Source: Candidatus Magasanikiibacteriota bacterium (lineage in GTDB: Bacteria > Patescibacteriota > Patescibacteriia > Magasanikbacterales > GWA2-37-8). From it: a stretch of 64,000 nt of DNA. Below are positions 1 to 64,000 of this stretch, piece after piece (within the stretch, counting starts at the first letter, position 1; each line of letters begins with the position of its first letter). The stretch is taken from the NCBI GenBank assembly GCA_041665405.1, contig JBAYIZ010000006.1, positions 407-64,406 of the forward strand, in the 5' to 3' direction. The notes under the pieces are model-generated. The model was not told the DNA's origin and searched no databases. It saw only the letters and a list, made by a program, of their open reading frames with translations. Both the position numbers and the translations under genes were made by a program.

Positions 1-630
1 TTTATAAACCAGCTCTCGTAATGGCACACCATCAGTAGCCTCCCCGTCTTCCCAAGAATATTTAAATAAACCAGAAAGCTCATCGCGACGAGCCACAAAC
101 ATTTCTCCGTGCTTTTTTACATCATGAGTACCATCCGCTACCACACCTTGACCTCCACTACTAATTTCTGCCAGAATTCTTCCTTTTGGGTCTACTATAA
201 TATTTCCACCATATTTTTGTGGGCGCATTTCAACGATTGAAACATCATAATCTCCTACGTTTAATTCGTGCTGATTTATTGTGCTCTTAACAAATTCCAA
301 TATTTCTTCACGTTTCAGAGGTGTCTTTCTATATCTCATACCATCTTTCTTTTTGGGTTCTAAAAGCACAAACCAATCACTATCTCCAACTTCCGGTAAA
401 ATCTCTTCTGGACTGTTTAATAAATGTTCCAAAGAGCAAATTCTAGGCACGTCATTTGGAAGGCCTAATTTTTGGATCCTGTCCCATCCTGAAAATCTCG
501 AAGCCCCCAATGCGTTTGATAATTCTCTGACATTATCAACTCTATTTTTATCTGGTGTATCCACAGACCCCAAAGCTTTACCCCAAGCGTACATATTAGT
601 TTCGAGTTTTTTGCCAGCGTTTTCATCCAT
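1..630 (-). CDS. hypothetical protein; the C-terminal part runs off the window start
   Basis: My own minus-strand translation starts at ATG 630-628 (MDENAGKKLETNMYAWGK...) and stays open for 210 codons to position 1. It is absent from the supplied track because it is truncated. I recognise no family. Confidence 0.55.
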   Translation of the reverse strand, partial: MDENAGKKLETNMYAWGKALGSVDTPDKNRVDNVRELSNALGASRFSGWDRIQKLGLPNDVPRICSLEHLLNSPEEILPEVGDSDWFVLLEPKKKDGMRYRKTPLKREEILEFVKSTINQHELNVGDYDVSIVEMRPQKYGGNIIVDPKGRILAEISSGGQGVVADGTHDVKKHGEMFVARRDELSGLFKYSWEDGEATDGVPLRELVYK

Positions 631-713
631 ATATATAATATTAAAACTAATTTTAGTATAAACTTTTTAAACACCCTGGTCAACAAGGTAATTCAAATCA
701 AACATTTAAATAA

Positions 714-740
714 GCAAAAAGTGAGCGTTTAAACTCACTT
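714..740 (-). terminator. intrinsic terminator downstream of tRNA-Ser
   Basis: Hairpin AGTGAG-N8-CTCACT (720-739) is followed on the minus strand by a T-run (A-run 716-720 on plus). Confidence 0.55.
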
Positions 741-752
741 CGTTGCGAACTG

Positions 753-838
753 CGGAAGGGGCGGGATTCGAACTCGCGGTGCCTTTCGACACGACAGTTT
801 TCAAGACTGTTGCCGTAAACCACTTGGCTACCCTTCCA
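753..838 (-). tRNA. tRNA-Ser (anticodon UGA)
   Basis: Reverse complement is GGAAGGGTAGCCAAGTGGT...CAGTCTTGAAAACTG...GTTCGAATCCCGCCCCTTCCG. It has a 7-bp acceptor stem GGAAGGG/CCCTTCC, an anticodon loop CU-UGA-AA, a long variable arm typical of Ser, and a TTCGAAT T-loop. Confidence 0.9.
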
Positions 839-878
839 CTGATTACAAGACATAAACTATCACATATATTAATCTAAA

Positions 879-3386
879 TCAACCCCTCTTTATAATTCCT
901 GTCGCCAAACTGGCTACTTTTTTAATTCCCGCCATTAACAACGCCCCACGTGCTTTGGCTACAAAGCCCAACAGTAACGCCGTCAAACCACCAGCTGTAG
1001 TTGTAAAATACATTTTGGATGTTTCGGTTTGTTTATTTTGATCATTCGCTATGCGACTGGCCAGCACTTCATCGCTATAACCAACTACTTTGATATCAGA
1101 CAACGCTCGTGGCAAAATCTGCCAACCGTCTTTACCTTGATTTAATATCCCAATTATTTCCACCTTGTCTCCTTCTTTCAACTCCTGTTTATTAATTTGC
1201 GCTCCTTTTTTGAAATAAACCGCGACCTCGGTCACACCGTCATCTACGTACATCAGCGTGCTTTTTATTTCCGTTATATCACCAGATATTTTTACCAATC
1301 CGCCTAACATTTCCTCTGAGATATCTTCAATTTTCAAATCAATCGGTTCAATAATTTTATTTGTTGATAAAACATTGATTGCATATTTATTTTTTATCCT
1401 GATTCTTTTTACGCCGCCAACGATAGCAGCCTCTCCCCCGACAGAAATGTAATCACCAATTTTTAATTCTGGAAAATCTTTTTTATATTGATAAATTTGA
1501 AAACCGTTTTGATCATCATCGCTAACATAAAAAAATTGTTGACCAAAAGTCTTTGGCTCTACGGTTACTGATCCGCGTACGGACAACCAATTTACTGTCG
1601 TCTTGGCAGAAGTTGTTTTTGTTTCTTTGGTTGCACTTTTTTCTGTTTTTAATACAACTTTATATACTTCTTTATCATTGGGTGATATTAAAATTATTTC
1701 ATCACCATCTTTATCAAAACTAAGATGGTGAACTGCTCTAAAAAATTTTAAAGTTCCTGAAGCCACTATAGTGGTGTTTACTGGTATCTCATATTCCTTG
1801 CCACTTTTATTTTTTATTTTCCAACCAGATATATTTTGTGACTTATCCAAATAATTGGTGAGTTCAATATACTCTTCCATATCTTCTGTACTGGTAGTAT
1901 ACCAACCACTAATTTTCATATTGGCATTAGCCACAGAAAAGTTTGGCCCAACATAAACTTTAAATTCTTTTTTACCAGTTGTACCAGCGCTACTAGAAGC
2001 CGTCACTGAAACCAAATATATTCCTGAAGTGGCAAATGAATGCCCAGATAAATATCCTGTACTACTAAAGTTATCACCAAAATTCCAAAAATAATTTACT
2101 TCGCCACCGCGTGGATCGGCACTACCTTTGACACTAAAGATTCCTATCTCACCCACATCCAAACCATATGGGAAATCATATTTCCAACTAATGTTGACTG
2201 GGTCTTTTGTTTCAACAATATTAGTTTTTGTAGTGGTCGATGTTTTTGTTGTTTTTGTTGTTTTGGTTGATGTGGTTGAAGTAATTATATGTCCGTTGGT
2301 GTTATCATTCGCTGAGCTACCACCACTATTACCGCCAGTATTCAGATTGACGATAGGAACCACTAACTCGTTGGCAGTTCCTAGAGTTATCTTGTTGGTG
2401 ACCGCCCAATCACTATCCGTGCCAGTATCAAAACCGTCTATTTTTCTAATTAACGACTGTCCTTTATCAGTAATAAGTGAGTTGCTTTCACTATAATCAA
2501 TTCTATCCACGACAGCACCATTGTCATCCTTTAATATCACCGAATCACCACCATTATTAAGATAGCCTCCAGTCAACAAATCAACTATTAGCCAGTCATA
2601 ACCACCGATTCTGCCATTTGCTGGTTTACAATTACTATCCGAAGAATCACAAATCAAACCACTAGATAAATCTACTGTACTTGAACTATTATTATATAGC
2701 TCAATCTGTTCGTTTCCCTCAACTGGATCTGATACAATTTCATTTAATTTTATAAAACTCCAATCAAAAATACTGTCAGAAGAGGTAGACATGTCCATAG
2801 TAGAAGACGACTCTGCTGTAGTAGTAGCGGTGGTAGTAGTGAAATTAATATCAACTATTGAATAATTGCTATTTTGTGCACCCACAGTATTGCCAACAGA
2901 ATTTTCCTGCCAATTATCCAAACTATAATTATCTAAAAATGGATTTCTTCTTTCTAATGAAAAATTTGTGGTAGATACATAACTAAACTTTTCTACAAAA
3001 TTATCCATTTCATCCTTTAAACCAATCTCTTCGCTGTTTTCACTCAAACTTGTCCAAGAAGAATCAAATACTGAACCGATAAAATTGGGATGATCTAACA
3101 TAAATATATCGGCGTCCTGACAAATCACCCCATATTCACCAGACAATATCATACTATCAGTTGAAGTCGTCGCCTTGAGATTGTGTTTGGTACTATTTTC
3201 CCAAAATTTCCAATCTTTAATATCAATCGAGTCTGCTCCCCGATTCCAAATCTCAATCCATTCATGAGTGCTCGTTGGATAGGCACCAATCTCATTTATG
3301 ATAATATCCGTATTGGCCGCCAATAATTTTTGCCCAATAAAAAAACTGCCAAATATAAAGACAGCAACCAAAATAAAATATTTCAT
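879..3386 (-). CDS. large secreted surface protein: 3 lamin-tail-like domains, a PKD domain, 2 OB-fold-like domains and a C-terminal membrane anchor
   Basis: N-terminal signal/TM segment is present. LTD-like motifs: IINEI...EWIEIWN...IKDWKF, LNEIVSDP...EQIELYN, EEYIELTN...ISGWKI. PKD-like motif: NYFWNFGDN...GIYLVSVTASS. Thr/Ser-rich linkers are present, and the C-terminus is hydrophobic (GGLTALLLGFVA). Confidence 0.7.
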   Translation of the reverse strand: MKYFILVAVFIFGSFFIGQKLLAANTDIIINEIGAYPTSTHEWIEIWNRGADSIDIKDWKFWENSTKHNLKATTSTDSMILSGEYGVICQDADIFMLDHPNFIGSVFDSSWTSLSENSEEIGLKDEMDNFVEKFSYVSTTNFSLERRNPFLDNYSLDNWQENSVGNTVGAQNSNYSIVDINFTTTTATTTAESSSTMDMSTSSDSIFDWSFIKLNEIVSDPVEGNEQIELYNNSSSTVDLSSGLICDSSDSNCKPANGRIGGYDWLIVDLLTGGYLNNGGDSVILKDDNGAVVDRIDYSESNSLITDKGQSLIRKIDGFDTGTDSDWAVTNKITLGTANELVVPIVNLNTGGNSGGSSANDNTNGHIITSTTSTKTTKTTKTSTTTKTNIVETKDPVNISWKYDFPYGLDVGEIGIFSVKGSADPRGGEVNYFWNFGDNFSSTGYLSGHSFATSGIYLVSVTASSSAGTTGKKEFKVYVGPNFSVANANMKISGWYTTSTEDMEEYIELTNYLDKSQNISGWKIKNKSGKEYEIPVNTTIVASGTLKFFRAVHHLSFDKDGDEIILISPNDKEVYKVVLKTEKSATKETKTTSAKTTVNWLSVRGSVTVEPKTFGQQFFYVSDDDQNGFQIYQYKKDFPELKIGDYISVGGEAAIVGGVKRIRIKNKYAINVLSTNKIIEPIDLKIEDISEEMLGGLVKISGDITEIKSTLMYVDDGVTEVAVYFKKGAQINKQELKEGDKVEIIGILNQGKDGWQILPRALSDIKVVGYSDEVLASRIANDQNKQTETSKMYFTTTAGGLTALLLGFVAKARGALLMAGIKKVASLATGIIKRG

Positions 3387-3435
3387 ACCCCCAATAAAAA
3401 ATATATTAATGGTTTTAATTATATCAAATTTTAAT

Positions 3436-3469
3436 AAAAAAGAAAGCCTCTTATTTAAGAGGCTTTTTC
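3436..3469. terminator. bidirectional hairpin terminator
   Basis: GCCTCTT-attt-AAGAGGC is flanked by an A-run and a T-run. It overlaps the stop codon of the 3451..3900 ORF. Confidence 0.6.
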
Positions 3470-3900
3470 TTTAATTTTTTTAATATGTCCATCGGTTTTT
3501 CTTTGTGCAAATTTCCCAAATAAACACACTTTATTTTTTTAACAAGCACAGCTGGTAATGTTTTTTTAATATCCAACATGATTTCGGTTGGAGCAAACAA
3601 ATACACCGCACTAAATTTTTGTTCACCAGATATTTGTTTCACAAAGTCTTTAACCAAAACTAGAAAATCGCTATGTTTTGATCTCTTCATTTTTTCTATC
3701 TTTGAGCCAGATTCAAACACCAATGATCCACGTCTGCCAAAGTTTTCACGATCAGAATAATGGCTTTTTAATAAAGTGACCTGCCCCGCTTGCGCAATCT
3801 CTCCTTCGCTGGCGATATAAAAATTTGCCGCTTGAGTACCTGATACTACCAATAAGGCACTTTCATTTATAAACTGATGTAATTGTGCTGAAATTTTCAT
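3451..3900 (-). CDS. host-attachment-protein-like (eRF1-fold/Host_attach-like) small protein
   Basis: The 149-aa length and the C-terminal pattern VYLFAPTEIMLDIKKTLPAVLVKKIK...LHKEKPMDILKKL resemble my recollection of the Host_attach family (LVVVAPPRTLGELRK...DLTKHPVDEI). This is from memory only. Confidence 0.4.
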   Translation of the reverse strand: MKISAQLHQFINESALLVVSGTQAANFYIASEGEIAQAGQVTLLKSHYSDRENFGRRGSLVFESGSKIEKMKRSKHSDFLVLVKDFVKQISGEQKFSAVYLFAPTEIMLDIKKTLPAVLVKKIKCVYLGNLHKEKPMDILKKLKKKPLK

Positions 3901-3921
3901 ATAATCAATTCGAGATATGAA

Positions 3922-4905
3922 TTAATTTAATGGTTCAACTAATGGCATATCAGTATTGGCTGGTTTTGGTTTGTATAATTCCGGATCAATTTTGCGGTTA
4001 AAACAAGTACGTTCTGCTTGATGGCTCCAATTCTGGTTGAAGGAATCAAATGGCTTAGGATAGGCCGGAAGAGTGTTGAAATTATTATCACTCACTGTTA
4101 CAAAGTTAGCACACAACTCAAAATTATATTGATTAATAATGCGATATTCATAATCTAGTTTAGTTTGAGGATCGGTCGGTACCACAAAACCAGAGATGCT
4201 GTCGTTTAGCTGTATTACCTCTCCAGGCAATTCAGACTTTTGAGTCCAATAATTTAAAATCTGATTTTGTATTGTCTGCAAATCCTGTATGCGTTGTTCA
4301 TCAAAGCGGCGATTGCGTTGTTCAAATGGAGTGCCTACAACAAAAAATCCGGCCACTACACTTCCCAGCGCCAAAACCAATAAAATCCCTGCCAAAAGTT
4401 TTGGAACACGAGAAATTAATTCTTTGCGTTTCAAATCCCACATATAATATCCAAAGACTGCTCCCGCTACCAACAACACTATCAAAATCTTTAAAAAGAA
4501 ACGGGTAGTAATCTCACCGCTTAAGAAATTATAAACCAGAATAATCAAATCAACAATTATAGTAACTGCGGAAACAAAAAGTGTAAAATACACTAACCAT
4601 TTTCTTAATTTGAATTCGCGCTTTTCTGGATTAGCATATAAATCTTTGGCCAACAACCAGGCTGTTATCAAATATGCCGGCACCGCAATCAATAAAATAG
4701 ATGACGCCACCCGTACCGACTCGGCAATACCAGTATAATAATAATTCAATGCATCAGGAAATAGCGCATTGATATACTGAAGATACAATGTAATAAAACC
4801 AATAACACTCAAATAAAAAGTCAAAATGTTAAATAGGTGCAAAAACACATCTTTTGGTGTACTGCTCGCTTTTACGACACTCGGTTGCATGTTTGAGTTT
4901 TCCAT
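3922..4905 (-). CDS. polytopic membrane protein (DUF5671-like) with a C-terminal extracytoplasmic domain
   Basis: About 6 hydrophobic helices in the first 200 aa are followed by a soluble tail. This architecture is common in CPR genomes. Confidence 0.5.
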   Translation of the reverse strand: MENSNMQPSVVKASSTPKDVFLHLFNILTFYLSVIGFITLYLQYINALFPDALNYYYTGIAESVRVASSILLIAVPAYLITAWLLAKDLYANPEKREFKLRKWLVYFTLFVSAVTIIVDLIILVYNFLSGEITTRFFLKILIVLLVAGAVFGYYMWDLKRKELISRVPKLLAGILLVLALGSVVAGFFVVGTPFEQRNRRFDEQRIQDLQTIQNQILNYWTQKSELPGEVIQLNDSISGFVVPTDPQTKLDYEYRIINQYNFELCANFVTVSDNNFNTLPAYPKPFDSFNQNWSHQAERTCFNRKIDPELYKPKPANTDMPLVEPLN

Positions 4906-5046
4906 AAATTTATTTAATTATATTATAAGTTTATTATACCACAAATATAACTAGCCCACATCATGCTTGTGTGGGATAAATGGCTAACCATTGACAAAAG
5001 ACCGTTTTTATGCTATTATGGCAAGTTAATTTTAATCGTTATAACT

Positions 5047-6873
5047 ATGCGTTTTTCCTCTGTTTTAGTGACAATTTTGCTCTGTTTGGCCATAACATCT
5101 CCAGTAGAAGCAAAAATTGCTCTACCTGTTACACCAACTGGTTTTACCTATCAAGCTGTACCTACAGGCACTCTTTTGAAGTGGAGCAACCAAAAGTCCT
5201 CGATTGGATATTCTTGTCTTGTTTACAGATCAACATCGCCAAAAACCAAAGGAACCATGATAAAAAAACTTTCCTGTAAGAATGGCAACATGCTTGATAT
5301 TAGCGCGAAAAAGAACAAAGTATATTATTATTCAATTCAGGTACAAAATCTAAAATCATTTTCAAAGCTAACCAAAGCGACGAAGTTTGTTCCTAAAAAA
5401 ATATCCACAACAATTTTAAAAAAGGAATTACCAACGCCTAGTGATGTAAAAATATCAGCAACTCCAATTCCAACTACTACTGTTTTAATAAAGACGGCTG
5501 ACATAATCACTCCTCAACCGACAATCAGTGGTGGTGGCGGAGGCGGTGGTGGCGGATCATCTCAACCGGTTGCTACTCCAGAACCAGTTGTGGTTTCGGC
5601 CCCAGTCTCAAAACAGATTCCGCAAACTAATACCACCGTTATATTGGAGGTACCTAGCTCTACAATTGAAACTATAATTCCTTCCTCCACAACATCTACC
5701 ATTGTTGAGACAACATCGACACCTCCAGCACCAATCGTAGATACATCCGAAAAAACAATTTGCTCTTCTGCAAGCCAGAGAGTCGTTTTAATTGTTGATC
5801 CAAATTTAAGCACACAAATTCAATCAAATCTAACACAATTCGAAACTGATTTGTGTAAAGAATATAGTGTAATAGAAAAAACAAAAAAATTTAATAGCCC
5901 TCAGGAGCTGCGTTCCTATTTGAAGGACATTTATGACAAATCTTCTCTTGTTGGAACTATCTTAATTGGTGATTTTCCTCGCGTCTATCAAAATGTTTCA
6001 TTAAGTTTAGATTCACCAGAAGAAGCGCTAAGTCTTCAATATTACGAAGATTTGGATGGAAATTTTAGTACTTCCACAAACTATCAATCTCCAGGAAACC
6101 GTACATATTCTTATGATATTCATGACGGTGATGTTGATTGGGAAATATGGGTTGGTGTTTTGCCGTATTATAATGGTGACATCGATGCGACAGCTGACGC
6201 AATTAATCGCTTCCTTGTAAAAAACCATAATTATCGAACAAACGGGTCTCTCATACCAAGAGCATATGCTGAAATCGACGAACTTTCAGGGGCGAACCCG
6301 AAGGATTTGGCAGAATATGAACAAGCAAGAACATATCTACGTTCTGGCCAATACTCTTGGTCTCCATTCAGTCTCGCTACCACATCCAAAATATATTTTA
6401 ACGGAGATGGTGTCCCTGAGGAATTTTCAATCAGTAACGCCTACAAAGATTTGTCACTAGGTGTGGCTGATTTCACCGAGGTAGGTGCTCATGGTTATTG
6501 GGGTGGGAGCGGAAAAACTGATATCAGCTGGATAAACAATAATCCTATCAAAACAATATTTTATTGGAATGATGCGTGCTCTGTTGGAAATTTAGATTAT
6601 CAAGAAAACTTTTTGTCTTCCGTATTATATAATCAAAACAGCGAGGTTTTGGTAGCCAGAGGTTCGACTAATAGTTCCGGTGGTATGGGTAGTAATACTA
6701 ATGGTTATTTTGGCCACAACATTGCTACATCATTAACAAACGGAGAAAGCATCGGTCAGGCTATAGTCAACCATGTGAATGTTCCTTTGGTATCTCCATA
6801 TAATAAATCAAGAGAATTCCACTTTGCCCTATCTATCATTCTAGGCGACCCAACACTAAAACTAAGACAATAA
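5047..6873 (+). CDS. secreted FN3-like plus gingipain/C25-like cysteine peptidase domain protein
   Basis: An internal ATG at 5047 gives the signal peptide MRFSSVLVTILLCLAITSPVEA. A Gly10 and Thr/Ser/Pro linker follows. A His-Cys dyad context is present (EVGAHGYWGG ... about 30 aa ... NDACSVGNL), as in C25/clostripain-fold proteases. Confidence 0.55.
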   Translation: MRFSSVLVTILLCLAITSPVEAKIALPVTPTGFTYQAVPTGTLLKWSNQKSSIGYSCLVYRSTSPKTKGTMIKKLSCKNGNMLDISAKKNKVYYYSIQVQNLKSFSKLTKATKFVPKKISTTILKKELPTPSDVKISATPIPTTTVLIKTADIITPQPTISGGGGGGGGGSSQPVATPEPVVVSAPVSKQIPQTNTTVILEVPSSTIETIIPSSTTSTIVETTSTPPAPIVDTSEKTICSSASQRVVLIVDPNLSTQIQSNLTQFETDLCKEYSVIEKTKKFNSPQELRSYLKDIYDKSSLVGTILIGDFPRVYQNVSLSLDSPEEALSLQYYEDLDGNFSTSTNYQSPGNRTYSYDIHDGDVDWEIWVGVLPYYNGDIDATADAINRFLVKNHNYRTNGSLIPRAYAEIDELSGANPKDLAEYEQARTYLRSGQYSWSPFSLATTSKIYFNGDGVPEEFSISNAYKDLSLGVADFTEVGAHGYWGGSGKTDISWINNNPIKTIFYWNDACSVGNLDYQENFLSSVLYNQNSEVLVARGSTNSSGGMGSNTNGYFGHNIATSLTNGESIGQAIVNHVNVPLVSPYNKSREFHFALSIILGDPTLKLRQ

Positions 6874-6891
6874 ATTCATAAACTGCAGACT

Positions 6892-6917
6892 TAAAAAGCA
6901 CCTTGATGGTGCTTTTT
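6892..6917. terminator. bidirectional intrinsic terminator between convergent genes
   Basis: AAAAAGCACC-ttgat-GGTGCTTTTTT. Confidence 0.75.
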
Positions 6918-6984
6918 TGTCCGCTCATGATCTTGATCCACTTTTACAACATGGTGTTGTACCGCTCATCTCCCCAGGAAATAA

Positions 6985-7965
6985 TCACCGAATACCAACC
7001 ATTTTTCGCACTGCTTTCATGTTGGTCATAGCTACCTTTTGAGCTTTTTTAGAACCACCAACTAAAATTTTATCCAATTTTTTAGTATCCTTTAATAGTT
7101 TGGCACGTTTTGTCCTAAACGATTCAAAATGGTCAGCAATCGCTTCACCAAGTACTTTTTTCAGGTCACCATAGCGAATGTTTCCTTGTTTTTCGGCTTG
7201 CAAAAATTGGTCATAAATTTTTTTATCACCAAATTCTTTTAGTAATCCAAGCAGATTGGCAACACCTGGAGTAATAGCTCCACCAACCGTGGCTGTAACT
7301 GCCTTTTTTAACTTGTTTTCTATTTCTTCTGGTGTTTCACAGAGTTGAATTACATGCCCAAACCCCAAACTCTTGCTCATCTTCTTTTCTGGTTCCAACA
7401 AACTCATTACTTTTGGAACATTGGTCAACAAGTGTTTAGTCTCAGGGAAAAATTCACCGTATTTATTATTAAACCAACGAGCAATGTCGCGAGTCAACTC
7501 AACATGTTGAACCTGATCCTGTCCAACCGGCACCATGTCGCCTTTATATATCAAAATGTCGGCGGCTTGCAAAATCGGATAAGTAAACAATCCGGCGGTA
7601 GCCGAAATGTGTTGGGCGGTCTTATCTTTGTACTGCGTCATGCGATCCAATTCACCCATTGGTGTCACACAATTAAATACCCAAGCCAATTCAGCATGTT
7701 CTTGCACATGAGATTGTACAAAAAAGGTGGTTTTCTTTGGGTCTATGCCAGCGGCCAATAGTTCGGCAACTGTAATTCGAGTTTGTTCCCTCAATTGATC
7801 GGCTGTTTGTTTGCCAGTCAAAGAATGTAGGTCCGCAACAAAAATATAAAGTTGATATCTACCATAATTTTGCAATTCCACCCAATTTTTTACCGCTCCT
7901 AGATAATTACCAATATGGAGATTGCCGGTCGGCTGAATACCAGAAACGATTACAGGTTTAGACAT
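6985..7965 (-). CDS. trpS: tryptophan--tRNA ligase
   Basis: Class I aaRS motifs are present: a HIGH-like motif (TGNLHIGNYLGA) and KMSKS. The 326-aa length is typical of TrpRS. Confidence 0.93.
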   Translation of the reverse strand: MSKPVIVSGIQPTGNLHIGNYLGAVKNWVELQNYGRYQLYIFVADLHSLTGKQTADQLREQTRITVAELLAAGIDPKKTTFFVQSHVQEHAELAWVFNCVTPMGELDRMTQYKDKTAQHISATAGLFTYPILQAADILIYKGDMVPVGQDQVQHVELTRDIARWFNNKYGEFFPETKHLLTNVPKVMSLLEPEKKMSKSLGFGHVIQLCETPEEIENKLKKAVTATVGGAITPGVANLLGLLKEFGDKKIYDQFLQAEKQGNIRYGDLKKVLGEAIADHFESFRTKRAKLLKDTKKLDKILVGGSKKAQKVAMTNMKAVRKMVGIR

Positions 7966-8033
7966 AAAAAAACAAATATTATTACCTTAGTATTTTAAAC
8001 TACTTTACCTAGACTGTAAATGGCGACAAAAAA

Positions 8034-8513
8034 TTAATAATGATACTGTCGTCCACCAGATATCATAAAGGCTCGGTAAATCTGTTCCCACAAAAACACT
8101 CTCATCATTTGGTGGGTAAAAGTAAAAGCAGAAAAAGATAATTTTAAATTGGCCAATTGCAAAATCGATTGATCTAATCCACGCGGTCCGCCAATAATAA
8201 AAATAATTTCGCTAATCCCTTCATTGGATAGGCCAGATAATTTTTTAGAAAAGTCCACAGACGAAAATTGCTTACCATGCTCGTCCAACACGATAACATA
8301 CGCGCCCTTAGTTTTTTCTAGGGCGTTTTTTATTTTCTCTGCCTCTTTTGTTTTTATAATATCAGACGAGGTTTTTTCATCAAAACTTTCTTCTTTCAAT
8401 TCCAAAATTTCTACTTTTGCAAAAGCCTGTAAGCGTTTTAAATATTCTTCCTCTGCTTCACGCCAAAAACTTTCTTTCAATTTTCCCAAACAAATTAATT
8501 TCAAATGCAACAT
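8034..8513 (-). CDS. rlmH: 23S rRNA (pseudouridine1915-N3)-methyltransferase RlmH (SPOUT)
   Basis: 159 aa. The N-terminus (KLICLGKLKE...) and C-terminus (FTHQMMRVFLWEQIYRA) are typical of RlmH. Confidence 0.85.
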   Translation of the reverse strand: MLHLKLICLGKLKESFWREAEEEYLKRLQAFAKVEILELKEESFDEKTSSDIIKTKEAEKIKNALEKTKGAYVIVLDEHGKQFSSVDFSKKLSGLSNEGISEIIFIIGGPRGLDQSILQLANLKLSFSAFTFTHQMMRVFLWEQIYRAFMISGGRQYHY

Positions 8514-8514
8514 A

Positions 8515-9525
8515 CTATTTCTTAACCAAGTTATTTATAAAACTCTTGCCAGATTCTTCCCAAGAAAATTGTAATGCTTTTTCGCGGCATTTTTCACGTG
8601 ATAAATTCAAACAAGCCATAGCTGCTGTCTTCAAATCATCGTCAATAAATCCGTCTACACCAGGAGTAATAATGTCGCGCGGCCCCATCACATTGTGAGC
8701 TGCCACTGGCACACCACAGGCCAAAGCTTCCAGTATCACCAAACCAAATGTTTCCGTTAAAGAAGGAAAAACAAAAACATCGCAAATGGATAATAAATTT
8801 ACCAAATCCTCACCTTTTTTATATCCAACAAATTTTACTCTGTCTCCATATTCTTTCTCCAGTTCGTGGCGTTGTGGGCCATCGCCTATAACAAGTTTGG
8901 TGCCTGGTAAATCACATTCCAAAAATTCTTTGATGTTTTTTTCAATCGCTACGCGTCCACAAAAAACAAATACCGGAGATGGATAAGAAGCCGTGTCTGT
9001 AACTAAATTGTCTCTGCGTTTAAAAAATTCTGCATCTACTCCCAAAGGGCATATCGTAATATTTTTGAAGCCACGTAACTCCAATTCGCTTTTTAAGCTT
9101 TGAGTACTCACCATTAATGATTCTGACACACTATGAAACCAACGCAAATAGGCGTAGGTGGTATCAAAAAGAAAGCCCGTTCTAATTTTTAAATATAATG
9201 GTACATTGGTGTGATAAGAAGTTGAAAATTTATATTTTTTATGTAGACAAACCAATCTGGCGGCCAGACCTAGTGTCCCCTCAGAAGTAATATGGATAAA
9301 ATCTGGTTTTTCTTCTTCAAGGATCTTCTCAATCTTTTTTTGCGCAAAAACCGCCAGCTTTACCTCTGGATAAAAAAATACTGGAATGCTATGAAACATG
9401 CCTGGATGTATCAGAACTACCTCAAAACCATTTTTTTTGAGAAGTTCGATAGTTCTTTCTAAGGAAACAATCACCCCACTAACCCATGGATGCCAACCAT
9501 CCGTAAAAATAACTATTTTTTTCAT
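8515..9525 (-). CDS. glycosyltransferase family 4 (GT-B, retaining)
   Basis: A C-terminal EX7E-type region is present (FVFPSLTETFGLVILEALACGVPV). Confidence 0.8.
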   Translation of the reverse strand: MKKIVIFTDGWHPWVSGVIVSLERTIELLKKNGFEVVLIHPGMFHSIPVFFYPEVKLAVFAQKKIEKILEEEKPDFIHITSEGTLGLAARLVCLHKKYKFSTSYHTNVPLYLKIRTGFLFDTTYAYLRWFHSVSESLMVSTQSLKSELELRGFKNITICPLGVDAEFFKRRDNLVTDTASYPSPVFVFCGRVAIEKNIKEFLECDLPGTKLVIGDGPQRHELEKEYGDRVKFVGYKKGEDLVNLLSICDVFVFPSLTETFGLVILEALACGVPVAAHNVMGPRDIITPGVDGFIDDDLKTAAMACLNLSREKCREKALQFSWEESGKSFINNLVKK

Positions 9526-9554
9526 ACCAGGTAATTATATATTACTTTGGGGTT

Positions 9555-10769
9555 TTAAAAATTTATAAATTCTTTAAACCTATCTTCAAAAATAGCTTGC
9601 CGTGCCTGACGCATAAGCTCCAACATAAAATGCACATTATGGATGGTAGCCAAACGCAAACCAGTAATTTCTTGTGCTACAAATAAATGGTGTAAATAAG
9701 CGCGAGAATAATTTTTGCAAGTTGAACAAGCGCAGTCTTTACTAATTGGAGAAAAATCTTTGATAAACGCGGAGTTTTTTATATTCAAACGACGTTTCGG
9801 GTCCTCGGCAGTCGTAACAAACAACATACCGTGTCGAGCCAAACGAGTTGGTGCTACACAATCAAACATATCCGCACCACCAGCTACCACTTTGAGCAAA
9901 TCCTCTGGATCCAAACCGACACCCATAGTGTATCGTGGCTTATCTTTTGGTAATAATGGAGTAATCCAATCCAAAATATTTTTGGTAGCTTCCATGTTGT
10001 AGCCAATGCTTTCACCGCCAATTGCGATACCATCAAAATCTAAACTGGCAATATATTTAGCCGATTCTTTGCGCAGATCTTCATGATTGGCACCCTGAAT
10101 AATACCAAATAAAAATTGTTTGTATTCTTTCGGCACTGTCATCCCCGACTTGATCGGGGATCTATCATCACTAGATTCCCGCTTCTGCGGGAATGACAAA
10201 CGCTTATGTTCGTCCACACATCTTTTTGCCCAGCGATGAGTGCGATCCATAGCTTCCTTTGTATATTTATAATCTGCATCATCAGGGGTACATTCATCAA
10301 AAGCCATAATAATATCCGCACCAATCTTGTGTTGGCACAAAGTAGCGGACTCTGGTGTAAAACGATGAGTAGAGCCGTCAATATGAGATTGAAATGTCAC
10401 GCCGTCTTCATCTATTTTTACCAATTTACCTTGATCTTTGGTGTCGCTTTTTTCTTTTTGCAATCCTAATGAAAAAACCTGAAAACCACCAGAATCAGTC
10501 AAAATCGCCCGGTCCCAATTCATAAATTTGTGCAAACCACCAGATTGAGCAACCAAATCTTCACCCGGTCTCAAATGCAAATGATAGTTATTGGCCAAGA
10601 TAATTTTTGGGTCCAAAATAGCTAGGTCGTTTTGATCTAGGGTTTTAACTGTGGCCTGTGTGCCAACTGGCATAAAGACCGGAGTTTCAATATCTCCATG
10701 GTCGGTATGCAAAATACCGGCTCTGGCACCAGTTTTTTTATCTTCGTGGATTAGTTCAAAAAATGACAT
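9555..10769 (-). CDS. tgt: tRNA-guanine transglycosylase (queuine tRNA-ribosyltransferase) carrying a 20-aa in-frame repeat-derived insert
   Basis: Tgt hallmarks are present: TPVFMPVGT, LTDSGGFQV, and the zinc site CxCxxC...H (CACSTCKNYSRAYLHH). Confidence 0.93.
   Translation of the reverse strand: MSFFELIHEDKKTGARAGILHTDHGDIETPVFMPVGTQATVKTLDQNDLAILDPKIILANNYHLHLRPGEDLVAQSGGLHKFMNWDRAILTDSGGFQVFSLGLQKEKSDTKDQGKLVKIDEDGVTFQSHIDGSTHRFTPESATLCQHKIGADIIMAFDECTPDDADYKYTKEAMDRTHRWAKRCVDEHKRLSFPQKRESSDDRSPIKSGMTVPKEYKQFLFGIIQGANHEDLRKESAKYIASLDFDGIAIGGESIGYNMEATKNILDWITPLLPKDKPRYTMGVGLDPEDLLKVVAGGADMFDCVAPTRLARHGMLFVTTAEDPKRRLNIKNSAFIKDFSPISKDCACSTCKNYSRAYLHHLFVAQEITGLRLATIHNVHFMLELMRQARQAIFEDRFKEFINF
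10138..10197. repeat. double-hairpin palindromic mini-element (ATTCCCG family) inside tgt
   Basis: Sequence GTCATCCCCGActtgATCGGGGAT...ATTCCCGCttctGCGGGAATGAC is exactly 60 nt. On the minus strand it is translated as SFPQKRESSDDRSPIKSGMT. Confidence 0.8.
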
Positions 10770-11006
10770 ACTAATTATATTTAAGCCAATACTACGCTAT
10801 TTTGCACAAAAAATCAAGACAAACAAAAAACTTCCTATAAGAAGAAGTTTTTTCTATTCTCATGTCGTTAACAACAACAGGAAAATGGATGCCTGCTTTT
10901 TTGTACCGTGAGCGCAGGCGAATCTCACATATTTTCCTTGCGGCGACTAGCCACGCATTAATCACATGCGCAACTTATCAAGCCGAATTGTGTTGGTACG
11001 GCGCGA

Positions 11007-11420
11007 TCAGCGCGCCTTGGGGGCGGCTGCTTCTCGCAGTTCGGCCAGCTTCCTGTCTACCTTTGGGGTGCCGAGGTGTTGCTTGGCCGCGAACACGAGC
11101 TTTGCGCGGGCAGATTGCACCGCCCTGTTCGAAGGACGACGGCCGGGTGGAGTCAAAGCCACCACCGCCTGCAACATTGCCTCCGTCGTCTGCTCGTCAC
11201 CCTGCTTGTACTCCCTGAGCGTGAACAGGACCTTCTCCACCTTCTCGTGGAGATCCCAGGACTCGCGCCAATACGGCCTGTCTTCGCCGGAATGGAACTT
11301 GTCGAGCATGGAGTGAGCCCTCCTCGACCTGAAGTAGCAAAGGACCAACACAAGCATCGACACGATGTTCACCGCAACACTGATACTGTGCCACATAGAA
11401 ATCCCCACTTCCTTCACCAT
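11007..11420 (-). CDS. small single-pass membrane protein encoded in G+C-rich islet 1
   Basis: The frame has G/C-rich third positions. It has an N-terminal TM segment (ISMWHSISVAVNIVSMLVLVLCYF) and a helical charged tail. The start could be ATG 11420, or ATG 11396 (preceded by AAGGAAGTGG). The track start at 11486 is probably an over-extension. Confidence 0.5.
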   Translation of the reverse strand: MVKEVGISMWHSISVAVNIVSMLVLVLCYFRSRRAHSMLDKFHSGEDRPYWRESWDLHEKVEKVLFTLREYKQGDEQTTEAMLQAVVALTPPGRRPSNRAVQSARAKLVFAAKQHLGTPKVDRKLAELREAAAPKAR

Positions 11421-11571
11421 TGCTGACGAAGATGTTAGCTCTCTAGTTGGCGCGGGATGACACATCCACGCCCTTGCGACAAGCAAGCGGCAGCCCAGCT
11501 ACCTCTACTTTTTCCTTACCAAAAGAAAAACTAGCCGTAGCTTGGCCAAAATATATTTCAAAGAACGTGTA

Positions 11572-11600
11572 AATATAGCACAAAACAACAATTTTGTCAA
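11572..11600 (-). promoter_or_regulatory. sigma70-type promoter reading into G+C-rich islet 1
   Basis: Minus strand reads TTGACA-17 nt-TATATT (TTGACAaaattgttgttttgtgcTATATT). Confidence 0.6.
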
Positions 11601-11678
11601 CAATACTGAAATAATGCACCGCAAACATCCAGCGGCTTTTGATTTTCTCTTACAGGCATGTTAAAATGAAAACTCAAT

Positions 11679-13715
11679 ATGATAAATTTTGAACAAGAAC
11701 TCAACCCGCAACAGCTGGACGTCGTGAAAAATGGCGACGGGCCTTGTTTGGTTTTAGCTGGGGCGGGATCGGGGAAAACTCGCACTATTACTTATCGGGT
11801 TGCCTATTTGTTGGAACAAGGTGTTGGCCCAGAAAATATTTTGTTGGTAACTTTTACCAATCGAGCGGCGAATGAAATGATTGAACGGGTAAGAAATTTG
11901 ATGAGTGGGGATTCCCGTTTGCACGGGAATGACATGCCGTGGTCAGGAACATTTCACCACATTGCCAATAAAATTTTACGACACTACGCACCACATTTAG
12001 GATACAAAAATAATTTTACTGTTTTGGATTCCGACGACAGCCAGGCGTTGATAAAATTGTGTATCAAAGAATTTAAAACCACCGAAAAATTTCCTTCGGC
12101 GAAAGTTGTGGGCGCAATTATTAGTTTTGCTCGTAATTCTCAAAAAAGTATTGAAGAAGTAATTGAAGATAAATTTAATAGCTGGTGGCACCTGTCTAGA
12201 ACTATTGGCGATGTCAGCTCACGATACGAACAAAAGAAAAAAGAATCCAACGCAATGGATTTTGATGATCTACTAATTAATTTTGCATTGTTATTAAACA
12301 CCCCAGCAATTCAAGAAAAGTTTTCCAATCAATTCAAATATATTTTGGTAGATGAGTATCAAGACACCAACAAACTACAAGCGAATATTATTGATAAATT
12401 AGCCAAAATACACCGTAATTTGTTGGTAGTTGGTGATGACGCCCAAAGTATTTATTCTTTCCGTGCGGCTGATATAAAAAATATTTTAAATTTTGAAGAA
12501 AAATATTCTGATGCGAAAATTTTTCGTTTGGAAATAAATTATCGTTCTCACCAAGAAATTTTGTCTTTGGCCAATAATGTTATCGCCAACAATCGTCATC
12601 AATATCCAAAAAAATTAAAAGCAGTAAAAGAAAATGGCATAAAACCAAATTTATATCCAAAAAATGATCAATCCGACGAAGCGAGTTTTATTGTAAAAAA
12701 AATAAATGAACTGATTGAACAAGGAACTCCAGAACACAAAATCGCTGTGCTGTTTCGTGCCGCTCATCATTCTCAAATGCTCGAAATGGAATTAGCCAAA
12801 GCAGGAATCGCTTATGATTATCGTGGCGGTTTGCGATTTTTTGAACGCGCTCACATCAAAGATGTTTTGAGTTATCTCAGAATATTAAATAATTTATCTG
12901 ACACCTCTGCGTGGTTGCGTATTCTCCAACACGAAGAAGGAATCGGACCGTCGGCTGCCAATAAAATTATTTCTGCCGTGCAAAAACTAGAAAAAATTGA
13001 TGACATAAAAAATCTTGGGGAAGTTTTAGGTGGAAAAACCCAAACCGGTTTTAATAATTTCTTAAAAATTTTTAATGCTCTCTTGGAATCGTATATTCCA
13101 GAAAGCAGCCCTGGTGATTTAATCCAATCCATTATCAGTTCGAATTATAGCGACTATTTGGAAGCAGAATTCATAGATAGTGATGACCGAAAAAAGGATT
13201 TGGAACAAATGGCCACCTTTGCCACCAAACACAAAAATTTATCTGATTTTTTGGCCGAATCTAGTTTGCAAGAGTCGTTTGCCCACCCGACATCCAACCA
13301 AACACAGACAAACAACCAAAAAAGGTTGGTGCTTTCCACTATTCATCAGGCCAAAGGACTGGAGTGGGAAGCGGTTTTTATAATCAATGTAGCCAACGAC
13401 GCCTTTCCCAACAGTCGTGCTTTGGCCGAAAGTGAAGGTCTGGAAGAAGAACGCCGTTTGTTTTATGTCGCTATTACTCGTGCCAAAAAACACTTAATTT
13501 TGACTTATCCAATGTCAAATGAGGGTTGGGGCTCCTCGCTGGGCGGTCCAAGCTTGTTTTTGTCTGAAATTAGCCAAGATTTGATTGATGACCACTCATT
13601 ATTATCCTATAAAAGCACTGTTTTTGATAAAAATGAAGAAATTCAATATATTAACGAAGATGAACCAATAAATATCCAACCTGGTAGTTTTTTGCGCAGT
13701 ATTGATGACTTATAA
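11679..13715 (+). CDS. UvrD/PcrA/Rep-family ATP-dependent DNA helicase
   Basis: Walker A motif (AGAGSGKTRT), motif Ia (TFTNRAANEM), DEYQDT, motif VI (VAITRAKK). Confidence 0.92.
   Translation: MINFEQELNPQQLDVVKNGDGPCLVLAGAGSGKTRTITYRVAYLLEQGVGPENILLVTFTNRAANEMIERVRNLMSGDSRLHGNDMPWSGTFHHIANKILRHYAPHLGYKNNFTVLDSDDSQALIKLCIKEFKTTEKFPSAKVVGAIISFARNSQKSIEEVIEDKFNSWWHLSRTIGDVSSRYEQKKKESNAMDFDDLLINFALLLNTPAIQEKFSNQFKYILVDEYQDTNKLQANIIDKLAKIHRNLLVVGDDAQSIYSFRAADIKNILNFEEKYSDAKIFRLEINYRSHQEILSLANNVIANNRHQYPKKLKAVKENGIKPNLYPKNDQSDEASFIVKKINELIEQGTPEHKIAVLFRAAHHSQMLEMELAKAGIAYDYRGGLRFFERAHIKDVLSYLRILNNLSDTSAWLRILQHEEGIGPSAANKIISAVQKLEKIDDIKNLGEVLGGKTQTGFNNFLKIFNALLESYIPESSPGDLIQSIISSNYSDYLEAEFIDSDDRKKDLEQMATFATKHKNLSDFLAESSLQESFAHPTSNQTQTNNQKRLVLSTIHQAKGLEWEAVFIINVANDAFPNSRALAESEGLEEERRLFYVAITRAKKHLILTYPMSNEGWGSSLGGPSLFLSEISQDLIDDHSLLSYKSTVFDKNEEIQYINEDEPINIQPGSFLRSIDDL
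11911..11933. repeat. ATTCCCG palindromic mini-element inside the helicase gene
   Basis: ATTCCCGTttgcACGGGAATGAC, translated as (G)DSRLHGND between helicase motifs Ia and Ib. Confidence 0.7.
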
Positions 13716-13823
13716 AAAAACATAAATACCAACAATAAAACAAAAGGACTTCACTGAGGTCTTTTTTTATTCTAGTTTTCACATTTTTGTGGTATAATAT
13801 ATTCGTAATTAATTTATAATCAT

Positions 13824-14198
13824 GTGGCTGAAATTAAAAAACACATTTTGATTGTGGAGGATGAAAAACCGATGGCCAGAGCGCTCGAATTAAAGCTAAA
13901 TAAGTCCGGATATAATGCTATTGCTGTCTTTGATGGAGAGCAGGCATTGAATGCGCTCAAAAAAGAAAAGTTTGATTTGGTTTTGCTTGATTTAATTATT
14001 CCAAAAATTGACGGGTTCGGTGTTTTAGAAAAATTAAAAGACAATAATAACAAAACACCGGTAATTGTTTCTTCAAATCTTGGTCAGGAGGACGATATTA
14101 CTCGTGCCAAAGGACTTGGCGCCAAAGGATATTATGTAAAATCAAACACTTCTATCGCCGAAGTCATAGTACAAATCAAAAAAATATTAAACGCGTAA
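13824..14198 (+). CDS. single-domain response regulator (CheY/PilH-like receiver)
   Basis: GTG start. Motifs ILIVEDE...DLVLLDLIIP...K are typical of REC domains. It lies directly upstream of pilB. Confidence 0.85.
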   Translation: MAEIKKHILIVEDEKPMARALELKLNKSGYNAIAVFDGEQALNALKKEKFDLVLLDLIIPKIDGFGVLEKLKDNNNKTPVIVSSNLGQEDDITRAKGLGAKGYYVKSNTSIAEVIVQIKKILNA

Positions 14199-14210
14199 AC
14201 AACAAAAAAT

Positions 14211-15863
14211 ATGCAACTCGACGACAACAAAATTGAGAAAATTTTGCTTGACGGCAGTTATATTTCGGCGGATGACCTGAAAAAAGCACAACAATACGCC
14301 AAAGAGCATCATGCTACTTCATTGGTTTATTTACAAAACGAAGGGCTTATTAATCGCAATCTTTTGGGACAAGCAATTGCTGAATCACTTAATGTTGATT
14401 ACGCATCACTACCCGCACAACAACCAACCAAAGAACAAGTTTTGAAAATTCCCGAAGATATTGCCAACAAATATCATATTGTTTTATTTAAAGAAACACC
14501 AAAAGAAGTAGTTGTTGCTACCGACGATCCTGCGGCCACAGATTTATCCAAAGCATTAAAACAAATTTTCAAAACTCAAAAAATTTCTCTGGCTTATTCA
14601 TTGCCCGAAGATATTGATACTGCTTTTATTGCTTACCGCAAAACTTTGGAAACTCGTTTTGGTGATATTATAAAAAAACAAGAACACATTGCTCCGGAAA
14701 TTATTGATGAAATTATTGAAGATGCGATTGCCTACCACGCCTCGGATATTCACTTTGAACCACAAAGTAAAGAAGTGGTAATTCGTTTTCGTGTAGACGG
14801 CGTACTCAACGAAGCCGGCCGTATTCCCAAGGAATATTTTGGCAATGTTTTGAATCGTATCAAGGTACAATCACATTTACCGATCGATGAACATTATTCT
14901 GCTCAAGATGGGGCGATGCGTTTTGTCAAAGAAAACATGACGGCTGATTTGCGCGTGTCTATTTTGCCAACCTTGGACGGAGAAAAAGTGGTAATGCGTT
15001 TGTTGTCTCAATATGTGCGTGGTTTCAATTTACCGGATTTAGGATTATCGCCAGAAAATGAAATACTGTTAGAAAAAGCATACAAAAAACCGTTTGGGAT
15101 GATACTCATTACTGGCCCAACTGGCTCTGGAAAGACCACTTCTCTGTATGCACTACTTCGCATTTTGAATACTCCCAATGTAAACATCACCACCATTGAA
15201 GACCCGGTAGAATATCGAGTAGAAGGTATAAACCAAATTCAGGTTAACCCCAAAACCAATCTCACTTTTGCTGGCGGACTGCGTTCGATTGTACGCCAAG
15301 ATCCAGATATTATTTTGGTTGGTGAAATCCGCGACAATGAAACCGCTGAAATTGCCATCAATGCTTCACTCACAGGTCATTTATTATTATCCACTTTCCA
15401 TGCCAATGATTCTGCTACCGCTGTCCCGCGTTTACTCGACATGAAAATTGAACCATTCTTGTTGGCTTCAACTTTAGAATTACTTATCGCCCAGCGTTTG
15501 GTAAGAAAAATTTGTGAACAATGCAAAGTAAGTTCGGTGATAAAACAAATTGATATCAAAAAAACCGTGCCGGAATTAGCGAGAAAATATTTTACCGGCA
15601 AATCATATACTTTTTATAAAGGTAAAGGTTGTAGCGCGTGTGGCAATACTGGTTACAAAGGACGCCAAGCAATTTTTGAATTTATTCCCATCTCTCCGGA
15701 AATGAAAGAATTAATCTTAAAAAATCCTTCCACTCAAGAAATTTGGAAGGTTGCTCGCAAACAAGGATCAAAAACTTTGTTTGAAGATGGTTTAGAAAAA
15801 GTAAAAAACGGCATCACCACATTACAAGAATTATTACGCGTTGCAGAACCACCAAAATTTTAA
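14211..15863 (+). CDS. pilB: type IV pilus assembly ATPase (GspE/PilB family)
   Basis: Walker A (GPTGSGKTT), Asp box, His box, and a tetracysteine motif (CEQC...CSAC). Confidence 0.92.
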   Translation: MQLDDNKIEKILLDGSYISADDLKKAQQYAKEHHATSLVYLQNEGLINRNLLGQAIAESLNVDYASLPAQQPTKEQVLKIPEDIANKYHIVLFKETPKEVVVATDDPAATDLSKALKQIFKTQKISLAYSLPEDIDTAFIAYRKTLETRFGDIIKKQEHIAPEIIDEIIEDAIAYHASDIHFEPQSKEVVIRFRVDGVLNEAGRIPKEYFGNVLNRIKVQSHLPIDEHYSAQDGAMRFVKENMTADLRVSILPTLDGEKVVMRLLSQYVRGFNLPDLGLSPENEILLEKAYKKPFGMILITGPTGSGKTTSLYALLRILNTPNVNITTIEDPVEYRVEGINQIQVNPKTNLTFAGGLRSIVRQDPDIILVGEIRDNETAEIAINASLTGHLLLSTFHANDSATAVPRLLDMKIEPFLLASTLELLIAQRLVRKICEQCKVSSVIKQIDIKKTVPELARKYFTGKSYTFYKGKGCSACGNTGYKGRQAIFEFIPISPEMKELILKNPSTQEIWKVARKQGSKTLFEDGLEKVKNGITTLQELLRVAEPPKF

Positions 15864-15872
15864 AATACGACC

Positions 15873-17336
15873 ATGGCCAAAATAAAGGAGCCAAAAATTA
15901 TCAAGAAAAAAGATAGTCGGGTATCACGATTTGATACTTTTGGTTTGGGTGAAGAAAAAGAATATTTGGTAGAAAATCTTGGTGTGCTTTTGGCCTCGGG
16001 CATGGATATTATCGACGCTTTGGAATCAATAAAAATTGAAATCCGTTCTAAAATCCTAAAAAAAATAATTACCAACATCCAGGATGATATCAATGGTGGG
16101 TCTAGCTTGTGGGAAGCGTTGGAGAAATCATATCTTCTACCAAAGCATATTATTTCGCTGATAAAAATCGGCGAGTCCAGCGGACAACTCCAAGAAAGTT
16201 TGGCCGTCATTGTCGTTCAACAACAAAAAAACCGTTCGTTCCGTTCCAAAATTCGTTCGGCCATGATGTATCCCGTGTTTGTGATGGCGCTAGCACTGAT
16301 TGTCGGAATTGGAATTTCCTGGTTTATTTTACCGCGTCTAGCGACAGTGTTTTCACAATTAAATTTAGAGCTTCCATTGGTCACGCGAATTCTTATCGGC
16401 TTTGGGTCATTTTTATCTGCTGAGGGTGTTTGGGCCGTTCCCTCTTCTATCGCTACATTGCTAGTAATAATATATTTTATTTTTATTTTCAAACCGACAA
16501 AATTTTTAGGCCAAAAAATATTATTTCATTTACCAGGAATTAAAAAATTGATTTTAGAAATTGAGTTGTCGCGCATGGGGTATATTGTTGGGACATTATT
16601 ACAAGCCGGATTGCCAATAGTGGACACCATCGAATCCCTAAGCGACGCTTCGCCGTTGCATAATTATAAAAAACTATACTCGCAATTAGCTTTGTTTTTG
16701 AAAGATGGAAAATCATTTCAAGAATTTTTTGCCGCTAACAAAAAAATTAAAAAGATGATTCCAATTCCAGTACAAGGATTAATTGTGGTGGGTGAACGCT
16801 CTGGCAGATTGTCAGAAATTTTTCTAAATGTTGGAAAAACCTACGAGGAACGAACCGATTTAACTACGAAAAATTTGAGTGTGATTTTGGAACCAATTTT
16901 ATTGATAGTAGTTTGGCTCGGAGTAGTGGCTGTCGCTCTAGCGGTTATCCTTCCTATATATAGCTTGGTTGGAGGGCTAAACAAAAAACCGGCTGCCCGC
17001 CCACCAAGACCGGTGTCTACTATAATAACAGAAACAAACACCTCTACGATTGCCGTTGTGGATTTTTCTACCTCGACCACCAGCACAATCAAATTACCAA
17101 CCACCCCACCAGAAATAATGGCGGTGCCTGGTACACAAATGGTAACAATTTTGGATACTGGCATCGGCTATCTCAATGTCCGTAGCGAACCATCCACCCA
17201 AGCCAAAATTTTACAAAAGGTAAATGTTGGAACATCTTATCCATATTTAGATAAACAAAATGGTTGGTATAACATCATATTACCAGACGGCCAAATCGGT
17301 TGGGTCAGCGAACGCTACACCAAGCTCGTGCCGTAA
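15873..17336 (+). CDS. pilC: type IV pilus platform protein PilC/GspF fused to a C-terminal bacterial SH3 domain
   Basis: Two T2SSF-like repeats with TM helices, then a Thr/Pro linker and the SH3b-like sequence GYLNVRSEPS...GWYNIILPDGQIGWVSERY. Confidence 0.85.
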   Translation: MAKIKEPKIIKKKDSRVSRFDTFGLGEEKEYLVENLGVLLASGMDIIDALESIKIEIRSKILKKIITNIQDDINGGSSLWEALEKSYLLPKHIISLIKIGESSGQLQESLAVIVVQQQKNRSFRSKIRSAMMYPVFVMALALIVGIGISWFILPRLATVFSQLNLELPLVTRILIGFGSFLSAEGVWAVPSSIATLLVIIYFIFIFKPTKFLGQKILFHLPGIKKLILEIELSRMGYIVGTLLQAGLPIVDTIESLSDASPLHNYKKLYSQLALFLKDGKSFQEFFAANKKIKKMIPIPVQGLIVVGERSGRLSEIFLNVGKTYEERTDLTTKNLSVILEPILLIVVWLGVVAVALAVILPIYSLVGGLNKKPAARPPRPVSTIITETNTSTIAVVDFSTSTTSTIKLPTTPPEIMAVPGTQMVTILDTGIGYLNVRSEPSTQAKILQKVNVGTSYPYLDKQNGWYNIILPDGQIGWVSERYTKLVP

Positions 17337-17760
17337 AGGTTTCACTCTGCTTGAAGTGATGCTGGTGCTCGCTTTTTTTGCCTTGCTCACTAGTATGTCG
17401 GTCCCGATTATAAATTCTTTTCAGGCGGAAAATAGTGTGAATTTAACGACAGCAACGATCACCCAGTCTATTCACCGTGCTATTTTACTATCACAAGGAT
17501 TAATGTTCGATTCAGCTTGGGGGGTGAATTTAACCACTGGAAAAATTACTATTTTCAAAGGCACTTCTTTTGCGGCACGCGATATTTCGTTTGATGAATA
17601 TTATGAAACGCCTGCCAATATTACTATCGCCGGATTAACTGAGATTACTTTTGCTCCGCTCACTGGGCAGCCACAAAACATTGGTACCATCACCATTACT
17701 GCTCCAGACAACGATCCAAGAGAAATAAATATCAACGCCCGGGGAATGGTCGACTACTAA
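17260..17760 (+). CDS. pseudopilin with a prepilin-type N-terminal methylation motif (start uncertain)
   Basis: Motif KG|FTLLEVMLVLAFFALL is present. The only in-frame start upstream is ATG 17260. That gives a 26-aa leader and a 77-nt overlap with pilC. Confidence 0.65.
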   Translation: MVGITSYYQTAKSVGSANATPSSCRKGFTLLEVMLVLAFFALLTSMSVPIINSFQAENSVNLTTATITQSIHRAILLSQGLMFDSAWGVNLTTGKITIFKGTSFAARDISFDEYYETPANITIAGLTEITFAPLTGQPQNIGTITITAPDNDPREININARGMVDY

Positions 17761-17763
17761 TTT

Positions 17764-18234
17764 ATGCAAATATTAAAACAACAAAATAACCGTGGATTTT
17801 CTTTAATCGAAGTTATTCTAGCTAGCTCGGTTTTTGTTTTGTTGGGATTTATGTTGGTGGGTGGAATTGTATATGGCCAAGAAAGCTCGCTCAAAGGAGC
17901 TTTGCGATCCCGAGCGGCCATGTTGGCTGAGGAAGGGCTCGAGGCAGTGCGCAGTATTCGCAACCAAAATTTTTCTGATTTGAACGTTGGTACATTTGGT
18001 CTTTCTACTTCTACTGGACAATGGTCTCTGGTTGTAGCGGCGGAATATTCAGATAATTTTTTACGTGAAATCACTATCACAGACATAGATGTTCACCAAA
18101 AAAAAATTATTTCCAAAGTAATTTGGCTATCAGAAAATAATCTAGAAAATTCTGTTTCATTAACAACTTTTTTGACCGATTGGTCGTTTGTCACTCCTGA
18201 AAATTTGGATTCTGGTGTTTGTTCTACTTCATAA
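17764..18234 (+). CDS. pseudopilin (prepilin-type N-terminal cleavage/methylation domain)
   Basis: MQILKQQNNRG|FSLIEVILASSVFVLL. Confidence 0.8.
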   Translation: MQILKQQNNRGFSLIEVILASSVFVLLGFMLVGGIVYGQESSLKGALRSRAAMLAEEGLEAVRSIRNQNFSDLNVGTFGLSTSTGQWSLVVAAEYSDNFLREITITDIDVHQKKIISKVIWLSENNLENSVSLTTFLTDWSFVTPENLDSGVCSTS

Positions 18235-18236
18235 AT

Positions 18237-18731
18237 ATGAAAAATATTTACAATAAAAAATCTGGTTTTACACTTATCGAAGTTCTGCTATATGTGGGCA
18301 TTACTTCGTTTATGTTGTTAACTATAAACATTTTTATTGCCACTGTTTTACAATCACGGATAAAAAACCAAACTGTTTTGGTAGTTGAAAACAGCGGTGT
18401 TGCTATAATGCAAACTATCATACAGACATTGAGAAATGCGACACAAATAAATATTTCAAATCCACAAACAATTTCCGCCACTATGCCAGACGGCCAACAA
18501 ATAGTTTTTGGCCTAGAAAATCAAGTAATAAATTCAACTCAAAGTGGCACCATTTATCCACTAATACCAAGCGATGTTTCCGCCACCTCGCTACAGTTTA
18601 CTAATCTTGCACCCGCCGAAAAACCCGCTTCAATACAAATAATTTTTAATCTTGAGAACCTTAGTCCCGAAGGCAGAAACGAAACTACTTACTCACAAAC
18701 TTTTTATGATACTGCCACATTACGAAAATAA
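18237..18731 (+). CDS. pseudopilin (prepilin-type N-terminal cleavage/methylation domain)
   Basis: An internal ATG at 18237 gives MKNIYNKKSG|FTLIEVLLYVGITSFML. Confidence 0.8.
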   Translation: MKNIYNKKSGFTLIEVLLYVGITSFMLLTINIFIATVLQSRIKNQTVLVVENSGVAIMQTIIQTLRNATQINISNPQTISATMPDGQQIVFGLENQVINSTQSGTIYPLIPSDVSATSLQFTNLAPAEKPASIQIIFNLENLSPEGRNETTYSQTFYDTATLRK

Positions 18732-19125
18732 TCCAACCGAAAAAAACGGCTTTGTAATATTACTGAGCGTGCTTATCATGGGCTCGGTTGGTTTGGCTGT
18801 GGCATTGTATTTATTATCTGCCGGCCTTACTTCCTCTCAAAACGGCTCAGTTTTAGAATTATCTAATCAGGCGAAAGCTCTCTCGAATGCATGTGCAGAA
18901 ATTGGTTTAGCAAAAATCGCCAACTGTACATCTACTGTTGGAACTTTTGAGACAATCATCGATGAAAGTAAATGTTCATATTCTATAATCCAAACCGGTG
19001 ACAATGGCCGAACTTTGACCAGCCAAGCGACTCAAAATGATTTAACTAGAAAAATTAAGATTGAAGTTGGACAAGTCAGCCCGATAATAACTATTAATTC
19101 ATGGCAAGAAGTCGCTGGTTTTTAA
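18706..19125 (+). CDS. PilX/GspK-like minor pilin candidate (hydrophobic N-terminus, no G|FxxxE site)
   Basis: N-terminus NGFVILLSVLIMGSVGLAVALYLL. It sits within the pilin gene run. The start is uncertain (18652 or 18706). Confidence 0.5.
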   Translation: MILPHYENNPTEKNGFVILLSVLIMGSVGLAVALYLLSAGLTSSQNGSVLELSNQAKALSNACAEIGLAKIANCTSTVGTFETIIDESKCSYSIIQTGDNGRTLTSQATQNDLTRKIKIEVGQVSPIITINSWQEVAGF

Positions 19126-19175
19126 AATAAATACAAACTCTCCAAATTATGATATAATTTGTATGAGAAAATTTT

Positions 19176-20888
19176 ATGAAAAATAAGTTTGGTTTTACAT
19201 TGTTAGAAATTTTATTGGTTGTAGCTACTATGAGTGTGCTGGCAGGTATTGTGATTGTCGCTGTTAATCCCAGCAGACAGCTTGGAGCCGCCCGCAACGC
19301 TACACGCCAAGCGGATATGGGTTCAATTTTGGGTGCGCTTTATCAATATTCACTTGATCATGATAATTTCTTCCCTACCTCTACTGACAACACTTTGAGA
19401 ATGTTGGGCACGAACACGGCTGGATGCGCGATAGATTGTAGTGGGGCGTCCGACCAGGGAGTAGGAGAAACTCCTGCTGTTACCATCACTGACCAGACTC
19501 AAGCAGATTTTCTTCTTGGACCAAAGGCCTCTACATACTATGATTCAACTGGGGGTTATCTAAAACTATCTGCCAATGCTATTTCTGGCACATACACATC
19601 CAATATAAAAAATTCAAATGAATCTTTGGCGATTTGGAATACTCTAGGATGGACAACCAATCGCCCTATTCAAAAAGAACTACCAAATAATGGCCAAACT
19701 GAAACTGGATATCCATCTGGCAACGCCAACATGTCTGACAATGTTTTATTACTACATTTCAACGAACCAAGCGGTGCGGCTAGCTTCACTGATAGCTCAG
19801 GTAATGGTAACGATGCAAGTTGTGGTGGAGTTTGCCCAAACACTATTAACAATGGACTATTTAATAATTCCATAAATTTTTCTGACACCGCAGATGATTA
19901 TTTAGTTGTTGCCGATAGTGATAGTTTAGATCTTACTAATAAGGCGACAATTGAATTTTGGATAAAACCTAGTAAATTAACAATACCTGTTGTTAATGGT
20001 AATCAGTATGCCATAATACTTTATAAAGGCGCTCTTTATGCAAACAGGTCTCTTAATTTTGATAAAATAGCTTTTTGGTTAACAAGTTTTGGACAACATT
20101 ATCTGCGTATATATGTTGGCAATCCTGCGGGAGGGACAAAAATTTTCGACATTAAATATATATCTCCAACCAAGTGGAATCATGTAGTATTTACTTTTGA
20201 TAATGGTACAGCAAAAGCTTATGTTAATGGCATAAAGGGACCTTCCAATTTGGTCGGCACACCAGTTCCTGAGGAAAATAATTTTGGTTTTCCAGCAATG
20301 CAAGCAAATAACCATAATTTATACATAGCTGGAATAATAAGTGATAGATTAGATGCGGCTCTCGATGATGTTGCGATGTATAAACGAGCATTAACTCAAA
20401 CAGAAATTACGGATCATTATATTCGTGGTGCCGCCAGATTAAAATTCCAAACACGATTCTGCCAAGACGAAATTTGTTCCTCCAACCCTGGTTTTATCGG
20501 CCCAGATGGTACATCCAATAGTTATTTTTCTAATTCGCTTAATCCCGCTACACTTAGCGGAATGAATGGACAATATTTTCAATATAAAGCAACCTTGGAA
20601 AGCGATAAAGCTGGAGTTTCCCCAGAATTAAAGACTGTTTCTGCGTCCTACAAAATAGGCAGTGCTGAACCACAAGTAATAGGCACTTTTAGCTCTTCCT
20701 CCACGGCCGAATCCTGTTTAGATCTTTCGCCAGAATTGGTCAGCGACTATTTAAGCGCCATTCCGTTTGATCCAAAATTTGGTAGTCCAGCCAAAACTTA
20801 TTATGCAGTCCAAAAAGGCGCTGGCGGGAGAATGATGATGCAGGCTTGTGGATCGGAAAACGGAGAGAGTATAATAGTGTCACGCTAA
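19176..20888 (+). CDS. large pilin with a LamG/concanavalin-A-like lectin domain (candidate tip adhesin)
   Basis: N-terminus MKNKFG|FTLLEILLVVATMSVLAGIVIVAVNP. The central region is LamG-like (LDLTNKATIEFWIKP...WNHVVFTFDNGTAKAYVNG...LDDVAMYKRALTQTEI). Confidence 0.75.
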   Translation: MKNKFGFTLLEILLVVATMSVLAGIVIVAVNPSRQLGAARNATRQADMGSILGALYQYSLDHDNFFPTSTDNTLRMLGTNTAGCAIDCSGASDQGVGETPAVTITDQTQADFLLGPKASTYYDSTGGYLKLSANAISGTYTSNIKNSNESLAIWNTLGWTTNRPIQKELPNNGQTETGYPSGNANMSDNVLLLHFNEPSGAASFTDSSGNGNDASCGGVCPNTINNGLFNNSINFSDTADDYLVVADSDSLDLTNKATIEFWIKPSKLTIPVVNGNQYAIILYKGALYANRSLNFDKIAFWLTSFGQHYLRIYVGNPAGGTKIFDIKYISPTKWNHVVFTFDNGTAKAYVNGIKGPSNLVGTPVPEENNFGFPAMQANNHNLYIAGIISDRLDAALDDVAMYKRALTQTEITDHYIRGAARLKFQTRFCQDEICSSNPGFIGPDGTSNSYFSNSLNPATLSGMNGQYFQYKATLESDKAGVSPELKTVSASYKIGSAEPQVIGTFSSSSTAESCLDLSPELVSDYLSAIPFDPKFGSPAKTYYAVQKGAGGRMMMQACGSENGESIIVSR

Positions 20889-20920
20889 TAATTCAATTTA
20901 TAAATTAATAATTTTTATAT

Positions 20921-21367
20921 ATGCAAAATCAAAGAGGTTTTACGCTGTTGGAAATTTTGTTGGTGGTAGCGGCGATTGCCATCTTGGCAGGTATCGTCAT
21001 TGTGGCCATCAATCCAGCAAAACAATTGGCAGACACACGCAATGCGCAACGACGAGTGGATGTTAATACTATATTAAACGCCATTTACCAATATGCAATA
21101 GACAATAGAGGAAATATGCCTCCTGACATCACCACTACAAAAACTGAAATTTGTAAAAGTCAAAATGGTAGTGCGTGTGCAGACGCCGCCTTGGTTGATT
21201 TGTCTCCTGTAACTGTCAACGAGGTTTATATTACAGCCATCCCAAGCGATCCTAGCATTGCCACCACAAATGGCACCGGATATTTTATTTCTAAAACTGC
21301 CAATAATCGCATTACTGTTGAAGCAACCGGCGAACCAGCCAGTCAAATTATCTCCGTAACTAGATAA
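20921..21367 (+). CDS. pilA: type IV major pilin (PilA-like)
   Basis: MQNQRG|FTLLEILLVVAAIAILAGIVIVAINP, 148 aa, with a C-terminal Cys pair. Confidence 0.85.
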   Translation: MQNQRGFTLLEILLVVAAIAILAGIVIVAINPAKQLADTRNAQRRVDVNTILNAIYQYAIDNRGNMPPDITTTKTEICKSQNGSACADAALVDLSPVTVNEVYITAIPSDPSIATTNGTGYFISKTANNRITVEATGEPASQIISVTR

Positions 21368-21369
21368 TT

Positions 21370-22734
21370 ATGCCCTCTCCGGCACAAAAAAGAATTGACG
21401 GCGACATCCACATCACCCTATTAATATTAGGGTGGGTGTTTTTGTTAATCAATTTGATGCTGGCCTATTCATTCAAAAATATTTTAGACAGACAATTATC
21501 AATGTTGGTCGGTGGCGCCTTTTTGATGCAGGGACTTTTTCTTTTATTAACTGCCACATACTTTTCTCACACCATAAAAGCGGCCAAAAAAGTTACTGAA
21601 GAATTGGAATTGGCAAAAATAAAAATAGAAACCGAAAAAGCCAAAGATGAGGCACTATTAAACAGCATTGGCGATGGTGTGGTAGCGACTGATAATACTG
21701 GGGCAATTATTTTTATTAACAAAGTCGCCGAAGAAATGTTGTCTTGGACGGGTGCAGTAATAGGAGAAAAATTGGGTGAGATTTCCTTGTTGACTAACGC
21801 CAATGGAGAACATATTTCAATAGAAAAACACCCACTACACCTGAGTTTAGAAACAAAAAAACAAGTAGTTACCAAGGACTATCGATTTGTGCGTGAAGGC
21901 AAAGTGGATCTGGCAGTATACATCAGTGCCACACCAGTAATTCTCAAAGACGAGGTTGTCGGGGCTATCGAAGTTTTCCGTGATATTACCAAAGAAAAAG
22001 AAATAGACCAAGCCAAAAGTGAATTCGTCTCGTTGGCCTCACACCAATTACGCACTCCCCTATCTACTGTAAATTGGTATACAGAAATGTTGTTGGCCGG
22101 TGATGCAGGAAAAATGAATGCTGAACAAAAAAAATATTTGCGCGAAATCTATGATAGTAACAATCGCATGATTGATTTGGTAAACACGTTGCTAAATGTA
22201 TCGCGTATTGAAATGGGGACCTTCAAAGTAAAACCAGAACCAATAAAAATCAGCGAAGTAATAGAATCGCTTTTAAGTGAATTGTCCGTACAAACTTCCC
22301 AACATAAATTAAAAGTGGAAAAAAAGTTTGGCAAGGATGTTCCAACTATCAATGCCGACCCTAGCTTGATTAGAATTATTATACAAAATCTTTTATCCAA
22401 TGCGGTGAAATATACACCCGATGGTGGAAAAATATCCGCCGAAGTGATGCGTCGTCCACACGATGTCATGATTGAAATAAAAGATAGCGGTTATGGTATT
22501 CCAAAAAACCAGCAAGATAAAATTTTTAATAAAATGTTTCGCGCCGAAAATGTGAAGGATAAAATTACGGATGGCAACGGGCTAGGGCTTTATTCCACTA
22601 AAGCAATAGTGGAACAATCCGGTGGAAAAATTTGGTTTGAATCAGAAGAAAACAAAGGCACTTCGTTTTTTGTTACTATTCCGCTAACAGATCCAAAGAA
22701 AAAAATCGGCAAGAAAAATTTATCGGCCTTTTAA
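21370..22734 (+). CDS. membrane sensor histidine kinase with a PAS domain
   Basis: Two TM segments, a PAS-like region, H-box SEFVSLASHQLRTPL, and N/G boxes (NLLSNAVKYT, DSGYGI, GLGLY). Confidence 0.9.
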   Translation: MPSPAQKRIDGDIHITLLILGWVFLLINLMLAYSFKNILDRQLSMLVGGAFLMQGLFLLLTATYFSHTIKAAKKVTEELELAKIKIETEKAKDEALLNSIGDGVVATDNTGAIIFINKVAEEMLSWTGAVIGEKLGEISLLTNANGEHISIEKHPLHLSLETKKQVVTKDYRFVREGKVDLAVYISATPVILKDEVVGAIEVFRDITKEKEIDQAKSEFVSLASHQLRTPLSTVNWYTEMLLAGDAGKMNAEQKKYLREIYDSNNRMIDLVNTLLNVSRIEMGTFKVKPEPIKISEVIESLLSELSVQTSQHKLKVEKKFGKDVPTINADPSLIRIIIQNLLSNAVKYTPDGGKISAEVMRRPHDVMIEIKDSGYGIPKNQQDKIFNKMFRAENVKDKITDGNGLGLYSTKAIVEQSGGKIWFESEENKGTSFFVTIPLTDPKKKIGKKNLSAF

Positions 22735-22772
22735 TTTATTAAAAACTCCTACGGAGCTCGACCCTAGAAATT

Positions 22773-23159
22773 ATGAAAAATACCAAAAAAATTTTAATAG
22801 TGGAAGACGAAAAACCAATCGTCGAAGCTCTCACTATTAAACTTACTAAAGAAGGCTACGAGCCACATTTTGCCACAACTGGAGAAGCTGGGTTGGCTTT
22901 GACAAAAGATCTTCACCCAGACTTAATTTTGTTAGATTTCATTCTGCCAGATATGGACGGCTTGTCATTCCTCAAAACCCTGCGGCTGGATAAATGGGGC
23001 AAATCTGCTCAAGTGCTAATATTGACCAACCTCAGTGATGGCAAAATAGCCGACGAAGTGGCTGAATATGGGGTTTTTGACTATCTGATCAAAGCCGACT
23101 GGCGCCTAGACGATGTGGTGAAGAAGGTGAAAGAAAAAGTAGGCAGAGGAAACAAATAA
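22773..23159 (+). CDS. single-domain response regulator
   Basis: REC motifs ILIVEDE, DLILLDFILPDMDG, and K near the C-terminus. There is no output domain. Confidence 0.88.
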   Translation: MKNTKKILIVEDEKPIVEALTIKLTKEGYEPHFATTGEAGLALTKDLHPDLILLDFILPDMDGLSFLKTLRLDKWGKSAQVLILTNLSDGKIADEVAEYGVFDYLIKADWRLDDVVKKVKEKVGRGNK

Positions 23160-23348
23160 CTCCACAAACAAAAACATCCCGACTAAATCGAGATGTTTTA
23201 TTTTTAAAGCGTTTATATCACTCGCACAATCTGAAAACAAATTTTATTTTCAAATTGCGCGGCGAGTGACATCTACCGCGTCTGCCCCACCGCCCGCTTG
23301 TAGCGAGTGGGGCTACGATGGCTAGTCTCTACAAATTAGCCCTTCCAT

Positions 23349-23822
23349 CTAGAAGGTGCCCGCCCCCAAGGCGAGTTGGACCTCCCATCCGAAGGAGTTC
23401 TTCTCCACGACGTCCTGTTGCCAGCCGACAGGGGCTTTCAGGAAAACGCGGGCACGCCACAGCTTCATACTGACCATCGGACCAGCCCCGTACAACAGCC
23501 CGTCGTTGCCCTTCTGTCCAGAAAGGACCCCGCCGAAGTTGAACGTGAGCCCATCAACGATCACGTCATAGGTGACGCCGTAGGCCATGCCGTAGCCCGA
23601 TACTTGGGTCGGAACCCAGAACTGGGCGAAGTGGGTCGTGTGACCATCCGGCTGGACCAAGTAGAGGCCCATGCCGATGTCGGTGCCGTCCTCAAACCCG
23701 GCGTGTTGCACGAACAGGCCGGCCCCACCAGTCTCCGGACCAGGACCCTCAGCCAGGGCGACTGAAGGAACTGCGAAAAGGACGACGCTCACGATGACGA
23801 AAAACCACGCGATGTGCTTCAT
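23349..23822 (-). CDS. secreted small beta-barrel-like (OMP-like) protein encoded in G+C-rich islet 2
   Basis: ATG 23822 is preceded by GGAG at 7 nt. Signal peptide is MKHIAWFFVIVSVVLFAVPSVALA|EG. It has Gly/aromatic-rich alternating strands and a C-terminal ...LALGAGTF. Third codon positions are G/C-rich. The track start at 23957 lies in the AT-rich leader and is probably spurious. Confidence 0.6.
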   Translation of the reverse strand: MKHIAWFFVIVSVVLFAVPSVALAEGPGPETGGAGLFVQHAGFEDGTDIGMGLYLVQPDGHTTHFAQFWVPTQVSGYGMAYGVTYDVIVDGLTFNFGGVLSGQKGNDGLLYGAGPMVSMKLWRARVFLKAPVGWQQDVVEKNSFGWEVQLALGAGTF

Positions 23823-23994
23823 GGATTTACTCCGAAAACTAGAGTTCATCGGTACCCAGCCGACACACCACGCGACAATCATTGTCGAGAGGTAAGGGTG
23901 ATTATTTATTCCTATATACATTAGAAATACATAATTTCCTTTACCTCTTTGAGACATTATTTATCCATTATAATTTAAAAAGAACTAACTGAAC

Positions 23995-24023
23995 AGTATC
24001 ACACAAAACAATCAAATTGTCAA
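23995..24023 (-). promoter_or_regulatory. sigma70-type promoter reading into G+C-rich islet 2
   Basis: Minus strand reads TTGACAatttgattgttttgtgtGATACT (17-nt spacer). It sits back-to-back with the rpsL promoter. Confidence 0.55.
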
Positions 24024-24031
24024 CATCTCTA

Positions 24032-24060
24032 TTGACAAACCCGCCTAAATATTATATTAT
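24032..24060 (+). promoter_or_regulatory. sigma70-type promoter of the rpsL-rpsG-fusA operon
   Basis: TTGACA-17 nt-TATTAT, about 150 nt upstream of rpsL. Confidence 0.65.
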
Positions 24061-24207
24061 CTACACAGAACTAGTCCTAAACCATCGTATGTATCTGATA
24101 CTTTGGCTAGGGGCGGACCAAAAGAATCGTGGCTGATTATATATGGTCAGTTTTTTTGTTATATTAAATCCGGCAAATCATCTAAGATTAGCCAAATTAA
24201 TTAAATT

Positions 24208-24636
24208 ATGCCTACAGTAAACCAATTGGTTAAAAAGGGTCGCATTAGCAAAGCCCGCAAGACCAAAGTACCGGCATTGCAATTTACCATTGATAACTTG
24301 CACCGCCGAAAAACCGTATTCGCCAAAGGCTGCGCCTTCAAAAGAGGTGTTTGCACTAAGGTATATACAACAACTCCTAAAAAACCTAACTCTGCTTTGC
24401 GTAAAGTCGCCAAAGTTCGTATGAGCAATGGATCAGAAGTTATCGCATATATCCCAGGTGAAGGTCACAATCTACAGGAACACTCTATCGTGCTTTTGCG
24501 CGGTGGTCGTGTAAAAGATCTTCCAGGTGTACGTTACCATATTGTTCGTGGTGTTTATGATGCTCAAGGTATCGAAAAACGCCGCCGCAGTCGCAGTATT
24601 TATGGTACAAAACGTCCAAAAGCAGCAAAGAAATAA
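24208..24636 (+). CDS. rpsL: 30S ribosomal protein S12
   Basis: [12 protein letters not shown]...[18 protein letters not shown]... is canonical S12. Confidence 0.97.
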
Positions 24637-24669
24637 TTTAGTCACCTAAAAATTTGAATTTATTAAAAT

Positions 24670-25146
24670 ATGAGAGGAAAGCAATCAAAACAACGAGTTA
24701 TTGCTCCGGATCCAAAATATGGAAGCGTATTGGTGGCTAAATTCACCAACTTCTTGATGGAACGAGGCAAGAAATCAGTGGCTCAAGATATTTTTTATTC
24801 TGCTATGGATAAAATCGCTACTGATACAAAGAAAGATCCAATCAAAATTTTTGAAGAGGCAATCAATGTCATCCGCCCACAGGTAGAGGTTCGTTCTCGC
24901 CGTGTTGGTGGTGCCAACTACCAAGTACCACTTCCAGTTCGTGGTGAACGTCAAAATGCTTTGGCTTTCCGCTGGATTATCGGTGCTGCTCGCAACAAAA
25001 AAGGCCAACCAATGTTCCAAAAGCTTGCAACTGTATTAATGGATGCTCAACAAAATACTGGTGATGCCGTAAAGAAACGCGATGACGTACATCGCATGGC
25101 CGAAGCCAACAAGGCTTTTGCGCATTTCGCACGCTTTGCTAAATAA
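24670..25146 (+). CDS. rpsG: 30S ribosomal protein S7
   Basis: ...PDPKYGS...VEVRSRRVGGANYQVP... is canonical S7. Confidence 0.97.
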   Translation: MRGKQSKQRVIAPDPKYGSVLVAKFTNFLMERGKKSVAQDIFYSAMDKIATDTKKDPIKIFEEAINVIRPQVEVRSRRVGGANYQVPLPVRGERQNALAFRWIIGAARNKKGQPMFQKLATVLMDAQQNTGDAVKKRDDVHRMAEANKAFAHFARFAK

Positions 25147-25154
25147 AAATTCCG

Positions 25155-25240
25155 CAAAGGGTAACTTTTTCGCTTTTTTTGCCCGCGAGGGCAAAAGGAT
25201 GAGCCTCGGCTCATAACCCGCTCAAAAGTAACCCTTTGCT
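25155..25240 (+). ncRNA. candidate structured RNA / terminator-embedded repeat, copy 1
   Basis: Outer stem is GCAAAGGGT.../...ACCCTTTGC. It encloses the conserved core TTTTTCGCTTTTTTTGCCCGCGAGGGCAAAAGGATGAGCCTCGGCTCATAACCCGCTCAAAAG. Related copies are at 38645 and 48340. Confidence 0.5.
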
Positions 25241-25266
25241 CCATTTTAAATTAACATAACAAACTT

Positions 25267-27342
25267 ATGCCTCGTGAATATTCACTAGACAAAACACGTA
25301 ACATTGGTATTGCAGCTCACATCGACGCTGGTAAAACAACCACCACAGAACGTGTGCTTTTTTATACCGGTAAAAAACACAAAATTGGTGAGGTGCACGA
25401 AGGTGCCGCTGAAATGGACTGGATGGAACAAGAAAAAGAACGTGGTATTACTATTACTTCTGCCGCCACTACTTGTTTCTGGAAAGATCACCGCATCAAC
25501 ATCATCGACACTCCTGGACACGTAGACTTTACCGTAGAAGTAGAGCGCTCTTTGCGCGTGCTTGACGGTGCTGTCGCTGTGTTTGATGGATCTCAAGGTG
25601 TAGAACCACAGTCTGAAACTGTGTGGCACCAAGCTGACAAATATAATGTACCTCGCGTTCCTTTTATTAATAAAATGGATAAGTTGGGTGCAGATTTTTA
25701 TATGTGCATGGACTCAATCCATGAGCGTTTATCAAAAAACGCCTACGCCATTCAGTTACCACTTGGCGCTGATAGTACTTTTGAAGGTTTGATTGATGTG
25801 ATCGAAAGCAAAGCTTACCATTTCGAAGGAAAAAATGGTGAAATTGTTGTTGAGATTCCAATTCCAGCCGACATGGTAGAAAAAGTAAAAGAATATCGCA
25901 CAAAGTTGGTAGAAAAAGTTTCAGAGGCTAGTGACGAATTGATGGAAAAGTATTTGAATGGTCAAGAACTATCTGTCGACGAAATCAAAAAAGCTATCCG
26001 CACTTTAACTTTGAAAAATTTATTGTACCCAGTTATCTGTGGTTCTGCTTTGGCAAACATCGGCGTCCAATTTATGTTGGATGCAGTTGTAAGTTATTTG
26101 CCAGCCCCAACAGATTTGCCTCCAACCAAAGGTATTAATCCTGACACTGATGCTGAAGAAGTTCGCAATCCATCTGATGACGAGCCTTTCTCCGCTTTGG
26201 CTTTCAAGATCATGACCGATCCTTTTGTTGGTAAGTTGGTTTTCTTCCGCGTATACTCAGGACATGTTTCTGCTGGCAGTTATTTGCACAACGCTACAAC
26301 TGGCGAACGCAGTCGTTTGGGTCGCATTGTTCGTATGCATGCCAATCACCGTGAAGATGTGACTGACGTTTACTCTGGTGAAATTGCAGCTGCCATCGGT
26401 CTCAAGGATGTCACTACTGGCGATACTCTTTGTGACGAAGAACATCCAATCGTCTTAGAAAAAATTATCTTCCCAGAACCAGTTATTTCTGTGGCTATCG
26501 AACCAAAAACAAAACAGGACCAAGAGCGTATTGGTATGGCTATGCAGAAATTGGCTGAAGAAGACCCAACCTTCCGCATCAAGACTGATGAAGAAACTTT
26601 GCAAACCATTATTTCCGGCATGGGCGAGTTGCATTTGGACATTATCGTGGATCGCATGAAACGCGAGTTCAAGGTAGAAGCCAATGTTGGTGCCCCTCAG
26701 GTTGCCTACAAAGAAACTATCCGCACTACTGCCGAAGCTGAAGGAAAATACATCAAACAGTCTGGTGGTAAGGGTCAATTTGGCCATTGTTATCTCACTG
26801 TTGAGCCCCAAGAAGCTGGCAAAGGATTCGAGTTTGTCGATGAAATCAAAGGCGGAACAATTCCTCGTGAATTTATCCCTGCCATTGAAAAAGGTGTTAA
26901 AGAATCCCTAACTCGCGGTATTCAAGCTGGTTACCCGGTAGTAGACATCAAAGTAACTGTTACTGATGGCTCATACCATGAGGTGGATTCCTCTGAAATG
27001 GCTTTCAAAATGGCCGGATCGATGGCTTTCCAGACAGCTTGTAAAAAGGCCAACCCGGTGATTATGGAGCCTATTATGAAAGTCGAGGTAGTTACCCCAG
27101 AACAATATATGGGTGACTGCATCGGCGACTTAAACAGTAAACGTGGCCAAATACAAGAAATGTTTGACCGTGGCCAGATGAAGGTTGTGAAGGCAATGGT
27201 GCCTCTTGCGTCCATGTTTGGCTATGTCACCTCTTTGCGCTCTATGTCACAAGGTCGCGCTAGTTCCTCTATGGAATTCGATCACTATGCAGATGTTCCA
27301 GGTAATGTGGCTCAAAACATTGTCGCTGGAAAACAGAAATAA
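25267..27342 (+). CDS. fusA: elongation factor G
   Basis: G-domain motifs [18 protein letters not shown]. 691 aa. Confidence 0.97.
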
Positions 27343-27364
27343 TACACAAATTCAACTAAACAAT

Positions 27365-27394
27365 ACCCACTTTCTAGACGAGGTGGGTTTTTGT
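27365..27394 (+). terminator. intrinsic terminator after fusA
   Basis: ACCCAC-N12-GTGGGT followed by TTTTTG. Confidence 0.7.
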
Positions 27395-27419
27395 TTATCA
27401 AACAATGATAATTACTAAA

Positions 27420-27567
27420 TTTGTATACACTAGTCTATACAAAAGTGGATAAGTGTGTGCACAACTCCACTCTTGTGTGTATAACTTTTAACTGTTCGCC
27501 TTCTTAGCCACCCTTTTCTTGGCTAACCACAAAAGAAACTCTGTTTGTATAGACTAGTGTATACAAA
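27420..27567. repeat. 148-bp unit bounded by perfect 24-nt inverted repeats (MITE-like element or paired operators)
   Basis: TTTGTATACACTAGTCTATACAAA (27420-27443) has its exact reverse complement TTTGTATAGACTAGTGTATACAAA at 27544-27567. Each copy is itself quasi-palindromic around ACTAGT. Confidence 0.6.
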
Positions 27568-27570
27568 TGG

Positions 27571-27599
27571 TTGACAAAACTCCGTTTGTGTGCTATACT
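27571..27599 (+). promoter_or_regulatory. strong sigma70-type promoter of the unassigned transcript
   Basis: TTGACA-17 nt-TATACT, starting 3 nt after the right inverted repeat. Confidence 0.65.
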
Positions 27600-27605
27600 T
27601 AAATT

Positions 27606-27937
27606 GTAGTTCTTTACTACAATTTATATGTCCACTTATCAGTGGACCAAACCCATCGAACTGCTAAATAGAGAAGGGGATTCACAACTGCTGTACAAAT
27701 ATATTGAAGCGGTAGTGGCGAATCCAAACTTCTTGTCCGGTAACCTCAATCTTTGCGTCAATCTGACCTTTTGTGTCAGAATTACGCCTGAGGTATTACC
27801 TTCAAGCGGTCGGGGGTATCACTGTCTTGGTCTATGACAGCTCATCTATATGGTGACTGCTCTGATCATGTACAGCGCCTATAAGGGCAAGAGCCTTAAA
27901 ACTATGTTTATCGGGTTACTATGCCCTTATTTTTTTA
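27606..27937 (+). ncRNA. candidate about 330-nt noncoding RNA (class not recognised)
   Basis: It is bounded by a consensus promoter and a hairpin (AAGGGCA...TGCCCTT) plus T-run. Local hairpins: AAATTGTAG/CTACAATTT, GTCCAC/GTGGAC, CTGAC/GTCAG. Long-range pairing is possible between GCTGTACA (27690-97) and TGTACAGC (27869-76). The only ORF (69 aa) has no SD. Confidence 0.4.
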
Positions 27938-28004
27938 TAAATATTTTTACTTGACTACATCCGCTAATCTGTTATAATTATCCCATTGAAAATAATTAAT
28001 ATAT

Positions 28005-28391
28005 ATGGCCAAAACGACTTTTAGCAAAGAATTTGTTACAAAAATAAAAACCTTACTACTAAAGGAAAAAGAGACCTTGGAAAAAGAACTAGGTAAATTT
28101 TCTCAAAAAAATAGTCGTGTAGCTGGAGATTATAATAGTAATTTCCCAGAATACGGTGACAAAGACGATGAGAATGCCGCTGAAGTTGCAGAATATGCCA
28201 CTGAACTTCCTTTAGAAGAAAGCTTTGAAAAAACTTTGCGCGATAACATCCAAGCCTTAACGCGCTTGGAAAATGATACTTACGGAATTTGCAAGTATTG
28301 CAAAAAACCAATCGATGAAAAACGATTGCTGGCTCGTCCAACTTCCAACGCTTGTATTACTTGTAAAAAAGCCATCACTCAAGAAATCTAA
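28005..28391 (+). CDS. DksA/TraR-family C4 zinc-finger protein
   Basis: C-terminal CKYCKKPI...CITCK. It has its own TTGACT-16-TATAAT promoter at about 27950-27977. Confidence 0.8.
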   Translation: MAKTTFSKEFVTKIKTLLLKEKETLEKELGKFSQKNSRVAGDYNSNFPEYGDKDDENAAEVAEYATELPLEESFEKTLRDNIQALTRLENDTYGICKYCKKPIDEKRLLARPTSNACITCKKAITQEI

Positions 28392-28392
28392 T

Positions 28393-28839
28393 ATGCAAAC
28401 AAAAGCCCGTCAGTTAATTATTTTTATTGGCGGCTTTTTTTTATTTTGTTTTGACCAAATATTAAAGTATTTTTCTTTACATACTCTCTCTGATGGTCAT
28501 GTGTTCTTCAACTTTTTTGGTTGGGGACCTTTTCAAAACCACGGGGTGGCTTTTAGTTTGCCGCTACCAAATACCCTTACTATAATATTCACTGCACCTA
28601 TAATTATAATTTTGTTGTGGTTTTTGATTAAATATTATTTTATTCCATCAAAACTAAATTTTTTTACAGGTCTGACATTAATTTTTTGGGGGGCTTTATC
28701 AAACCTAATCGACCGTGTTGTTTATCATGCGACCATTGATTATTTTGTGTTTGGAAGAGGGGTTATTAATTTGGCTGACATTCTAATCATTTTGGGTTTC
28801 CTTTTTTATTTATTACCATATAAATTTTTTAAACAATAA
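28393..28839 (+). CDS. lspA: lipoprotein signal peptidase (signal peptidase II)
   Basis: An internal ATG at 28393 gives a 148-aa, 4-TM protein with motifs NHGVAFS and NLIDRVVYHATIDYF. The track start at 28273 overlaps the upstream gene. Confidence 0.85.
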   Translation: MQTKARQLIIFIGGFFLFCFDQILKYFSLHTLSDGHVFFNFFGWGPFQNHGVAFSLPLPNTLTIIFTAPIIIILLWFLIKYYFIPSKLNFFTGLTLIFWGALSNLIDRVVYHATIDYFVFGRGVINLADILIILGFLFYLLPYKFFKQ

Positions 28840-28841
28840 CT

Positions 28842-30350
28842 ATGTTCGTCAAACTTCGGTCGGCGGCTCCAGTGGGGTTGAGCTGTTTGCCGGTGGAGGT
28901 GGAGGTTGACATCAACAAGGGACAAACAAATTTTGGAATAATCGGACTCACAGACACTTCAATCCAAGAGGCAAAAGATAGAATTCATTCGGCTATAAAA
29001 AACTCTGGGTATAAATTCCCTTTTAATTTTCGAATTTTAATTAATCTTGCTCCAGCAAATTTGAACAAAGAGGGGTCGGCTTATGATTTGCCGATGGCCG
29101 TAGGAATTGTGATGGCCAGTATTGGGTCTGAAAAAAATATTTCTGACACACTGATGATTGGTGAACTGGCGCTGGATGGTTCTTTGCGTCCTGTAAATGG
29201 GATTTTACCTATTGCTTTATTTGCCAAAGAAAAAAATATTAAAAACTTAATTGTTCCTTTGGAAAATGCGGATGAGGCTGTGTTGATAGAGGGAGTTTGT
29301 GTTTTGCCAGCAAAAAATTTGAAAGAGGTGGCGCAACATATTTTAGACGAATCTTTGATCGCTCCATATACAAAAACACCGGAAACAGCCAACGAAGAAA
29401 TTTTTAGTCTAGACATGTCACAAGTAAAAGGACAGGAATTCACCAAACGAGCGCTGGAAATAGCGGCCAGTGGGGGACATAATATTTTACTTTCTGGTCC
29501 ACCTGGTTCGGGAAAAACATTGTTAGCTCGCACTCTTCCAACAATTTTGCCCCCTCTTATTGAAAAAGAAATACTAGAAATTACTAAAATATATTCTATC
29601 GCCGGACTGCTTCGTGGTGGATTAATTAAAAAGCGCCCCTTTCGTTCGCCCCATCATTCTATTTCAAACGTGGCTCTGGTGGGTGGCGGAAAATATCCGC
29701 GTCCTGGAGAAATTTCTTTAGCCCATCGTGGGGTTTTGTTTTTGGATGAATTTCCAGAATTTAGCAGAAGTGTTTTGGAGGCCTTGAGACAACCGCTCGA
29801 AGATGGAACTATTTCGATTTCACGTGCACGTGGTAGCCTGCAATTTCCCGCTCAATTTATTTTGGTCGCCAGCCAAAATCCTTGTCCGTGTGGATATGCC
29901 AGCGACCCCGATCAGTTTTGCAATTGTTCTGCATCTACACTTTTAAAATATCAAAAGAAAATTAGCGGACCAATATTGGATCGCATTGATTTACATGTAG
30001 AAGTTCCAAGATTAAAATTTGAAAAACTTTCTTCTAATGAAAGTGGGGAGTTGTCTAGCGACATTCGAAAACGAGTAGAGTCGGCTAGGAAAATTCAGGC
30101 GACTCGTTTTTCAAATTTAAATATTATCACCAACGCAGAAATGGGAAATAATGAAATAAAAAAATTCTGTCAGCTAAATTCTGAATCTATAAATTTATTA
30201 GGTGAAGCGGTAGAAAAAATGCATTTGTCTGCTCGCGCTTATAATAGAATTTTGAAAATCTCGCGAACCATCGCAGACCTAGCAGGTGAACAAAATATTT
30301 CTTTAAACCATCTGGCTGAAGCTCTACAGTTTCGGGTGAAAACTCAATAA
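28842..30350 (+). CDS. comM: YifB/ComM-family Mg-chelatase-like AAA+ ATPase
   Basis: Lon-like N-terminal domain, Walker A GPPGSGKT, FLDEFPEF, and the C-terminal ChlI-C region. Confidence 0.9.
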   Translation: MFVKLRSAAPVGLSCLPVEVEVDINKGQTNFGIIGLTDTSIQEAKDRIHSAIKNSGYKFPFNFRILINLAPANLNKEGSAYDLPMAVGIVMASIGSEKNISDTLMIGELALDGSLRPVNGILPIALFAKEKNIKNLIVPLENADEAVLIEGVCVLPAKNLKEVAQHILDESLIAPYTKTPETANEEIFSLDMSQVKGQEFTKRALEIAASGGHNILLSGPPGSGKTLLARTLPTILPPLIEKEILEITKIYSIAGLLRGGLIKKRPFRSPHHSISNVALVGGGKYPRPGEISLAHRGVLFLDEFPEFSRSVLEALRQPLEDGTISISRARGSLQFPAQFILVASQNPCPCGYASDPDQFCNCSASTLLKYQKKISGPILDRIDLHVEVPRLKFEKLSSNESGELSSDIRKRVESARKIQATRFSNLNIITNAEMGNNEIKKFCQLNSESINLLGEAVEKMHLSARAYNRILKISRTIADLAGEQNISLNHLAEALQFRVKTQ

Positions 30351-30427
30351 CTATTATATTGTTTATTTATAAATACAGAGCGGCCTAAACAAAAAGACAC
30401 TCTCACAAAGGTGTCTTTTTAAATTTA

Positions 30428-30949
30428 TTATATACGATCAATCTTGGCCACCTTTATAGACTTTTCCACAAAATATATTTCTACTGGGGCACGTTTTACT
30501 CCAAACTTTTTTACCTGCGCTATCGGGGCATCCATCCAAATATCCATGCGGCCATAACCATAGCGAGGATTCATACGGTCATCTACCGTGAATACTTTAT
30601 CTCCATAAAGAGCCGGGATTTTAATTTTTGTTCCCAACGGCAACCAGTTGGCCGCCACCATACCGTCATAAACATGTTTCCCAGAAGCGGCTATAAACGG
30701 ATCGCTGTCTGTTTGGTCGGGGGTGCTAGAATAAGCAGTTAAAACGGTCATTACAGTTTTACTTGGAAGTTTGACAATTTGGGCTGGTTGAAATAGTTTA
30801 CCTCCTGAGCTTTCTGTGAACAAAAGCTCTGCCCCGCTATTTTTAGCCAAACTATCAGTTTCTGCAGCAATTACTATTACGGGAAAGACGTTTTGTAAAA
30901 GCAAAGAGGCCAAAACAAGTGTAATTTTGATTGTCTGAATTCTTTTCAT
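30428..30949 (-). CDS. secreted 3D-domain (MltA/RlpA-like double-psi barrel) cell-wall protein
   Basis: Signal peptide, then TPDQTDSDPFIAASGKHV...GTKIKIP...FTVDDRMNPRY...MDIWMD (3D domain aspartates). Confidence 0.75.
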   Translation of the reverse strand: MKRIQTIKITLVLASLLLQNVFPVIVIAAETDSLAKNSGAELLFTESSGGKLFQPAQIVKLPSKTVMTVLTAYSSTPDQTDSDPFIAASGKHVYDGMVAANWLPLGTKIKIPALYGDKVFTVDDRMNPRYGYGRMDIWMDAPIAQVKKFGVKRAPVEIYFVEKSIKVAKIDRI

Positions 30950-31105
30950 CTTGCTTTTTGGCTAACCAAAGCCAGTTTTATGAATAAAAAAAGATACCTT
31001 CGTTGGGTACCCCTCCCTTAATACCGCATTATTGTAGGCCAAAAAGGCAAGTTTGTCAACAACGAAGGGGCGTAGTATAATGTAAGATATAATAATCAAA
31101 AATTC

Positions 31106-33946
31106 ATGCCTATCCAATTCTTAAAAATTAAACACCCATTCAATCGCCGTTTAGACGAAGGCAGAGAACCGGAGAACGGTCGTAAACAAAAACTGGGTGG
31201 CAAAAAACTGTTCTCCTTAATTGGAATAATTGTTCTGGCTAGTTTTATATTAGGGACGATAGCGGTCGTCTGGATTAGCAAAGACCTACCAGACCCAAAC
31301 CGCCTCAGCGACCGCCAGGTTGCTCAAAGCACCAAAATATACGATCGCACTGGCGAACATTTGTTATACGAAGTTTATCAAAACCAAAAAAGAACCTTGG
31401 TTGAACTCGACCAAATGTCTTCGTTTTTGCCAAAGGCGGTGGTATCGGTGGAAGATAAAAAATTTTATGAACACAGTGGTATCCGTGTAGTCAGTATTAT
31501 ACGTGCTGGTTTTAACAATTTGATTGGACGAAAGTCTGGGTCTGGGGGGGCATCCACTCTCACTCAACAGTTGATAAAAATAACTATGGTGGGTGATGAA
31601 CGTTCTATTTTTAGAAAAATCAAAGAAGCGGTTTTGGCTTTGCGTTTAGAAAAAAAATATACCAAAGACGAAATCATCAAAATGTATTTAAACGAAATAC
31701 CTTTTGGGTCAACTAATTATGGTGTTGAATCGGCCAGCCAGAGTTATTTTCATAAAAAAGCAAAAGATATCAGTTTGTCCGAATCGGCCACACTGGCGGC
31801 TCTGATTCAAGCCCCCAGTAGATATTTAAACGACATCAACACTTTGCGCAACCGCCGTGACACTATTTTACGTTTAATGAATGAACAAGGATATATTACA
31901 CTAGAAGAAAAAACCCAAGCCCAAAATGAAGCGTTAAGAATATACCGAAGTGGAGGAATTATGGATGCTCCTCATTTTGTATTATATGTAAAACAACTTT
32001 TGGCCGATCAGTTTGGAGAAAAAATAGTTGATGACGGCGGTTTAAAAGTTATTACCACAATTGATTATGAAAAACAAAAGGCGGCTGAAAAAATAGTAAA
32101 AGAAAATGGAGACAAGTTTGCCAAACAATATAATGCCAACAATGCTGCATTGGTAGCTCTCGATCCTAAAACAGGACAAATTTTGGCCATGGTCGGTTCT
32201 CGTGATTTTGAAAACGAAGAAATCGATGGGCAGTTTAATGTGGCCATACTAGGAAAACGCCAGCCGGGCTCATCCTTTAAACCATTTGTTTATGCCGCCG
32301 CTTTTGAAAAAGGATTTACTCCAGACACAGTTGTCTATGACACGGTGACTAATTTTGATCTTGGTGTCGGTGGTAATTACACACCAAAAAACTATGACGG
32401 CAAAGAACACGGGCTAGTTACTTTCCGAAAATCTCTACAAGGTTCTCTAAACATTCCTGCCGTAAAAGCATTATATTTGGTTGGAACAAATGAAACAATA
32501 GAATTTGCCAAACGGTTTGGTTACACAACCTTTACCGGCAACCCAGGACTAACTTTGGTTTTGGGTGGTGCTGAGGTGAATTTGCTTGAACACACCAATG
32601 CTTATGCCACTTTGGCTGACAATGGAGTCTACCACACTCCTGTAAGTATCCTGAAAGTTACCGATCCAAAAGAAAATGTCCTAGTAGAATGGAAAGAAAA
32701 TTCTGGTTCGGAAGCGATAAAACCAGAGCTCGCTGCCACTGTTTCAAACATACTTTCAGATGATCTGGCTCGTGCCTATATGTTTGGTAGAAATGGTTCG
32801 CTCACTTTGCCTGGCAGACCAGTCGCGGCCAAAACTGGTACTACCAATGATTATAAAGATGCCTGGACACTGGGGTATACTCCTTCGCTTGCCGCGGGTG
32901 TTTGGGTGGGAAATACTACTCCCTCAACAATGAAGGGCGGTGGAAATACTTTGGCTGGCCTTATTTGGAATCAATTTATGCGTGAGTCCACAAAAAATAC
33001 TCCTGTAGAAACTTTTCCAATTCCACCAGCAAACGATGCCACCAAACCAGTTCTACGCGGCGCCGATGGTGGAATTAAATTAAAAATAAATACTGTCAGC
33101 GGACGCATTGCTACCCCTTCTACTCCTTCTGCTTTGATTGTCGAAAAAACATATTTGCCACCGCATGACATTTTATATTATGTAAATAAAGACGATCCTC
33201 GTGGACCCGCGCTTATAAATCCTTTCTCAGACCCTCAATATCAAAACTGGGAAAATTCCTTAGCCGACTGGGTACAAAGAGAAAATAATGCTGGGCGCGA
33301 AGTGTCTTTTGAAGAACCTCCGACTGAATACGACGATGTAAATTATAGCCCTGAACTAATACCCCAAGTACAAATTATTTCACCCACTTCTAATGAAATC
33401 ATAAATGGCCGACAAATTGATATTGAAATAAAAGCCACTGCCCCCCGGGGAATAAAGCAGGTGTTTTACACCATAGACAAAGAACAGATTGGATCTAGTG
33501 AACAATTTCCTTTTAGCTTTTCCTATACACTTACAAAACTTTATTCTGAGCAACATGTTTTAAAGGTGTCCGCCATAGACGACCAGGGTAATGCCGGTCA
33601 AGCACAGGTGGTTTTTTTGACTAACACCCCTTATGACCCAGCTACTTTTAGTTGGACAGAAGAAGCTGGTATCAAGTTGGTAAAAGAAGATTTTCCACGA
33701 ACAATCCAAATCAAGCCGGTTCGTTGGGATGATATTAAAAATATCAAAATTCAACTTATCAACTCCAAAGGGGTGACAAAAAATATTTTTGATTTTAACC
33801 ACAAAGAAGATTCTTTGACCGACACTGGATTGCTCGAGTTTGTCTGGAAAACCTATCCTGGTGTCGGACAATACACACTCAAAGCAACCTTGTTAAACAA
33901 TGGGGGACAGACTGAAGAAAAAAGCATTATGGTTGAAATAAAATAA
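31106..33946 (+). CDS. bifunctional class A penicillin-binding protein (glycosyltransferase/transpeptidase) with C-terminal Ig-like domains
   Basis: GT51 motifs EDKKFYEHSG and GASTLTQQL. Transpeptidase motifs SSFKP, SLN, KTGT. Confidence 0.93.
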   Translation: MPIQFLKIKHPFNRRLDEGREPENGRKQKLGGKKLFSLIGIIVLASFILGTIAVVWISKDLPDPNRLSDRQVAQSTKIYDRTGEHLLYEVYQNQKRTLVELDQMSSFLPKAVVSVEDKKFYEHSGIRVVSIIRAGFNNLIGRKSGSGGASTLTQQLIKITMVGDERSIFRKIKEAVLALRLEKKYTKDEIIKMYLNEIPFGSTNYGVESASQSYFHKKAKDISLSESATLAALIQAPSRYLNDINTLRNRRDTILRLMNEQGYITLEEKTQAQNEALRIYRSGGIMDAPHFVLYVKQLLADQFGEKIVDDGGLKVITTIDYEKQKAAEKIVKENGDKFAKQYNANNAALVALDPKTGQILAMVGSRDFENEEIDGQFNVAILGKRQPGSSFKPFVYAAAFEKGFTPDTVVYDTVTNFDLGVGGNYTPKNYDGKEHGLVTFRKSLQGSLNIPAVKALYLVGTNETIEFAKRFGYTTFTGNPGLTLVLGGAEVNLLEHTNAYATLADNGVYHTPVSILKVTDPKENVLVEWKENSGSEAIKPELAATVSNILSDDLARAYMFGRNGSLTLPGRPVAAKTGTTNDYKDAWTLGYTPSLAAGVWVGNTTPSTMKGGGNTLAGLIWNQFMRESTKNTPVETFPIPPANDATKPVLRGADGGIKLKINTVSGRIATPSTPSALIVEKTYLPPHDILYYVNKDDPRGPALINPFSDPQYQNWENSLADWVQRENNAGREVSFEEPPTEYDDVNYSPELIPQVQIISPTSNEIINGRQIDIEIKATAPRGIKQVFYTIDKEQIGSSEQFPFSFSYTLTKLYSEQHVLKVSAIDDQGNAGQAQVVFLTNTPYDPATFSWTEEAGIKLVKEDFPRTIQIKPVRWDDIKNIKIQLINSKGVTKNIFDFNHKEDSLTDTGLLEFVWKTYPGVGQYTLKATLLNNGGQTEEKSIMVEIK

Positions 33947-33950
33947 AAAT

Positions 33951-33987
33951 AAAAAAAACGCCGCATTTATTCTTGCGGCGTTTTTTT
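33951..33987. terminator. bidirectional intrinsic terminator
   Basis: AAAAAAAACGCCGCA-N8-TGCGGCGTTTTTTT lies between convergent genes. Confidence 0.8.
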
Positions 33988-33990
33988 ATA

Positions 33991-34440
33991 TTATTTTTTT
34001 ATATTATCCAGCACAGTAATCATGGCCAGTGCGGTGTTGGCCGCTTCAACACCACGATTGTCTTTCACTTGAGTAGATCTGTCTATGGCGTCCTGGATAT
34101 CATATACCGCTAATACTTCAAAAATTACAGGAACCTCAAATTCCAAAGACAAATTCATACACGCTCGCGCGCACTCGTTGGCAACTAACTCGAAATGATA
34201 GGTTTTGCCTTTGTGTATAGCCCCAAAGGTGATTATCACATCATAGATGTTTTTCTCGGCCAGCTTTTTTACGGCCAATGGTATTTCAAATGAGCCTGGA
34301 ACTCGAAATATTTCTATTTGGGAAGCTTCCACCCCTTTACGCAACAGGGTTTCAACACAGTGTTTTTCCAAGTTTCCGACAATTTCTTCCCAGAAAGCCC
34401 CACTCACTATTACAATTTTTAGTTCTTTTTCTGCCTTCAT
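33991..34440 (-). CDS. ribH: 6,7-dimethyl-8-ribityllumazine synthase
   Basis: 149 aa. VPGSFEIPLAVKKL and G...HFE...V patterns are typical of RibH. Confidence 0.85.
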   Translation of the reverse strand: MKAEKELKIVIVSGAFWEEIVGNLEKHCVETLLRKGVEASQIEIFRVPGSFEIPLAVKKLAEKNIYDVIITFGAIHKGKTYHFELVANECARACMNLSLEFEVPVIFEVLAVYDIQDAIDRSTQVKDNRGVEAANTALAMITVLDNIKK

Positions 34441-34452
34441 AAAAGATAAAAA

Positions 34453-35034
34453 TTATTTTTCTAAAAACTTTTTTAAATATTTACCCAAAATGTCTGTTTC
34501 AATGTTTATTGAATCGCCAATTTTAATATCATGTAACATTGTCTTTTCCCATGTGAAGGGAATAATTCCAACCGTAAAAAACTTTGTATCTACGGAAATT
34601 ACTGTAAAAGAAATCCCGTTGATTGCGACTGATCCTTTTTTTACCACAAACTCTAAAACGTCACCAGGTGCTTTTATTTTTAACAAATGACTGTTGCCAT
34701 CACTTTCGATGGTTTGAACTGTCCCAACCCCATCCACGTGTCCTTGAACCACATGCCCAGACAAAAACGTGTTTACAGTTGCTGGTAGTTCGAAATTTAC
34801 CGTGTCTTTTATTTTTAATTTACCCAACATGGTTTTTTTCTGAGTTTCTGGCATTATTTCAACCAAAAAACTTTTTTTGCTTGGTTTTTTTACTATCGTC
34901 AAACAAACACCATTGATTGAAACGCTAGTTCCTTTTTTTAGTTTGTTACAAAAACTTTGGTCAGCAGAAAAAACAAACGACACGCCGTTCGTTTTTTCCA
35001 ACTTTCCCAAATTTTCTATAATTCCTGTAAACAT
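34453..35034 (-). CDS. ribE: riboflavin synthase alpha chain
   Basis: MFTGIIE N-terminus, with duplicated lumazine-binding repeats (SINGVCLT / AINGISFT). Confidence 0.9.
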   Translation of the reverse strand: MFTGIIENLGKLEKTNGVSFVFSADQSFCNKLKKGTSVSINGVCLTIVKKPSKKSFLVEIMPETQKKTMLGKLKIKDTVNFELPATVNTFLSGHVVQGHVDGVGTVQTIESDGNSHLLKIKAPGDVLEFVVKKGSVAINGISFTVISVDTKFFTVGIIPFTWEKTMLHDIKIGDSINIETDILGKYLKKFLEK

Positions 35035-35047
35035 AAAGAAAAAAACA

Positions 35048-36172
35048 TTATTGTCTTATCGGCATCACTATATAAACAAAACTGTCGTCGTTGGTTGGTA
35101 CAAAGAGACACGGGCTGTCTGCGTTTATCATTTTCAGCATACTGGTTTCTGATTTAATATTATTTAAACCATCCAAAACATATCGGTGGTTCAACATAAT
35201 AGCATTGTCGTCGCCGTTTGTTTCCGCACTTATTTCAGAACTATATTCACCCGTCTGGGAAGAAGTGGAGGAAAGTTTTACGACGCCTTCTTTACTACTA
35301 ATTATACAAGATATAGCGTTTACACCTATTGTGGTAAACAAACTGGCCATTTTAATTTCTTTACTCATCTTTCCAGTATCAAACATCGCAGATGTTTTGA
35401 ATTCTTTTGGTATAATTTGTGCATAGTCTGGATAATTTCCTTCTACTAAGCGAGAAACTAGTTGAATATTACCGTAGTGCATAGCAATTTGATTCTCTCC
35501 AACTAATATTCTAACGTTTTTTTCTTTTTCTTCATTATCCGCTAACGACAGTATGTGGATTATTTCTTGAGCAGTTCTACCCGGAACAATAATTTTAAAA
35601 TCTCCTTCTCCTTGTTGAATTTTAATTTTCTTTTCAGCCAATCTATAACTATCTGTAGCCGCCAATATTAAACCGGCATAATATGAAGTATTAAATCCAA
35701 AATACATTCCTGATAATTCCGGTCTTATTTCTGATTTAGCCAAAGAGGAAACAGTTTGTCCTAGTCCGCTCTTTAGTTGTTCTGCATCAAACAAAAATCC
35801 ATTTCCATCACTTACAGAAGGAATAACTGGAAATTCGTCAGCTGGTATTCCTTTTATTTTCGTTGATGATTTTCCACAGGTTATAACTAGCTCATTTTCT
35901 TTTAATTCCATTTCAATCTTTTCGTCAGAAAGTAAACTAACAAATTCACTAAGTGTTTTGGAAGGAACTGTAAACGAACCAGATTCATCCACTTTTGATC
36001 TCACGTGAGCAACTATTGCCAATTCTAGATTGGTTGCAATTATTTCTGTTTTTTGATCATCTGCTTTAATCAATATATTTCCCAGTATTGGAAGATTCAC
36101 ATTTTTATTTGCTATCCCTCCTACTATAGAAAGTGCTTTCGATAAATTATCTTTTGTACAAGTTATTTTCAT
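35048..36172 (-). CDS. dnaN: DNA polymerase III beta sliding clamp
   Basis: 374 aa, three-domain clamp pattern, located downstream of dnaA. Confidence 0.92.
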   Translation of the reverse strand: MKITCTKDNLSKALSIVGGIANKNVNLPILGNILIKADDQKTEIIATNLELAIVAHVRSKVDESGSFTVPSKTLSEFVSLLSDEKIEMELKENELVITCGKSSTKIKGIPADEFPVIPSVSDGNGFLFDAEQLKSGLGQTVSSLAKSEIRPELSGMYFGFNTSYYAGLILAATDSYRLAEKKIKIQQGEGDFKIIVPGRTAQEIIHILSLADNEEKEKNVRILVGENQIAMHYGNIQLVSRLVEGNYPDYAQIIPKEFKTSAMFDTGKMSKEIKMASLFTTIGVNAISCIISSKEGVVKLSSTSSQTGEYSSEISAETNGDDNAIMLNHRYVLDGLNNIKSETSMLKMINADSPCLFVPTNDDSFVYIVMPIRQ

Positions 36173-36447
36173 AAAGGATGGTGCGGGTTACATTATTTAA
36201 TTAAGTATATATATAAAATAATAATAGTAATAAGGCTGTGGAAAGGGTTAATAAGTCGTTTTTTGTTTTCAAATTAGCCAAGTTTAAGGTGAATAATTTT
36301 TTAACAGTTTGGTATAAAAGTGTGTGTGAAAAACGATTTATTTAAGTTTATTTATTTTCTGTTGATAAGTGGTTGACTTGTTCTTTTTATATTAACAACT
36401 TATTAACATTCTTTGCACACCATTTAGCGAAGAAAAAAAACCATGTT
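36173..36447. other. oriC candidate, part 1 (dnaA-dnaN spacer): AT-rich unwinding region plus degenerate DnaA boxes
   Basis: 275-nt noncoding spacer. AT-only tract at 36205-36232. TGTTGATAA (36360-68, 8/9 match to TGTGGATAA) and TGTGGAAAG (36237-45). Confidence 0.55.
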
Positions 36448-37842
36448 TTAGATATTATTGATATATAAACGCTGTCTTATTAATTCTAGTTCTTGTTTTA
36501 GTTTTAAATCATTATCTATTTCTTTGGTAATTTTTTCGTTGGCATGCATCGCTGTGGTGTGATCGCGTCCGCCCAGCTCATCGCCAATGGAAGGGAAAGA
36601 CATTTTAAGATCATTACGCAAAATATACATAATAATCTGGCGAGGATAAGAGAGCTTCTTTTCTCGGCTTTTACCACAAACATTTTCGGTGGAAACATTG
36701 AAAAAGGTGCAAACAGTCTCTATGGTCTGTTGTGATGTGACTGAACGTCTAGCCGAAGCAGAATCAAAACTAGAAAGAATTGATTTTACTGATTCGGCTG
36801 TCGGGGCCATATTTTTTAATTGATGATAAGCAATAATTTTATTTAGGGCGCCTTCAAGCTCACGAATGTTGCTCTGAACAATAGTAGCAACTGTATTTAG
36901 GGTTTTGTCGTCCAAAACAAAATTCTTTTCTTGGCACTTTTTGCCCAAAATAGCGACACGTGTTTCAAAATCAGGGGCAGAAACATCCACAATCATTCCC
37001 CACTCGAAGCGAGATTTGAGGCGATCCTCAAGGGCAGGGATGGCTTTTGGTGGGCGGTCAGAAGTTAAAATTACCTGCTTGTTTGCCTGGTGGAGCTCGT
37101 TAAAAGTATGAAAAAACGATTCTTGGCTGGCATCTTTGCCAGCGATGAACTGAATATCATCAATTAACAAAGCGTCGATAGTACGATAGCGGTTTTGGAA
37201 GTCTCTCGCTCCACCACTACGCAAAGAAGTAATAAAATCGTTGGTAAATTTCTCAGCACTAACATACAAGATATTGGTTTGAGGGTTTTTTTTCAACAAT
37301 TCATTGCCAACCGCCTGTAAAAGATGGGTTTTCCCCAAACCTACACCACCGTAGATAAACAGTGGATTGTAGGCCTCACCAGGACGGTCTGCCACTGCCT
37401 TGGCGGCGGTGAAAGCCAATTCGGAGCCTTTGCCAACCACAAAACTATCAAAATTGTATTTTGGGTTAATGGTAAATCCATGAGAAGCGACAGATTGGTG
37501 ACTAGTTTGTTGAGAGTATGAAGGTGTTTTTTCGTTTTCATGAGATACCGACGGGGAAGGAGGGGTGTTTATTGGTTGTTCCACAACATTTTTGATATTT
37601 TCGATCTTGTATTCCATCCTTCTAATAGGAAGGGCGGTGACCCTCTCTAAAGATTGGATGATTTGGTGGTGGTGTTTTTTTTCAATCCACGCCTGATTAA
37701 AGGTGTTTGGGACGCAGACAATAACATGGCCTTCTTGAAAACTAACAATACCAGTATTTTTGAACCAGGTGTTAAAATTCGCTTTGGAAATGGTTAATTC
37801 TAATTCAGATAAAACAGCCTGCCAAATTTCATTATTAGTCAT
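36448..37842 (-). CDS. dnaA: chromosomal replication initiator DnaA
   Basis: AAA+ Walker A GGVGLGKTHL, a sensor region, and the C-terminal DnaA signature (GGRDHTTAMHA). Confidence 0.96.
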   Translation of the reverse strand: MTNNEIWQAVLSELELTISKANFNTWFKNTGIVSFQEGHVIVCVPNTFNQAWIEKKHHHQIIQSLERVTALPIRRMEYKIENIKNVVEQPINTPPSPSVSHENEKTPSYSQQTSHQSVASHGFTINPKYNFDSFVVGKGSELAFTAAKAVADRPGEAYNPLFIYGGVGLGKTHLLQAVGNELLKKNPQTNILYVSAEKFTNDFITSLRSGGARDFQNRYRTIDALLIDDIQFIAGKDASQESFFHTFNELHQANKQVILTSDRPPKAIPALEDRLKSRFEWGMIVDVSAPDFETRVAILGKKCQEKNFVLDDKTLNTVATIVQSNIRELEGALNKIIAYHQLKNMAPTAESVKSILSSFDSASARRSVTSQQTIETVCTFFNVSTENVCGKSREKKLSYPRQIIMYILRNDLKMSFPSIGDELGGRDHTTAMHANEKITKEIDNDLKLKQELELIRQRLYINNI

Positions 37843-38017
37843 AGATTGATAGTTTTATAAAACTTTTATGTTATTTTAGCACAGAAACACATCTATTAAA
37901 ACGTCGGAAATTAGCTAAAAGTGCAAAATATGTGGATAAACTGGGGATACTGTGGATTGTTGACTAAAAGCCGTTTATATGGTAATATATTCAACATAAT
38001 ACATTAAATAAAAAGGT
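37843..38017. other. oriC candidate, part 2 / dnaA promoter region with DnaA boxes
   Basis: Perfect TGTGGATAA at 37931-37939 and TGTGGATTG at 37951-37959. Confidence 0.6.
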
Positions 38018-38197
38018 ATGGCAACTAAACGAACTTATCAACCAAGTAAAAAACATCGTGCAAAAGCACACGGATTCATGGAAAGAATGTCCACAAAGAA
38101 TGGACGGACAGTACTTTCTAGACGTCGTGCCAAGGGGCGCAAGAAGCTAACAGTGTCAGATGAAAAATCTGGAAAATTGTTAAGAAAAGCCAAATAA
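38018..38197 (+). CDS. rpmH: 50S ribosomal protein L34 with a C-terminal extension
   Basis: My own translation: [59 protein letters not shown] (59 aa). It is below the track cutoff. A hairpin terminator follows at 38202-38227. Confidence 0.9.
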
Positions 38198-38245
38198 TCT
38201 TAAACCCCCGATTGAATCGGGGTTTTTATTTGGTATAATATTGTT

Positions 38246-38641
38246 ATGTATAGAAAAGAAAACCATTTGACCAAGGTGCGAGATTTCAATCTCGTTTTAA
38301 AACAAGGATATTGGATAAATGATCTGTTTTTTAGTTTAAAAGTATTAGACTTAGCCAAAAAAGAGGCTTATTTTCCACCCAAAGAAGATAAGGATAAGTT
38401 CAAAAAACAGCTTAAGTTAGCGGTGAATGTTGGGTTAAAGGTGTCTAAAAGTGCTGTTGTGCGCAATCGGGCAAAAAGGCAGGTTGTGGAGGTGTTGAGG
38501 GCGATGATGGCCAAAGATGAAATATTGGAAGGGTATTATTTGTTTTTTGTGGCGAAGCCGAATATCAAGGAGAAAAGTTTTGCTGAGATAAGCGATGAAG
38601 TGAAACTATTATTGCAAAAGGCAAACGTGCTAAAGAGGTAA
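38246..38641 (+). CDS. rnpA: ribonuclease P protein component
   Basis: Position after rpmH. The RNR motif context is present (VVRNRAKRQVVEVLR). Confidence 0.85.
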   Translation: MYRKENHLTKVRDFNLVLKQGYWINDLFFSLKVLDLAKKEAYFPPKEDKDKFKKQLKLAVNVGLKVSKSAVVRNRAKRQVVEVLRAMMAKDEILEGYYLFFVAKPNIKEKSFAEISDEVKLLLQKANVLKR

Positions 38642-38644
38642 TTT

Positions 38645-38739
38645 AAAAAACTTTTATTTTATTTCGCTTTTTTTGCCCGCGAGGGCAAAAGGATGAAGCC
38701 GCGGCTTCATAACCCGCTCAATTAAAATAAAAGTTTTTT
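38645..38739 (+). ncRNA. candidate structured RNA / terminator-embedded repeat, copy 2
   Basis: A 17-bp outer stem (AAAAAACTTTTATTTTA/TAAAATAAAAGTTTTTT) encloses the core TTTCGCTTTTTTTGCCCGCGAGGGCAAAAGGATGAAGCCGCGGCTTCATAACCCGCTCAA. Confidence 0.5.
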
Positions 38740-38744
38740 AAATT

Positions 38745-39020
38745 ATGCCTAAAAACCTTCTTTATTACATTAAACAAGCAACTATATTTTTGGGAATGCC
38801 GATTGTTTTTTTGATTTGGGTTTATCAAAAAACATTTTCGCCGGATCATGGGCCGTTGAAAAGATTTTTTCCTTATGGGTATTGTCGGTTTTATCCTAGT
38901 TGTAGTGAATATGGAAAACAATCTATAAAAAAACACGGCCTGTTTGTTGGAACAATCAAGGCCGGGTGGAGATTGCTAAGATGTAATCCATGGAATAAAG
39001 GGGGGATGGATTTGCCGTGA
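38745..39020 (+). CDS. yidD: membrane protein insertion efficiency factor YidD
   Basis: YQKTFSP...CRFYPSCSEYGKQSIKKHG...G...RLLRCNPW is the canonical YidD pattern. Confidence 0.9.
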   Translation: MPKNLLYYIKQATIFLGMPIVFLIWVYQKTFSPDHGPLKRFFPYGYCRFYPSCSEYGKQSIKKHGLFVGTIKAGWRLLRCNPWNKGGMDLP

Positions 39021-39022
39021 TT

Positions 39023-39069
39023 GTCATTCCCGTGAAAGCTTGTCCCCACGAAAGTGGGGACGGGAATCC
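39023..39069. repeat. nested-hairpin palindromic mini-element (ATTCCCG family), intergenic
   Basis: GTCATTCCCGtgaaagcttGTCCCCACgaaaGTGGGGACGGGAATCC lies between the convergent stops of yidD and the DUF167 gene. Confidence 0.75.
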
Positions 39070-39073
39070 GTTC

Positions 39074-39301
39074 CTAATTTTCAATCTCAATCATTTTATT
39101 TTTGCTCGTGTTGCCGGACACGATTTTTATTTTGCTTTTTGAAATATTAAAATAATCGGCGAGTAATTTTATTAAGGCGTCGTTCGCTTTTCCATCGACG
39201 GGTGGAGCGGTGAGTTTTATTTTTAAAGTGCCATCGGACATTTTTCCGATGACTTCATTTTTTGAAGAGCGGGGGAGGACGCGGATTTTTAATTTTGGCA
39301 T
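39074..39301 (-). CDS. DUF167/YggU-family protein
   Basis: 75 aa. ...LKIKLTAPPVDGKANDALIKLLADYF...I..G..S..K is typical of UPF0235. Confidence 0.8.
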   Translation of the reverse strand: MPKLKIRVLPRSSKNEVIGKMSDGTLKIKLTAPPVDGKANDALIKLLADYFNISKSKIKIVSGNTSKNKMIEIEN

Positions 39302-39431
39302 ATGTTTTACGCTTTTGTAATATGAATTTTCTTGCGCTCAGACTTGCACCGAATTTATATTACTACAGACAGCCTAGTTTGGTTCTCGGTGCTTCAGACA
39401 ATTCGCGCGGCGAAAATTAATATTAAAAAAG

Positions 39432-40280
39432 CTATTTGTTATTCCTGATGTCTTTTAAAATTTGCAAATCTTCGCGGACTTTGTCGTGTTCGGTTTCTAA
39501 GTAGTAATTTATTTTTTGAAGTCGTTTGTTTGTCAACAGAGCCTCAAAACCCGTCTTGCCAATTAGGCCTTCGCCTAAATGTTCATGACGATCTTTGTGT
39601 CCGCCTAGCTCTATTTTGCTGTCGTTGCAGTGAGACATTTTTAGCTTGTCTATACCGATTAGTTGATCAAATTTTTTGAATGTTTCTTCAACTGCTTTTG
39701 GGGTGCGAATGTCATATCCTGAGGCAAAACCATGTTGGGTATCATAGCAGACACCGATATCATATTTTTTTAATTTTTTATGATTTATAATTTCGGCAAT
39801 TTCTTCAAAAGTGTCACCAATAATTGCGCCGGCACCAGCAGAAATTTCTATTAAAAATTGGGCGCTGCCTTTGTAGCCATTTAGCATTTTTTCTAAACCG
39901 TCTACGAGCTGTGTCAGTCCTTCTTTTTCGCCAAGGTCTTTGTAACTACCTAGATGAGCCATAACATACGCCGCGCCAAGTAGAGAAGCGCGTTCGAGCT
40001 CTTCACGAACAACAGTGATTGACCCATGTTTGATTCGTGGGTTGGCACTGGCGAAGTTTATAAAATATGGGGCGTGAACCACCCATTCTTTTTGGTTATA
40101 TTCCTTGCACAAACCTCTGAATTCGTCGGCAAGTTTCTTGTTTAACGGTGCGACAAAACCACCCTGTGGAGAACGGGTAAATATTTGAAAAACTTCACAG
40201 CCAAGAGCGGCCGAGTTTTTTGGGGCGTTGGTTAGTCCGCCAGCGATAGAGACGTGGGCGCCAAAATACATAGACAACAA
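39432..40280 (-). CDS. nfo: deoxyribonuclease IV (AP endonuclease family 2)
   Basis: TIM-barrel Nfo motifs: HAPYFINFAS, HLGSY, and H..D/E metal ligands through the C-terminus. Confidence 0.88.
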   Translation of the reverse strand: MLSMYFGAHVSIAGGLTNAPKNSAALGCEVFQIFTRSPQGGFVAPLNKKLADEFRGLCKEYNQKEWVVHAPYFINFASANPRIKHGSITVVREELERASLLGAAYVMAHLGSYKDLGEKEGLTQLVDGLEKMLNGYKGSAQFLIEISAGAGAIIGDTFEEIAEIINHKKLKKYDIGVCYDTQHGFASGYDIRTPKAVEETFKKFDQLIGIDKLKMSHCNDSKIELGGHKDRHEHLGEGLIGKTGFEALLTNKRLQKINYYLETEHDKVREDLQILKDIRNNK

Positions 40281-40394
40281 GTTAAAACAGTGTTAAAATT
40301 AATCTACTTGTTTGTGAAACATGAAGTCAAACAGATATTGATATAATAACACAATATTCGAAATAATAAAAAATTAATTATTAATAATGAACAT

Positions 40395-40841
40395 ATGGAA
40401 GACACCTGCAAAGTGTGTGGTGGAAGGCATAAAACCGGCGAGTGTACCGAAAAATCGTCCAAAAAAGAAGGAAACAAAAAACGCGAACTATTTAAAGACG
40501 CCATCTGCAAAAAAATAGAAGAAAAGCTTGCCAAAATAAACTTTGGAAGTTATGATGCCGCCGAAAATTATGGTGGTGGTGATAGCGTAGACCTGTACGA
40601 TGAAGCCGACAACATAGAAGAGGTGTTAGACGAAGCAGAAGAGACTATTGATTTAGCATACAAAGAAGACTGGTCAACAGACAAGCTAATAGCAGAATTA
40701 AACAAAATAATAGTAAAGATAGACACCGAGCCCCAGGAAAAACACCTTAGCTTTGTTTCATATGGTATGGAAGAAAAACCGCTTTCGTATTATGTAGACA
40801 TAAGTGAAGAAGTGGAAAGTCACTACGGGAAACGCGGCTAG
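40395..40841 (+). CDS. hypothetical acidic protein with an N-terminal CxxC...H....C knuckle-like motif
   Basis: The motif is CKVCGGRHKTGEC. No family recognised. Confidence 0.4.
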   Translation: MEDTCKVCGGRHKTGECTEKSSKKEGNKKRELFKDAICKKIEEKLAKINFGSYDAAENYGGGDSVDLYDEADNIEEVLDEAEETIDLAYKEDWSTDKLIAELNKIIVKIDTEPQEKHLSFVSYGMEEKPLSYYVDISEEVESHYGKRG

Positions 40842-40845
40842 TTTT

Positions 40846-42840
40846 ATGAATCTTTTTTCAGGAATTAAAATTTTAGATCTCACGCGCGTTTTTAGCGGGC
40901 CTTTTGCGACCAGGCATTTTTCTGATTTTGGGGCAGAGGTGATCAAGATAGAGCCATCACAAGGAGATGACAGCCGAAAATTTCCGCCACACATTGGCAA
41001 TTGGAGCGGATATTTTGAGATTTTAAATAGGAACAAAAAATCTATTATATTGGATTTAAAAAACGACAAAGACTTGGAGAAGTTTTATAAGCTTTGCAAA
41101 AACTGCGATGTAGTGGTTGAAAATTTTTCGCCCGATGTTGCCAAAAGATTGAAAATCGATTATCAAACAATCGCAAAAATAAACTCGAACGTTATTTACG
41201 CCTCTATTTCTGGTGTCAGCGAAAATATTGTAAAAAAATATTATGATGTTATCGCGCAGGCTGAGTCTGGGTTGATATCGCTCAACGGAGAATGTGAGGA
41301 CATGAAAAATGCAACATCAGTCGTAGATGCATTTTCTGGCATGAAGTTGGCCTTTGCCATTTCATCGGCCTTGTATGGTAGAGAAAAAACAAAAAGAGGC
41401 TGTAAAATTAATGTTTCTATGAAAGGGACGGCTTTTGATCTGCTCGAACAAAACCTCATCAACACTTCAGTAACAAATATAAATCCAAAAAAAGTAGGAA
41501 ATATGGATAGTGCCATTGCACCATTTGGCGTGTTCAAAACAAAGAACGGGGCGGTAGTGGTTGCGATCGGGAACAATGATCAATGGGAAAGATTTGAAGC
41601 ATTTTTGTTAAAGCACGGACCCAAAAGAATTTTTAAACACTTTGCAACAAATATTCTTAGACTTAAAAATATTCAAAATTTAAAAACAGAAATAGAGCAG
41701 GTATTTTCTCTATATTTATCAAAAAATATAATAAAAATACTTGAAGAAAAAAATATACCATGCGGACAAGTAAAAACCATGCGCGACGTAATTAATGATG
41801 AGGAAAACTACGAGGAAAATTTGTTGGAAAAAATAAAGCACCCTATAGTGGGAGATATTGTGGTTCCAACTGGAGGTATATTTTTCTCAAAATTTAAAAA
41901 AGAAAAATATCGAATAGCCCCAGCTCTAAACATGGAATATAAGGAATATAAACAGGAACACACGAGCCAAGTGGTTGAATTACTTAACAAGTGTTTTCCT
42001 AATAAAAAAGTTACTGAAAAATCTTTCTTGTGGAAACACTTTGATAAATTTTTTAATAATAAATCAGTCGGCATAGTCGCACTCGAAGAGGGTGTGGTAT
42101 GTGCGTTTGTGTGTTTTACTCCAATTGCTATTGTAAATGGAGAAAATATTTATAATCATTTTTATTCTTGCGCGATTCAAGCCACTCACCCAGATTTCAG
42201 GCGCCAGGGGATTGTTTCCAAACTTACATTGATGGTTGAAGACAAACTTGGCCCCGCCGTTGAATATATAGGATTTTCCAATAGCGAAGGGGTTAAAATC
42301 GATAAATTTTCAAAAAAAATTAACTACGAAATTTTAGGACAAATGGCCACTAAATATGTTGTTTCGTTGCCATATTTTTCAAATTTTCATATAAAACAAA
42401 TAGACGAAATTAATTTCCAACCGAAATCTCAACACAACACAAGTGGGTTTCTTATATTGAAGAATAATGAATACTTAAAATGGAGATACAAAAATAACCC
42501 CAAAAATATATACGAATATTTTGAAATATCTAAAGAAGACGTTGTCGCCGGTTATATTATTTGTAAAAACAGCAAGTTGAAATACGAAGTTAACGAAGTG
42601 GCATTGTTTGAAAACAAAGAAAAGACATACAAAGAGGCTATTAAAGCATTTTCAAAATTTTCAATTAACAGGGGAAAGTTTTTTGTTTCTTATTCATATT
42701 TACAAAATAAATTTTGGAAGCAATGTTTTCCATTACTATCGTTTACAAAAAAAATCAACATTTATTTCACTATAAAGACCGCGGACACCAACCTAGAAGA
42801 TGTTGATAAGTGGAGAATTCAAGGCGGAGATGTCCAATAA
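40846..42840 (+). CDS. family III CoA-transferase (CaiB/BaiF-like) fused to a GNAT/FemAB-like acyltransferase domain
   Basis: An internal ATG at 40846 gives MNLFSGIKILDLTRVFSGPFATRHFSDFGAEVIKIEP, the CoA_transf_3 N-terminus. The C-terminal half has a GNAT-like FRRQGIVSKL motif. Confidence 0.65.
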   Translation: MNLFSGIKILDLTRVFSGPFATRHFSDFGAEVIKIEPSQGDDSRKFPPHIGNWSGYFEILNRNKKSIILDLKNDKDLEKFYKLCKNCDVVVENFSPDVAKRLKIDYQTIAKINSNVIYASISGVSENIVKKYYDVIAQAESGLISLNGECEDMKNATSVVDAFSGMKLAFAISSALYGREKTKRGCKINVSMKGTAFDLLEQNLINTSVTNINPKKVGNMDSAIAPFGVFKTKNGAVVVAIGNNDQWERFEAFLLKHGPKRIFKHFATNILRLKNIQNLKTEIEQVFSLYLSKNIIKILEEKNIPCGQVKTMRDVINDEENYEENLLEKIKHPIVGDIVVPTGGIFFSKFKKEKYRIAPALNMEYKEYKQEHTSQVVELLNKCFPNKKVTEKSFLWKHFDKFFNNKSVGIVALEEGVVCAFVCFTPIAIVNGENIYNHFYSCAIQATHPDFRRQGIVSKLTLMVEDKLGPAVEYIGFSNSEGVKIDKFSKKINYEILGQMATKYVVSLPYFSNFHIKQIDEINFQPKSQHNTSGFLILKNNEYLKWRYKNNPKNIYEYFEISKEDVVAGYIICKNSKLKYEVNEVALFENKEKTYKEAIKAFSKFSINRGKFFVSYSYLQNKFWKQCFPLLSFTKKINIYFTIKTADTNLEDVDKWRIQGGDVQ

Positions 42841-42876
42841 AAAAACCACCGACTAAGCGGTGGTTTTTTGATATTA

Positions 42877-44157
42877 TTATTTCAATATTTTTTCTTTCAG
42901 CCAGGCGACCACTTTTTTGTTTTGAATAGTGGCGGCTAGAGTGTCTAGGACTTCTTGGCGCTTGAGAGCCTCTTCTACTTTTGGATCGTTCTTGTATGTT
43001 ACTTTGATAAGTTCGATTTCTTTGTTGAGTTCTTCTTTTTCTACTTTGATATTGTTTTCTTTGGCGATCTGACGAGAAATAATGGCGGCCTTCACGCGAG
43101 TGAGAGCACGCTCGGCAAAATCATTGGCAATTTCTTCCTCAGTCTTTTTTACATCCTTCAAATATTTTTCAAATTCTATTCCTTGTTCCTGCAAACTGTT
43201 TTTTAATTCATAAAACATTTTTTGTTTTTCTGAAGTTATCAAAACATCTGGCACCTCACTAAACTCACTGGCCAAAATTACTTTTTCCAAAAGTTCCGCT
43301 TCGATGCGTTGGTCTTCTTTGCTCTCCGCTTCTTGTTTTAGGTTGGTCATCAAAATGTCTTTCAAAGCCTCAACGCTTTTTTGTCCAAGCTTGGCGGCAA
43401 GCTCGTCGTTGATTTCTGGGTATTCGATTGAATATACTTCGTTTACCTTGATATTGAAATCAACATTTTTTCCAGCCAAATGTTTTTGGTAATGTTCGTC
43501 TGGAAATTTTAGAGAAAATTCTTTAACTTCATCTTTTTTCAAACCAACCAATTGTTCAGCAAATCCTGGAATATAGTGTGGTTCGTTCAAATATACTTGA
43601 TGTTTTGGAGCTTGACCACCCTCAACACCCACTTTGTCGATAGACATGTTCATCGCTACTTCTACCTTATCTTCTTTGGTAGCGGAGCCTTCCTTGATCA
43701 CTTCTATCGCTTGCATTTTGCGCAAGTTGTCCAACACGTCATTAATTTCTTTGTCTCCAACCACCACTTCTTTTTTCTTGGCATTAATTTTTGTTAAGTC
43801 AGCCAATTTTACAGAAGGCAAAAGTGCGGCCACAGCTTTGAAAACAAAATCATTGTTTGGAGCCATTTTTTCAATAGTAATTTCTGGCATACCAACAGTT
43901 TCTAACTTTTCTGCCTTTACTGCTTCAAAAAAATTCTTTTCAACAATGGACTGTAACGCTTCTTCCAAAATTTTAATCTCACCAAGAGATTGTTTCACAA
44001 TATCATAAGGAGCTTTGCCTGGACGGAAACCGTGAATGGCGGCGCGCTGGGAAAGACGACCGGCGGCATCCTCCATGTTTTTTTGGTAATCGGTAGGAGT
44101 GACAGTGATCACCAGTTCTACTTGTGATTTTGGTAGTTGTTTTAAAACGTGAGCCAT
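42877..44157 (-). CDS. tig: trigger factor
   Basis: The internal start MAHVLKQLPKSQVELVITV... and GFRPGKAP (ribosome-binding signature) are present. The track start at 44202 is probably an extension. Confidence 0.9.
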   Translation of the reverse strand: MAHVLKQLPKSQVELVITVTPTDYQKNMEDAAGRLSQRAAIHGFRPGKAPYDIVKQSLGEIKILEEALQSIVEKNFFEAVKAEKLETVGMPEITIEKMAPNNDFVFKAVAALLPSVKLADLTKINAKKKEVVVGDKEINDVLDNLRKMQAIEVIKEGSATKEDKVEVAMNMSIDKVGVEGGQAPKHQVYLNEPHYIPGFAEQLVGLKKDEVKEFSLKFPDEHYQKHLAGKNVDFNIKVNEVYSIEYPEINDELAAKLGQKSVEALKDILMTNLKQEAESKEDQRIEAELLEKVILASEFSEVPDVLITSEKQKMFYELKNSLQEQGIEFEKYLKDVKKTEEEIANDFAERALTRVKAAIISRQIAKENNIKVEKEELNKEIELIKVTYKNDPKVEEALKRQEVLDTLAATIQNKKVVAWLKEKILK

Positions 44158-44271
44158 ATATGTATGATTAAAAATACTTCGCAATATTATCTTAAAACAC
44201 AAAAAAAGTCAATTTTATGGCTGTGGTATTGCTTTTTTGAGGATGTTGGTGTATATTTTTTAAATCCACCC

Positions 44272-44529
44272 GTGGCCAGGTCGTGTTATATAGACACAGC
44301 CTCGGCGACTATAGCGAAAGAGGGGAAACCATGGCGCGAGCCAAACCGGCAACGGACACGTGTTGAGGTACATGTTCGATTCCAGTTCAACCTCAGGCCG
44401 CAACAACGGGCTGAGGAGGCCACGCAGAAGGCCAAGAAGTGGCAGAGGGACAACCCGGGCTGGGGCTGTGATCCCAACCCCACGACGATCGGCAACGGCT
44501 ACGCTACCTTCAGGGCTCGTCGCACCTGA
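44272..44529 (+). pseudogene. G+C-rich islet 3 ORF with unresolved start (possibly frameshifted or a gene fragment)
   Basis: G/C-rich third positions mark this frame from about 44380 to TGA 44527-29 (...QQRAEEATQKAKKWQRDNPGWGCDPNPTTIGNGYATFRARRT). The only SD+ATG (GAGGGG-N6-ATG 44331) is in another frame and stops after 11 codons. The in-frame candidates are GTG 44272, or the AT-rich extension at 44149. Confidence 0.3.
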
Positions 44530-44660
44530 CGACGATCAACCTCTTCGACGCACACCCCCAGTCGAGCACAAGTTGCTCCTGGGGGCGGGGCTTAGATGAA
44601 ATTATCCTTCCTGTCCTAAGTAGAAAAAATATTTTCTTTTTAGGACAAGGATAATTTCTT

Positions 44661-44698
44661 AAAATAAAAAATCTCGACGTTATGGTCGAGATTTTTTT
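44661..44698. terminator. bidirectional intrinsic terminator
   Basis: AAAAAATCTCGAC-gttatg-GTCGAGATTTTTTT. Confidence 0.75.
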
Positions 44699-44707
44699 GT
44701 GTTTGAG

Positions 44708-44731
44708 GATTCCCGCTTTCGCGGGAATGAC
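44708..44731. repeat. ATTCCCG palindromic mini-element, intergenic
   Basis: GATTCCCGCtttcGCGGGAATGAC, about 20 nt from the hppA stop. Confidence 0.75.
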
Positions 44732-44752
44732 AACACACGAAGAATGGTGTTT

Positions 44753-46747
44753 TTATTTTAGTAATAACCCTACAATTAACAGTGCTACGATATTAGCCAC
44801 CTTTATCATCGGATTGATAGATGGACCAGCAGTGTCTTTATATGGATCACCAACAGTGTCACCAGTGACAGCGGCTTGATGTGCAAAAGAACCCTTGCCA
44901 CCATAATTTCCAAGTTCAATATATTTTTTTGCATTATCCCAAGCGGCACCACCAGTAGTCATAGAAATAGCTACGAAAATACCAGTGACAATTGTTCCTA
45001 CCAACAAACCACCCAACGCTTCGATACCCAAGAAGTAACCAACCAAAATTGGCACGACCACAGGAATCAAAGATGGCACAATCATTTGTCCGATAGCTCC
45101 TTTGGTAACAATATCTACAGCTTTGCCGTAGTCTGGTTTTCCAGTGCCCTCCATAATTCCAGCGATTTCACGGAACTGACGACGAACTTCTTCAACTACT
45201 TGTCCGGCAACTTTACCAACAGATTCCATCAACATAGCACCAAACAAATATGGCAACAAACCACCAATAAATAATCCAACTAAAACTTTTGGATCATTAA
45301 TTAAAAATTGATATGAATCAGGAAGCTTGTGAGTGAAGTCAGCAAACAAAACTAGTGAAGCCAAACCAGCAGAGGCAATCGCATATCCTTTGGTCACAGC
45401 TTTGGTAGTATTACCAACTGCGTCTAGAGGATCAGTAACATTGCGTACGTCTTGAGACAGCTCAGCCATCTCTGCGATACCACCAGCATTATCAGTGATA
45501 GGTCCAAAAGCATCAATAGTAACGATAATACCAGCCAAAGACAACATACTAACTGCGGCCACAGCCACGCCGTACAAACCAGCTAAATAGTGAGAACCCA
45601 TCATGGCGGCCATAATCAAAAGTACTGGCAAAGCAGTGGACTTCATGGAAACAGCCAAACCAGCAATCACATTGGTACCATGACCAGTAGTACTAGCTTT
45701 GGCAATATGTTGAACTGGAGAATATTTTGTTGAAGTATAATAATCTGTCAAAGCTACCATCAAAGCAGTGAGTACCAAACCGATAATAGCACAATAAAAA
45801 ATGTTCATTACACTATATCCAACCAAACCACTCATCAACCATTTTGTAGCTGGATAAAAACCAATCAAAGCAATTACGCCAGCGGCAATTAATCCCTTGT
45901 ACAATGCTTTCATTACATTTTTGTCTTCACCTAATCGGATGAAGAATGTTCCTAATATAGAAGCGACGATAGAAATACCACCAAGCACAATTGGATAAAC
46001 TGCAACTTTATCATTGCTTGGGAAAAGTAATCCGCCCAAAATCATTGCGGCGATAGTAGTGATAGCATAAGTTTCAAAAAGATCGGCGGCCATACCAGCA
46101 CAGTCACCAACATTGTCCCCGACGTTGTCGGCAATCACAGCTGGATTGCGTGGATCATCTTCTGGAATTCCTTTTTCTACTTTGCCAACCAAGTCTGCAC
46201 CCACATCAGCGGCTTTGGTAAAGATACCACCACCGATACGAGCAAAAATTGAAATTAAACTTCCGCCAAAACCTAAACCAATCAAAGCGGACAAATCATG
46301 TGTTAAATAATAAAAACCAGAAACACCGAGTAGCCCCAAACCAGAAACTAACAAGCCAGTAACCGAACCACCTTTTACAGCCACATCAAGCGCTGGTTTG
46401 AAACCTTTTTTTGCGGCCTCAGCAGTACGCACGTTGGCTTTGACCGAAACCAACATACCAATAGTACCTGCCAAGCCAGAAAATACTGCACCCACTACGA
46501 AACCAAAAGCAGTAATCCAATCGATAGATAGTCCTAATAAAATAAAAACGATTACAGCGACATAAGCGATTGTCTTGTATTGTCGAGAAAGATAAGCTTT
46601 GGCACCATCTTGGATGGCACGAGCGATTGCCTGCATGCGATCATCGCCAGCTGGCTGTTTGAGAACCCAACGAATAAGCACACCGCCGTAAATGATGGCG
46701 ATAAGTGCTGGTAAAATTCCGCCTAACACTATAATCATAAGTGTCAA
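44753..46747 (-). CDS. hppA: membrane-bound proton/sodium-translocating pyrophosphatase
   Basis: 664 aa and polytopic. Signature motifs GGG(I/L)(F/Y)[24 protein letters not shown] and AAWDNAKK are present. Confidence 0.95.
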
Positions 46748-46843
46748 AGTTAAGATTTAAAAATTAAATTAAGAAGCAACGATGATTGGCTACAAGGTTG
46801 CCTCAGCCGATATCTTATGATAAAATAGCCCAATCGTCAAGGT

Positions 46844-48190
46844 ATGAAATATAACCTTTTATTAAAAATTTTGCGCTTTTTAGTGCATATTAAGCGATTC
46901 TCCTGGTGGATAGGTTCCGGCCTGTTTTTTGTGTCATCCGAGTTTATTGGGAAAACTTACCGGTTTTTTGCTTATTTTGGATTTAAAATCAATTTCTATT
47001 TAAAAAAAATAGGAATCGGTGGTGAGGCGGGATTGATAGCTCGCGACATTATTCAGCCCATAATTTTTATTTTATTGTTTATAGTAGCTATCCCACAAAC
47101 CAAACTTTTTACCCAAAAGAACGTTTTTTTGCCAGGCCAAAAAACACTAGCATTTAATTTGTTTGGTGGAACAGAAGAATATGAATTCGAGGAAGTGTCT
47201 GCCGAAGCCCCCCAGAGCAACATTACCCCTACTTACAATTGGAGAGCAGGTATAATTAGTGCAGATAATATTTCGAACCAATCCGAGCCAATAATTTTTG
47301 ATCAGGATTTGGCGGGGACATATGCTGGCGGTATGGCAATAAACAAACCACATATCATGACCGGAAGTATCACAACTGGTGGTTCTGGTAGAAAACAGAC
47401 GGTGGATTATGTGGTAGTGGCCGGCGATTCTCTCAGTGGTATTGCTAGTCGGTTTGGAGTGAACGTTGCCACTATTTTATGGGAAAATGGTCTGACATCA
47501 AAGGCTACATTAAAATTGGGACAAAAAATTAGTATTCCTCCTGCTAGTGGCGTGATGCATGTGGTGAAAAAGGGAGATACGCTTTTGAGAATTGCGAAAG
47601 TATACGGTGCCAAAGTTGAAGACATTGTTCAATTTAATAATTTGGATGAAGGCGGAAAAGATTTGCGTATTGGAGAAAAAATAATGGTGCCAGGTGGTGT
47701 GAAGGCAGAAGCAAAAGTGGCAGTGACGACGGTGAAGAATGGGAAAACTTATGTGACCGAACAAACAAGTTATAGTGCGGTGATTCGTCCGCCGGCTTCT
47801 TCACGTTCGGCTAGTGCGTCTGGTTTTGTGTGGCCGTCTGGAGTGAAAACTATTACTCAGTATTTTGGTTGGAAACACAATGGCCTAGATATTGCCGGTC
47901 CTTTTGAAACACCAAACTATGCCGCCAAAGCGGGCACGGTAGAATTTGCACAGTGTGGATGGAATCGCGGCTATGGTTGTTATGTGCAGATTAATCATGG
48001 CAATGGCGTGAAGACTTTGTATGGACACCACTCTCGTTTGTTAGTGTCGGCAGGTGAATATGTTGAGGCTGGACAGGTGATTGGTTTGATGGGCAATACT
48101 GGAAATGTACGCGGACGCACGGGTATTCATTTGCATTTTGAGGTGCAGGTGAATGGTGTGAGAGTGAATCCACTGGGGTATGTGAGATAG
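46844..48190 (+). CDS. LysM-domain M23 peptidoglycan metalloendopeptidase
   Basis: Two LysM repeats (YVVVAGDSLSGIA, HVVKKGDTLLRIA). M23 motifs HNGLDIA and GNTGNVRGRTGIHLHFEV. Confidence 0.9.
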   Translation: MKYNLLLKILRFLVHIKRFSWWIGSGLFFVSSEFIGKTYRFFAYFGFKINFYLKKIGIGGEAGLIARDIIQPIIFILLFIVAIPQTKLFTQKNVFLPGQKTLAFNLFGGTEEYEFEEVSAEAPQSNITPTYNWRAGIISADNISNQSEPIIFDQDLAGTYAGGMAINKPHIMTGSITTGGSGRKQTVDYVVVAGDSLSGIASRFGVNVATILWENGLTSKATLKLGQKISIPPASGVMHVVKKGDTLLRIAKVYGAKVEDIVQFNNLDEGGKDLRIGEKIMVPGGVKAEAKVAVTTVKNGKTYVTEQTSYSAVIRPPASSRSASASGFVWPSGVKTITQYFGWKHNGLDIAGPFETPNYAAKAGTVEFAQCGWNRGYGCYVQINHGNGVKTLYGHHSRLLVSAGEYVEAGQVIGLMGNTGNVRGRTGIHLHFEVQVNGVRVNPLGYVR

Positions 48191-48241
48191 TAAAAACTTT
48201 GACTTTTTATTTAAAAGTGGTATTATTTGAATACAAAATTT

Positions 48242-48312
48242 GGTACCGTTGCCAAGCAGTAAGGCAGAGCTCTGCAAAAGCTCTATGCGTGGGTGCAATT
48301 CCCACCGGTACC
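48242..48312 (+). tRNA. tRNA-Cys (anticodon GCA)
   Basis: Acceptor stem GGTACCG/CGGTACC, anticodon stem GAGCT/AGCTC with loop CU-GCA-AA, T-arm GTGGG-TGCAATT-CCCAC. A TTGACT-16-TATTAT promoter lies upstream. Confidence 0.85.
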
Positions 48313-48339
48313 TCGAAATAGCAGTAGTGCTGTAGAACA

Positions 48340-48437
48340 AACATCCCAGACAATGACTTTTTCGCTTTTTTCGACCGCGAGGTCGAAAGGATGAGCCTCG
48401 GCTCATAACCCGCTCAAAAGTAATTGTCTGGGATGTT
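48340..48437 (+). ncRNA. candidate structured RNA / terminator-embedded repeat, copy 3
   Basis: A 15-bp perfect outer stem (AACATCCCAGACAAT/ATTGTCTGGGATGTT) is followed by a T7 run. It encloses the core TTTTTCGCTTTTTTCGACCGCGAGGTCGAAAGGATGAGCCTCGGCTCATAACCCGCTCAAAAG. Confidence 0.55.
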
Positions 48438-48453
48438 TTTTTGTACCATAAAA

Positions 48454-48482
48454 TTGACTTTGTGTTTTTTATCAAGTAAAAT
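48454..48482 (+). promoter_or_regulatory. sigma70-type promoter reading into G+C-rich islet 4
   Basis: TTGACT-17 nt-TAAAAT. The composition switches to G+C-rich about 6 nt downstream. Confidence 0.6.
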
Positions 48483-48576
48483 ATTTTTGTGTCCCAAACG
48501 ACCGACGGTTCGCCGTTCGGTCACAACGACCACTTGCACCGCTCATCGGTGGTGGTCTCGAAAAGGAGAGAGAGCC

Positions 48577-48798
48577 ATGCGTGTGCTTCCCTCGATCCTG
48601 AACCAGAGCCGGAGACGGAGCGACAATTCCGCCGATTGCGGGCAGGTCGCGAGCTCCGAGGCCGACTTCATCCACAGGCAACTGCTCGAGCATGGCTTCT
48701 GCTCGGACATGAAGGAGGGCGCCGTCGGCACCGCCAACATGGTCGGCATCGTCTGTTCGACCGCGGCCGGCCGCGGAGCAGTAGTCCTCCTGGTGTAG
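48577..48798 (+). CDS. 73-aa protein of unknown function encoded in G+C-rich islet 4
   Basis: AAGGAG sits 8 nt before the ATG. By my codon-by-codon read, G/C at codon position 3 is very high in this frame only. Sequence: MRVLPSILNQSRRRSDNSADCGQVASSEADFIHRQLLEHGFCSDMKEGAVGTANMVGIVCSTAAGRGAVVLLV. Confidence 0.55.
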   Translation: MRVLPSILNQSRRRSDNSADCGQVASSEADFIHRQLLEHGFCSDMKEGAVGTANMVGIVCSTAAGRGAVVLLV

Positions 48799-48827
48799 GG
48801 CTCAGCTTCGTACGAGACAACCAGTGC

Positions 48828-48881
48828 GGCCGGACCGGGAGCTCCTTCGGGGGTTTCTGGTCCGGCCGTCGTTTCCTTTTT
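48828..48881 (+). terminator. GC-rich hairpin terminator after the islet 4 ORF
   Basis: GGCCGGACC...GGTCCGGCC (9 bp), followed by gtcgTTTCCTTTTTATT. Confidence 0.55.
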
Positions 48882-48962
48882 ATTATATTTAATACTCAAA
48901 GCGGGTATTTTTTTATTGCTCAAAAAAGGGTTTGCGTGTAAAATAAGAACGAATAATATTTT

Positions 48963-51638
48963 ATGTCAAAATTTGTAATTATTGATGGGAACGCTATTGT
49001 GCATCGTGCTTATCACGCTTTGCCTCCGATGAACACCAAAGACGGGGTGATGGTGAATGCGGTGTATGGATTTACTTCCATGTTGCTCAAGGTTTGGAAA
49101 GATTTGAGGCCCACGCATTTGTGTGTGAGTTTTGATGTGGCCGGTGGGACTTTTCGTCATGAGAAATTTGAGCAATACAAAGGTACGCGCGTGAAGGCGG
49201 ATCAGGAATTGTATGATCAGATGCCTTTGGTGCATGAAGTGGTGGAGGCGTTTAGTATTCCGATTTATGAAATGAAAGGGTATGAGGCGGATGATGTGAT
49301 TGGAACTGTGGTGCGTAGGATTGAAAACGAAGTGGACGAGGTGTATATTGTGACGGGTGATATGGACACCCTGCAATTGGTGGATGAAAAAATAAAAGTT
49401 TATACTTTGCGCAAAGGCATGAGCGATATTGTGATATATAATCCAGAAGAAGTAAAAAAGCGTTTTGGTTTTGGACCGGAATTGGTAATAGATTACAAAG
49501 CTTTGCGCGGAGATCCTTCGGATAATATTCCGGGGGTGCCTGGAATTGGTGAAAAAACAGCGACGGATTTGATTTTGAAATTTGGTGATTTGAAAGAAAT
49601 ATATAAAGTGGTAAACGCAGAAAAAGATAAAAAGAAAAGTGATTTATTTAGTTCGTCGGTTTTGAATAAATTATCGCAGGGTGAAAAAAGTGCACAGATG
49701 AGTTATGAATTGGCGACGATAGATTGTGCCGTACCGGGTTTGAATTTTAGTTTGGAAAATTGTGCGATGAGTGAATTTGATCATGATAAAATTTTGAAAT
49801 TATTTCAGAAATTTGAGTTTGTGTCTTTGATGAAACGGATTCCTGGGTTTGATAAGTATGATGTGGTGGAACCAGAAAAAACTACGACAGTAAAAAGCAA
49901 GAAAATGGCTGAATTAAATTTTAAAGAACTAGGGAATAAAAGCGAGGCAAAAGAATTGGTGGAGAAAATAAAAAAGAACGGGCAGTTTGCCTGTCGGGCG
50001 GCGATGAGTGGGAAAGATGTTTTGACCAGTGACTTTTTTGGGTTGGTGGTGATTGTGGAAAGTGAAGGGTATTTTGTTAAAAATAATTTGGTGGAAGAAT
50101 TTTTGCCGATTTTTGACGATGAAAAAATTGAATTGGTGGGGCATGATTTGAAACAATTGGTGAAGGTTTTATTATTGCAAAAACAGGAAATAAAAAACTC
50201 TTTGTTTGATGTAATGGTGGGGTCGTATCTGCTCAACCCAGGCAGTCGTGCTCATGATAGTGCCAGTGTGGTGTTGAAAATATTGGATAAAGAATTAAAG
50301 GTGGGTAGTGGGCAAGAAAGTTTATTCGGGGTAGATGCAAAAGCGTTGGCGGCGGAGTTATATTTAATATTACAAACTGTTGAAAAAATTAAAACTGAAT
50401 TGAACAAGACAGATAATTTGGGTTTGTTACAAAAAATAGAAATGCCGTTACTTTTGGTGTTGGCACAGATGGAATTAAATGGGATTGCGGTGGATTTGGA
50501 GATGCTCCAAAAATTATCGGTAGAAGTAAATGATAGTATTAAAAAAGTTTCCAAAAAGATTTTTGATTTAGCCGGAATGGAATTTAATATTTCTTCACCG
50601 TTGCAATTGAGGGAAGTATTATTTGAAAAACTGGATATTCCTGTCGAGGGAATAAAAAAAGGCAAGACCGGTTTATCTACTTCGGCTGAACAATTGGAAA
50701 AAATGCACGGGCTACATCCGATTATTAAAGAAATTGAAATTTATCGTGAGTTGGCTAAATTGCAAAATACTTATGTGGACGTATTACCGACTTTGATTAA
50801 TAAAAAAACAGGACGAATTCACACCACCTTTAATCAGGCGGTGACGGCCACCGGCAGGCTGTCTAGTTCTGAACCGAATTTACAGAACATTCCAATTCGT
50901 ACCGAGATCGGTCGTGAAGTGCGCAAGGCGTTTGTGTCTGAAAAGGGTAACGTGTTGATTAGTGCAGATTACTCACAGATTGAATTGCGAATTGTGGCTT
51001 CGATGGCGCAAGACAAACGGATGATGGAAATTTTTGAAAAAGATTTAGATATTCATAGAGCCACAGCGGCGGCGATCAATGGAGTTCCGCTAGAAGAAGT
51101 CACCAAAGAAATGCGTCGCGCGGCCAAAGAAATTAATTTTGGTGTGTTGTATGGTATGGGAACATACGGTCTAAGTTGGCGCGCGGAAATTTCTCATGCT
51201 CAGGCGAAAGAATTTATCCAAAAATATTTTGAACAATTTAGCGGGGTAAAGCAGTATATAGATCAGACATTGGAATTCACTAAGACAGAAGGATATTGTG
51301 AAACGCTATTTGGGCGCCGAAGATATTTGCCAGAATTGAGATCACAAAATTTTCAGATGCGCAGTGCGGCCGAACGCATGGCGATTAACCACCCTATCCA
51401 AGGCACAGCTGCCGATCTGATCAAGATGGCGATGATTGAAGTGGGAAAAAAATTGAAAGAATATCCAGAGGTAAGAATGCTTTTGCAAGTACACGACGAA
51501 TTGGTGTTAGAAGTGAAAAAAGGTGAAGAAGAAAAGATCGGCAAGATTCTCAAAGAGACGATGGAAAATGTGGTGAAGCTGAGGGTGCCGGTAAAGGTAG
51601 AGGTGAACATCGGACATAGTTGGGGGGAGATGAAATAA
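48963..51638 (+). CDS. polA: DNA polymerase I
   Basis: 5'-nuclease domain, central domain, and family A polymerase motifs (DYSQIELR, RRAAKEINFGVLYG, QVHDELV). Confidence 0.95.
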   Translation: MSKFVIIDGNAIVHRAYHALPPMNTKDGVMVNAVYGFTSMLLKVWKDLRPTHLCVSFDVAGGTFRHEKFEQYKGTRVKADQELYDQMPLVHEVVEAFSIPIYEMKGYEADDVIGTVVRRIENEVDEVYIVTGDMDTLQLVDEKIKVYTLRKGMSDIVIYNPEEVKKRFGFGPELVIDYKALRGDPSDNIPGVPGIGEKTATDLILKFGDLKEIYKVVNAEKDKKKSDLFSSSVLNKLSQGEKSAQMSYELATIDCAVPGLNFSLENCAMSEFDHDKILKLFQKFEFVSLMKRIPGFDKYDVVEPEKTTTVKSKKMAELNFKELGNKSEAKELVEKIKKNGQFACRAAMSGKDVLTSDFFGLVVIVESEGYFVKNNLVEEFLPIFDDEKIELVGHDLKQLVKVLLLQKQEIKNSLFDVMVGSYLLNPGSRAHDSASVVLKILDKELKVGSGQESLFGVDAKALAAELYLILQTVEKIKTELNKTDNLGLLQKIEMPLLLVLAQMELNGIAVDLEMLQKLSVEVNDSIKKVSKKIFDLAGMEFNISSPLQLREVLFEKLDIPVEGIKKGKTGLSTSAEQLEKMHGLHPIIKEIEIYRELAKLQNTYVDVLPTLINKKTGRIHTTFNQAVTATGRLSSSEPNLQNIPIRTEIGREVRKAFVSEKGNVLISADYSQIELRIVASMAQDKRMMEIFEKDLDIHRATAAAINGVPLEEVTKEMRRAAKEINFGVLYGMGTYGLSWRAEISHAQAKEFIQKYFEQFSGVKQYIDQTLEFTKTEGYCETLFGRRRYLPELRSQNFQMRSAAERMAINHPIQGTAADLIKMAMIEVGKKLKEYPEVRMLLQVHDELVLEVKKGEEEKIGKILKETMENVVKLRVPVKVEVNIGHSWGEMK

Positions 51639-51683
51639 AATTAAAAAAATCGACCACACAAAGTAGTCGGTTTTTTTGTTTGT

Positions 51684-53282
51684 TTATTTTTTTATACTTC
51701 TCAACATTATTCTTTTAAAATCTTGCGCAATTTCATAACGCAAGCCTTTTCTATTTAAGTTAACCTTGTTTCTAAGAGTTTCTAAGTATGTTTTATGTTC
51801 TGAACTTGTTAAGTATTCTCGCATGATTTCATCCCTTAATTTTGCCCAATCCTCAGAGTTTTTAAGCCATTGTTTTTCTAGAGGGACACCTAATGTTTTG
51901 TACATTTTTGCTGGATCCATTACGCTATGCATAGTATCATGTTTTCTAAAAAGTTTTGGATTCTCTCGGGCGTTTTTTTCTTTTTCAAACATGTTACTAT
52001 ACATACCAAAATCGATAGTTCCAACGATAGGTGTCCAAATATTTATACGGTAGTTGGTTTGAGGATTTTTTTTCATAAATGTAAGCATGGTCTTCTTTAT
52101 TTCATCTTTTGTATATCGAAAATGTTCGGGTAACCCTAAGATTAGCAAGGTTCTCACCATGAGAAATTTTTTTGCAGAATTAATAAACTCTGTAGCCACT
52201 TCAAGACTATCGCCTTTTGCTAAATCTTTTCTATTGCCGATAACATCTTCTACACCAACGGCAATTTCAATACAGCCAGCTTCAGCCATTTCTTTAAATT
52301 TTCTTAAACCCTCAAACTGCTTGACGCTCATAAAAGCAACCCACCCCATCTTATTTTTATGTTGCTGATTGAAGTGTTTCATAAAATTTATAAAATCTTC
52401 AAAGTGTTTCGGGTTGGCATTTAGTAAGGCATCACGTACAAAAACAAAATCCTTACCTTGTTTATAAAGTTTTTTTATTTCATTTTTGGCTGTGTCAAGA
52501 CAAGACACATATCCACCATAAAAAGAATCACTAGTGCAGAAAGTGCATTTATGAATACATCCGGCGCTAGTAGCTGTCGAACCGGCATTTTTGAAGTGTT
52601 TGTCTAATTCTAAAAAAGGCATTTTATTTATTTGAGAGCCATCGGTAGAAGCCGCTACAGGTATCAATATCTCAAGAGCATTGTTTTCTGTTAGCCGAGG
52701 AAAATTTTTACCAGTTTTTTTAGTGTTTTCAACAATACATAAATTTGTGTTTGTATCCTTTGTTGTATACGCAATTGAGCCTATTTTTTTCAAAGGAACC
52801 CCTAACGATAGAGCCAACATTGGCAATTCTCCTTGTCCGGTACAACAAATATCTATCCCAGTAATTTCTGGGTGTTGTAAAATCCATTTATAATCAAGCG
52901 CAAAATGTTCAGCCCCTCCGATTACTGTTTTTTGAGGATACTTGTTTTTTATTTTACGACACAACTCAAAGGATTCATTTATACTAGTAGACTGACTACT
53001 AATGCCAATAATTTCGGATTGTTGAATAAGATTTTCCATTGCGGACGTTTTTTGGTCTTGAAGATATGCTATGTCCACCGATATGCCAAATTTTTTTAAG
53101 TATCCAGCTATTCTTTTGATGCCGAGATTTTCTAATCTTAAATGATATTCGTCGGCTTCATATTTGGATTCGGTTATGTTGCCGTCAATAAGTAGAACCC
53201 TTTTTCTGGGTAGTTTTTTGTTGAAAGCCATTTTTTGCAGAGCATTCAATGAAATAATTTGTGTTGTTGTCGAAGTTTCCAT
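51684..53282 (-). CDS. B12-binding-domain radical SAM enzyme (class B rSAM)
   Basis: N-terminal Rossmann-like B12-binding region, then CIHKCTFC (CX3CX2C). 532 aa. Confidence 0.75.
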   Translation of the reverse strand: METSTTTQIISLNALQKMAFNKKLPRKRVLLIDGNITESKYEADEYHLRLENLGIKRIAGYLKKFGISVDIAYLQDQKTSAMENLIQQSEIIGISSQSTSINESFELCRKIKNKYPQKTVIGGAEHFALDYKWILQHPEITGIDICCTGQGELPMLALSLGVPLKKIGSIAYTTKDTNTNLCIVENTKKTGKNFPRLTENNALEILIPVAASTDGSQINKMPFLELDKHFKNAGSTATSAGCIHKCTFCTSDSFYGGYVSCLDTAKNEIKKLYKQGKDFVFVRDALLNANPKHFEDFINFMKHFNQQHKNKMGWVAFMSVKQFEGLRKFKEMAEAGCIEIAVGVEDVIGNRKDLAKGDSLEVATEFINSAKKFLMVRTLLILGLPEHFRYTKDEIKKTMLTFMKKNPQTNYRINIWTPIVGTIDFGMYSNMFEKEKNARENPKLFRKHDTMHSVMDPAKMYKTLGVPLEKQWLKNSEDWAKLRDEIMREYLTSSEHKTYLETLRNKVNLNRKGLRYEIAQDFKRIMLRSIKK

Positions 53283-53288
53283 AGTATT

Positions 53289-53978
53289 TTATTTTTTACA
53301 CACAATCAAAGCGGTGTTGGTGCGCAAGAATTTGAGTTCGACTTTGAATCCGACATTCTTTAACCATTTAATCTGATCTTCAATTGGAGCAAGATCGTTT
53401 AAGAACATGTGGTGGTATGCCCACTCGGTCAAAGTTTTTTTGTCTGTCGCATTTTCCACCAAGTGATGAAAGTGCAAAGCGTTATTAAGCGCGGCGGTAT
53501 GTTTGTCTTGGTAAGTCACCAAATCTCCAAAAATAAATACGCCGCCTGATTTAAGCAAAGAATATATTTTTTTGAATAATTTCTTTTTACCGGCTGTGTT
53601 TTGGTGATGAATGCCGATTACTGAAACTATTAAATCATATTTAATATCAAATTTAATTTTGGAGTAATCACCATAAACATATTTTACATTTTTGCCAAGT
53701 TTTTTCTTGGCACTGTTTATCATTTGTCTGGAGAAATCCACCACCGTTAGTTTGCTATTTGGTAGAACATCTTTTATTAATTTGCTAGTAAGACCAGTAC
53801 CAACTCCAAGATCCAACATTTTAATATTTTTGTTCACAAAAGCTTTTTTTGCGTAATTCAAAATATTATAATGAATTTCTAAGTGGTGCGGAATGGAATT
53901 TACAATATCTCGGTCATATTTGTTTAATGAATAATGGTCGTAATTCAACTGAGACGGTTTTACATTGGTTGTTTTCAT
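53289..53978 (-). CDS. class I SAM-dependent methyltransferase
   Basis: Motif I MLDLGVGTGLTS, followed by post-I/II acidic residues. Confidence 0.8.
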   Translation of the reverse strand: MKTTNVKPSQLNYDHYSLNKYDRDIVNSIPHHLEIHYNILNYAKKAFVNKNIKMLDLGVGTGLTSKLIKDVLPNSKLTVVDFSRQMINSAKKKLGKNVKYVYGDYSKIKFDIKYDLIVSVIGIHHQNTAGKKKLFKKIYSLLKSGGVFIFGDLVTYQDKHTAALNNALHFHHLVENATDKKTLTEWAYHHMFLNDLAPIEDQIKWLKNVGFKVELKFLRTNTALIVCKK

Positions 53979-53980
53979 AT

Positions 53981-55336
53981 TTATGAGGTTATTTTATTTA
54001 TAGCGACGATCAACCGTTCGATATCATTGTTTGTATTGCATAGAGCGATAGAGGCGCGAATTAGGGCTGGAATGGTTTTGACGTTGCCATGTTTAACTGA
54101 ATCGACAATGGCATTATCGTTCTTTATTCCTAAAAGTTTTCGTATTACGTGATAGGTACAGAAACTTCCCGCTCTTACACCGATTCCGTATTCGCTATTA
54201 AGTCTTTCGGCCACTTCGTTGGAATCCATATTTTTTATACGAAACGGTATAACGGTTCCTAATTTTTCTTTTTTAACAAACATTTCTACGTTGGGGTTTT
54301 TCTTTAGTGCATCAAACAGTTTGTTTGTTAAAGTTGATTCATACTGACAAATTTTATCTATGCCAATTTTTTTGAGTTGCTCAAGTGCAATAGCCATGGT
54401 AACCGCACCGATAGCATTAGGCGTGCCTGGATCGTGTGCGAGTTGATTTCTGTATCGCAAGAACTCGCCAGTTTTTGTTATGTAAGGAAGATTACCGCCA
54501 CCAATTTGATAAGGTAAAAAAGAATCAAGAAAGTTTTTTGGTCCGATTAAGAAACCTCCGCCATATGGGGCGTAAAACTTATGACCAGAAGCGGCCAAAA
54601 AATCTATTCCCATTTCTTTCATATCCAATTTGTGATGTTGTAAAAATTGGCAGGCGTCAACCAGAAAATATGCGCCATATCGGTGAGCAAGCATTCCAAT
54701 TTTTTTAATATCAGGACAATATCCCGTAACATTTGAAGAAGCAGTAAGAACTAATACTTTGATATGATTTTTTTTGAGTAAATTTTCTATTATGTCTAAA
54801 TCAAATTCAAAATTTTCATTAACATCATATTGTAATACTTGGCGACGTCCTAAGTATTGAATTTGTTCGTTGACGCTATCCATTTCTCCAAAAGTATTTT
54901 GTTGTCCACCCAAAGCTTTGATACCTTCAGATTTTATCCAAGGCAACCAAGATGAACTATGCTCAATAGACGACACAGCGATTTTTCCTTTTAGGAAAGA
55001 AAAAAAGTGGGCGGCTGTATTGATTGCCCCAGTAGTATTATTGGTAAACAAAACATATGAATCAGACGGAGCATTAACAAAGGATTTGATTATCTCGCGA
55101 CTGTTTTCATATACATCGGTGGAGATTTTTGATTTTTTCCCCGCGCCACGATGTACCGATCCGTAGCTAGTTATGTATTTTGATAGTCCGCGTTCGACTG
55201 TTTTAAGGGGAGGAGTGGTGGCAGCATTGTCCAAGTTCACATAATCAACTTTTCCTAAAATTGAGGTTGTGACTGCGTATTTTAGGATTTTGGTTGAAAA
55301 CAGTTTGGTAGGGTCAATTTGGCTTGGTTTGTTCAT
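53981..55336 (-). CDS. class V aminotransferase / cysteine desulfurase-like PLP enzyme
   Basis: The PLP-lysine context ASGHKFYAPYGGGFLIG is present. The fold-type I pattern runs throughout. Confidence 0.8.
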   Translation of the reverse strand: MNKPSQIDPTKLFSTKILKYAVTTSILGKVDYVNLDNAATTPPLKTVERGLSKYITSYGSVHRGAGKKSKISTDVYENSREIIKSFVNAPSDSYVLFTNNTTGAINTAAHFFSFLKGKIAVSSIEHSSSWLPWIKSEGIKALGGQQNTFGEMDSVNEQIQYLGRRQVLQYDVNENFEFDLDIIENLLKKNHIKVLVLTASSNVTGYCPDIKKIGMLAHRYGAYFLVDACQFLQHHKLDMKEMGIDFLAASGHKFYAPYGGGFLIGPKNFLDSFLPYQIGGGNLPYITKTGEFLRYRNQLAHDPGTPNAIGAVTMAIALEQLKKIGIDKICQYESTLTNKLFDALKKNPNVEMFVKKEKLGTVIPFRIKNMDSNEVAERLNSEYGIGVRAGSFCTYHVIRKLLGIKNDNAIVDSVKHGNVKTIPALIRASIALCNTNNDIERLIVAINKITS

Positions 55337-55485
55337 ATATGCTATTTGTTATTAAATAACGCGTTATAATAGCATTTTTTACACATTCCGTCAATCATTT
55401 GGGACACACAAACTTGACAAAAGATAGTAAATAAGCTAAAATACAGAATATATTATTCCGTGTCGTAAATTATTGACAACTAAAT

Positions 55486-56220
55486 ATGGAAAATTTGAAT
55501 ATTCTAAAAGAACTCGGTTTAGACGACCAAGAAGCGAGTGTATATATGGCTTTATTAAAATTGGGTGGATCTCAAGCCAGTGTTGTAGCCAAAGATGTTG
55601 GCATTAAACGGACAACAGTTTACCCTGTTTTGCAGGCGTTGGCGGCCAAAGGGATGGTAAATGTTTATTTTCGAAAAAACCGCCATTTCTATTATGCTCA
55701 AAAACCAAATAGAGTGGTGGGTATTTTCAAAAAGAAAATAGAATCATTTGAAAGTATTATTCCAATGTTGGAACTAGTTGAAAAAAAACAAGTGATGGCC
55801 ACGGGTTTGCGCTTTATTGAAACAGTTGAAGAATTAAAACAATTTTATAACGGAATTTTAGATGAGTATAAAGGGAAGCAATATCTGGCAATTGGAAATA
55901 CGGCGGCATGGGAGGGATTGGAACCAGAATTTTTTGTAAACTTTCGTAGACAAAGAGCAGAAAATAAAATTAAAACGAAATTACTATTAACATTTAATTC
56001 TGTCGAAATAAATCCAATAGAAACCTCGCTATTAAGAGAGTGGAAATATCTTCCTGAAAAATATAAATTTCAAAGTACGATAGATATTTTTAATGATAAA
56101 ATTTTGATTGTGAGTCCGGAGCTAAGTTCGTTGGCGGTGGTGATCGCGGTGCCGGCGATGACGGATATTTTTAAATCTGTTTTTGAGATGTTGTGGCAGA
56201 TGTTGCCGGAGGTGAAATAA
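55486..56220 (+). CDS. TrmB-family winged-HTH transcriptional regulator (paralog 1, short form)
   Basis: N-terminus LKELGLDDQEASVYMALLKLGGSQASVVAKDVGIKRTTVYPVLQALAAKGMV. A TTGACA-17-TAAAAT promoter lies at about 55413-55441. Confidence 0.8.
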   Translation: MENLNILKELGLDDQEASVYMALLKLGGSQASVVAKDVGIKRTTVYPVLQALAAKGMVNVYFRKNRHFYYAQKPNRVVGIFKKKIESFESIIPMLELVEKKQVMATGLRFIETVEELKQFYNGILDEYKGKQYLAIGNTAAWEGLEPEFFVNFRRQRAENKIKTKLLLTFNSVEINPIETSLLREWKYLPEKYKFQSTIDIFNDKILIVSPELSSLAVVIAVPAMTDIFKSVFEMLWQMLPEVK

Positions 56221-56226
56221 TTAAAA

Positions 56227-56261
56227 CAAAAAACCGATTGCAATATGCAGTCGGTTTTTTT
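56227..56261 (+). terminator. conserved terminator shared by the TrmB-like modules (copy 1)
   Basis: AAAAAACCGATTGCaataTGCAGTCGGTTTTTTT. Near-identical copies are at 61129 and 63042. Confidence 0.8.
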
Positions 56262-56269
56262 AGTTTATT

Positions 56270-57910
56270 TTACTCAATAAAAAGATTTTCCGTAGAATAA
56301 TTATTTTTTATTAATTTATCATTTATTAAAACTTTTATAATTTCATCAACCACTGAATTAAAATCATCTGGAATTGTATCAAAGAATTCTATCTTTTTTA
56401 ATGATTCGGTTAATTCGCGCTCAGGTATCCCAACATGAGATGAGGCAATATTTATTACCTCTTTTTCTTGTTTTTTCCATATCGCGACGGATTGATTCCA
56501 CACCTTCTTAATTTTTTCAATCTCTTTGGTTTTTTGTTGTAGTAATTTATTGTTTACAATCAATACATCATATAGGATAGGATAATCGTTTGTGGTTTTT
56601 AAAATATTTATATTTGAAAGTTCAAGCGCTTTTTCAAGCCATGGCTCCCAAATAATTCCAGCTTCAATATTACCCGCGATAATTCCAGCTCCAATTTCAG
56701 AGCATTGCATATCTTTAATTTTTACATCTTTAGAGGTCATCCCTTCTTTTTGGAGAATATATGAGAGAAAAAATTCCGCCACCGATCCTTTTTCGAGTCC
56801 TATGGTTTTACCTTTTAATTCAATTACGGATTTTATATTTGACTGTGCAACTAACGCATCGCCACCGACGGAGCGATTCAATACCTTTACTATTCTAAGA
56901 TCTGTTATTTTTGAGTGTAATTCGATGGCTTTATCTAGGGTAACATTTATTGCGTCTAGCTTTCCTTGCTCCCACAGCTCAACTTTTTTCTTGTTATCTT
57001 CAAAATTGATTTGTTCCACATCAAGCGACTCGTCGATAAACAGACCGCTATCTTTTGCATAGTAAAGGGGGGTGTTTCCAGACCAAATATATAATCCCAT
57101 TTTGAAAACATCAGTATCAGTAACAATCCCTTCTTCCAAGCTCGCCTTGATTGATTCTGAACGAATAATGTAACTGATGAACTTTTTTAGTTTTATAAAA
57201 TCTTCATGGAATCTGATTTCAGGTTTTCGTGGTCGTTTGATATTTACTTTTACTACCTGTTTGACAGTTCCTGGATTTAGTCCTAAGACAATAATTCTAT
57301 CCGCTAAGTATATTGCTTCATCAATGTCATGGGTGACTAAAATCATTGTTTTTTGTTCTTCTTCCCATAGTCTTGCTAAAAATTCTTGCATTTGAGATCT
57401 CGTTTGTACATCAAGAGCGCCAAAAGGTTCGTCAAATGCAATTAGGTCAGTCTGTTGTGCTATTGCTCTGGCAATAGCGATTCTTTGTTGCATGCCTCCT
57501 GAAAGCTTGTTGGGGAAATAATCTTTGACCTTGTAAAGGCCAACTCGTTTAAGTAATTTGTTAGTTTCAGTACGTACTTCAGTCTCAGACATATTTTTAC
57601 CGTAAAATCCAATGGCAATATTTTCGAAAACATTCAACCAAGGAAAATTAGAGTATTGCTGAGAAACTAATGCAATTCTATTATTTTCTAAATATTTGGA
57701 GCTGTCTAAACCATTGATTTTTATATTTCCTTCGAATACAGTGTCCAAACCTGTTACGCATTTTAAAATAGTGCTTTTACCTGAGCCGCTTGGGCCAACT
57801 ATACACACTATCTCCCCCTTTTTTATATCAAAAGAGATATCATTTATTGCGATAAAAGATTTATTTTCGCGATCATAATAATGTTTAGTTAGTTTGTGGA
57901 CTTCAATCAT
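56270..57910 (-). CDS. ABC transporter ATPase (NitT/TauT-type) fused to a C-terminal periplasmic-binding-protein-like domain
   Basis: An internal ATG at 57910 gives MIEVHKLTKHY... Walker A GPSGSGKST, signature LSGGMQQR, Walker B LIAFDEP. About 300 further aa resemble an NMT1/SsuA-like fold. Confidence 0.8.
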   Translation of the reverse strand: MIEVHKLTKHYYDRENKSFIAINDISFDIKKGEIVCIVGPSGSGKSTILKCVTGLDTVFEGNIKINGLDSSKYLENNRIALVSQQYSNFPWLNVFENIAIGFYGKNMSETEVRTETNKLLKRVGLYKVKDYFPNKLSGGMQQRIAIARAIAQQTDLIAFDEPFGALDVQTRSQMQEFLARLWEEEQKTMILVTHDIDEAIYLADRIIVLGLNPGTVKQVVKVNIKRPRKPEIRFHEDFIKLKKFISYIIRSESIKASLEEGIVTDTDVFKMGLYIWSGNTPLYYAKDSGLFIDESLDVEQINFEDNKKKVELWEQGKLDAINVTLDKAIELHSKITDLRIVKVLNRSVGGDALVAQSNIKSVIELKGKTIGLEKGSVAEFFLSYILQKEGMTSKDVKIKDMQCSEIGAGIIAGNIEAGIIWEPWLEKALELSNINILKTTNDYPILYDVLIVNNKLLQQKTKEIEKIKKVWNQSVAIWKKQEKEVINIASSHVGIPERELTESLKKIEFFDTIPDDFNSVVDEIIKVLINDKLIKNNYSTENLFIE

Positions 57911-57914
57911 AATT

Positions 57915-58664
57915 TTAAATTTTGTATTTGAAGATGTGTGGGTATAGTTTTTTGAAAATATAATCTGAGAAAAAACCAATTATTCCAATGACAACGATTC
58001 CGACATATAAATCCGGTATATTAGAAAACCTTTGTGCTTCCTTGATCATGTGACCAATACCAGAATTTGCGGCAACCAACTCTGCAATTACGAGATAAGT
58101 CCAACACCACCCCAATGTTATTCGGGAATTATTAAATAATTGCGGAGCGATACTCGATAGTTTTATCTTTAGCACTTTATATTTACTAAAATTTAAGGTA
58201 TGAGATAAATCTAGATATTCTTTAGGAACATTATTTAAATCATCTATTACTAATAAGATAAGTTGAAAAAAAGTGCCAATGAATAAAAGTGATATTTTAG
58301 CACCTTCTCCTATACCAAAAAATAAAATTGTTAATGGGATTAAGGCTGGCACGGGTAAATATCTAATAAAGTCTATATATGGCGAAAGTAAATCGTGTAG
58401 TTTTTTCCACGAACTCATCAATAGCGCGAGCGAAAGAGCAATAACAAAAGCTAACAAGAACGCTACTAAAACTCGAAAAATAGAAATACCAATATCTAAC
58501 ACAAAGGATTTTTCTAAAAACAATTTTTGTGTCGCTGTTAAAAAATCCTGTATTGTCGGAAAGAATATGGGGTTTATAAGTTTAATCCATGAACCCAAAA
58601 TCCACAGTGATAATAAAATCACTATGGAAATTGGGAAGATATAATTTCCTCTAAACAGTTTCAT
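57915..58664 (-). CDS. ABC transporter permease (NitT/TauT family)
   Basis: 6-TM BPD_transp_1-type protein with an EAA-like loop. It lies between the SBP and ATPase genes. Confidence 0.85.
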   Translation of the reverse strand: MKLFRGNYIFPISIVILLSLWILGSWIKLINPIFFPTIQDFLTATQKLFLEKSFVLDIGISIFRVLVAFLLAFVIALSLALLMSSWKKLHDLLSPYIDFIRYLPVPALIPLTILFFGIGEGAKISLLFIGTFFQLILLVIDDLNNVPKEYLDLSHTLNFSKYKVLKIKLSSIAPQLFNNSRITLGWCWTYLVIAELVAANSGIGHMIKEAQRFSNIPDLYVGIVVIGIIGFFSDYIFKKLYPHIFKYKI

Positions 58665-58676
58665 GGAGATATTAAT

Positions 58677-59678
58677 TTACTTATAACTTGTAATTGTCTT
58701 GTCTGATAATTTATCGCTTGATTTTACCCTTACTCCTGCCGAGTTGTTGCTTTCTAAAATATTACCCACAAGATCAAAAGTTAAATAAGCATTGTTGACT
58801 TGTTTCTTGTCAAACAATTTTTGATTATCTTCTAGCGTCAGCCAACTAACTCCTGATTTGATATCATTCATTTCAGCCTTATCTACACCAAAGGCGTCAG
58901 CCATAATTTGCATTGATTCATCTGGATTCTTTTGCCAATAATCGACAGCTGAAAACCAACCATCCGAAATCTTTTTAAGAACTTCTTGGTCGTTTTTAAC
59001 TAAATTTTCTGAGGCAAATAATAAATCGACAATTAAACCTGGTGTATCTGCACTTGAAACCAATATCTTTGCTCCGGCTCTTTTATCTGCGCTAATAGAT
59101 AAATAAGGTTCATAAGTAGCAGCAACATCTACCTGGCTCGCAACAAATGCATTTCCTGCGTCTGCTGAAGGAAGGTCTTTGAAGCTTACATCTGCCAAGC
59201 TTAATCCTTCTTTATTTAACAAATATTGTAAGATGAAATAAGGAGGAAAACCAGGTTCAGCGGCGACTGTTTTACCTTTTAAGTCTTTCAGTTCTGAAAT
59301 GTTACTAGAAACAACCACGCCATCGCCACCATGTGATTCGTCTATAGCAAGGAATCCAACCCCTGGAGGTTCATTACCTTCTACAGCTTGAAAAATATCA
59401 TACGTTGCAGCGTACATGTCGATCTGTCCGCTGTTCATAGCGGCCCTAAGATCACCGATTGATTCAATTCGAACCAAATTTACATCTACATCATTAAAAA
59501 AATTTTTTTCTTTTGCTAAGTATAGCGGTGCATATCCAGGAAATGTAACCATCCCGATAGTAACTGATTTTTTAGATTGTAGATTTTTTGTGTCATTCTT
59601 GTTACTTTGTGTAAAAACAATTACTAACACAACCACGACGAATAGGGCAACGATTGTCCTGATGATTTTCTTATTCAT
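58677..59678 (-). CDS. ABC transporter substrate-binding protein (NMT1/THI5/SsuA-like)
   Basis: N-terminal anchor or signal sequence, type 2 PBP pattern, first gene of the operon. Confidence 0.8.
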   Translation of the reverse strand: MNKKIIRTIVALFVVVVLVIVFTQSNKNDTKNLQSKKSVTIGMVTFPGYAPLYLAKEKNFFNDVDVNLVRIESIGDLRAAMNSGQIDMYAATYDIFQAVEGNEPPGVGFLAIDESHGGDGVVVSSNISELKDLKGKTVAAEPGFPPYFILQYLLNKEGLSLADVSFKDLPSADAGNAFVASQVDVAATYEPYLSISADKRAGAKILVSSADTPGLIVDLLFASENLVKNDQEVLKKISDGWFSAVDYWQKNPDESMQIMADAFGVDKAEMNDIKSGVSWLTLEDNQKLFDKKQVNNAYLTFDLVGNILESNNSAGVRVKSSDKLSDKTITSYK

Positions 59679-59809
59679 ACTTTTTATGTTAATTAAGGAA
59701 TTATTTGATTATGTGTTTATTGTAGCATTTTTTTTGGCAGTTGAAAAACAGCGGTAGACGTTAACATTGTTAACAGAACATAATATCACAAAACTAAGGT
59801 TTTGTCAAT

Positions 59810-59909
59810 GGTGTCACTTGACTTATGGTGACACTTATGATATGATAGTATTGCCTCTGTAAAGAGCAAAAACAACACAGTGTGTCACTGGTATGGTGAC
59901 AAATGTGAC
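59810..59909. promoter_or_regulatory. GTGTCAC/GTGACA(C) operator cluster overlapping the promoter of TrmB-like paralog 2
   Basis: GGTGTCACttgacttatGGTGACAC (IR, 59810-59833) overlaps TTGACT-17-TATGAT. A second set is GTGTCACtggtatgGTGACAaatGTGACA (59882-59909). Confidence 0.55.
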
Positions 59910-59948
59910 AAAAACCATGTTATTCTATAATTTTTATCCACACCATTT

Positions 59949-61118
59949 ATGCTGATAAAAGACCTCCAATCTATCGGTTTTACCAAGAATCTATCTGAGG
60001 TTTATTTGTCTTTAGCCCAATTGGGAGGCCAGGCCAAAGCTGGGGAAATCATCAAAAAGACAGGTTTACACCGAAATATCGTTTATATTTGTTTAGACAA
60101 ACTAATAGAAAAGCAATTATTAACTAAAACCGAAGAACGCGGTGTTACTATTTATAAAACACTAGATCCAGCCCGACTAATGAATGAAATTCGAGAAAAA
60201 GAACAATTAACAACAAATATTATTGAAGAAATTGAAGCATTAAAAAAGCATCCAGACACTCAAGAAATAATTGTCCACGAAGGTTTGGAAGGTTTTAGAA
60301 ATTTCAATCTCTATACTTTGAAAAAAATCGAAGAAGGTGGCACATTGCAAGTGCTTGGTTCCATTGGAGATAAATGGTTTGAATACATGGGTGAAGAAAA
60401 GTACAAAGAATATATAAAAATACAAAACAAGAAAAAAATTAAGTGGGAGATGATTACTTATTTTGATTCAAAACGCGACAAACAATTTATTAATGACTAT
60501 CCAGAATTATGCGAGGTAAAATTATTACCGCAGACATATGATAATCCGGCCAGCATTTATATTTTTGGAGATACAATTTCAATAAATATTTTTACCGAAC
60601 CATTTTCGGTGATTGAAATAAAAAATCGCGCGGTGGCGGATGTATATAGAAATTATTTTAGTTTGTTGTGGAACCAAGAAGTGTTTACCTATCGCGGTTG
60701 GGATGCGATTGATAAAATTTTGTGTGCGAATTTGGAAGATGGATTTACTTATGATGTTTTTGGGGCAACATATGGTGTGGGTACAAAAGAGGAACAAGAT
60801 CGCGTGTTGGAATTTTTTATGGAGAACCACAGAAAGACCGCACACTTTAAACCAAATAGACGATTGATATTTTTTGAACAAGATCGTGAGCAGGCGGCTA
60901 AAGAAGTTTCTCCGTTGGATGCAGACACTCGTAAAAATGTTCGTTTGCGTTTTCTGTCAGACAAATATTTTTCGCCGATGGAGACACATTTGTTTAAAGA
61001 TAAAGTAATTTTAATTTTTTCTTTTGGCGAACCAATCGCGACAGTTTATACCAATCCAAAAATAATTGAAGTTTACAAAAAACAATTTGAGTTGTGGTGG
61101 GGGATGTCGGTGGAATAA
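59949..61118 (+). CDS. TrmB-like wHTH regulator with a large C-terminal domain (paralog 2)
   Basis: N-terminus LQSIGFTKNLSEVYLSLAQLGGQAKAGEIIKKTGLHRNIVYICLDKLIEKQLL. It shares GLHRN(I/L)VY and (L/F)WNQE with paralog 3. Confidence 0.75.
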   Translation: MLIKDLQSIGFTKNLSEVYLSLAQLGGQAKAGEIIKKTGLHRNIVYICLDKLIEKQLLTKTEERGVTIYKTLDPARLMNEIREKEQLTTNIIEEIEALKKHPDTQEIIVHEGLEGFRNFNLYTLKKIEEGGTLQVLGSIGDKWFEYMGEEKYKEYIKIQNKKKIKWEMITYFDSKRDKQFINDYPELCEVKLLPQTYDNPASIYIFGDTISINIFTEPFSVIEIKNRAVADVYRNYFSLLWNQEVFTYRGWDAIDKILCANLEDGFTYDVFGATYGVGTKEEQDRVLEFFMENHRKTAHFKPNRRLIFFEQDREQAAKEVSPLDADTRKNVRLRFLSDKYFSPMETHLFKDKVILIFSFGEPIATVYTNPKIIEVYKKQFELWWGMSVE

Positions 61119-61128
61119 AATTTAAAAA

Positions 61129-61162
61129 CAAAAAACCGATTGCAGATTGCAGTCGGTTTTTT
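61129..61162 (+). terminator. conserved TrmB-module terminator (copy 2)
   Basis: AAAAAACCGATTGCagatTGCAGTCGGTTTTTTG. Confidence 0.8.
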
Positions 61163-61308
61163 GATAACTTCTTGAGCTCAACAAGATGTTGGAGTGAATG
61201 AGCGGTCACTACCAGCCGCGTGACTTTTTGTTTTACCGGTAGTCACAAACCGGATGATCCCAGACCCCTCATCAGCGGACCATTGAATTGTCCTGAAACT
61301 TTGCACCT

Positions 61309-61707
61309 CTACGCCTGTTCGCGACAGGGCAGGCATTCGTAGCCCACCCAAAGGCCGTTGGCAAAGGTGAAGTCGAAGTCCCAGCGGTTGTCACCACCGT
61401 ACCAGCAGAGGCTGGCAGTGTATTTGAATCCATTGGGGGCGAGAAGAGTGGTGCCAGTGAGCACGATCTTCTTCTTACGCATTTTCATCGGAATCTGGTC
61501 TTGGTGGTCAAGCAGTTGCTGGCCGTCACGCACTCCAAGGACGCCATTCCGACGACGTGCGCGTTCGCGCAATTCGGAGCCCTTGATGCATTCCTCGCCA
61601 CGCTTGAGGCACGACTCGATCCGGAGCTTGTTGATGTGAAGATCTGCAATTGGATCACAGTCTTCCACAACCTTAAACTCCACCCTGTTCCAAACGAATG
61701 TATTCAC
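61309..61707 (-). CDS. 132-aa cytoplasmic protein of unknown function encoded in G+C-rich islet 5
   Basis: The GTG start is preceded by AAGGAGG at 6 nt. The frame is open across the whole G+C-rich segment. No signal peptide and no family recognised. Confidence 0.6.
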   Translation of the reverse strand: MNTFVWNRVEFKVVEDCDPIADLHINKLRIESCLKRGEECIKGSELRERARRRNGVLGVRDGQQLLDHQDQIPMKMRKKKIVLTGTTLLAPNGFKYTASLCWYGGDNRWDFDFTFANGLWVGYECLPCREQA

Positions 61708-61775
61708 CTTTCACCTCCTTGCGGTTCTGACAGGTTGGTTGCTCTGAAGAGAGCAATTGTTGTTAACAACTCAAT

Positions 61776-61804
61776 AAAATATCATATTTCACTTTATTGG
61801 TCAA
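61776..61804 (-). promoter_or_regulatory. sigma70-type promoter reading into G+C-rich islet 5
   Basis: Minus strand reads TTGACC-17 nt-TATTTT. It is homologous to the islet 6 promoter. Confidence 0.5.
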
Positions 61805-61865
61805 TCATTTTATCCCTAAAATTAGCAAAAAAATCAGATAAAAGCTGACAAAATTATGTTGGGGG

Positions 61866-61894
61866 TTGACTTTTTGGCTAAATTCATATAAAAT
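61866..61894 (+). promoter_or_regulatory. promoter of TrmB-like paralog 3
   Basis: TTGACT-17 nt-TAAAAT, followed by the shared TCATAAATAATATGAcAAT-ATG leader. Confidence 0.6.
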
Positions 61895-61918
61895 AATCAT
61901 CATAAATAATATGACAAT

Positions 61919-63031
61919 ATGTTAGAACAAAAACTAGAAAAACTTGGTTTTGGAAAAAACGAAGTGAAAGTATATCTAGCTCTTTTTGATTTGGGTAAAT
62001 GTAAAGCCAAACAAATCATTGATAACACAGGTCTTCATCGTAATCTTGTCTACACGGCACTTGATGATTTGATTGGAAAGAAATTAATTTCAAAAGTCGA
62101 GAGTAATGGAATTTTTTTATTTTGGGTTAATAGCCCTGAACTTTTGAACGAAATAATAGAAGAAAAAGCTATAACGGCAAAAGAAGTGATTGAACAATTA
62201 AAAAAGAAAAGCGCCAGTCAACCTCGTGAGATATTAATTTATGAAGGTGAAGAGGGTGTGAAGAAAAGTCGCACCAAAGTTTTAACATATGGAAAAGGAG
62301 ATACATTTTATATGTTAGGAACAAAAGCGAGTTTCTCGCCTTCGATGGAAAAATTTTCAAAGGAGTTTGATTCGCTAAGAATTAAAAAGGGAATTTATTC
62401 AAAAATTTTAGTCGAACATGATGTGAATAAAGATGAACTTAAACATCTTAATAAAATGCCACTTAGTGAAGCCAAGCACCTTCCTCTTGATTTGGAAATG
62501 CCTATTTGGTTTTCAGTTATTCAAGATTATTTGGAAATTGGCATCCCAGGCGTTGATCCACTGATTTTTTCGATAAAAAATAAAGCGGTGGCTGGGGCAA
62601 TAAAAAAATTTATAGATTTTTTCTGGAATCAAGAATCCGAAGTTGTTACAGGCGCAAAGGCTTTACAAGAGATTATGTTGGAATCCATTGATTATGGTGA
62701 GTTGAAAGGTATCGGCGCAAAAGGCAATTTTTTTGAAAATTATCCGGGATTTTTTAATGATATAAAAAAGCGAGCAGTAATGAAACAAGGACTGGTCTGG
62801 AGAAACATTGTTGATCCAAGTATGAAAGGGCATGAGATTACAAAATTTTTGTGGACTAAAACAAAATATAATTTATCCGATACAAAAAATCCCAATGTTG
62901 TTTGGTTGTATGGCCCGAAAGCTGTGATTATAAATTGGGCGGATAAAGAACCTGTGATGTTTGTTTCTACAAATAAGGCGCTAGTGCAAAGTTATAATGA
63001 TTATTTTGAGGAGATGTGGGGTAAAGATTAA
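61919..63031 (+). CDS. TrmB-like wHTH regulator with a large C-terminal domain (paralog 3)
   Basis: N-terminus MLEQKLEKLGFGKNEVKVYLALFDLGKCKAKQIIDNTGLHRNLVYTALDDLIGKKLI. Confidence 0.75.
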   Translation: MLEQKLEKLGFGKNEVKVYLALFDLGKCKAKQIIDNTGLHRNLVYTALDDLIGKKLISKVESNGIFLFWVNSPELLNEIIEEKAITAKEVIEQLKKKSASQPREILIYEGEEGVKKSRTKVLTYGKGDTFYMLGTKASFSPSMEKFSKEFDSLRIKKGIYSKILVEHDVNKDELKHLNKMPLSEAKHLPLDLEMPIWFSVIQDYLEIGIPGVDPLIFSIKNKAVAGAIKKFIDFFWNQESEVVTGAKALQEIMLESIDYGELKGIGAKGNFFENYPGFFNDIKKRAVMKQGLVWRNIVDPSMKGHEITKFLWTKTKYNLSDTKNPNVVWLYGPKAVIINWADKEPVMFVSTNKALVQSYNDYFEEMWGKD

Positions 63032-63041
63032 CACTAAGAAC

Positions 63042-63075
63042 AAAAAACCGATTGCGATATGCAGTCGGTTTTTTA
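63042..63075 (+). terminator. conserved TrmB-module terminator (copy 3)
   Basis: AAAAAACCGATTGCgataTGCAGTCGGTTTTTTA. Confidence 0.8.
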
Positions 63076-63168
63076 ATTACTTCTTGAACCAAAATGATTT
63101 AGTTCGAAAAGTAGCTGCGCGTCTTTTTGACCGGGACGCGCAACCGGGTGAGAGGGTGGAACCGGACG

Positions 63169-63660
63169 TCACAGGAATGCGATTCCCAGTGACGGCTGGA
63201 ACAGCAACGAGTAATCGCCGCCATCCAGGGTCTTCGCCAGTCCAAATGCCATGGACAGCGACAGACCGTTTCCGATTCCGTAGGCCAGGCCGGTGCCCAG
63301 ACCAACCAAGTCGGAAGACGGCTTGCCGCCGTAACCGACATTGCGCTGGTAGAGCACGCTGGCCTGGGTGGACCAACGATCAGTCAGTCCCAGCGACACA
63401 CCTGCAGAGAGGCGTGGGCTGGGCTTGCAACTGTCGTTGGGGGTGGCCAGCCCGATTCCGCCCGCGATGGACACCTTGTTGGAGACCTTCTCCGACAGCG
63501 AGATGTCGTAGCGGGTGGAGGCCGAGGCGGGGGTGAGCCCGTCCTTCAGGAGGACGACGTAGCCCTCCCGGATGTTGAAGACCGGGGTCAGGGCGCTGGC
63601 CGAAGCCGAGACACCGCTCAGAACCACGGCCACCAGGACGATCAGGGTGGAGATCTTCAT
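63169..63660 (-). CDS. secreted small beta-barrel-like (OMP-like) protein encoded in G+C-rich islet 6
   Basis: GAGGTG lies 4 nt before the ATG. Signal peptide is MKISTLIVLVAVVLSGVSASASA|L. The protein has Gly-rich alternating strands and a C-terminal ...QPSLGIAFL. Confidence 0.6.
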   Translation of the reverse strand: MKISTLIVLVAVVLSGVSASASALTPVFNIREGYVVLLKDGLTPASASTRYDISLSEKVSNKVSIAGGIGLATPNDSCKPSPRLSAGVSLGLTDRWSTQASVLYQRNVGYGGKPSSDLVGLGTGLAYGIGNGLSLSMAFGLAKTLDGGDYSLLFQPSLGIAFL

Positions 63661-63736
63661 GGGACACCTCTGCAGACCAGAAGGCCTGCCATCTGCATTA
63701 GTCAGTCAGGTTGCATTTGCGAACCCATACTGCTTT

Positions 63737-63786
63737 TGCCAGACGAAATAGTTCACAATAGATCTTATGGACTATTTCGTCTGGCA
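63737..63786 (-). promoter_or_regulatory. 16-bp perfect hairpin in the 5' leader of the islet 6 gene
   Basis: TGCCAGACGAAATAGT-N18-ACTATTTCGTCTGGCA lies between the promoter (63829-57) and the ATG (63660). No T-run follows it. Confidence 0.5.
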
Positions 63787-63828
63787 GTTGTAAAGAACAG
63801 TGTTACGGGTTATTGATCGTAACAAGCC

Positions 63829-63857
63829 AGTATATCATATATTTGTATACTTGTCAA
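63829..63857 (-). promoter_or_regulatory. sigma70-type promoter reading into G+C-rich islet 6
   Basis: Minus strand reads TTGACA-17 nt-TATACT. Confidence 0.6.
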
Positions 63858-63920
63858 GGGTTTTTTGGCTAAAACTAGCTAAAAACAAGCATAAATAAGG
63901 ATGACAAAAAAATCATAAAC

Positions 63921-63949
63921 TTGACAAATTTGGCTAATCATAGTATAAT
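63921..63949 (+). promoter_or_regulatory. promoter of TrmB-like paralog 4
   Basis: TTGACA-17 nt-TATAAT, followed by the shared TCATAAATAATATGAtAAT-ATG leader. Confidence 0.6.
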
Positions 63950-63975
63950 AATATTGTCATAAATAATATGATAAT

Positions 63976-64000
63976 ATGTTAGAAAACGAGCTTTTAAAAC
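63976..64000 (+). CDS. start of a fourth TrmB-like paralog (truncated by the window end)
   Basis: ATG TTA GAA AAC GAG CTT TTA AAA gives MLENELLK, compared with MLEQKLEK in paralog 3. The upstream region is homologous. Confidence 0.5.

What the first reader, a model, noticed from the sequence alone, without database searches (positions are those of the whole stretch)
51684..55485. Three-gene rSAM(B12)-methyltransferase-PLP enzyme operon under a divergent TrmB regulator
Seen:
- The operon is a tightly packed minus-strand unit with gaps of 2-6 nt.
- It contains a class V aminotransferase/cysteine-desulfurase-like enzyme (SGHK), a class I SAM methyltransferase (LDLGVGTG), and a 532-aa radical SAM protein with an N-terminal B12-binding-like domain and CIHKCTFC.
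- It is divergent from the TrmB paralog at 55486.
- The shared intergenic region has an 8-bp inverted repeat, ATGCTATT-N21-AATAGCAT.

Established knowledge: class B rSAM enzymes catalyse methylations and rearrangements on unactivated carbons in cofactor, antibiotic and lipid pathways.

Inference: this is a compact tailoring pathway for an unknown small molecule. That would be unusual in a genome that otherwise looks biosynthetically minimal. No precursor peptide ORF is evident.
Basis: partly seen in the sequence, partly recalled or inferred. Interest (0 to 1): 0.6.

Follow-up and report, generated by a model that had tools for sequence, protein, structure and literature searches.

The report
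Uncharacterised PLP–methyltransferase–B12 radical SAM cassette
A tiny symbiotic bacterium carries a regulator-controlled three-enzyme operon of unknown function; its PLP-enzyme/methyltransferase pair is common in this bacterial group, while the radical SAM enzyme is a very rare add-on that also turns up in an archaeon and in Bacteroidota, there built into amino-acid uptake operons.

Summary
All the reported sequence features are present. The 8-bp inverted repeat is at chance level (14-18% of shuffles) and is not conserved. The host is a Candidatus Magasanikbacteria (CPR) bacterium.

No gene reaches the curated cut-off of any named family:
- The 532-aa protein is a class-B-type radical SAM enzyme. 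Only 8 full-length clusters exist among 1.84 billion representatives.
- The methyltransferase belongs to the MM_2633/CysG/BelI subgroup and keeps its His-His metal motif.
- The PLP enzyme is SufS/CsdA-like and keeps the PLP lysine and the catalytic cysteine.

The trio is not a fixed unit. PLP enzyme + methyltransferase + divergent TrmB is a common Patescibacteria core. A syntenic relative has that core but no rSAM and no ABC transporter. The rSAM is an accessory gene that almost always sits beside a methyltransferase, and is fused to one once.

The full trio recurs in other CPR, in an archaeon and in Bacteroidota. In Bacteroidota and one CPR it lies inside amino-acid-type ABC importer operons. 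A sister rSAM family has the same layout with a class-I aminotransferase.

Best reading: an import-linked, SAM-intensive cassette that modifies an amino acid, probably a sulfur amino acid. It is not a RiPP, natural-product or RNA-modification set. The substrate is unknown.

The parts
51684..53282 (-). Class-B-type radical SAM protein (532 aa). It has an N-terminal Rossmann 'B12-binding' domain (residues 48-158), a radical SAM barrel with C242-x3-C246-x2-C249, and a family-specific C-terminal helical region. It is the accessory member of the cassette.
   Evidence: invariant C147, C242, C246, C249; near-invariant C146, C337; AF2 pLDDT 90; best folds TsrM, CysS, TokK; 8 full-length clusters among 1.84e9 representatives.
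53289..53978 (-). Class I SAM methyltransferase (229 aa) of the MM_2633/CysG/BelI subgroup. H124-H125 are invariant at the metal-binding His-His position, and N194 is invariant at the Asp position.
   Evidence: plus PMC11408123. At least 384 homologs, mostly Patescibacteria.
53981..55336 (-). SufS/CsdA-like class V PLP enzyme (451 aa). It keeps the PLP lysine K253 (SGHK) and the catalytic-loop cysteine C393 (RAGSFC), and it carries a ~28-aa insertion (~residues 135-162).
   Evidence: SufS model 247 bits against a cut-off of 475; alignment to SufS RAGHHC; invariant K253, C393, R388, R427, H126.
55366..55394 (-). Predicted sigma-70-type promoter of the operon: TTGACG, 17 nt, TATTAT, with an extended TG.
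   Evidence: Both hexamers are conserved in orthologous intergenic regions.
55339..55375 (.). 8-bp inverted repeat ATGCTATT-N21-AATAGCAT, spanning from the -10 box to the start codon.
   Evidence: Present, but at chance level and with only the -10-box arm conserved. Not accepted as an operator.
55414..55442 (+). Predicted trmB promoter: TTGACA, 17 nt, TAAAAT. It stands back-to-back with the operon promoter.
   Evidence: Conserved in orthologous loci.
55486..56220 (+). TrmB-family winged-helix regulator (244 aa), transcribed divergently. It travels with the PLP-MT core (58-75% identity in other loci).
51651..51669 (-). Terminator hairpin after the rSAM gene, shared with the convergent polA gene.
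56270..59678 (-). Neighbouring NitT/TauT-type ABC importer: an ATPase fused to an NMT1 binding-protein domain, a permease, and an SsuA-like lipoprotein binding protein. It has its own divergent TrmB paralog (59949-61118, +). Its link to the cassette is possible but unproven.
   Evidence: It is absent from the syntenic relative L022, as is the rSAM.

Best explanation
The locus is a self-contained module under a TrmB-family regulator that modifies an amino-acid-like small molecule. The substrate is most likely a sulfur amino acid taken up from outside.

Shown:
- One promoter, three tightly packed genes and one terminator.
- A divergent TrmB gene that co-travels with the enzymes.
- A SufS-type PLP enzyme that keeps the lysine/cysteine pair needed to break a C-beta-sulfur (or selenium) bond.
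- A class I methyltransferase that keeps a His-His metal site.
- A radical SAM enzyme with a class B fold, whose closest solved folds are the cobalamin-dependent methylases.

Inferred order of events:
1. The PLP enzyme acts on the alpha-amino acid and releases or carries a sulfur nucleophile (persulfide or thiol), or produces the corresponding keto acid.
2. The metal-dependent methyltransferase methylates that product on a heteroatom or carboxylate.
3. In the minority of genomes that carry it, the radical SAM enzyme adds a further step at an unactivated carbon. The most likely step is a cobalamin-dependent C-methylation, as when CysS extends a methyl group installed by an ordinary methyltransferase. 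Less likely is C-S bond formation as in ThnL.

The PLP enzyme + methyltransferase pair is the ancestral, common unit. The rSAM, and where present an ABC importer, are add-ons that extend it. The substrate and product are unknown.
For: Operon anatomy.

Enzyme identities:
- PLP enzyme: K253, C393, R388, R427 and H126 are invariant across two PLP subtypes that share only 31-34% identity. C393 aligns to the SufS catalytic cysteine.
- MT: the best solved relatives are MM_2633 (2e-29) and the Ca-dependent carboxyl O-methyltransferases CysG/BelI. H124-H125 are invariant at their His122-His123 position (PMC11408123).
- rSAM: the AF2 model has pLDDT 90. The best PDB folds are TsrM (6e-18, TM 0.55), CysS and TokK, followed by MiaB.

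Core versus accessory:
- The rSAM has about 35 homologs among 5.8e9 proteins.
- Only 8 full-length clusters score above 480 bits among 1.84e9 representatives, and the next hit scores 181 bits.
- The MT has at least 384 homologs.
- The top 120 homologs of the PLP enzyme are all at least 63% identical to it.
- About 28 contig lengths are shared between the PLP and MT hit lists.
- The syntenic relative L022 has LysM (65%), polA (75%), PLP enzyme (87%), MT (71%) and TrmB (75%), with no trace of the rSAM.
- L023 carries the PLP enzyme + MT only.

MT-rSAM link:
- They are adjacent in most rSAM loci, even when the MT belongs to another subtype.
- They are fused in P0021.

Link to import:
- Bacteroidota: binding protein, permease, rSAM, ATPase, MT, PLP enzyme.
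- CPR locus L009: the trio plus TrmB lies inside a Liv-type importer operon.
- Window: a NitT/TauT importer lies next door.
- Sister rSAM family (L026): TrmB, rSAM, MT, a class-I aminotransferase-MT fusion and a Liv-type binding protein.

Cross-domain spread: CPR, an archaeon and Bacteroidota.

Precedents: the class B enzymes CysS (iterative methylation) and ThnL (thioether formation) are listed in PMC12931638. The pairing of CysS with an upstream O-methyltransferase is from my own knowledge.
Against: - No substrate-level evidence of any kind was obtained.
- The three importer families differ (PAAT, HAAT, NitT/TauT). In the window the importer has its own regulator and is a separate transcription unit, so adjacency may be coincidental. 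Several CPR trio loci have only housekeeping neighbours.
- The window-type PLP enzyme is so conserved and so widespread in Patescibacteria that it could be a general sulfur-mobilising enzyme and not a pathway-specific one.
- Cobalamin binding by the rSAM is unproven. Its best PDB sequence hit is AprD4, which does not bind cobalamin (PMC12931638).
- Some rSAM homologs stand alone under a TrmB gene, with no MT or PLP enzyme nearby (L014 and L019).
- The sister family uses a true aminotransferase. This fits 'amino acid substrate' but weakens the sulfur-specific part of the model.
Confidence: 0.4

Rival explanations
1. Sulfur-trafficking or 'split methylthiotransferase' model. The PLP enzyme is a general or dedicated cysteine desulfurase. 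Its persulfide sulfur is passed to the rSAM, perhaps to its invariant Cys-Cys pair or to a cluster. The sulfur is methylated by the MT and inserted by radical chemistry into a C-H bond of a macromolecule (RNA or protein) or of a metabolite. The three proteins would together do what MiaB/RimO do alone.
For: - The catalytic cysteine and PLP lysine are invariant.
- The PLP clade is highly conserved and widespread in Patescibacteria, as expected for a central sulfur donor.
- The rSAM model resembles MiaB at Foldseek E 1e-11.
- The rSAM has conserved extra cysteines C146, C147 and C337.
- Cysteine desulfurase genes are commonly co-operonic with the enzymes they supply with sulfur (own knowledge).
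- ThnL shows that class B enzymes can make C-S bonds (PMC12931638).
Against: - No TRAM or other RNA-binding domain was found.
- There are only three extra conserved cysteines, two of them adjacent, which is not a MiaB-type three-cysteine auxiliary-cluster motif.
- The MT has no invariant cysteine that could accept a persulfide.
- The Bacteroidota version is interleaved with an amino-acid importer.
- The SufS model score is about half the cut-off, and the His-His that precedes the catalytic cysteine in SufS is Ser-Phe here.
- No SufE/SufU/CsdE-type acceptor was seen in the annotated loci.
Confidence: 0.2
2. One reading: a compact biosynthetic tailoring pathway for a secreted or specialised natural product.
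For: - Class B rSAM enzymes paired with methyltransferases are typical of antibiotic gene clusters (PMC12931638).
- The MT's closest characterised relatives, CysG and BelI, come from beta-lactone natural-product clusters.
- The cassette appears to move horizontally between distant lineages.
Against: - No scaffold-forming enzyme (NRPS, PKS, precursor peptide, cyclase) and no exporter occurs in any of the ~20 loci examined.
- Where transporters are present, they are binding-protein-dependent importers.
- The PLP-MT core is common across Patescibacteria and sits among housekeeping genes.
Confidence: 0.12
3. Metalloid or phosphonate chemistry. One version is an ArsL/ArsM-like (arsinothricin-type) or selenium-methylating system, in which the PLP enzyme acts as a selenocysteine lyase. 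The other is a PhpK/PhnW-like phosphonate methylation and transamination system.
For: All the supporting hits are weak:
- rSAM: PhpK family 53 bits, ArsL 36 bits.
- MT: ArsM 40 bits.
- PLP enzyme: SclA 114 bits, PhnW 38 bits.
- The L026 MT has ArsM_2 as its best hit.
- The window binding protein has a weak Phosphonate-bd hit.
- An rSAM + MT pair is the layout of the arsinothricin genes (own knowledge).
Against: - All these scores are 5- to 15-fold below the curated cut-offs.
- The MT has no invariant cysteine, whereas As(III) methyltransferases bind arsenic through cysteines (own knowledge).
- No ArsR, efflux, SelD, PEP mutase or phosphonatase gene was seen in the loci examined.
- The PLP enzyme scores far better against desulfurases than against PhnW.
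Confidence: 0.08
4. No joint pathway. The rSAM gene simply inserted beside an unrelated PLP-MT operon, and the three genes act on different substrates.
For: - The rSAM is absent from the syntenic relative.
- Some rSAM homologs occur without the other two genes.
Against: - The same trio recurs in CPR, an archaeon and Bacteroidota with shuffled gene order.
- An MT-rSAM fusion exists.
- The intergenic gaps are 6 and 2 nt, with no scored terminator at either gene junction.
Confidence: 0.1

Closest known systems
Class B (cobalamin-dependent) radical SAM methylases TsrM, CysS and TokK
   Same: - Same two-domain architecture: an N-terminal Rossmann cobalamin-type domain followed by a CX3CX2C barrel.
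- They are the best structural matches (Foldseek E 6e-18 to 3e-13, TM about 0.55).
- Like CysS, this enzyme is genetically paired with an ordinary SAM methyltransferase (the CysS pairing is from my own knowledge).
   Different: - Only 12-16% sequence identity.
- No PDB sequence hit with the single sequence, and only marginal hits with the family profile.
- Family-specific invariant residues (GGAEH, D-x-C-C, the C-terminal MKxHPQ and DTMH motifs).
- Cobalamin binding and methyl transfer are untested.
- The genomic context is CPR, archaeal and Bacteroidota importer or regulator cassettes, not antibiotic gene clusters.
SufS/CsdA type II cysteine desulfurases (and selenocysteine lyases)
   Same: The fold, the PLP lysine, the catalytic-loop cysteine, the substrate-binding arginines and the HRG motif are conserved. 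E-values against solved SufS/CsdA structures are 1e-45 to 1e-41.
   Different: - It scores 247 bits against the SufS cut-off of 475.
- The His-His before the catalytic cysteine is Ser-Phe in the window enzyme; the position varies among the aligned homologs.
- It has a ~28-aa insertion.
- No SufE/SufU/SufBCD genes lie nearby.
- It is paired with a methyltransferase and a TrmB regulator instead.
MM_2633 (PDB 3DTN) and the CysG/BelI metal-dependent carboxyl O-methyltransferases
   Same: These are the closest solved sequences (2e-29 and 1e-18 to 1e-16). The His-His of the HHD metal motif is invariant, and the overall length and the N-terminal helical extension are the same (PMC11408123).
   Different: - The Asp of the HHD motif is an invariant Asn here.
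- Extra invariant histidines are present (H36, H189).
- Identity is only about 25-35%.
- The partners are a PLP enzyme and an rSAM, not isopropylmalate-pathway homologs and beta-lactone enzymes.
Arsinothricin genes ArsL (Rossmann-domain radical SAM) + ArsM (methyltransferase)
   Same: The logic is the same: a radical SAM enzyme with a Rossmann-type N-terminal domain paired with a class I methyltransferase acting on a small amino-acid-like product. Weak profile hits exist to both.
   Different: - The scores are far below the cut-offs.
- The rSAM motif here is the canonical CX3CX2C.
- The MT lacks conserved cysteines.
- A PLP enzyme is present.
- No arsenic resistance genes are present.
TrmB-family transcription regulators
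   Same: The N-terminal winged-helix domain scores above the Pfam threshold, and the gene is arranged divergently from the operon it presumably controls.
   Different: - It is 244 aa long, against profile lengths of 338-341 positions for the TrmB/TrmBL1 equivalog models.
- It scores 22-44 bits against equivalog cut-offs of 600-650.
- The effector is unknown.
- Three paralogs lie within 8 kb.

Membership tests
Class B (cobalamin-dependent) radical SAM enzymes | CX3CX2C motif that binds the radical SAM [4Fe-4S] cluster | tested here: met
   C242, C246 and C249 are invariant in 23 homologs. Radical_SAM Pfam scores 32.1 bits against a cut-off of 29.5.
Class B (cobalamin-dependent) radical SAM enzymes | N-terminal Rossmann-type cobalamin-binding domain packed against the barrel | tested here: met
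   PF02310 scores 43.4 bits against a cut-off of 32.1. The AF2 model (pLDDT 90) superposes best on TsrM, CysS and TokK.
Class B (cobalamin-dependent) radical SAM enzymes | Actual binding of cobalamin and cobalamin-dependent catalysis | not testable with these tools
   AprD4 and ArsL carry similar domains but bind no cobalamin (PMC12931638). AprD4 is the best PDB hit of the family profile.
Named class B equivalogs (PhpK, HpnJ, HpnR, ArsL, BzaD, ladderane-lipid rSAM) | Score at or above the curated NCBIfam cut-off | tested here: not met
   The best hit is PhpK at 53.5 bits against a cut-off of 600. All other hits are 49 bits or less, against cut-offs of 251-775.
SufS/CsdA type II cysteine desulfurase | PLP-binding lysine and catalytic-loop cysteine | tested here: met
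   K253 and C393 are invariant. C393 aligns with the SufS catalytic cysteine.
SufS/CsdA type II cysteine desulfurase | Family-level score, and the R-x-G-H-H-C active-site loop | tested here: not met
   The SufS model scores 246.8 bits against a cut-off of 475.1, and CsdA 172 against 607. The loop reads RAGSFC.
SufS/CsdA type II cysteine desulfurase | A dedicated sulfur acceptor (SufE/SufU/CsdE) or Fe-S scaffold genes in the same locus | tested here: not met
   None was found in the window locus or in the annotated homologous loci. The rest of the genome could not be examined.
CysG/BelI-type metal-dependent O-methyltransferases | His-His-Asp metal-binding motif | tested here: inconclusive
   The His-His (H124-H125) is invariant, but the Asp position is an invariant Asn (N194). 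In CysG the D191N variant retains partial activity (PMC11408123).
CmoA / BioC / UbiE / ArsM methyltransferase equivalogs | Score at or above the curated cut-off | tested here: not met
   BioC 67 against 185, UbiE 49 against 216, CmoA 45 against 193, ArsM 41 against 263.
TrmB-family regulator | N-terminal TrmB winged-helix DNA-binding domain | tested here: met
   PF01978 scores 60.9 bits against a cut-off of 25.6.
TrmB-family regulator | C-terminal sugar-sensing domain of the characterised TrmB/TrmBL1 proteins | tested here: not met
   Only residues 3-89 match. TrmBL1 scores 44 against 650 and TrmB 22 against 600.
RiPP biosynthetic cluster | A conserved precursor-peptide ORF next to the rSAM | tested here: not met
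   The only intergenic ORF is 18-21 aa, overlaps the -35 box, and is not conserved in L022. No peptidase, recognition-element or exporter genes were seen in any locus.
MiaB/RimO methylthiotransferases | N-terminal three-cysteine auxiliary-cluster domain and a C-terminal TRAM domain | tested here: not met
   There is fold resemblance only (Foldseek E 1e-11). No TRAM hit was found, and only C146, C147 and C337 are conserved outside the rSAM motif.

The most novel reading that the evidence does not exclude
The cassette may be a three-protein thioether-forming or alkyl-building system that lets ultra-small symbionts, and some Bacteroidota and archaea, convert one imported amino acid into another.

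In this reading:
- Sulfur (or selenium) is stripped from cysteine by the SufS-like enzyme.
- It is joined to an unactivated carbon by the class B radical SAM enzyme, as ThnL does.
- It is capped by the metal-dependent methyltransferase.

This would be a split, cobalamin-linked counterpart of the methylthiotransferases, possibly using the invariant Cys-Cys pair at the edge of the Rossmann sheet as a sulfur or methyl relay, or as a ligand to cobalt.
Probability: 0.1. Interest if true: 0.8.

Novelty: new variant of a known kind. Interest (0 to 1): 0.48.

Why it matters
CPR bacteria and DPANN-like archaea have almost no biosynthesis, so each conserved enzyme module they keep probably marks something they must make or convert from host-derived compounds.

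This study shows three things:
- A very common Patescibacteria pair (SufS-like PLP enzyme + His-His methyltransferase + TrmB) has no assigned function.
- A tiny radical SAM family that crosses domains plugs into that pair.
- A presumably cobalamin-requiring enzyme sits in organisms that, as far as is known, cannot make cobalamin.

Finding the substrate would assign a function to hundreds of unannotated CPR genes. It could also reveal a new SAM/B12-dependent conversion of an amino acid or organosulfur compound.

The surprise is limited, because most of the more than 100 sequence groups of B12-radical SAM enzymes are still uncharacterised (PMC12931638).

Tried and rejected
- **Inverted repeat as operator.** Rejected. 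It is at chance level, and only the arm that coincides with the -10 box is conserved. The conserved blocks in orthologous intergenic regions are the two back-to-back promoters and a TGTCAA...TTTACGACA stretch in the trmB leader, and these cannot be separated from promoter elements.
- **Riboswitch in the 5' leaders.** The leaders are long in L006 and L007. No Rfam family matched at E of 1 or less apart from tRNAs and noise.
- **Small or precursor ORFs.** None is conserved.
- **L-aspartate oxidase next to the rSAM in L013, as a possible substitute for the PLP enzyme.** Rejected. It is a bona fide NadB (478 bits against a cut-off of 453), so probably just a neighbour.
- **The 1,300-aa protein downstream in the Bacteroidota loci.** No Pfam or NCBIfam hit. 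By eye it has histidine-kinase-like H-box and N-box motifs. Not resolved.
- **Literature searches** for this gene combination in CPR found nothing specific.
- **PDB sequence search with the rSAM.** No hit. The family profile gave only marginal hits.
- **Names for the nearest sister clusters.** None is informative.
- **Mapping conserved cysteines in 3-D.** The coordinates of the predicted model were not available to scripts, so distances between C146/C147/C337 and the cluster or cobalamin sites could not be measured.
- **GC-rich insert at 48.3-48.96 kb.** No Rfam, Pfam or plasmid match.

Full report
**1. What is in the sequence**

The three minus-strand ORFs are exactly as reported:
- Radical SAM (rSAM) protein: 51684-53282, 532 aa.
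- Methyltransferase (MT): 53289-53978, 229 aa.
- PLP enzyme: 53981-55336, 451 aa.

The gaps between them are 6 and 2 nt. The TrmB gene starts at 55486 on the plus strand.

Pfam confirms every domain call above its gathering threshold:
- B12-binding domain (residues 48-158) and Radical_SAM (239-386) in the 532-aa protein.
- Class I methyltransferase domains in the 229-aa protein.
- Aminotran_5 (256 bits) in the 451-aa protein.
- The TrmB winged helix in the regulator.

The quoted motifs SGHK, LDLGVGTG and CIHKCTFC are all present.

Transcription signals:
- A good sigma-70-type promoter (TTGACG, 17 nt, TATTAT, with an extended TG; 55394-55366) precedes the PLP gene.
- It stands back-to-back with the trmB promoter (TTGACA, 17 nt, TAAAAT; 55414-55442).
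- A hairpin terminator shared with the convergent polA gene follows the rSAM gene (51669-51651).
- No scored minus-strand terminator lies at either gene junction. So this is a single three-gene operon divergent from trmB.

The inverted repeat is also there (55339-46 / 55368-75, 21-nt spacer), but it is not significant:
- An arm of this length with a 3-30 nt loop appears in 14-18% of shuffles of the 149-nt region and in 10% of equal-sized tiles of the window.
- One arm is simply the extended -10 box.
- The other arm is not conserved in orthologous intergenic regions, where only the promoter hexamers align.

An identical rSAM protein is annotated in a Candidatus Magasanikbacteria MAG, so the host is a CPR/Patescibacteria bacterium.

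**2. What the three enzymes are**

None of them belongs to a characterised family. Against NCBIfam every hit is far below its curated cut-off:
- rSAM: PhpK family 53 bits against 600, HpnJ 49 against 578.
- MT: BioC 67 against 185, CmoA 45 against 193.
- PLP enzyme: SufS 247 against 475.

*The rSAM*
- It has no sequence match in the PDB.
- An AlphaFold model built from 23 homologs is confident (pLDDT 90, pTM 0.90).
- The model superposes best on the cobalamin-dependent enzymes TsrM, CysS and TokK (E 6e-18 to 3e-13, TM about 0.55, 12-16% identity), and next on MiaB.
- The family has an invariant CX3CX2C and an invariant GGxEH...D and D-x-C-C segment at the end of the Rossmann domain. It also has a characteristic C-terminal region.
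- Whether it binds cobalamin cannot be decided from sequence. AprD4, the best PDB hit of the family profile, has such a domain but binds no cobalamin (PMC12931638).

*The MT*
- Its closest solved relatives are MM_2633 (3DTN, 2e-29) and CysG/BelI (1e-18 to 1e-16).
- CysG and BelI are Ca2+-dependent carboxyl O-methyltransferases with a His-His-Asp metal site (PMC11408123).
- The His-His is invariant here (H124-H125), and the Asp position is an invariant Asn. Further invariant residues are Y21, D22, H36, W186 and H189.
- No cysteine is invariant.

*The PLP enzyme*
- It is a type II (SufS/CsdA-like) cysteine desulfurase homolog (1e-45 to solved SufS structures).
- Two subtypes share only 31-34% identity. 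Across both, the PLP lysine (K253), the catalytic-loop cysteine (C393), two arginines, H126 and the HRG motif are invariant.
- The SufS loop RAGHHC reads RAGSFC in the window enzyme. The two residues before the cysteine vary among the aligned homologs and are His-His in none of them. The window subtype also has a ~28-residue insertion.

**3. The trio is a core pair plus a rare accessory**

The rSAM family is tiny:
- It has about 35 homologs above 39% identity among 5.8 billion proteins, after which identity drops to 24%.
- An exhaustive profile search of 1.84 billion cluster representatives finds only 8 full-length clusters above 480 bits. The next full-length hit scores 181 bits.
- Only 4 loci were found in 185,579 species-representative genomes, and 11 in the JGI metagenome contigs.

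By contrast:
- The MT has at least 384 homologs, with 120 of them above 59% identity, and almost all named ones come from Patescibacteria.
- The top 120 homologs of the window-type PLP enzyme are all 63-88% identical to it. Named sources include Magasanik-, Moran-, Uhr- and Staskawiczbacteria.
- About 28 contig lengths coincide between the two hit lists, so the pair is commonly on one contig.

The 437-kb contig L022 is syntenic with the window. Protein identities are LysM-M23 peptidase 65%, polA 75%, PLP enzyme 87%, MT 71% and TrmB 75%. However:
- It has a DUF4325 gene where the rSAM lies in the window, and no rSAM remnant.
- It has a toxin-antitoxin pair where the window has the second TrmB and the ABC importer.

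L023 likewise carries the PLP enzyme + MT only. So PLP enzyme + MT + divergent TrmB is the common core. In the window, the rSAM and the TrmB2-importer unit are both extra.

Conversely, the rSAM almost always sits beside a methyltransferase, even one of a different subtype (L003, L011, L013). In P0021 it is fused to one. A few homologs stand alone under a TrmB gene (L014, L019).

**4. Distribution and context**

The complete trio recurs with shuffled gene order in:
- Several other CPR loci, usually with the divergent TrmB at 58-62% identity (L006, L007, L009, L010, L016, L018, L027).
- An archaeal contig flanked by ribosomal protein P1/L10/L1, aIF5A and Spt5 genes, also with a divergent TrmB.
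- Bacteroidota, including a Paludibacter MAG.

In the Bacteroidota loci (L001 and L020) the order is binding protein (SBP_bac_3), permease, rSAM, ABC ATPase, MT, PLP enzyme. The rSAM is therefore interleaved with a polar-amino-acid-type importer. L017 shows the rSAM-ATPase-MT-PLP part of this order.

In CPR locus L009 the trio plus TrmB sits inside a Liv-type importer operon.

In the window a NitT/TauT-type importer lies next door. It consists of an SsuA-like binding protein, a permease, and an ATPase fused to a second binding-protein domain. It is a separate unit with its own divergent TrmB paralog.

Other CPR trio loci have only housekeeping neighbours, so the cassette is self-contained.

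The nearest sister rSAM family (P0285, locus L026) shows the same theme with a non-homologous PLP enzyme. Its layout is divergent TrmB, B12-rSAM, MT, a class-I aminotransferase (GntC/AspAT-like) fused to a second MT, and a Liv/urea-type binding protein.

No locus contains an NRPS, PKS, precursor peptide, recognition element, peptidase or exporter. No known riboswitch lies in the leaders.

**5. Most likely mechanism**

The recurring elements are:
- a PLP enzyme that acts on alpha-amino acids;
- one or two SAM methyltransferases;
- a class-B-type rSAM;
- a local ligand-sensing regulator;
- in five loci, a binding-protein-dependent importer of an amino-acid or organosulfur type.

This fits a substrate-induced module that modifies an imported amino-acid-like compound better than it fits a natural-product or RNA-modification set.

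In the window-type and Bacteroidota-type cassettes the PLP enzyme keeps the full desulfurase catalytic set. My best model is therefore as follows:
1. The PLP enzyme cleaves a C-beta-S (or Se) bond of cysteine or an S-substituted cysteine.
2. The His-His metal methyltransferase methylates the released nucleophile or acid.
3. The rSAM, where present, adds a radical step at an unactivated carbon. The most probable step is cobalamin-dependent C-methylation, following the precedent of CysS acting after an ordinary methyltransferase. C-S bond formation as in ThnL is the alternative (PMC12931638).

The gene content, the conservation pattern, the fold assignments and the contexts are shown. The order of the reactions, the sulfur focus and cobalamin use are inferred. 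I put this at about 0.4.

Rivals:
- A sulfur-trafficking or 'split methylthiotransferase' model (0.2).
- Metalloid or phosphonate chemistry suggested by weak ArsL/ArsM/PhpK/PhnW hits (0.08).
- No joint pathway at all (0.1).

**6. Comparison with known systems, and novelty**

Each enzyme belongs to a known superfamily, and 'class B rSAM + methyltransferase' is a known pairing logic. The following are not described in anything I could find and match no curated model:
- this particular rSAM family;
- its coupling to a SufS-like enzyme and an MM_2633-type methyltransferase under TrmB control;
- its spread across CPR, Archaea and Bacteroidota;
- its embedding in importer operons.

I rate it a new variant of a known kind. 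Interest is moderate:
- The core pair is a widespread and highly conserved CPR module without an assigned function.
- A putatively B12-dependent enzyme in organisms not known to make B12 is notable.
- On the other hand, most B12-rSAM sequence groups are still uncharacterised, so an unassigned one is not in itself surprising.

Noticed in passing
window 48320-48960: A ~640-nt GC-rich stretch lies between a tRNA gene (48242-48313) and polA. The syntenic relative L022 has only ~290 nt between its polA and LysM-M23 genes.
- It begins with a long hairpin (48334-48443).
- A promoter-like TTGACT-17-TAAAAT follows.
- Then comes a ~400-nt GC-rich segment that folds better than shuffles (z = -3.8) and ends in a 20-bp terminator hairpin.
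- The segment also holds a 73-aa ORF (48577-48795) preceded by a Shine-Dalgarno-like AAGGAG.

No Rfam, Pfam or plasmid match was found. It may be a foreign insertion or an unknown structured RNA.
   Followed up: partly
window 55486-56220, 59949-61118, 61919-63031: Three TrmB-family paralogs lie within 8 kb. The first two each stand divergent from a different gene set (55486 from the enzyme operon, 59949 from the ABC importer). Another CPR locus (L019) shows three TrmB divergons within 15 kb. TrmB paralogs seem to be the standard local regulators of accessory cassettes in these genomes.
   Followed up: partly
window 56270-57979 (-): An ABC transporter ATPase (residues 46-186) is fused to a C-terminal NMT1/SsuA-type substrate-binding domain (residues 303-500). 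That domain is 28% identical to the separate lipoprotein binding protein of the same operon. A binding-protein domain on the cytoplasmic ATPase is unusual. The listed TTG start overlaps the permease gene, so the real start is probably the ATG at about 57910.
   Followed up: no
L026:300-7200: The sister cassette around the nearest outgroup rSAM (P0285) has this layout: divergent TrmB, B12-rSAM, a 309-aa MT, a 597-aa fusion of a class-I aminotransferase (GntC/AspAT-like) with a second MT, and a Liv/urea-type binding protein. It is the same theme as the window cassette, built with a different PLP enzyme.
   Followed up: partly
L001:12323-17028 and L020:11364-15254: Directly downstream of the Bacteroidota cassette lies a conserved ~1,300-aa protein with no Pfam or NCBIfam hit. 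By eye it carries histidine-kinase-like motifs (ARNMSHNIGSHVLS, ILENIIRNTAKHA) and a receiver-like C-terminal segment. It may be the regulator that replaces TrmB in these loci.
   Followed up: partly
P0149, P0233/P0251 (homologs, not in the window): Two kinds of variant architecture exist in the core pair. One is an MT fused to a C-terminal cupin domain (P0149, 377 aa). The other is a set of PLP enzymes of ~582 aa with a ~130-aa N-terminal extension that has no Pfam hit (several Patescibacteria, including Uhrbacteria).
   Followed up: no
L009:6457-7105: Two small ORFs (97 and 120 aa), guessed to be a toxin-antitoxin-like pair, lie between the Liv permease genes and the ATPase gene, just upstream of the trio. 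L022 has a RelB/ParE pair at the position where the window has the ABC importer. These cassette borders look like hot spots for insertions.
   Followed up: no
L006 (record CAYHWE010000007.1): The record is titled 'uncultured Gammaproteobacteria bacterium'. Its TrmB, PLP enzyme and MT are nonetheless 62-68% identical to those of the Magasanikbacteria window. The taxonomic label or the binning of this MAG may be wrong.
   Followed up: no

What the first reader, a model, noticed from the sequence alone, without database searches (positions are those of the whole stretch)
55337..64000. Tandem array of TrmB-like regulator modules, each divergently paired with different cargo
Seen in sequence: four genes in the same orientation (55486, 59949, 61919, 63976) start with a TrmB-type wHTH.
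- Paralogs 2-4 share N-terminal sequence (MLEQKLEK / MLENELLK; GLHRN(I/L)VY).
- Three are followed by an almost identical terminator, AAAAAACCGATTGC-N4-TGCAGTCGGTTTTTT (56227, 61129, 63042).
- Modules 2 and 3 also share about 25 nt beyond the terminator (A(T/A)(A/T)ACTTCTTGA(G/A)C...).
- Modules 3 and 4 share a homologous divergent promoter region of about 150 nt, including TTGGCTAA and TCATAAATAATATGA-AAT-ATG.
- Each regulator is divergent from a different unit: the rSAM/MTase/PLP operon, a NitT/TauT-type ABC importer, G+C-rich ORF 61309-61707, and G+C-rich ORF 63169-63660.

The conserved framework (promoters, regulator, terminator) is duplicated while the sequence between frameworks is unique. 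In the last two cases that unique sequence is compositionally foreign.

Inference: this looks like a cassette-style locus in which a regulator-plus-promoter scaffold is reused to domesticate variable cargo. The array may continue past the window end.
Basis: partly seen in the sequence, partly recalled or inferred. Interest (0 to 1): 0.85.

Follow-up and report, generated by a model that had tools for sequence, protein, structure and literature searches.

The report
TrmB-regulator array with swappable GC-rich cassettes
A candidate-phyla (Magasanikbacteria) chromosome carries six tandem units, each a TrmB-type regulator facing a different divergently transcribed cargo behind a conserved promoter/terminator framework; in the best-sampled units the cargo is an unusually GC-rich gene for a small exported beta-barrel-like protein, and it differs between related genomes.

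Summary
The source contig (Ca. Magasanikbacteria MAG) has six TrmB-like genes in 16 kb between polA and holA, all on the + strand. Each is built as hairpin terminator | minus-strand cargo | bidirectional control region | regulator.

The regulators have a TrmBL2-like fold: wHTH, coiled coil, then 1-4 PLD-like domains without the HKD motif.

The paralogs are only 23-39% identical. Their terminators and, for units 3/4, a ~190-nt control region with a palindrome (TCATAAATAATATGA) are far better conserved, including across genomes.

The GC-rich ORFs are genuine genes (GC3 0.63-0.85 against 0.27-0.41; dN/dS 0.23). ORF A belongs to a new family of signal-peptide proteins modelled, at modest confidence, as 8-stranded Ail/OmpX-like barrels.

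In 16 related loci, 17 of 29 GC-rich islands lie within 1.2 kb upstream of TrmB-like genes (P about 8e-9). Relatives carry different cargo in the same framework, or lack whole units.

"Foreign cargo being domesticated" is only partly right. The ORF A/regulator-4 pairing is old and conserved, GC-richness persists over deep divergence, and similar GC-rich genes occur elsewhere without TrmB.

Verdict: new variant of a known kind, moderately high interest.

The parts
51643..51677 (.). Decayed copy (T0) of the shared hairpin terminator, right after polA. It is the left border of unit 1.
   Evidence: It aligns with an intact copy in L034 that is 100% identical to terminator 3.
51684..55336 (-). Cargo 1: a B12-binding radical SAM gene (51684-53282), a methyltransferase (53289-53978) and a class-V PLP enzyme (53981-55336). 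Composition is ordinary.
   Evidence: ORFs; Pfam families from the contig gene table. L034 and L055 lack the rSAM gene.
55337..55485 (.). Control region 1: divergent sigma-70-like promoters (- 55394-55366, + 55414-55442) and an imperfect palindrome TGTCGTAAATTATTGACA (55461-55478) just before the ATG.
   Evidence: Promoter scan. The same motif lies upstream of the regulator-1 ortholog in L034.
55486..56220 (+). Regulator 1, 244 aa: TrmB wHTH plus one C-terminal domain.
   Evidence: PF01978 E 1e-16. Orthologs in L034 and L055.
56228..56260 (.). Terminator T1, a bidirectional hairpin (A-tract, 9-bp stem, T-tract).
56270..59678 (-). Cargo 2: a NitT/TauT-type ABC importer. It comprises an ATPase fused to an NMT1 binding domain, a permease (57915-58664) and an NMT1/THI5-like binding protein (58677-59678). 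Composition is ordinary.
   Evidence: Pfam ABC_tran, NMT1 and BPD_transp_1. In L003, L028, L032 and L033 the same framework instead holds a GC-rich exported-protein gene.
59679..59948 (.). Control region 2: promoters (- 59808-59780, + 59818-59846) and two GTCAC...GTGAC palindromes (59810-59834, 59882-59901).
   Evidence: The palindromes are conserved upstream of regulator-2-type genes in L003, L014, L028 and L032/33.
59949..61118 (+). Regulator 2, 389 aa: wHTH plus two repeats.
   Evidence: PF01978 E 2.6e-8. The ortholog in L003 is 85% identical at the DNA level, dN/dS 0.035.
61130..61260 (.). Terminator T2 (61130-61162) plus a conserved ~95-nt 3' element: palindrome CTTCTTGAGCTCAACAAG and GCGGTCACTACCAGCCGCGTGAC...CCGGTAGTCACAAACCGG.
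   Evidence: The same element (75-89% identity) follows three other, different cargo ORFs in L034 (twice) and L009. A few pairs covary. No Rfam match.
61309..61707 (-). Cargo 3 (ORF B), 132 aa, GC 0.55, GC3 0.67. GTG start preceded by AAGGAGGTGA.
   Evidence: 364 homologs by exhaustive HMMER, no Pfam family. Homologs in three other genomes are also GC-richer than their neighbours.
61708..61918 (.). Control region 3: promoters (- 61804-61776, + 61866-61894), a TTTGGCTAA box and the operator-like palindrome TCATAAATAATATGA (61900-61914).
61919..63031 (+). Regulator 3, 370 aa: wHTH, coiled coil and two PLD-like domains without an HKD motif.
   Evidence: AF2 pLDDT 88.7. Foldseek top hits are TrmBL2 5bqt (E 8e-12), PLD3, F13 and TrmB 3qph. 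No HKD.
63042..63074 (.). Terminator T3. An independent Logan contig ends exactly here.
63169..63660 (-). Cargo 4 (ORF A), 163 aa, GC 0.63, GC3 0.82: signal peptide plus eight predicted beta strands.
   Evidence: dN/dS 0.23 against the 78%-identical ortholog. AF2 pLDDT 63 with Foldseek hits to Ail, NspA, OmpX and OmpA, TM 0.54-0.59. Homologs next to TrmB-like genes in L003, L009, L025, L029, L055 and L056.
63737..63786 (-). A hairpin of about 21 bp in the predicted 5' UTR of ORF A.
   Evidence: Inverted repeat I5. Fold z-score -7.6. Partly conserved in L003.
63829..63975 (.). Control region 4: cargo promoter (- 63857-63829, TTGACA-17-TATACT with TG), two TTTGGCTAA boxes, a second imperfect palindrome (63889-63906), the regulator promoter (+ 63921-63949, 12/12 consensus) and the operator-like palindrome (63957-63971).
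   Evidence: Phylogenetic footprint across nine control regions from different genomes; conservation stops at the cargo -10 box.
63976..64000 (+). Start of regulator 4. It is 650 aa in the source contig (to contig-equivalent position 65928): wHTH plus four repeats.

Best explanation
This is a lineage-specific tandem expansion, to six units, of a two-part module that is conserved in Magasanikbacteria and neighbouring Patescibacteria.

Part one is a TrmBL2-like DNA-binding protein: wHTH, coiled coil, then one to four PLD-like domains lacking the HKD catalytic motif. Part two is a divergently transcribed cargo.

The two are joined by a bidirectional control region (about 190 nt in the best-sampled units 3 and 4). 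It holds two near-consensus sigma-70 promoters and palindromes of the type GTCA(T/C)-N7-10-(A/G)TGAC. One palindrome sits on the regulator's own transcription start and leader. A bidirectional hairpin terminator closes each unit.

Shown: the architecture, the conservation of the framework, the protein fold, the reality of the cargo genes and their variation between genomes.

Inferred:
(a) Each regulator binds its palindromes, represses itself and controls the facing cargo in response to a ligand sensed by the PLD-like domains.
(b) Cargo and whole units are exchanged or lost by homologous recombination within the conserved framework (terminator/3' element on one side, control region plus regulator on the other). 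No dedicated recombinase is involved.
(c) The commonest cargo, small exported beta-barrel-like proteins, are fast-evolving envelope or host-contact proteins. That would explain the turnover.

The high GC of many cargos is a stable property of these genes and remains unexplained.
For: Architecture and extent:
- Six TrmB-like genes, and only these, lie at 55.5-71.4 kb of the 73 kb examined, all on the + strand.
- The best promoter-like matches in the region fall exactly at the predicted divergent positions.
- Each unit is bounded by a copy of one hairpin family.

Framework more conserved than genes:
- Paralogs are 23-39% identical.
- Terminators are 75-87% identical over 53 nt, and the regulator-3/4 palindrome is identical.
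- Nine control regions from different genomes align, with invariant promoter and palindrome positions. The alignment ends at the cargo -10 box.
- Regulator-2-type genes carry their own conserved GTCAC...GTGAC palindromes.

Regulator identity:
- PF01978; AF2 pLDDT 88.7; Foldseek hits TrmBL2, TrmB and PLD-superfamily proteins; no HKD.
- 57 homologs fall into length classes of about 245, 370, 515 and 646 aa.
- Known TrmB proteins bind palindromes such as TATCAC-N5-GTGATA, and some autoregulate (PMC4158304).

Cargo is real:
- GC3 > GC1 > GC2 in frame; dN/dS 0.23; Shine-Dalgarno sequences; 364 homologs of ORF B.

Coupling:
- 17 of 29 GC-rich islands lie in the 12.9% of sequence within 1.2 kb upstream of TrmB-like genes in 16 loci, binomial P 8e-9.
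- All the cargo ORFs called in these upstream islands are divergent, and the regulator-4 type always faces family 1/3.

Turnover:
- L009, L010, L025 and L027 have the regulator-4 gene directly followed by holA, preceded by a family-1 cargo where the upstream sequence is available; in L009 this unit comes right after polA. Here 20.7 kb lie between polA and holA.
- L034 has flanks 89% identical but a different cargo and a different middle regulator.
- L003 lacks unit 3.
- No recombinase lies between polA and holA.
Against: - No binding, transcription or ligand data exist. The operator assignment rests on phylogenetic footprints only.
- Units 5 and 6 lack the shared palindrome and terminator motifs.
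- The loci were retrieved through the regulator, are not phylogenetically independent and are mostly short contigs, so the P value is only indicative.
- The beta-barrel model has pLDDT 63 from a two-sequence alignment, and Pfam OMP_b-brl is below threshold.
- Patescibacteria are generally held to lack an outer membrane (own knowledge), so the site of action of such a protein is unknown.
- GC-rich single-gene islands also occur without TrmB neighbours. Composition and TrmB pairing are therefore separable.
- Homologous recombination as the exchange mechanism is inferred from mosaic structure alone.
Confidence: 0.6

Rival explanations
1. This is an ordinary paralog expansion in an accessory-gene hot spot. 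The TrmB-like genes duplicated in tandem, and unrelated accessory genes accumulated between polA and holA. Shared promoters and terminators are leftovers of duplication or generic signals, and the regulators do not control their neighbours.
For: - The polA-holA interval clearly varies in content between genomes.
- Three cargos are ordinary metabolic genes.
- GC-rich genes also occur elsewhere.
- Sigma-70 hexamers and A/T-flanked hairpins are generic.
Against: - The control region, including non-promoter positions (palindromes, TTTGGCTAA boxes), is conserved across genomes and across paralogs that are only 39% identical.
- The divergent pairing recurs outside the polA-holA context (L056).
- It also recurs in 17 of 25 TrmB-like genes surveyed.
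- The terminator sequence is specific to this locus.
Confidence: 0.15
2. This is chromatin-type silencing. Like archaeal TrmBL2, these proteins coat DNA rather than act as specific local regulators, and they are kept beside compositionally deviant (GC-rich) genes to silence or insulate them.
For: - The best structural match is TrmBL2, described as a chromatin protein and global repressor that binds coding and intergenic DNA.
- Cargo is often a compositional outlier.
Against: - Known xenogeneic silencers recognise AT-rich DNA (own knowledge), whereas here the outliers are GC-rich.
- Conserved, regulator-type-specific palindromes argue for sequence-specific binding.
- Three cargos have normal composition.
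- Cargo genes are under purifying selection and have near-consensus promoters. That is not expected for genes kept permanently silent.
Confidence: 0.1
3. This is an integron-like or other site-specific cassette system. The conserved hairpin-rich 3' element acts as a recombination site (an attC analogue) for a recombinase encoded elsewhere.
For: - A ~150-nt structured element follows four different cargo ORFs in three genomes.
- Cassettes differ in composition from the host, as in many integrons (own knowledge).
- An assembly graph breaks exactly at a terminator.
Against: - No integrase or transposase lies between polA and holA or among the window ORFs annotated.
- Every cassette has its own promoter and alternates with a regulator gene.
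- The element includes a plain bidirectional intrinsic terminator.
- The element is absent from ORF A's 3' side apart from about 25 nt.
Confidence: 0.07
4. This is an artefact: the GC-rich stretches are chimeric assembly joins or non-coding RNA genes.
For: The composition change is abrupt, and a gene caller chose the wrong strand for one island.
Against: - The same junctions appear in a second assembly and in other samples and species.
- Codon-position GC, dN/dS 0.23, signal peptides and protein homologs show the stretches are coding.
- No Rfam family matches.
Confidence: 0.02

Closest known systems
TrmB family regulators, especially TrmBL2 (Thermococcales; PDB 5bqt) and TrmB (3qph)
   Same: N-terminal PF01978 wHTH, a long coiled-coil helix and a PLD-like C-terminal domain. 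The best Foldseek hits are these proteins. The palindromic half-sites resemble the TGM TATCAC-N5-GTGATA, and the genes sit next to the transport or metabolic genes they would control (PMC4158304).
   Different: - The proteins are bacterial (Patescibacteria).
- They have no sugar-binding subdomain (no PF11495).
- They carry one to four tandem PLD-like repeats (about 245, 370, 515 or 646 aa), an architecture I found no description of.
- Six occur in tandem.
- The partners are mostly GC-rich genes for small exported proteins.
Divergently transcribed local regulator/target pairs (for example LysR-type regulators; TrmB with the trehalose/maltose ABC operon)
   Same: Back-to-back promoters, an operator overlapping the regulator's own start, and one regulator per adjacent target.
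   Different: Here the pair is iterated six times head to tail with a shared non-coding framework. The target inside the framework differs between close relatives.
Integron cassette arrays
   Same: A row of small, compositionally deviant, largely orphan genes, each followed by a structured element. Content varies between strains.
   Different: There is no integrase nearby. The cassettes have their own promoters and are interleaved with regulator genes, and the 3' element is an intrinsic terminator plus hairpins.
Flank-homology replacement loci (Neisseria 'minimal mobile elements', pneumococcal capsule locus); own knowledge
   Same: Conserved flanks, unrelated or very divergent content between strains, and no mobility genes. 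Exchange is presumed to occur by transformation and homologous recombination.
   Different: The flanks here are regulatory DNA plus a regulator gene, repeated in tandem, so recombination can also add or delete whole units.
Small 8-stranded outer-membrane barrels (Ail, OmpX, NspA, OmpA N-domain)
   Same: Signal peptide, eight strands of 10-13 residues, usually a C-terminal aromatic residue, TM-score 0.54-0.59 to these structures.
   Different: - No sequence-level membership: Pfam hits are below threshold and there is no PDB sequence hit.
- Model confidence is modest.
- The host phylum is thought to lack an outer membrane.

Membership tests
TrmB family (PF01978) transcription regulators | N-terminal winged-helix DNA-binding domain scoring above the Pfam gathering threshold | tested here: met
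   Scores of 60.9, 34.0 and 40.4 bits against a cut-off of 25.6 for regulators 1-3. Regulators 4-6 carry PF01978 in the contig table.
TrmB family (PF01978) transcription regulators | Coiled-coil helix followed by a PLD-like domain, as in TrmB and TrmBL2 structures | tested here: met
   AF2 model with pLDDT 88.7: helix 75-98 and two alpha/beta domains. Foldseek hits 5bqt at E 8e-12, 3qph at E 1e-8 and PLD-superfamily enzymes.
TrmB family (PF01978) transcription regulators | Sugar-binding effector subdomain (PF11495) of TrmB/TrmBL1 proper | tested here: not met
   No PF11495 hit at E <= 0.1. NCBIfam TrmB/TrmBL1 equivalogs match only residues of about 1-100, far below their cut-offs. The proteins are therefore TrmBL2-like, not sugar-sensing TrmB.
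TrmB family (PF01978) transcription regulators | Sequence-specific binding to a palindromic operator, with autoregulation | not testable with these tools
PLD superfamily enzymes | HxKxxxxD catalytic motif | tested here: not met
   No HKD motif in any of the six regulators.
Integron | IntI-type tyrosine recombinase adjacent to the array | tested here: not met
   None among the genes between polA and holA or among the 20 large window ORFs scanned. The rest of the genome was not seen.
Integron | Promoterless cassettes in one orientation, each ending in attC | tested here: not met
   Each cargo has its own near-consensus promoter and alternates with a regulator. A shared 3' hairpin element exists but includes an intrinsic terminator.
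Outer-membrane beta-barrel proteins (PF13505 and relatives) | Pfam score above the gathering threshold | tested here: not met
   ORF A scores 19.4 bits against 28.7. Four of 11 family members give sub-threshold OMP_b-brl hits.
Outer-membrane beta-barrel proteins (PF13505 and relatives) | Signal peptide, even number of amphipathic strands forming a closed barrel, C-terminal aromatic residue | tested here: inconclusive
   There is an N-terminal hydrophobic helix, eight strands and Foldseek hits to Ail, NspA and OmpX. Most relatives end in F, while ORF A ends in L. The model has pLDDT 63 from two sequences.
Outer-membrane beta-barrel proteins (PF13505 and relatives) | Organism has an outer membrane and BAM machinery | not testable with these tools
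   Only 73 kb of the genome were seen, and no Omp85 was found among the ORFs scanned.
Xenogeneic silencing systems (H-NS, Lsr2, MvaT, Rok) | The silencer targets DNA that is more AT-rich than the genome | tested here: not met
   The deviant genes are GC-rich.
Flank-homology cassette replacement loci | Conserved flanks with unrelated content between related genomes and no mobility genes | tested here: met
   In L034 the flanks are 89% identical but the cargo is different. L003 lacks unit 3. In L028/L033 family 2 replaces the ABC operon. No recombinase.

The most novel reading that the evidence does not exclude
The GC-rich cassettes form a shared, rapidly exchanged pool of host-contact genes of Patescibacteria. 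One example would be self-inserting 8-stranded barrels delivered into the envelope of the bacterial host.

Each cassette would be switched on by a dedicated TrmBL2-like sensor whose PLD-like repeats (lacking the HKD motif) read a host-derived ligand.

Their persistently high GC would be a by-product or requirement of that lifestyle: GC-biased gene conversion at a recombination hot spot, or selection on the transcript. It would not be a trace of recent import.
Probability: 0.15. Interest if true: 0.85.

Novelty: new variant of a known kind. Interest (0 to 1): 0.62.

Why it matters
- Patescibacteria are abundant, mostly uncultured epibionts, and how they regulate genes and contact hosts is largely unknown.
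- This locus offers a concrete, testable regulator/operator/target system: defined palindromes and six paralogs with distinct partners.
- It reveals a TrmB-family architecture with one to four PLD-like repeats that I found no description of.
- It reveals a new family of small exported beta-barrel-like proteins in a phylum thought to lack an outer membrane.
- It also exposes an unexplained phenomenon. Single genes keep GC3 of 0.65-0.87 inside genomes with GC3 near 0.3 over deep divergence. This challenges the routine use of composition as a marker of recent horizontal transfer.

Tried and rejected
- **Non-coding RNA in the GC-rich islands.** Rfam found only two tRNAs in the window at gathering score, and nothing near threshold in 61050-64000 or 44100-44800. 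Coding signals are strong.
- **Chimeric assembly.** Rejected because an identical second assembly and other samples show the same junctions.
- **Defence-system or phage origin.** PADLOC and PHROGs gave no hits for cargo or regulators, apart from wHTH similarity to Csa3/CasR. NCBIfam gave nothing for eight GC-rich ORFs.
- **Donor search.** ORF A and the 23349-23822 ORF have only themselves, plus one relative for ORF A, among 5.8 billion clusters. This search has a word prefilter.
- **PLD catalysis.** No HKD motif.
- **Sequence link of the cargo family to solved structures.** None.
- **Families.** Family 1 and family 3 proved to be one family (hhalign 99.5%). Family 2 and the 23349 ORF are not detectably related.
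- **Literature.** Five searches were run. Four, on Patescibacteria/CPR plus TrmB, GC-rich genes, beta-barrels or hypervariable surface proteins, found no prior description; the fifth retrieved the TrmB-family literature used above.
- **Not available.** The afdb50 fold library was not available.

Full report
**Observation**

- Four plus-strand ORFs start at 55486, 59949, 61919 and 63976. The three complete ones match Pfam TrmB (PF01978) above threshold.
- The hairpin AAAACCGATTGC-N4-TGCAGTCGGTTTT occurs only at 56230, 61132 and 63044 in the 64 kb, with none expected by chance.
- About 25 nt beyond terminators 2 and 3 are shared.
- The regions upstream of regulators 3 and 4 share 54-57-nt repeats and an identical TCATAAATAATATGA that occurs nowhere else.
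- The ORFs at 61309-61707 and 63169-63660 lie in segments of 56.5% and 63.6% GC, in a window of 38% GC.

**Source and extension**

Regulator 3 is encoded on a 97.6-kb ENA contig that is identical to the window over the 12,082 nt of overlap, and on an identical 7.7-kb Logan contig. NCBI names the organism a Candidatus Magasanikbacteria MAG.

The window is chromosomal and close to dnaA/dnaN. Beyond position 64000 the contig holds:
- regulator 4 (650 aa) and a degenerate copy of the terminator;
- argG on the minus strand;
- a fifth TrmB-like gene;
- DUF3800 and DUF4325;
- two GC-rich minus-strand ORFs;
- a sixth TrmB-like gene;
- a GC-rich plus-strand ORF;
- holA.

A profile of the six N-termini finds no other copy in the 73 kb. 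A decayed copy of the terminator follows polA.

The locus between polA (ends 51638) and holA (starts at contig-equivalent position 72398) is therefore six units built alike: hairpin | minus-strand cargo | divergent promoters | plus-strand regulator. The strongest promoter-like matches fall at the predicted places.

**The regulators**

The paralogs are old, at 23-39% pairwise identity.

An AlphaFold model of regulator 3, built from a 40-sequence alignment, has pLDDT 88.7. It shows a wHTH, a long helix and two alpha/beta domains. Its best PDB matches are TrmBL2, PLD-superfamily enzymes and TrmB. None of the six proteins has an HKD motif.

Each repeat of about 135 aa ends in an F..(L/F)W.Q-like motif. 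The counts are 1, 2, 2, 4, 1 and 1 repeats. The 57 database homologs, all from Patescibacteria where named, fall into length classes of about 245, 370, 515 and 646 aa.

There is no sugar-binding subdomain. These are therefore TrmBL2-like members of the TrmB family, with a multi-repeat architecture I found no description of.

**The GC-rich cargo is real coding sequence**

In the predicted frames GC3 is 0.63-0.85, against 0.27-0.41 for the regulators, polA and argG, with GC3 > GC1 > GC2.

ORF A has a 78%-identical ortholog in another sample, with dN/dS 0.23. The adjacent regulator 2 gives 0.035. ORF B has a strong Shine-Dalgarno sequence and 364 homologs with no Pfam family. In three other genomes its homologs are also GC-richer than their neighbours.

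ORF A was modelled from only two sequences, so confidence is modest (pLDDT 63). The model has a signal helix and eight strands, and resembles Ail, NspA, OmpX and OmpA at TM 0.54-0.59. Pfam gives only sub-threshold outer-membrane-barrel hits, and there is no PDB sequence hit.

**Comparative evidence for coupling**

Scans of species-representative genomes and of metagenome contigs with a regulator alignment returned 46 loci.

In the Patescibacteria loci, a GC-rich island of roughly 450 to 1,070 nt where complete (50-63% GC against 34-44% background) lies immediately upstream of most multi-repeat TrmB-like genes. The archaeal one-repeat relatives have none. Counted over 16 loci, 17 of 29 islands fall in the 12.9% of sequence within 1.2 kb upstream of a TrmB-like gene (binomial P 8e-9). 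This figure is indicative only, because the loci are related to one another and were retrieved through the regulator.

The cargo ORFs called in these upstream islands are all divergent from the regulator. Most encode signal-peptide, beta-rich proteins of 160-290 aa that usually end in F.

The exported cargo proteins fall into these groups:
- Families 1 and 3 are one family (hhalign 99.5%; alignment A10). This family always faces the regulator-4 type. That holds even in a different genomic context and in a 49% GC genome, where the cargo is 66% GC.
- Family 2 is unrelated at sequence level and faces the regulator-2 type.

**The framework**

Nine control regions from different genomes, facing family 1, family 3 or ORF B, align over about 190 nt. 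The order of elements is:
1. cargo -10 and -35;
2. a TTTTGGCTAA box;
3. an imperfect GTCA...TGA(C/T)A palindrome;
4. regulator -35;
5. a second TTTGGCTAA;
6. regulator -10;
7. the palindrome TGTCAT-N7-ATGACA abutting the ATG.

Similarity stops at the cargo -10 box.

Regulator-2-type genes instead carry GTCAC-N7-10-GTGAC palindromes, two of them in the window at 59810-59834 and 59882-59901. Regulator 1 and its orthologs carry TGTCG-N8-TGACA. These half-sites resemble the TATCAC-N5-GTGATA motif bound by TrmBL1/Tgr (PMC4158304).

On the other side, terminator 2 plus about 95 nt (61130-61260) recurs at 75-89% identity after three different cargo ORFs in L034 and L009. It shows some compensatory changes and has no Rfam match.

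**Turnover**

- L009, L010, L025 and L027 have the regulator-4 ortholog directly followed by holA, preceded by a family-1 cargo where the upstream sequence is available (L010 shows an XRE gene and no GC island there). In L009 this single unit follows polA directly. The 20.7-kb array here is therefore an expansion.
- L055 has two units.
- L034 is the closest relative, 89% identical in the regulator-4 region and in the 3' element. It carries a different middle regulator and a family-3 cargo where this genome has ORF B, regulator 3 and ORF A.
- L003 goes from regulator 2 straight to ORF A and regulator 4, and so lacks unit 3. Its regulator 2 faces a GC-rich exported-protein gene instead of the ABC importer.
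- L028 and L033 have family 2 facing a 668-aa regulator 2, and family 3 facing regulator 4.
- No recombinase lies within the interval.
- The Logan contig ends exactly at terminator 3. That fits a branch in the assembly graph at a cassette border.

**Interpretation**

The shown facts fit a conserved regulator/target module that has been multiplied in tandem, and whose contents are replaced or deleted by recombination within its conserved non-coding framework.

Three things are inferred, not shown:
- that the regulators bind the palindromes, repress themselves and control the cargo;
- that the PLD-like repeats sense a ligand;
- that the exchange occurs by homologous recombination.

The idea that the cargo is recently foreign is not. 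The regulator-4/family-1/3 pairing is old, and GC3 stays high between orthologs only about 30% identical. GC-rich single-gene islands also occur at 10906-11505, 23257-23876, 44251-44641 and 48489-48871 without any TrmB gene. Three cargos have ordinary composition.

Why these genes stay GC-rich is unexplained. Candidate causes are selection on the transcript, GC-biased gene conversion in a recombination hot spot, or a shared GC-rich gene pool.

**Rivals**

- Coincidental co-location in a hot spot is weakened by the cross-genome conservation of the control region and by the pairing outside this context.
- A chromatin or silencing role like that of TrmBL2 is possible, but it fits poorly with type-specific palindromes and with GC-rich rather than AT-rich targets.
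- An integron-like mechanism lacks an integrase, and the cassettes are not promoterless.
- Artefact and RNA-gene readings are excluded.

**Verdict**

The finding is real, more regular and more widespread than the window shows, and not described in the literature searched. It is a new variant of a known kind: TrmB-family local regulators with divergent targets. Two features deserve follow-up: the swappable cassette framework, and the persistently GC-rich genes for exported beta-barrel-like proteins in a phylum thought to lack an outer membrane.

Noticed in passing
window 23257-23876 (ORF 23349-23822, minus strand): Another GC-rich island (60% GC, GC3 0.78). It encodes a signal-peptide, beta-rich 157-aa protein ending ...GAGTF and is transcribed divergently from the rpsL promoter. 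It is an orphan in the 5.8-billion-cluster search and is not detectably related to the TrmB-paired families.
   Followed up: partly
window 10906-11505 (ORF about 11007-11420, minus strand): GC-rich island between tgt and uvrD. It has a consensus TTGACA-17-TATATT promoter and an AT-rich host-type terminator, and encodes a roughly 137-aa protein with one hydrophobic helix. No family hits.
   Followed up: partly
window 48489-48871 (ORF 48577-48797, plus strand): GC-rich 73-aa ORF between tRNA-Cys and polA, with its own promoter and a GC-rich terminator. The syntenic genome L009 has a shorter, unalignable segment there with no GC-rich island, so the island is strain-specific.
   Followed up: partly
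window 44251-44641: GC-rich (55%) segment between the trigger factor gene and the next gene, with no convincing ORF and no Rfam match. L009 has a different GC-rich segment at the same position.
   Followed up: partly
L001 17348-18565 and 19767-20321 (contig-equivalent positions 69266-70483 and 71685-72239, beyond the window): Three further GC-rich orphan ORFs (194, 201 and 184 aa; GC3 0.63-0.78) flank the sixth TrmB-like gene. None has Pfam, NCBIfam, PADLOC or PHROG hits.
   Followed up: partly
L009 9429-9850, L010 300-550, L055 4874-5284, L034 3282-3668: Cassettes in relatives often include a small XRE-type HTH gene beside, or instead of, the beta-barrel-like gene. This suggests a second regulatory layer.
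   Followed up: no
window 63737-63786: A perfect-looking hairpin of about 21 bp in the predicted 5' UTR of ORF A (fold z-score -7.6), partly conserved in L003. It may be a cis-regulatory element.
   Followed up: partly
window 63074 (end of Logan contig L002): An independent assembly of a public run stops exactly at terminator 3, and starts at 55351 inside control region 1. This hints that co-occurring strains differ at the cassette borders.
   Followed up: no
window 35048-37842 and the cumulative GC skew minimum near 36 kb: dnaN and dnaA together with the skew minimum place the replication origin about 20 kb from the array. All six regulators are co-directional with replication, and most cargo (all but the GC-rich ORF after regulator 6) lies on the lagging strand.
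   Followed up: no
window 14211-20888 and 879-3386: A type IV pilus cluster (PilB, PilC with an SH3 domain, small pilin-like ORFs, a Laminin_G_3 protein) and an 835-aa LTD+PKD surface protein. These are typical Patescibacteria host-contact and DNA-uptake equipment, and are relevant to exchange by transformation.
   Followed up: no

Follow-up and report, generated by a model that had tools for sequence, protein, structure and literature searches.

The locus raises two questions: what a binding-protein-like domain fused to the ATPase of an ABC importer does, and whether the importer is controlled by the TrmB-like gene and the GTGTCAC/GTGACA half-sites divergently upstream of it. The genome belongs to Candidatus Magasanikbacteria (CPR), and an operon on the minus strand of the window (the whole 64-kb stretch of DNA analysed), 59678→56270, encodes an SsuA-like ABC importer of the NitT/TauT family. 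The ORF list and Pfam bear out the gene order given in the initial annotation: substrate-binding protein (SBP), permease, 546-aa ATPase. The SBP (333 aa; 58677–59678, minus strand) is of the NMT1/SsuA family (NMT1, E 6.6e-17; NMT1_2, 2.1e-15), and carries an N-terminal transmembrane (TM) segment (residues 5–23; Kyte–Doolittle score 2.97) that lacks a lipobox Cys. Its best PDB matches are SsuA-type proteins, and it scores 116.6 bits against SsuA_fam, under the 163.5 cut-off; every NCBIfam equivalog score for the importer parts is far under cut-off. The permease (249 aa; 57915–58664, minus strand; BPD_transp_1) is TauC/SsuC/NrtB-like, and is expected to be homodimeric because the operon holds just one permease gene. 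The ATPase (ABC_tran plus NMT1) spans 56270–57910 on the minus strand, counted from its ATG, and is identical to database protein P0001; the 569-aa TTG start in the ORF list is an upstream extension of it. No second nucleotide-binding domain (NBD) gene is detectable in the window. The importer would thus comprise an externally anchored SBP together with a permease and an ATPase that are each homodimeric. A bidirectional terminator hairpin, read from the sequence (56226–56262), separates the ATPase gene from the convergent TrmB paralog 1, and a near-identical copy (61129–61162) lies 3' of TrmB-like paralog 2.

The ATPase has three segments. Residues 1–235 (57206–57910, minus strand) form a NitT/TauT-type NBD (ABC_tran at residues 23–163, 1.3e-31), with Walker A (GPSGSGKST), LSGGMQQR, Walker B (LIAFDEP), and H-loop (THD) motifs in the translation. 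Residues 236–262 (57125–57205, minus strand), FIKLKKFISYIIRSESIKASLEE, are a conserved amphipathic helix and linker that joins the NBD to the C-terminal regulatory domain (CRD). AlphaFold places the helix at residues 236–257; it is collinear with the helix after the NBD in NrtC and NrtD, and has the family motif Y[IL]IRSE[ST][IL]K[AS]. The ATPase has no TM segment, and no hydrophobic segment lies between its two domains (Kyte–Doolittle maximum 1.1). Residues 263–546 (56273–57124, minus strand) constitute the CRD, assigned by Pfam, profiles, and fold to the SsuA/TauA type of binding protein. The initial annotation had seen an SsuA/NMT1-like pattern in this extension of about 300 aa and had proposed domain prediction on the C-terminus as a check; a PBP-like fold was found. 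NMT1 matches residues 280–477 (5.5e-20, exceeding the gathering score), the CRD and the SBP of the same operon share 28% identity (E 2e-30), and the AlphaFold model (pLDDT 91.9, pTM 0.88) has full-length CmpC and NrtC as its top two Foldseek PDB matches, the sole matches aligned across both domains. The linker is the most constrained segment of the ATPase (dN/dS 0.01–0.03), followed by the NBD (0.06–0.09); the CRD evolves under purifying selection (0.10–0.13).

Among solved structures, the CRD and the SBP are each closest to SsuA and TauA, and by profile the CRD scores 62 bits against either of these, about twice its score against the NrtC CRD (33 bits). Pocket columns were compared across 16 CRDs, their 16 cognate SBPs, and 12 free-standing relatives, an SBP outgroup picked by similarity to the CRD, which biases score comparisons made with that outgroup. 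Conserved columns are W/F276, G278, S347-x-G-G-D351, W/Y421-E-P, and D448; the CRDs are only ~43% identical overall, but the residues lining the cleft are invariant or nearly so. Residues Glu106, Trp176, and Asp205 of TauA (PMC6906117) align with D351, W421, and D448, and are represented by Asp, Trp/Tyr, and Asp in these CRDs and SBPs; the sulfonate-binding Gln30 appears, from an extrapolated alignment, to be Trp in the CRD and Phe in the SBP. Acidic residues at the amine-binding Glu106 and Asp205 positions hint at an amine-bearing solute. The substrate is not nitrate, and in the CRD the columns aligned to the nitrate ligands of NrtC carry other residues. Because several pocket positions differ systematically between CRD and SBP (N279 vs. 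Y, Y284 vs. L, K374 vs. P, and A352 vs. G), the ligand of the CRD could differ from that of the SBP.

The fused ATPase recurs at full length in about 70 clusters at 90% identity, and at 18 loci among species-representative genomes; about 16 of the 150 top representatives (50% identity) are fused. Fused loci with a phylum-level name belong to Patescibacteria groups, and no fusion turned up outside Patescibacteria (CPR) among the genomes searched, with the label 'uncultured Gammaproteobacteria' on some records read as a probable placeholder. The order SBP, permease, fused ATPase is constant at every locus with recovered flanks. None of the fused operons examined has a second ATPase gene, and since each operon has one, two CRDs per transporter are expected.

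This fused architecture is already known from the cyanobacterial NrtC and CmpC, in which an SBP-like CRD gates transport (PMC10945777, PMC13287603). NrtC, part of the nitrate/nitrite importer NrtABCD (PDB 8WM7, 8WM8, and 8W9M; PMC10945777), is the best PDB sequence match to the ATPase here (E 6e-53 for the single sequence; E 2e-95 for the family profile, positions 2–477), and the second-best fold match. Both proteins run from a NitT/TauT-type NBD through a helix to a cytoplasmic SBP-fold domain, and in both the identity between the CRD and the SBP of that system is about 30%. In contrast to the SsuA/TauA-type CRD here, that of NrtC is of the NrtA type (NMT1_2), has a helical subdomain in addition, and binds nitrate; NrtC is also longer (682 vs. 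546 aa), recruits PII, and pairs with the CRD-less NrtD to give one CRD per transporter, whereas the single ATPase gene here would give two. CmpC, part of the bicarbonate importer CmpABCD/BCT1 (PDB 9U9Z, 9UA0, and 9UA1; PMC13287603), is the top fold match (E 1.8e-33; family profile E 1.9e-87 over 4–491). Its CRD can lock the NBDs, and a small ligand releases them: bicarbonate is imported, nitrate is sensed by the CRD, and ligand binding activates the pump (PMC13287603). The CmpC CRD thus has a ligand other than the imported solute, as the CRD here could too. CmpC differs in having a single CRD that contacts both NBDs asymmetrically, in the relative domain orientation predicted here (rmsd 11 Å, full alignment), and in organism and substrate family.

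Trans-inhibition via C-terminal regulatory domains is summarised for MetNI and ModBC in PMC13287603. These resemble the present system in symmetry, with one regulatory domain per identical ATPase subunit and with internal solute feeding back. MetN carries an ACT-like C2 domain and ModC a TOBE domain; both are small, unlike a two-lobed SBP fold of ~285 residues, and show no sequence or fold kinship to the CRD here. SsuABC and TauABC belong to the same transporter family as all three parts here, and their ATPases, SsuB and TauB, are short and are not known to carry a CRD. The solved relatives are SsuA (2X26) and TauA (6SSY) (PMC6906117).

Ligand sensing and activity gating is the best reading of the CRD from sequence and analogy, because the domain keeps the SBP pocket signature and is under purifying selection. 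Inside the cell, the CRD would bind the solute that is imported, or a metabolite close to it, and the ligand-bound form would alter its contact with the NBDs and set ATPase and transport activity. Control might run by inhibition at high internal solute, or by a CmpC-like relief of auto-inhibition. Of the initial annotation's proposal, solute sensing and gating gain direct experimental precedent, not named there, from the NrtC and CmpC CRDs (PMC10945777, PMC13287603), while trans-inhibition becomes one of two precedented modes. The CRD could instead be a structural or docking module, either a partner platform as in NrtC–PII or a dimerisation clamp, that senses no small molecule. We regard this as unlikely but deserving of weight: in NRT the CRD is mainly a hub for PII (PMC10945777), chiefly a docking platform rather than a solute sensor (PMC13287603, discussion), so the architecture does not guarantee ligand sensing, and the linker helix here is more constrained than the CRD. 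A pure scaffold, however, needs none of the TauA/SsuA-type cleft residues that persist across these divergent CRDs, and neither a PII gene nor another candidate partner adjoins any operon examined. Decidedly less probable is a cytoplasmic acceptor that receives solute from the permease, to pass it on or retain it, with no regulation of the ATPase. The pocket is conserved and resembles that of the external SBP, and a rigid conserved helix would tether the CRD directly below the translocation pathway; yet one site per subunit cannot be a sink, a conserved enzyme gene downstream of the operon is absent at the loci examined, and an acceptor lacks precedent, both solved homologous architectures being regulatory (PMC10945777, PMC13287603). 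Only its unusual length speaks for the 546-aa ORF being an artefact in which misassembly or a frameshift joined an ATPase gene to a second SBP gene. This reading is refuted by the recurrence of the fusion, uninterrupted across the clusters and 18 independent genomes noted above and present even in one genome with UGA recoded to Gly; moreover, the linker motif is family-specific and the second domain has no signal peptide.

Upstream of the importer, the divergent TrmB-like paralog 2 (389 aa; 59949–61118, plus strand) comprises a winged helix-turn-helix (PF01978, 2.6e-8), a long helix, and two PLD-like modules, and its fold is closest to TrmBL2 (5bpd), then TrmB (3qph). The five half-sites described in the initial annotation lie between the two genes: GTGTCAC (59811–59817), GTGACAC (59828–59834), GTGTCAC (59882–59888), and GTGACA (59896–59901 and 59905–59910). 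The cluster is non-random: five GTGACA/TGTCAC hexamers fall inside 100 bp, and when the window was simulated 100 times under a first-order Markov model, the largest cluster was three. The window as a whole holds eight GTGWCAC sites against 3.4 expected (eight were reached in 2 of 100 shuffles), and the five of these that are outside the cluster all lie within long ORFs. Promoters and start sites were placed by consensus scans only. Operator O1 (TGTCAC-N10-GTGACA, 59812–59833) lies over the −35 box and spacer of the paralog-2 promoter (TTGACT-17-TATGAT with a TG extension; 59818–59846, plus strand; 10 of 12 matches), in agreement with the overlap noted at first reading. Operator O2 (TGTCAC-N7-GTGACA, 59883–59901) is in the predicted 5' UTR of paralog 2, followed by the extra GTGACA. 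The difference in spacing, N10 vs. N7, is unusual for one symmetric dimer. Facing the importer on the minus strand are a distal candidate promoter, P1 (TTGACA-17-TATTAT with TG; 59780–59808; 11 of 12 matches), whose −35 box is 3 bp from O1, and a proximal one, P2 (TTTTCA-17-TACAAT with TG; 59719–59747; scan and alignment), with no half-site within about 65 bp.

Phylogenetic footprinting ties these elements to the regulator. O1, the −10 box, and O2 recur at identical spacing upstream of paralog-2 homologues of 41–63% identity in eight other lineages; O1 is invariant in five lineages, kept in L094 and L095, and in a variant form in L096 and L097, and the −10 box TATGAT is invariant (alignment A5). 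In the window, as in L006 and L008, successive half-site starts are separated by 16, 55, and 13 bp, and a P1 equivalent, TTGAC(A/T)-17-TAnnnT, is read in L006, L008, L010, and L011. In L096 and L097, both operators show a coherent change of half-site, which goes with a change of the residue that follows the recognition-helix Tyr. The motif cluster thus belongs to an autoregulatory cassette, consisting of a bidirectional promoter and a TrmBL2-like regulator, in which P1 is the divergent half of the conserved control region; paralog 2 likely binds O1 and O2, and most likely represses its own promoter there. The autoregulation suggested in the initial annotation is therefore strongly supported. 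The likeness it drew to archaeal operators is also real: the TGM motif of TrmBL1/Tgr, TATCAC-N5-GTGATA (PMC4158304), shares five of six half-site bases (TATCAC vs. TGTCAC), and both are inverted repeats. The archaeal TrmB family shares with paralog 2 the PF01978 winged helix-turn-helix and the conserved recognition-helix Tyr, and autoregulation is known or proposed within it. Paralog 2 differs in its bacterial (CPR) host, in having no Pfam match to the sugar-binding effector domain PF11495, in a PLD-like C-terminal module repeated one to four times across its family, and in its spacers of N10 and N7 rather than N5.

Control of the importer by this cassette, also proposed at the outset, fared less well. 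If paralog 2 were the importer's dedicated regulator and the five half-sites its operator cluster, the divergent gene arrangement, the closeness of O1 to the strong P1, the prediction of no terminator-like site between P1 and the SBP start codon, and the TrmB-like gene that usually lies divergent to importers of this family would all fit. This reading is nevertheless doubtful. Importers 86–92% identical to this one (L001, L004, L014, and L015) have no GTGWCAC upstream, where their similarity is confined to the last ~70 nt, so the cluster does not hold as a conserved control element of the importer. The sole shared stretch contains P2, outside the operator region; the TGnTAnAAT of P2 is positionally conserved between the window, L001, and L014, and L004 and L015 have weaker versions there. 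The family's usual divergent neighbour belongs to another TrmB-like subfamily (~245 aa, 22–26% identical to paralog 2), and in eight of nine lineages the gene opposite the paralog-2 cassette encodes a ~200-aa secreted protein, with no SsuA-type importer beside the cassette in the eight others. The motif thus mainly belongs to the neighbouring regulator gene, and a coupling of cassette to importer, though possible, is specific to this lineage. O2 might also be an RNA hairpin in the regulator leader, acting as an attenuator or stability element and not as a protein operator. A 6–7 bp stem is possible, TGTCAT variants in L010, L094, and L095 would retain a G–U pair, and the scan flagged a weak terminator-like hairpin on the opposite strand (59878–59890); but the same half-site occurs at O1, upstream of the predicted start site, the sequence itself is conserved and compensatory double changes are absent, shuffled sequences fold as well as the leader (z = −0.16), and an Rfam search matched no family, all of which makes a hairpin very improbable.

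The locus as a whole is best explained, with a probability of about 0.6, as an SsuA-like importer gated by its CRD beside an autoregulatory paralog-2 cassette, the importer having been captured behind P1. A rearrangement would have placed the importer operon where other lineages have the secreted protein, and paralog 2 may co-regulate one of two importer promoters here, as a lineage-specific capture and not a family norm. The ATPase represents, in a tiny-genome CPR bacterium, a design with a cytoplasmic SBP-like domain whose study has so far been confined to the nitrate and bicarbonate pumps of cyanobacteria.

The importer operon consists of three minus-strand genes separated by intergenic gaps of 4–12 bp, which encode a 333-aa binding protein (58677–59678, minus strand; Pfam NMT1/NMT1_2), a 249-aa permease (57915–58664, minus strand; BPD_transp_1), and a 546-aa ATPase that starts from an ATG at 57910 and ends at 56270 (minus strand; ABC_tran plus NMT1). 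These ORFs and Pfam matches bear out the operon as described in the initial annotation, as does the identity of the ATPase, in both length and sequence, to P0001, a database protein of Candidatus Magasanikbacteria bacterium that is annotated only as 'ATP-binding cassette domain-containing protein'. By this identity, the window derives from the Candidate Phyla Radiation (CPR; Patescibacteria). The operon has all parts by which a NitT/TauT importer is defined (an NMT1/SsuA-type binding protein, a BPD_transp_1 permease, and an ABC ATPase). It falls outside SsuABC and TauABC: the binding protein scores 116.6 with SsuA_fam (cut-off 163.5), and the NCBIfam models for TauA, SsuA, TauC, SsuC, TauB, and SsuB are all far under their cut-offs. 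The ATPase matches ntrCD, TauB, and SsuB in NCBIfam, every one below the equivalog cut-off.

Within the ATPase, ABC_tran spans residues 23–163 (E = 1.3e-31) and NMT1 spans residues 280–477 (E = 5.5e-20; 72.6 bits against a cut-off of 20.5). The AlphaFold model, based on 50 homologues (pLDDT 91.9, pTM 0.88), comprises the NBD, a long helix (residues 236–257), and a two-lobed alpha/beta domain, here called the C-terminal regulatory domain (CRD). The C-terminal 291 residues are 28% identical to the binding protein of the same operon over 236 residues (E = 2e-30), and in a fold search full-length CmpC and NrtC were the top two matches and the sole top matches aligned across both domains. These results uphold the binding-protein-like fold that had been proposed for the extension from its residue pattern. 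The NMT1 domain was also considered as a THI5-like enzyme, a reading that was rejected (the scores of both THI5 and THI13 fall well short of those of SsuA and TauA). The binding protein has a hydrophobic anchor at its N-terminus (residues 5–23). No hydrophobic segment was detected along the whole ATPase (maximum Kyte–Doolittle score 1.1), and its CRD has neither a signal peptide nor a transmembrane segment; thus, the second domain must be cytoplasmic.

When all PDB sequences were searched, the best matches to the ATPase were NrtC (8WM7, 8W9M) and CmpC (9U9Z, 9UA0, 9UA1), which serve as ATPase subunits in the nitrate and bicarbonate importers, respectively, of cyanobacteria (PMC10945777, PMC13287603). 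NrtC matched the single sequence with E = 6e-53 and the family profile with E = 2e-95 across profile positions 2–477, a span that takes in the helix and most of the second domain; CmpC matched the profile with E = 1.9e-87 (positions 4–491). The NBD is of the NitT/TauT type, with NrtC, CmpC, CmpD, and NrtD as best PDB matches. What is shared with NrtC and CmpC is therefore a NitT/TauT NBD together with a two-lobed cytoplasmic binding-protein fold akin to the transporter's own binding protein. The CRD of NrtBCD binds nitrate, yet serves mainly to dock the signalling protein PII, by which the transporter is locked (PMC10945777); that of CmpBCD holds both NBDs closed until intracellular nitrate binds and frees it (PMC13287603). 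A fused binding-protein-like regulatory domain has been worked out for these two cyanobacterial pumps only, in 2024 and 2026, and the authors of those studies suggested that the principle might be general (PMC10945777, PMC13287603). By analogy, the idea that a cytoplasmic binding-protein-like domain senses the solute and controls the pump, put forward in the initial annotation, appears sound, but it is not new biology, since control of this kind is already established for related transporters.

The CRD belongs to a different subfamily from that of NrtC: a CRD profile scores 62 bits against Escherichia coli SsuA and 62 bits against TauA, but only 33 bits against the NrtC CRD. The nitrate-binding residues of CmpC are W319, H408, G452, and K481 (PMC13287603). 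In a profile alignment to NrtC, read by eye, the nitrate-ligand columns occupied in NrtC/CmpC by His, Gly, and Lys (CmpC H408, G452, and K481) are occupied here by Glu, Trp, and Tyr/Asp, and from these replacements the ligand of the CRD is predicted not to be nitrate. The subunit arrangement would differ as well. NrtC and CmpC pair with the CRD-less NrtD and CmpD, and the authors stress the single asymmetric CRD, whereas no second ATPase or NBD gene was found here in the operons of loci with intact flanks, nor is any other NBD detectable in the 64-kb window. With only one ATPase gene, the ATPase is expected to be a homodimer that carries two CRDs, so that each transporter probably has a symmetric two-sensor geometry. 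Homodimers with two regulatory domains also occur in MetNI and ModBC, but there the domain is small and unrelated.

Between the window and four relatives with 86–92% identical proteins, dN/dS is 0.10–0.13 for the CRD (residues 263–546), 0.06–0.09 for the NBD (1–235), 0.06–0.07 for the binding protein, and 0.01–0.03 for the linker helix (236–262); the CRD is thus under purifying selection. In an alignment of 16 CRDs, their 16 cognate binding proteins, and 12 free-standing relatives as an outgroup, the columns conserved across all three groups are W276, G278, S347-x-G349-G350-D351, W421-E422-P423, and D448, where position 276 is Trp in the CRDs and outgroup and Phe in the binding proteins, and position 421 is Trp or Tyr. 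E373 is kept in CRDs and binding proteins but varies among the outgroup sequences, and W424, which varies in the binding proteins, shows no variation in CRDs or outgroup. We infer that the CRD has an intact pocket resembling that of the external binding protein, in which the CRD-specific substitutions N279, Y284, A352, and K374 could tune affinity or alter specificity. Aligned to E. coli TauA, D351, W421, and D448 correspond to Glu106, Trp176, and Asp205; for the TauA numbering, chain index plus 21 fits S60, G61, G79, E106, T132, and W176 and fails for N55, D84, and S109, and only consistent residues were used (PMC6906117). Glu106 of TauA is essential for binding the amino group of taurine, and Asp205 is the source of amine specificity (PMC6906117); the solute of the Patescibacteria importer may likewise carry an amine. 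The sulfonate-binding Gln30 of TauA tentatively corresponds to an aromatic residue (W276 in the CRD, F46 in the binding protein), a match extrapolated beyond the aligned block. Pocket conservation and purifying selection lend indirect support to a CRD that would regulate transport through ligand binding or PII docking.

The fused ATPase is widespread. Full-length homologues form ~70 clusters (90% identity), with identities as low as 29%; where a source is named, it is Magasanik-, Uhr-, or Pacebacteria or 'Patescibacteria group'. When a single genome for each species was scanned with six aligned CRD sequences, 80 loci were retained, 18 of them fused; the other 62 encode free-standing binding proteins of ~330 aa from many phyla, and those that were scanned are members of NCBIfam SsuA_fam. 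All fused loci with a phylum-level name are from Patescibacteria (Parcubacteria, Uhrbacteria, Magasanikbacteria, Paceibacterota, Falkowbacteria, Peribacteria, and Saccharibacteria); a few are labelled generically or as 'uncultured Gammaproteobacteria', labels that we take to be placeholders. Among the best 150 matches from an exhaustive search that covered 1.84 billion representatives, ~16 have the CRD at ~255–545 of proteins of at least 500 aa. The order binding protein, permease, fused ATPase is constant in every locus with recovered flanks. P0073, P0078, P0087, and P0088 (555–685 aa; Planctomycetes/Myxococcales), annotated as 'nitrate/nitrite transport ATP-binding protein', were examined as further sensor fusions and have tandem double NBDs instead. 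No description of the fusion was found in literature searches centred on NrtC or the CRD.

An assembly or frameshift artefact as the source of the 546-aa ORF is excluded, because the uninterrupted fusion recurs across clusters, across genomes, and in one lineage that reads UGA as Gly. The latter is locus L005/P0012 (contig Ga0187366_1299643; genes 5156–5908 and 8001–9656), where in-frame UGA codons, rendered as Trp in the database translation, stand where all homologues have Gly; judging from these codons, the organism probably uses genetic code 25 (Gracilibacteria/SR1-type). L005 has the same fused-ATPase operon and a divergent TrmB-like gene. In a Magasanikbacteria genome (L024), two NitT/TauT importers (19–2200 and 3658–6882) flank one TrmB-like gene, the ATPase being of the plain ~235-aa kind in one importer and carrying the fused sensor domain in the other; this is a natural pair in which to compare regulated and unregulated versions.

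Regarding the origin of the CRD, it sides with SsuA-type binding proteins, and the NrtC CRD sides with NrtA. The NBD part scores ~280 bits against each of NrtC, NrtD, and CmpD and hence has no special affinity for NrtC, and the post-NBD helix occurs in NrtD too. The most economical reading of these affinities, and a likely one, is that two independent fusions took place, one in CPR and one in cyanobacteria. The CPR fusion is old, with a median CRD–CRD identity of 43%. Derivation of the CRD as a recent copy of its cognate binding protein was rejected: when scored against the binding proteins of their own operons, CRDs reach a mean of 94 bits, less than the mean of 131 bits that they reach with free-standing members of the SsuA family from other phyla, a comparison that is biased in that this outgroup was picked by similarity to the CRD.

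The importer had also been proposed to be controlled from a cluster of GTGTCAC/GTGACA half-sites in the region shared with the divergent TrmB-like regulator gene, paralog 2 (59949–61118, plus strand). All five half-sites are in the window sequence where the initial annotation placed them. GTGWCAC occurs eight times in the window (3.4 expected), and the five copies outside the cluster all lie within long ORFs. Five GTGACA/TGTCAC hexamers within 100 bp were found in 0 of 100 Markov simulations, in which the largest cluster was three. Thus, the cluster is real and non-random, but it does not stand as the importer's conserved control element. GTGWCAC is absent upstream of the importer in L001, L004, L014, and L015, the related loci whose proteins are 86–92% identical; what they have in common with the window here is limited to the ~70 nt directly 5' of the binding-protein start codon, beyond which the sequences are unrelated. 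The motif is therefore not the importer's conserved operator.

Instead, the cluster is kept with paralog 2. Homologues of this regulator were found by protein similarity in L006/L007 (60% identity), L008 (63%), L094 (54%), L095 (51%), L096 (43%), and L097 (41%), and the pattern of the first inverted repeat, O1, led to two more lineages, L010 and L011; none of these loci adjoins an SsuA-type importer. The layout maintained upstream of the homologues is TTGTCAA, 3 nt, TGTCAC-TTGA(C/T)T-N4-GTGACA, 7 nt, TATGAT, ~36 nt, TGTCA(C/T)-N7-GTGACA. In the window, O1 (59812–59833) covers the -35 box and spacer of the paralog-2 promoter TTGACT-17-TATGAT, in agreement with the overlap noted earlier; O2 (59883–59901), whose centre is 69.5 bp from that of O1, lies at ~+30 to +48 of the paralog-2 leader, and an extra half-site is at 59905–59910. 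O1 and O2 co-occur with the paralog-2 gene in nine lineages (the window and eight others), and the window, L006, and L008 share the same distances between the starts of successive half-sites (16, 55, and 13 bp). This comparative layout, kept with paralog 2 and absent from importer relatives, resolves the cluster into two predicted operators that would belong first to the regulator, not to the importer, and their arrangement is a classic hallmark of repressors that control their own gene. In L096 and L097, the most distant of the lineages, both operators have changed to TGTCAT/ATGACA and the residue after the invariant HRNIVY of the recognition helix is Gly, rather than Ile, Leu, or Val as otherwise; this is a hint of co-evolution, confounded by phylogeny. 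No riboswitch or known RNA was found in 59500–60100 at E ≤ 1, and the paralog-2 leader folds no better than shuffled sequences.

Paralog 2 has a PF01978 winged helix-turn-helix (E = 2.6e-8; 34 bits against a cut-off of 25.6), and its model (pLDDT 86.7) includes a helix (residues 74–100) after the wing. Its closest folds are archaeal TrmBL2 (5bpd), followed by TrmB (3qph). PF11495, the sugar-binding effector domain, had no match at E ≤ 0.01, and the only resemblance of the C-terminal part is to the PLD-like subdomain, the same situation as in TrmBL2, where the sugar site is missing (PMC4158304). The family (P0121–P0230) falls into length classes of ~240, 389, 530, and 670 aa, corresponding to a DNA-binding head followed by one to four tandem PLD-like modules of ~140 aa. 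The half-site TGTCAC is one base apart from the TATCAC of TrmBL1/Tgr, with spacers of N7 and N10 here against N5 (PMC4158304). A literature search for TrmB-regulated ABC transporters in Patescibacteria gave no result.

In eight of the nine lineages, the gene divergent from the regulator, which is GC-rich in AT-rich genomes, encodes a conserved signal-peptide protein of ~200 aa (34–65% identity across the eight) that has no Pfam family. The gene is on the plus strand in L010 (9217–9804) and L011 (1687–2349), and on the minus strand in L007 (1046–1654), L008 (3978–4607), L094 (2143–2745), L095 (2121–2744), L096 (106–618), and L097 (2190–2774); for L008 and L096, automated gene calling had picked the other strand. 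No homologue of this partner was found in the window, where the importer occupies its position. A GC-rich ORF at 63169–63660 (minus strand) was considered and found unconvincing (E = 0.19); it encodes 163 aa with a signal peptide, is beta-rich and Gly-rich, and ends in Phe-Leu. This ORF, another at 61309–61707 (minus strand), and the stretch 63000–64000 are GC-rich, the rest of the window having 34–40% GC. In L094, a polar-amino-acid-type ABC importer (SBP_bac_3, permease, and ATPase; 1–1902, minus strand) lies 238 bp after the partner gene on the same strand; thus, the window may not be the only place where the cassette is associated with an importer, though the importer family differs.

The paralog-2 cassette could nevertheless reach the importer through P1 (59780–59808), a candidate promoter (TTGACA-17-TATTAT, 11/12 matches in a promoter scan) whose -35 box is 3 bp from O1; an equivalent TTGAC(A/T)-17-TAnnnT is readable in L006, L008, L010, and L011. 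P1 is intact and no terminator is predicted between it and the binding-protein start codon, so P1 transcripts would enter the importer operon, and a protein bound at O1 would probably block access to the two -35 boxes. The importer's own candidate promoter is P2 (59719–59747; TTTTCA-17-TACAAT with TG), inside the conserved 70 nt and outside the operator region. The usual divergent neighbour of the importer family is a different TrmB-like protein of ~245 aa, encoded directly upstream in L004/L016, L005, L020, L021, L023, L024, L026, L029, and L030, and farther off in L025, L027, and L031. One orthologous subgroup of these proteins is 45–77% identical across importers whose own identity has fallen to ~46%. 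Control regions with this gene (L004 5989–6232; L020 3248–3546; L024 3121–3552; L026 3342–3543) contain three copies of TTGTCAAT/ATTGACAA, not GTGWCAC, and two of the copies form extended -35 boxes of two divergent promoters; TTGTCAAT/ATTGACAA is a candidate operator of the ~245-aa subfamily. A rearrangement in the window lineage would have swapped this usual regulator for the paralog-2 cassette. Co-regulation of the importer via P1 is plausible, though less likely than not, and would be an accident of this lineage.

Three TrmB-like genes occur within 8 kb of one another in the window, including those at 59949–61118 and 61919–63031. TrmB paralog 1 (55486–56220, plus strand) is convergent with the ATPase gene and divergent from an operon (51684–55336, minus strand) of putative class-V aminotransferase/desulfurase-like, SAM-dependent methyltransferase-like, and B12-binding radical-SAM-like proteins, as read from translations; its orthologue in L004 is 58% identical and has a different gene context. 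Near-identical hairpin terminators, AAAAAACCGATTGCA(A/G)AT(A/T)TGCAGTCGGTTTTTT, follow TrmB paralog 1 and the ATPase (56226–56262) and paralog 2 (61129–61162), with flanking A and T runs that make them bidirectional. The 8-bp palindrome TGTTAACA occurs only twice in the 64 kb (59768, within 59760–59775; and 61761–61768), both times intergenic beside a TrmB-like gene; it was rejected as a TrmB-linked signal because its count equals chance expectation. GTTAAC is under-represented in the window (9 sites against 19.5 expected; all 100 shuffles had at least 9), which may reflect restriction-site avoidance.

Taken as a whole, the locus is interpreted as an NrtC/CmpC-like fused sensor of another binding-protein subfamily, restricted to CPR, which probably arose by independent fusion and is probably present in two copies per transporter. 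The fullest reading, to which we give a probability of roughly 0.35, is that an SsuA/TauA-type binding protein was duplicated in CPR, apart from cyanobacteria, and the copy fused to the importer ATPase; that the ATPase homodimer would thereby place two cytoplasmic sensors in each transporter, reading the imported solute and throttling the pump; and that, in the window, an autoregulated TrmBL2-like cassette also captured the operon through its bidirectional promoter and ousted the operon's usual TrmB-like partner.

The operator analysis defines a conserved CPR cassette in which a TrmBL2-like regulator is combined with two predicted operators, set a fixed distance apart, and with a divergently encoded secreted protein; the predicted binding site is now directly testable. 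The importer that carries the CRD is widespread and uncharacterised in CPR, and with it the known principle of a fused cytoplasmic sensor is extended to a different phylum and a different binding-protein subfamily. The isolated CRD (residues 263–546) is small, soluble, and easily expressed, and offers an easy route to the substrate, since its ligand would show both the cargo of the importer and its gating. If the proposed mechanism is correct, the CRD importer would be a self-contained homeostat, suited to genomes that are poor in regulatory capacity.
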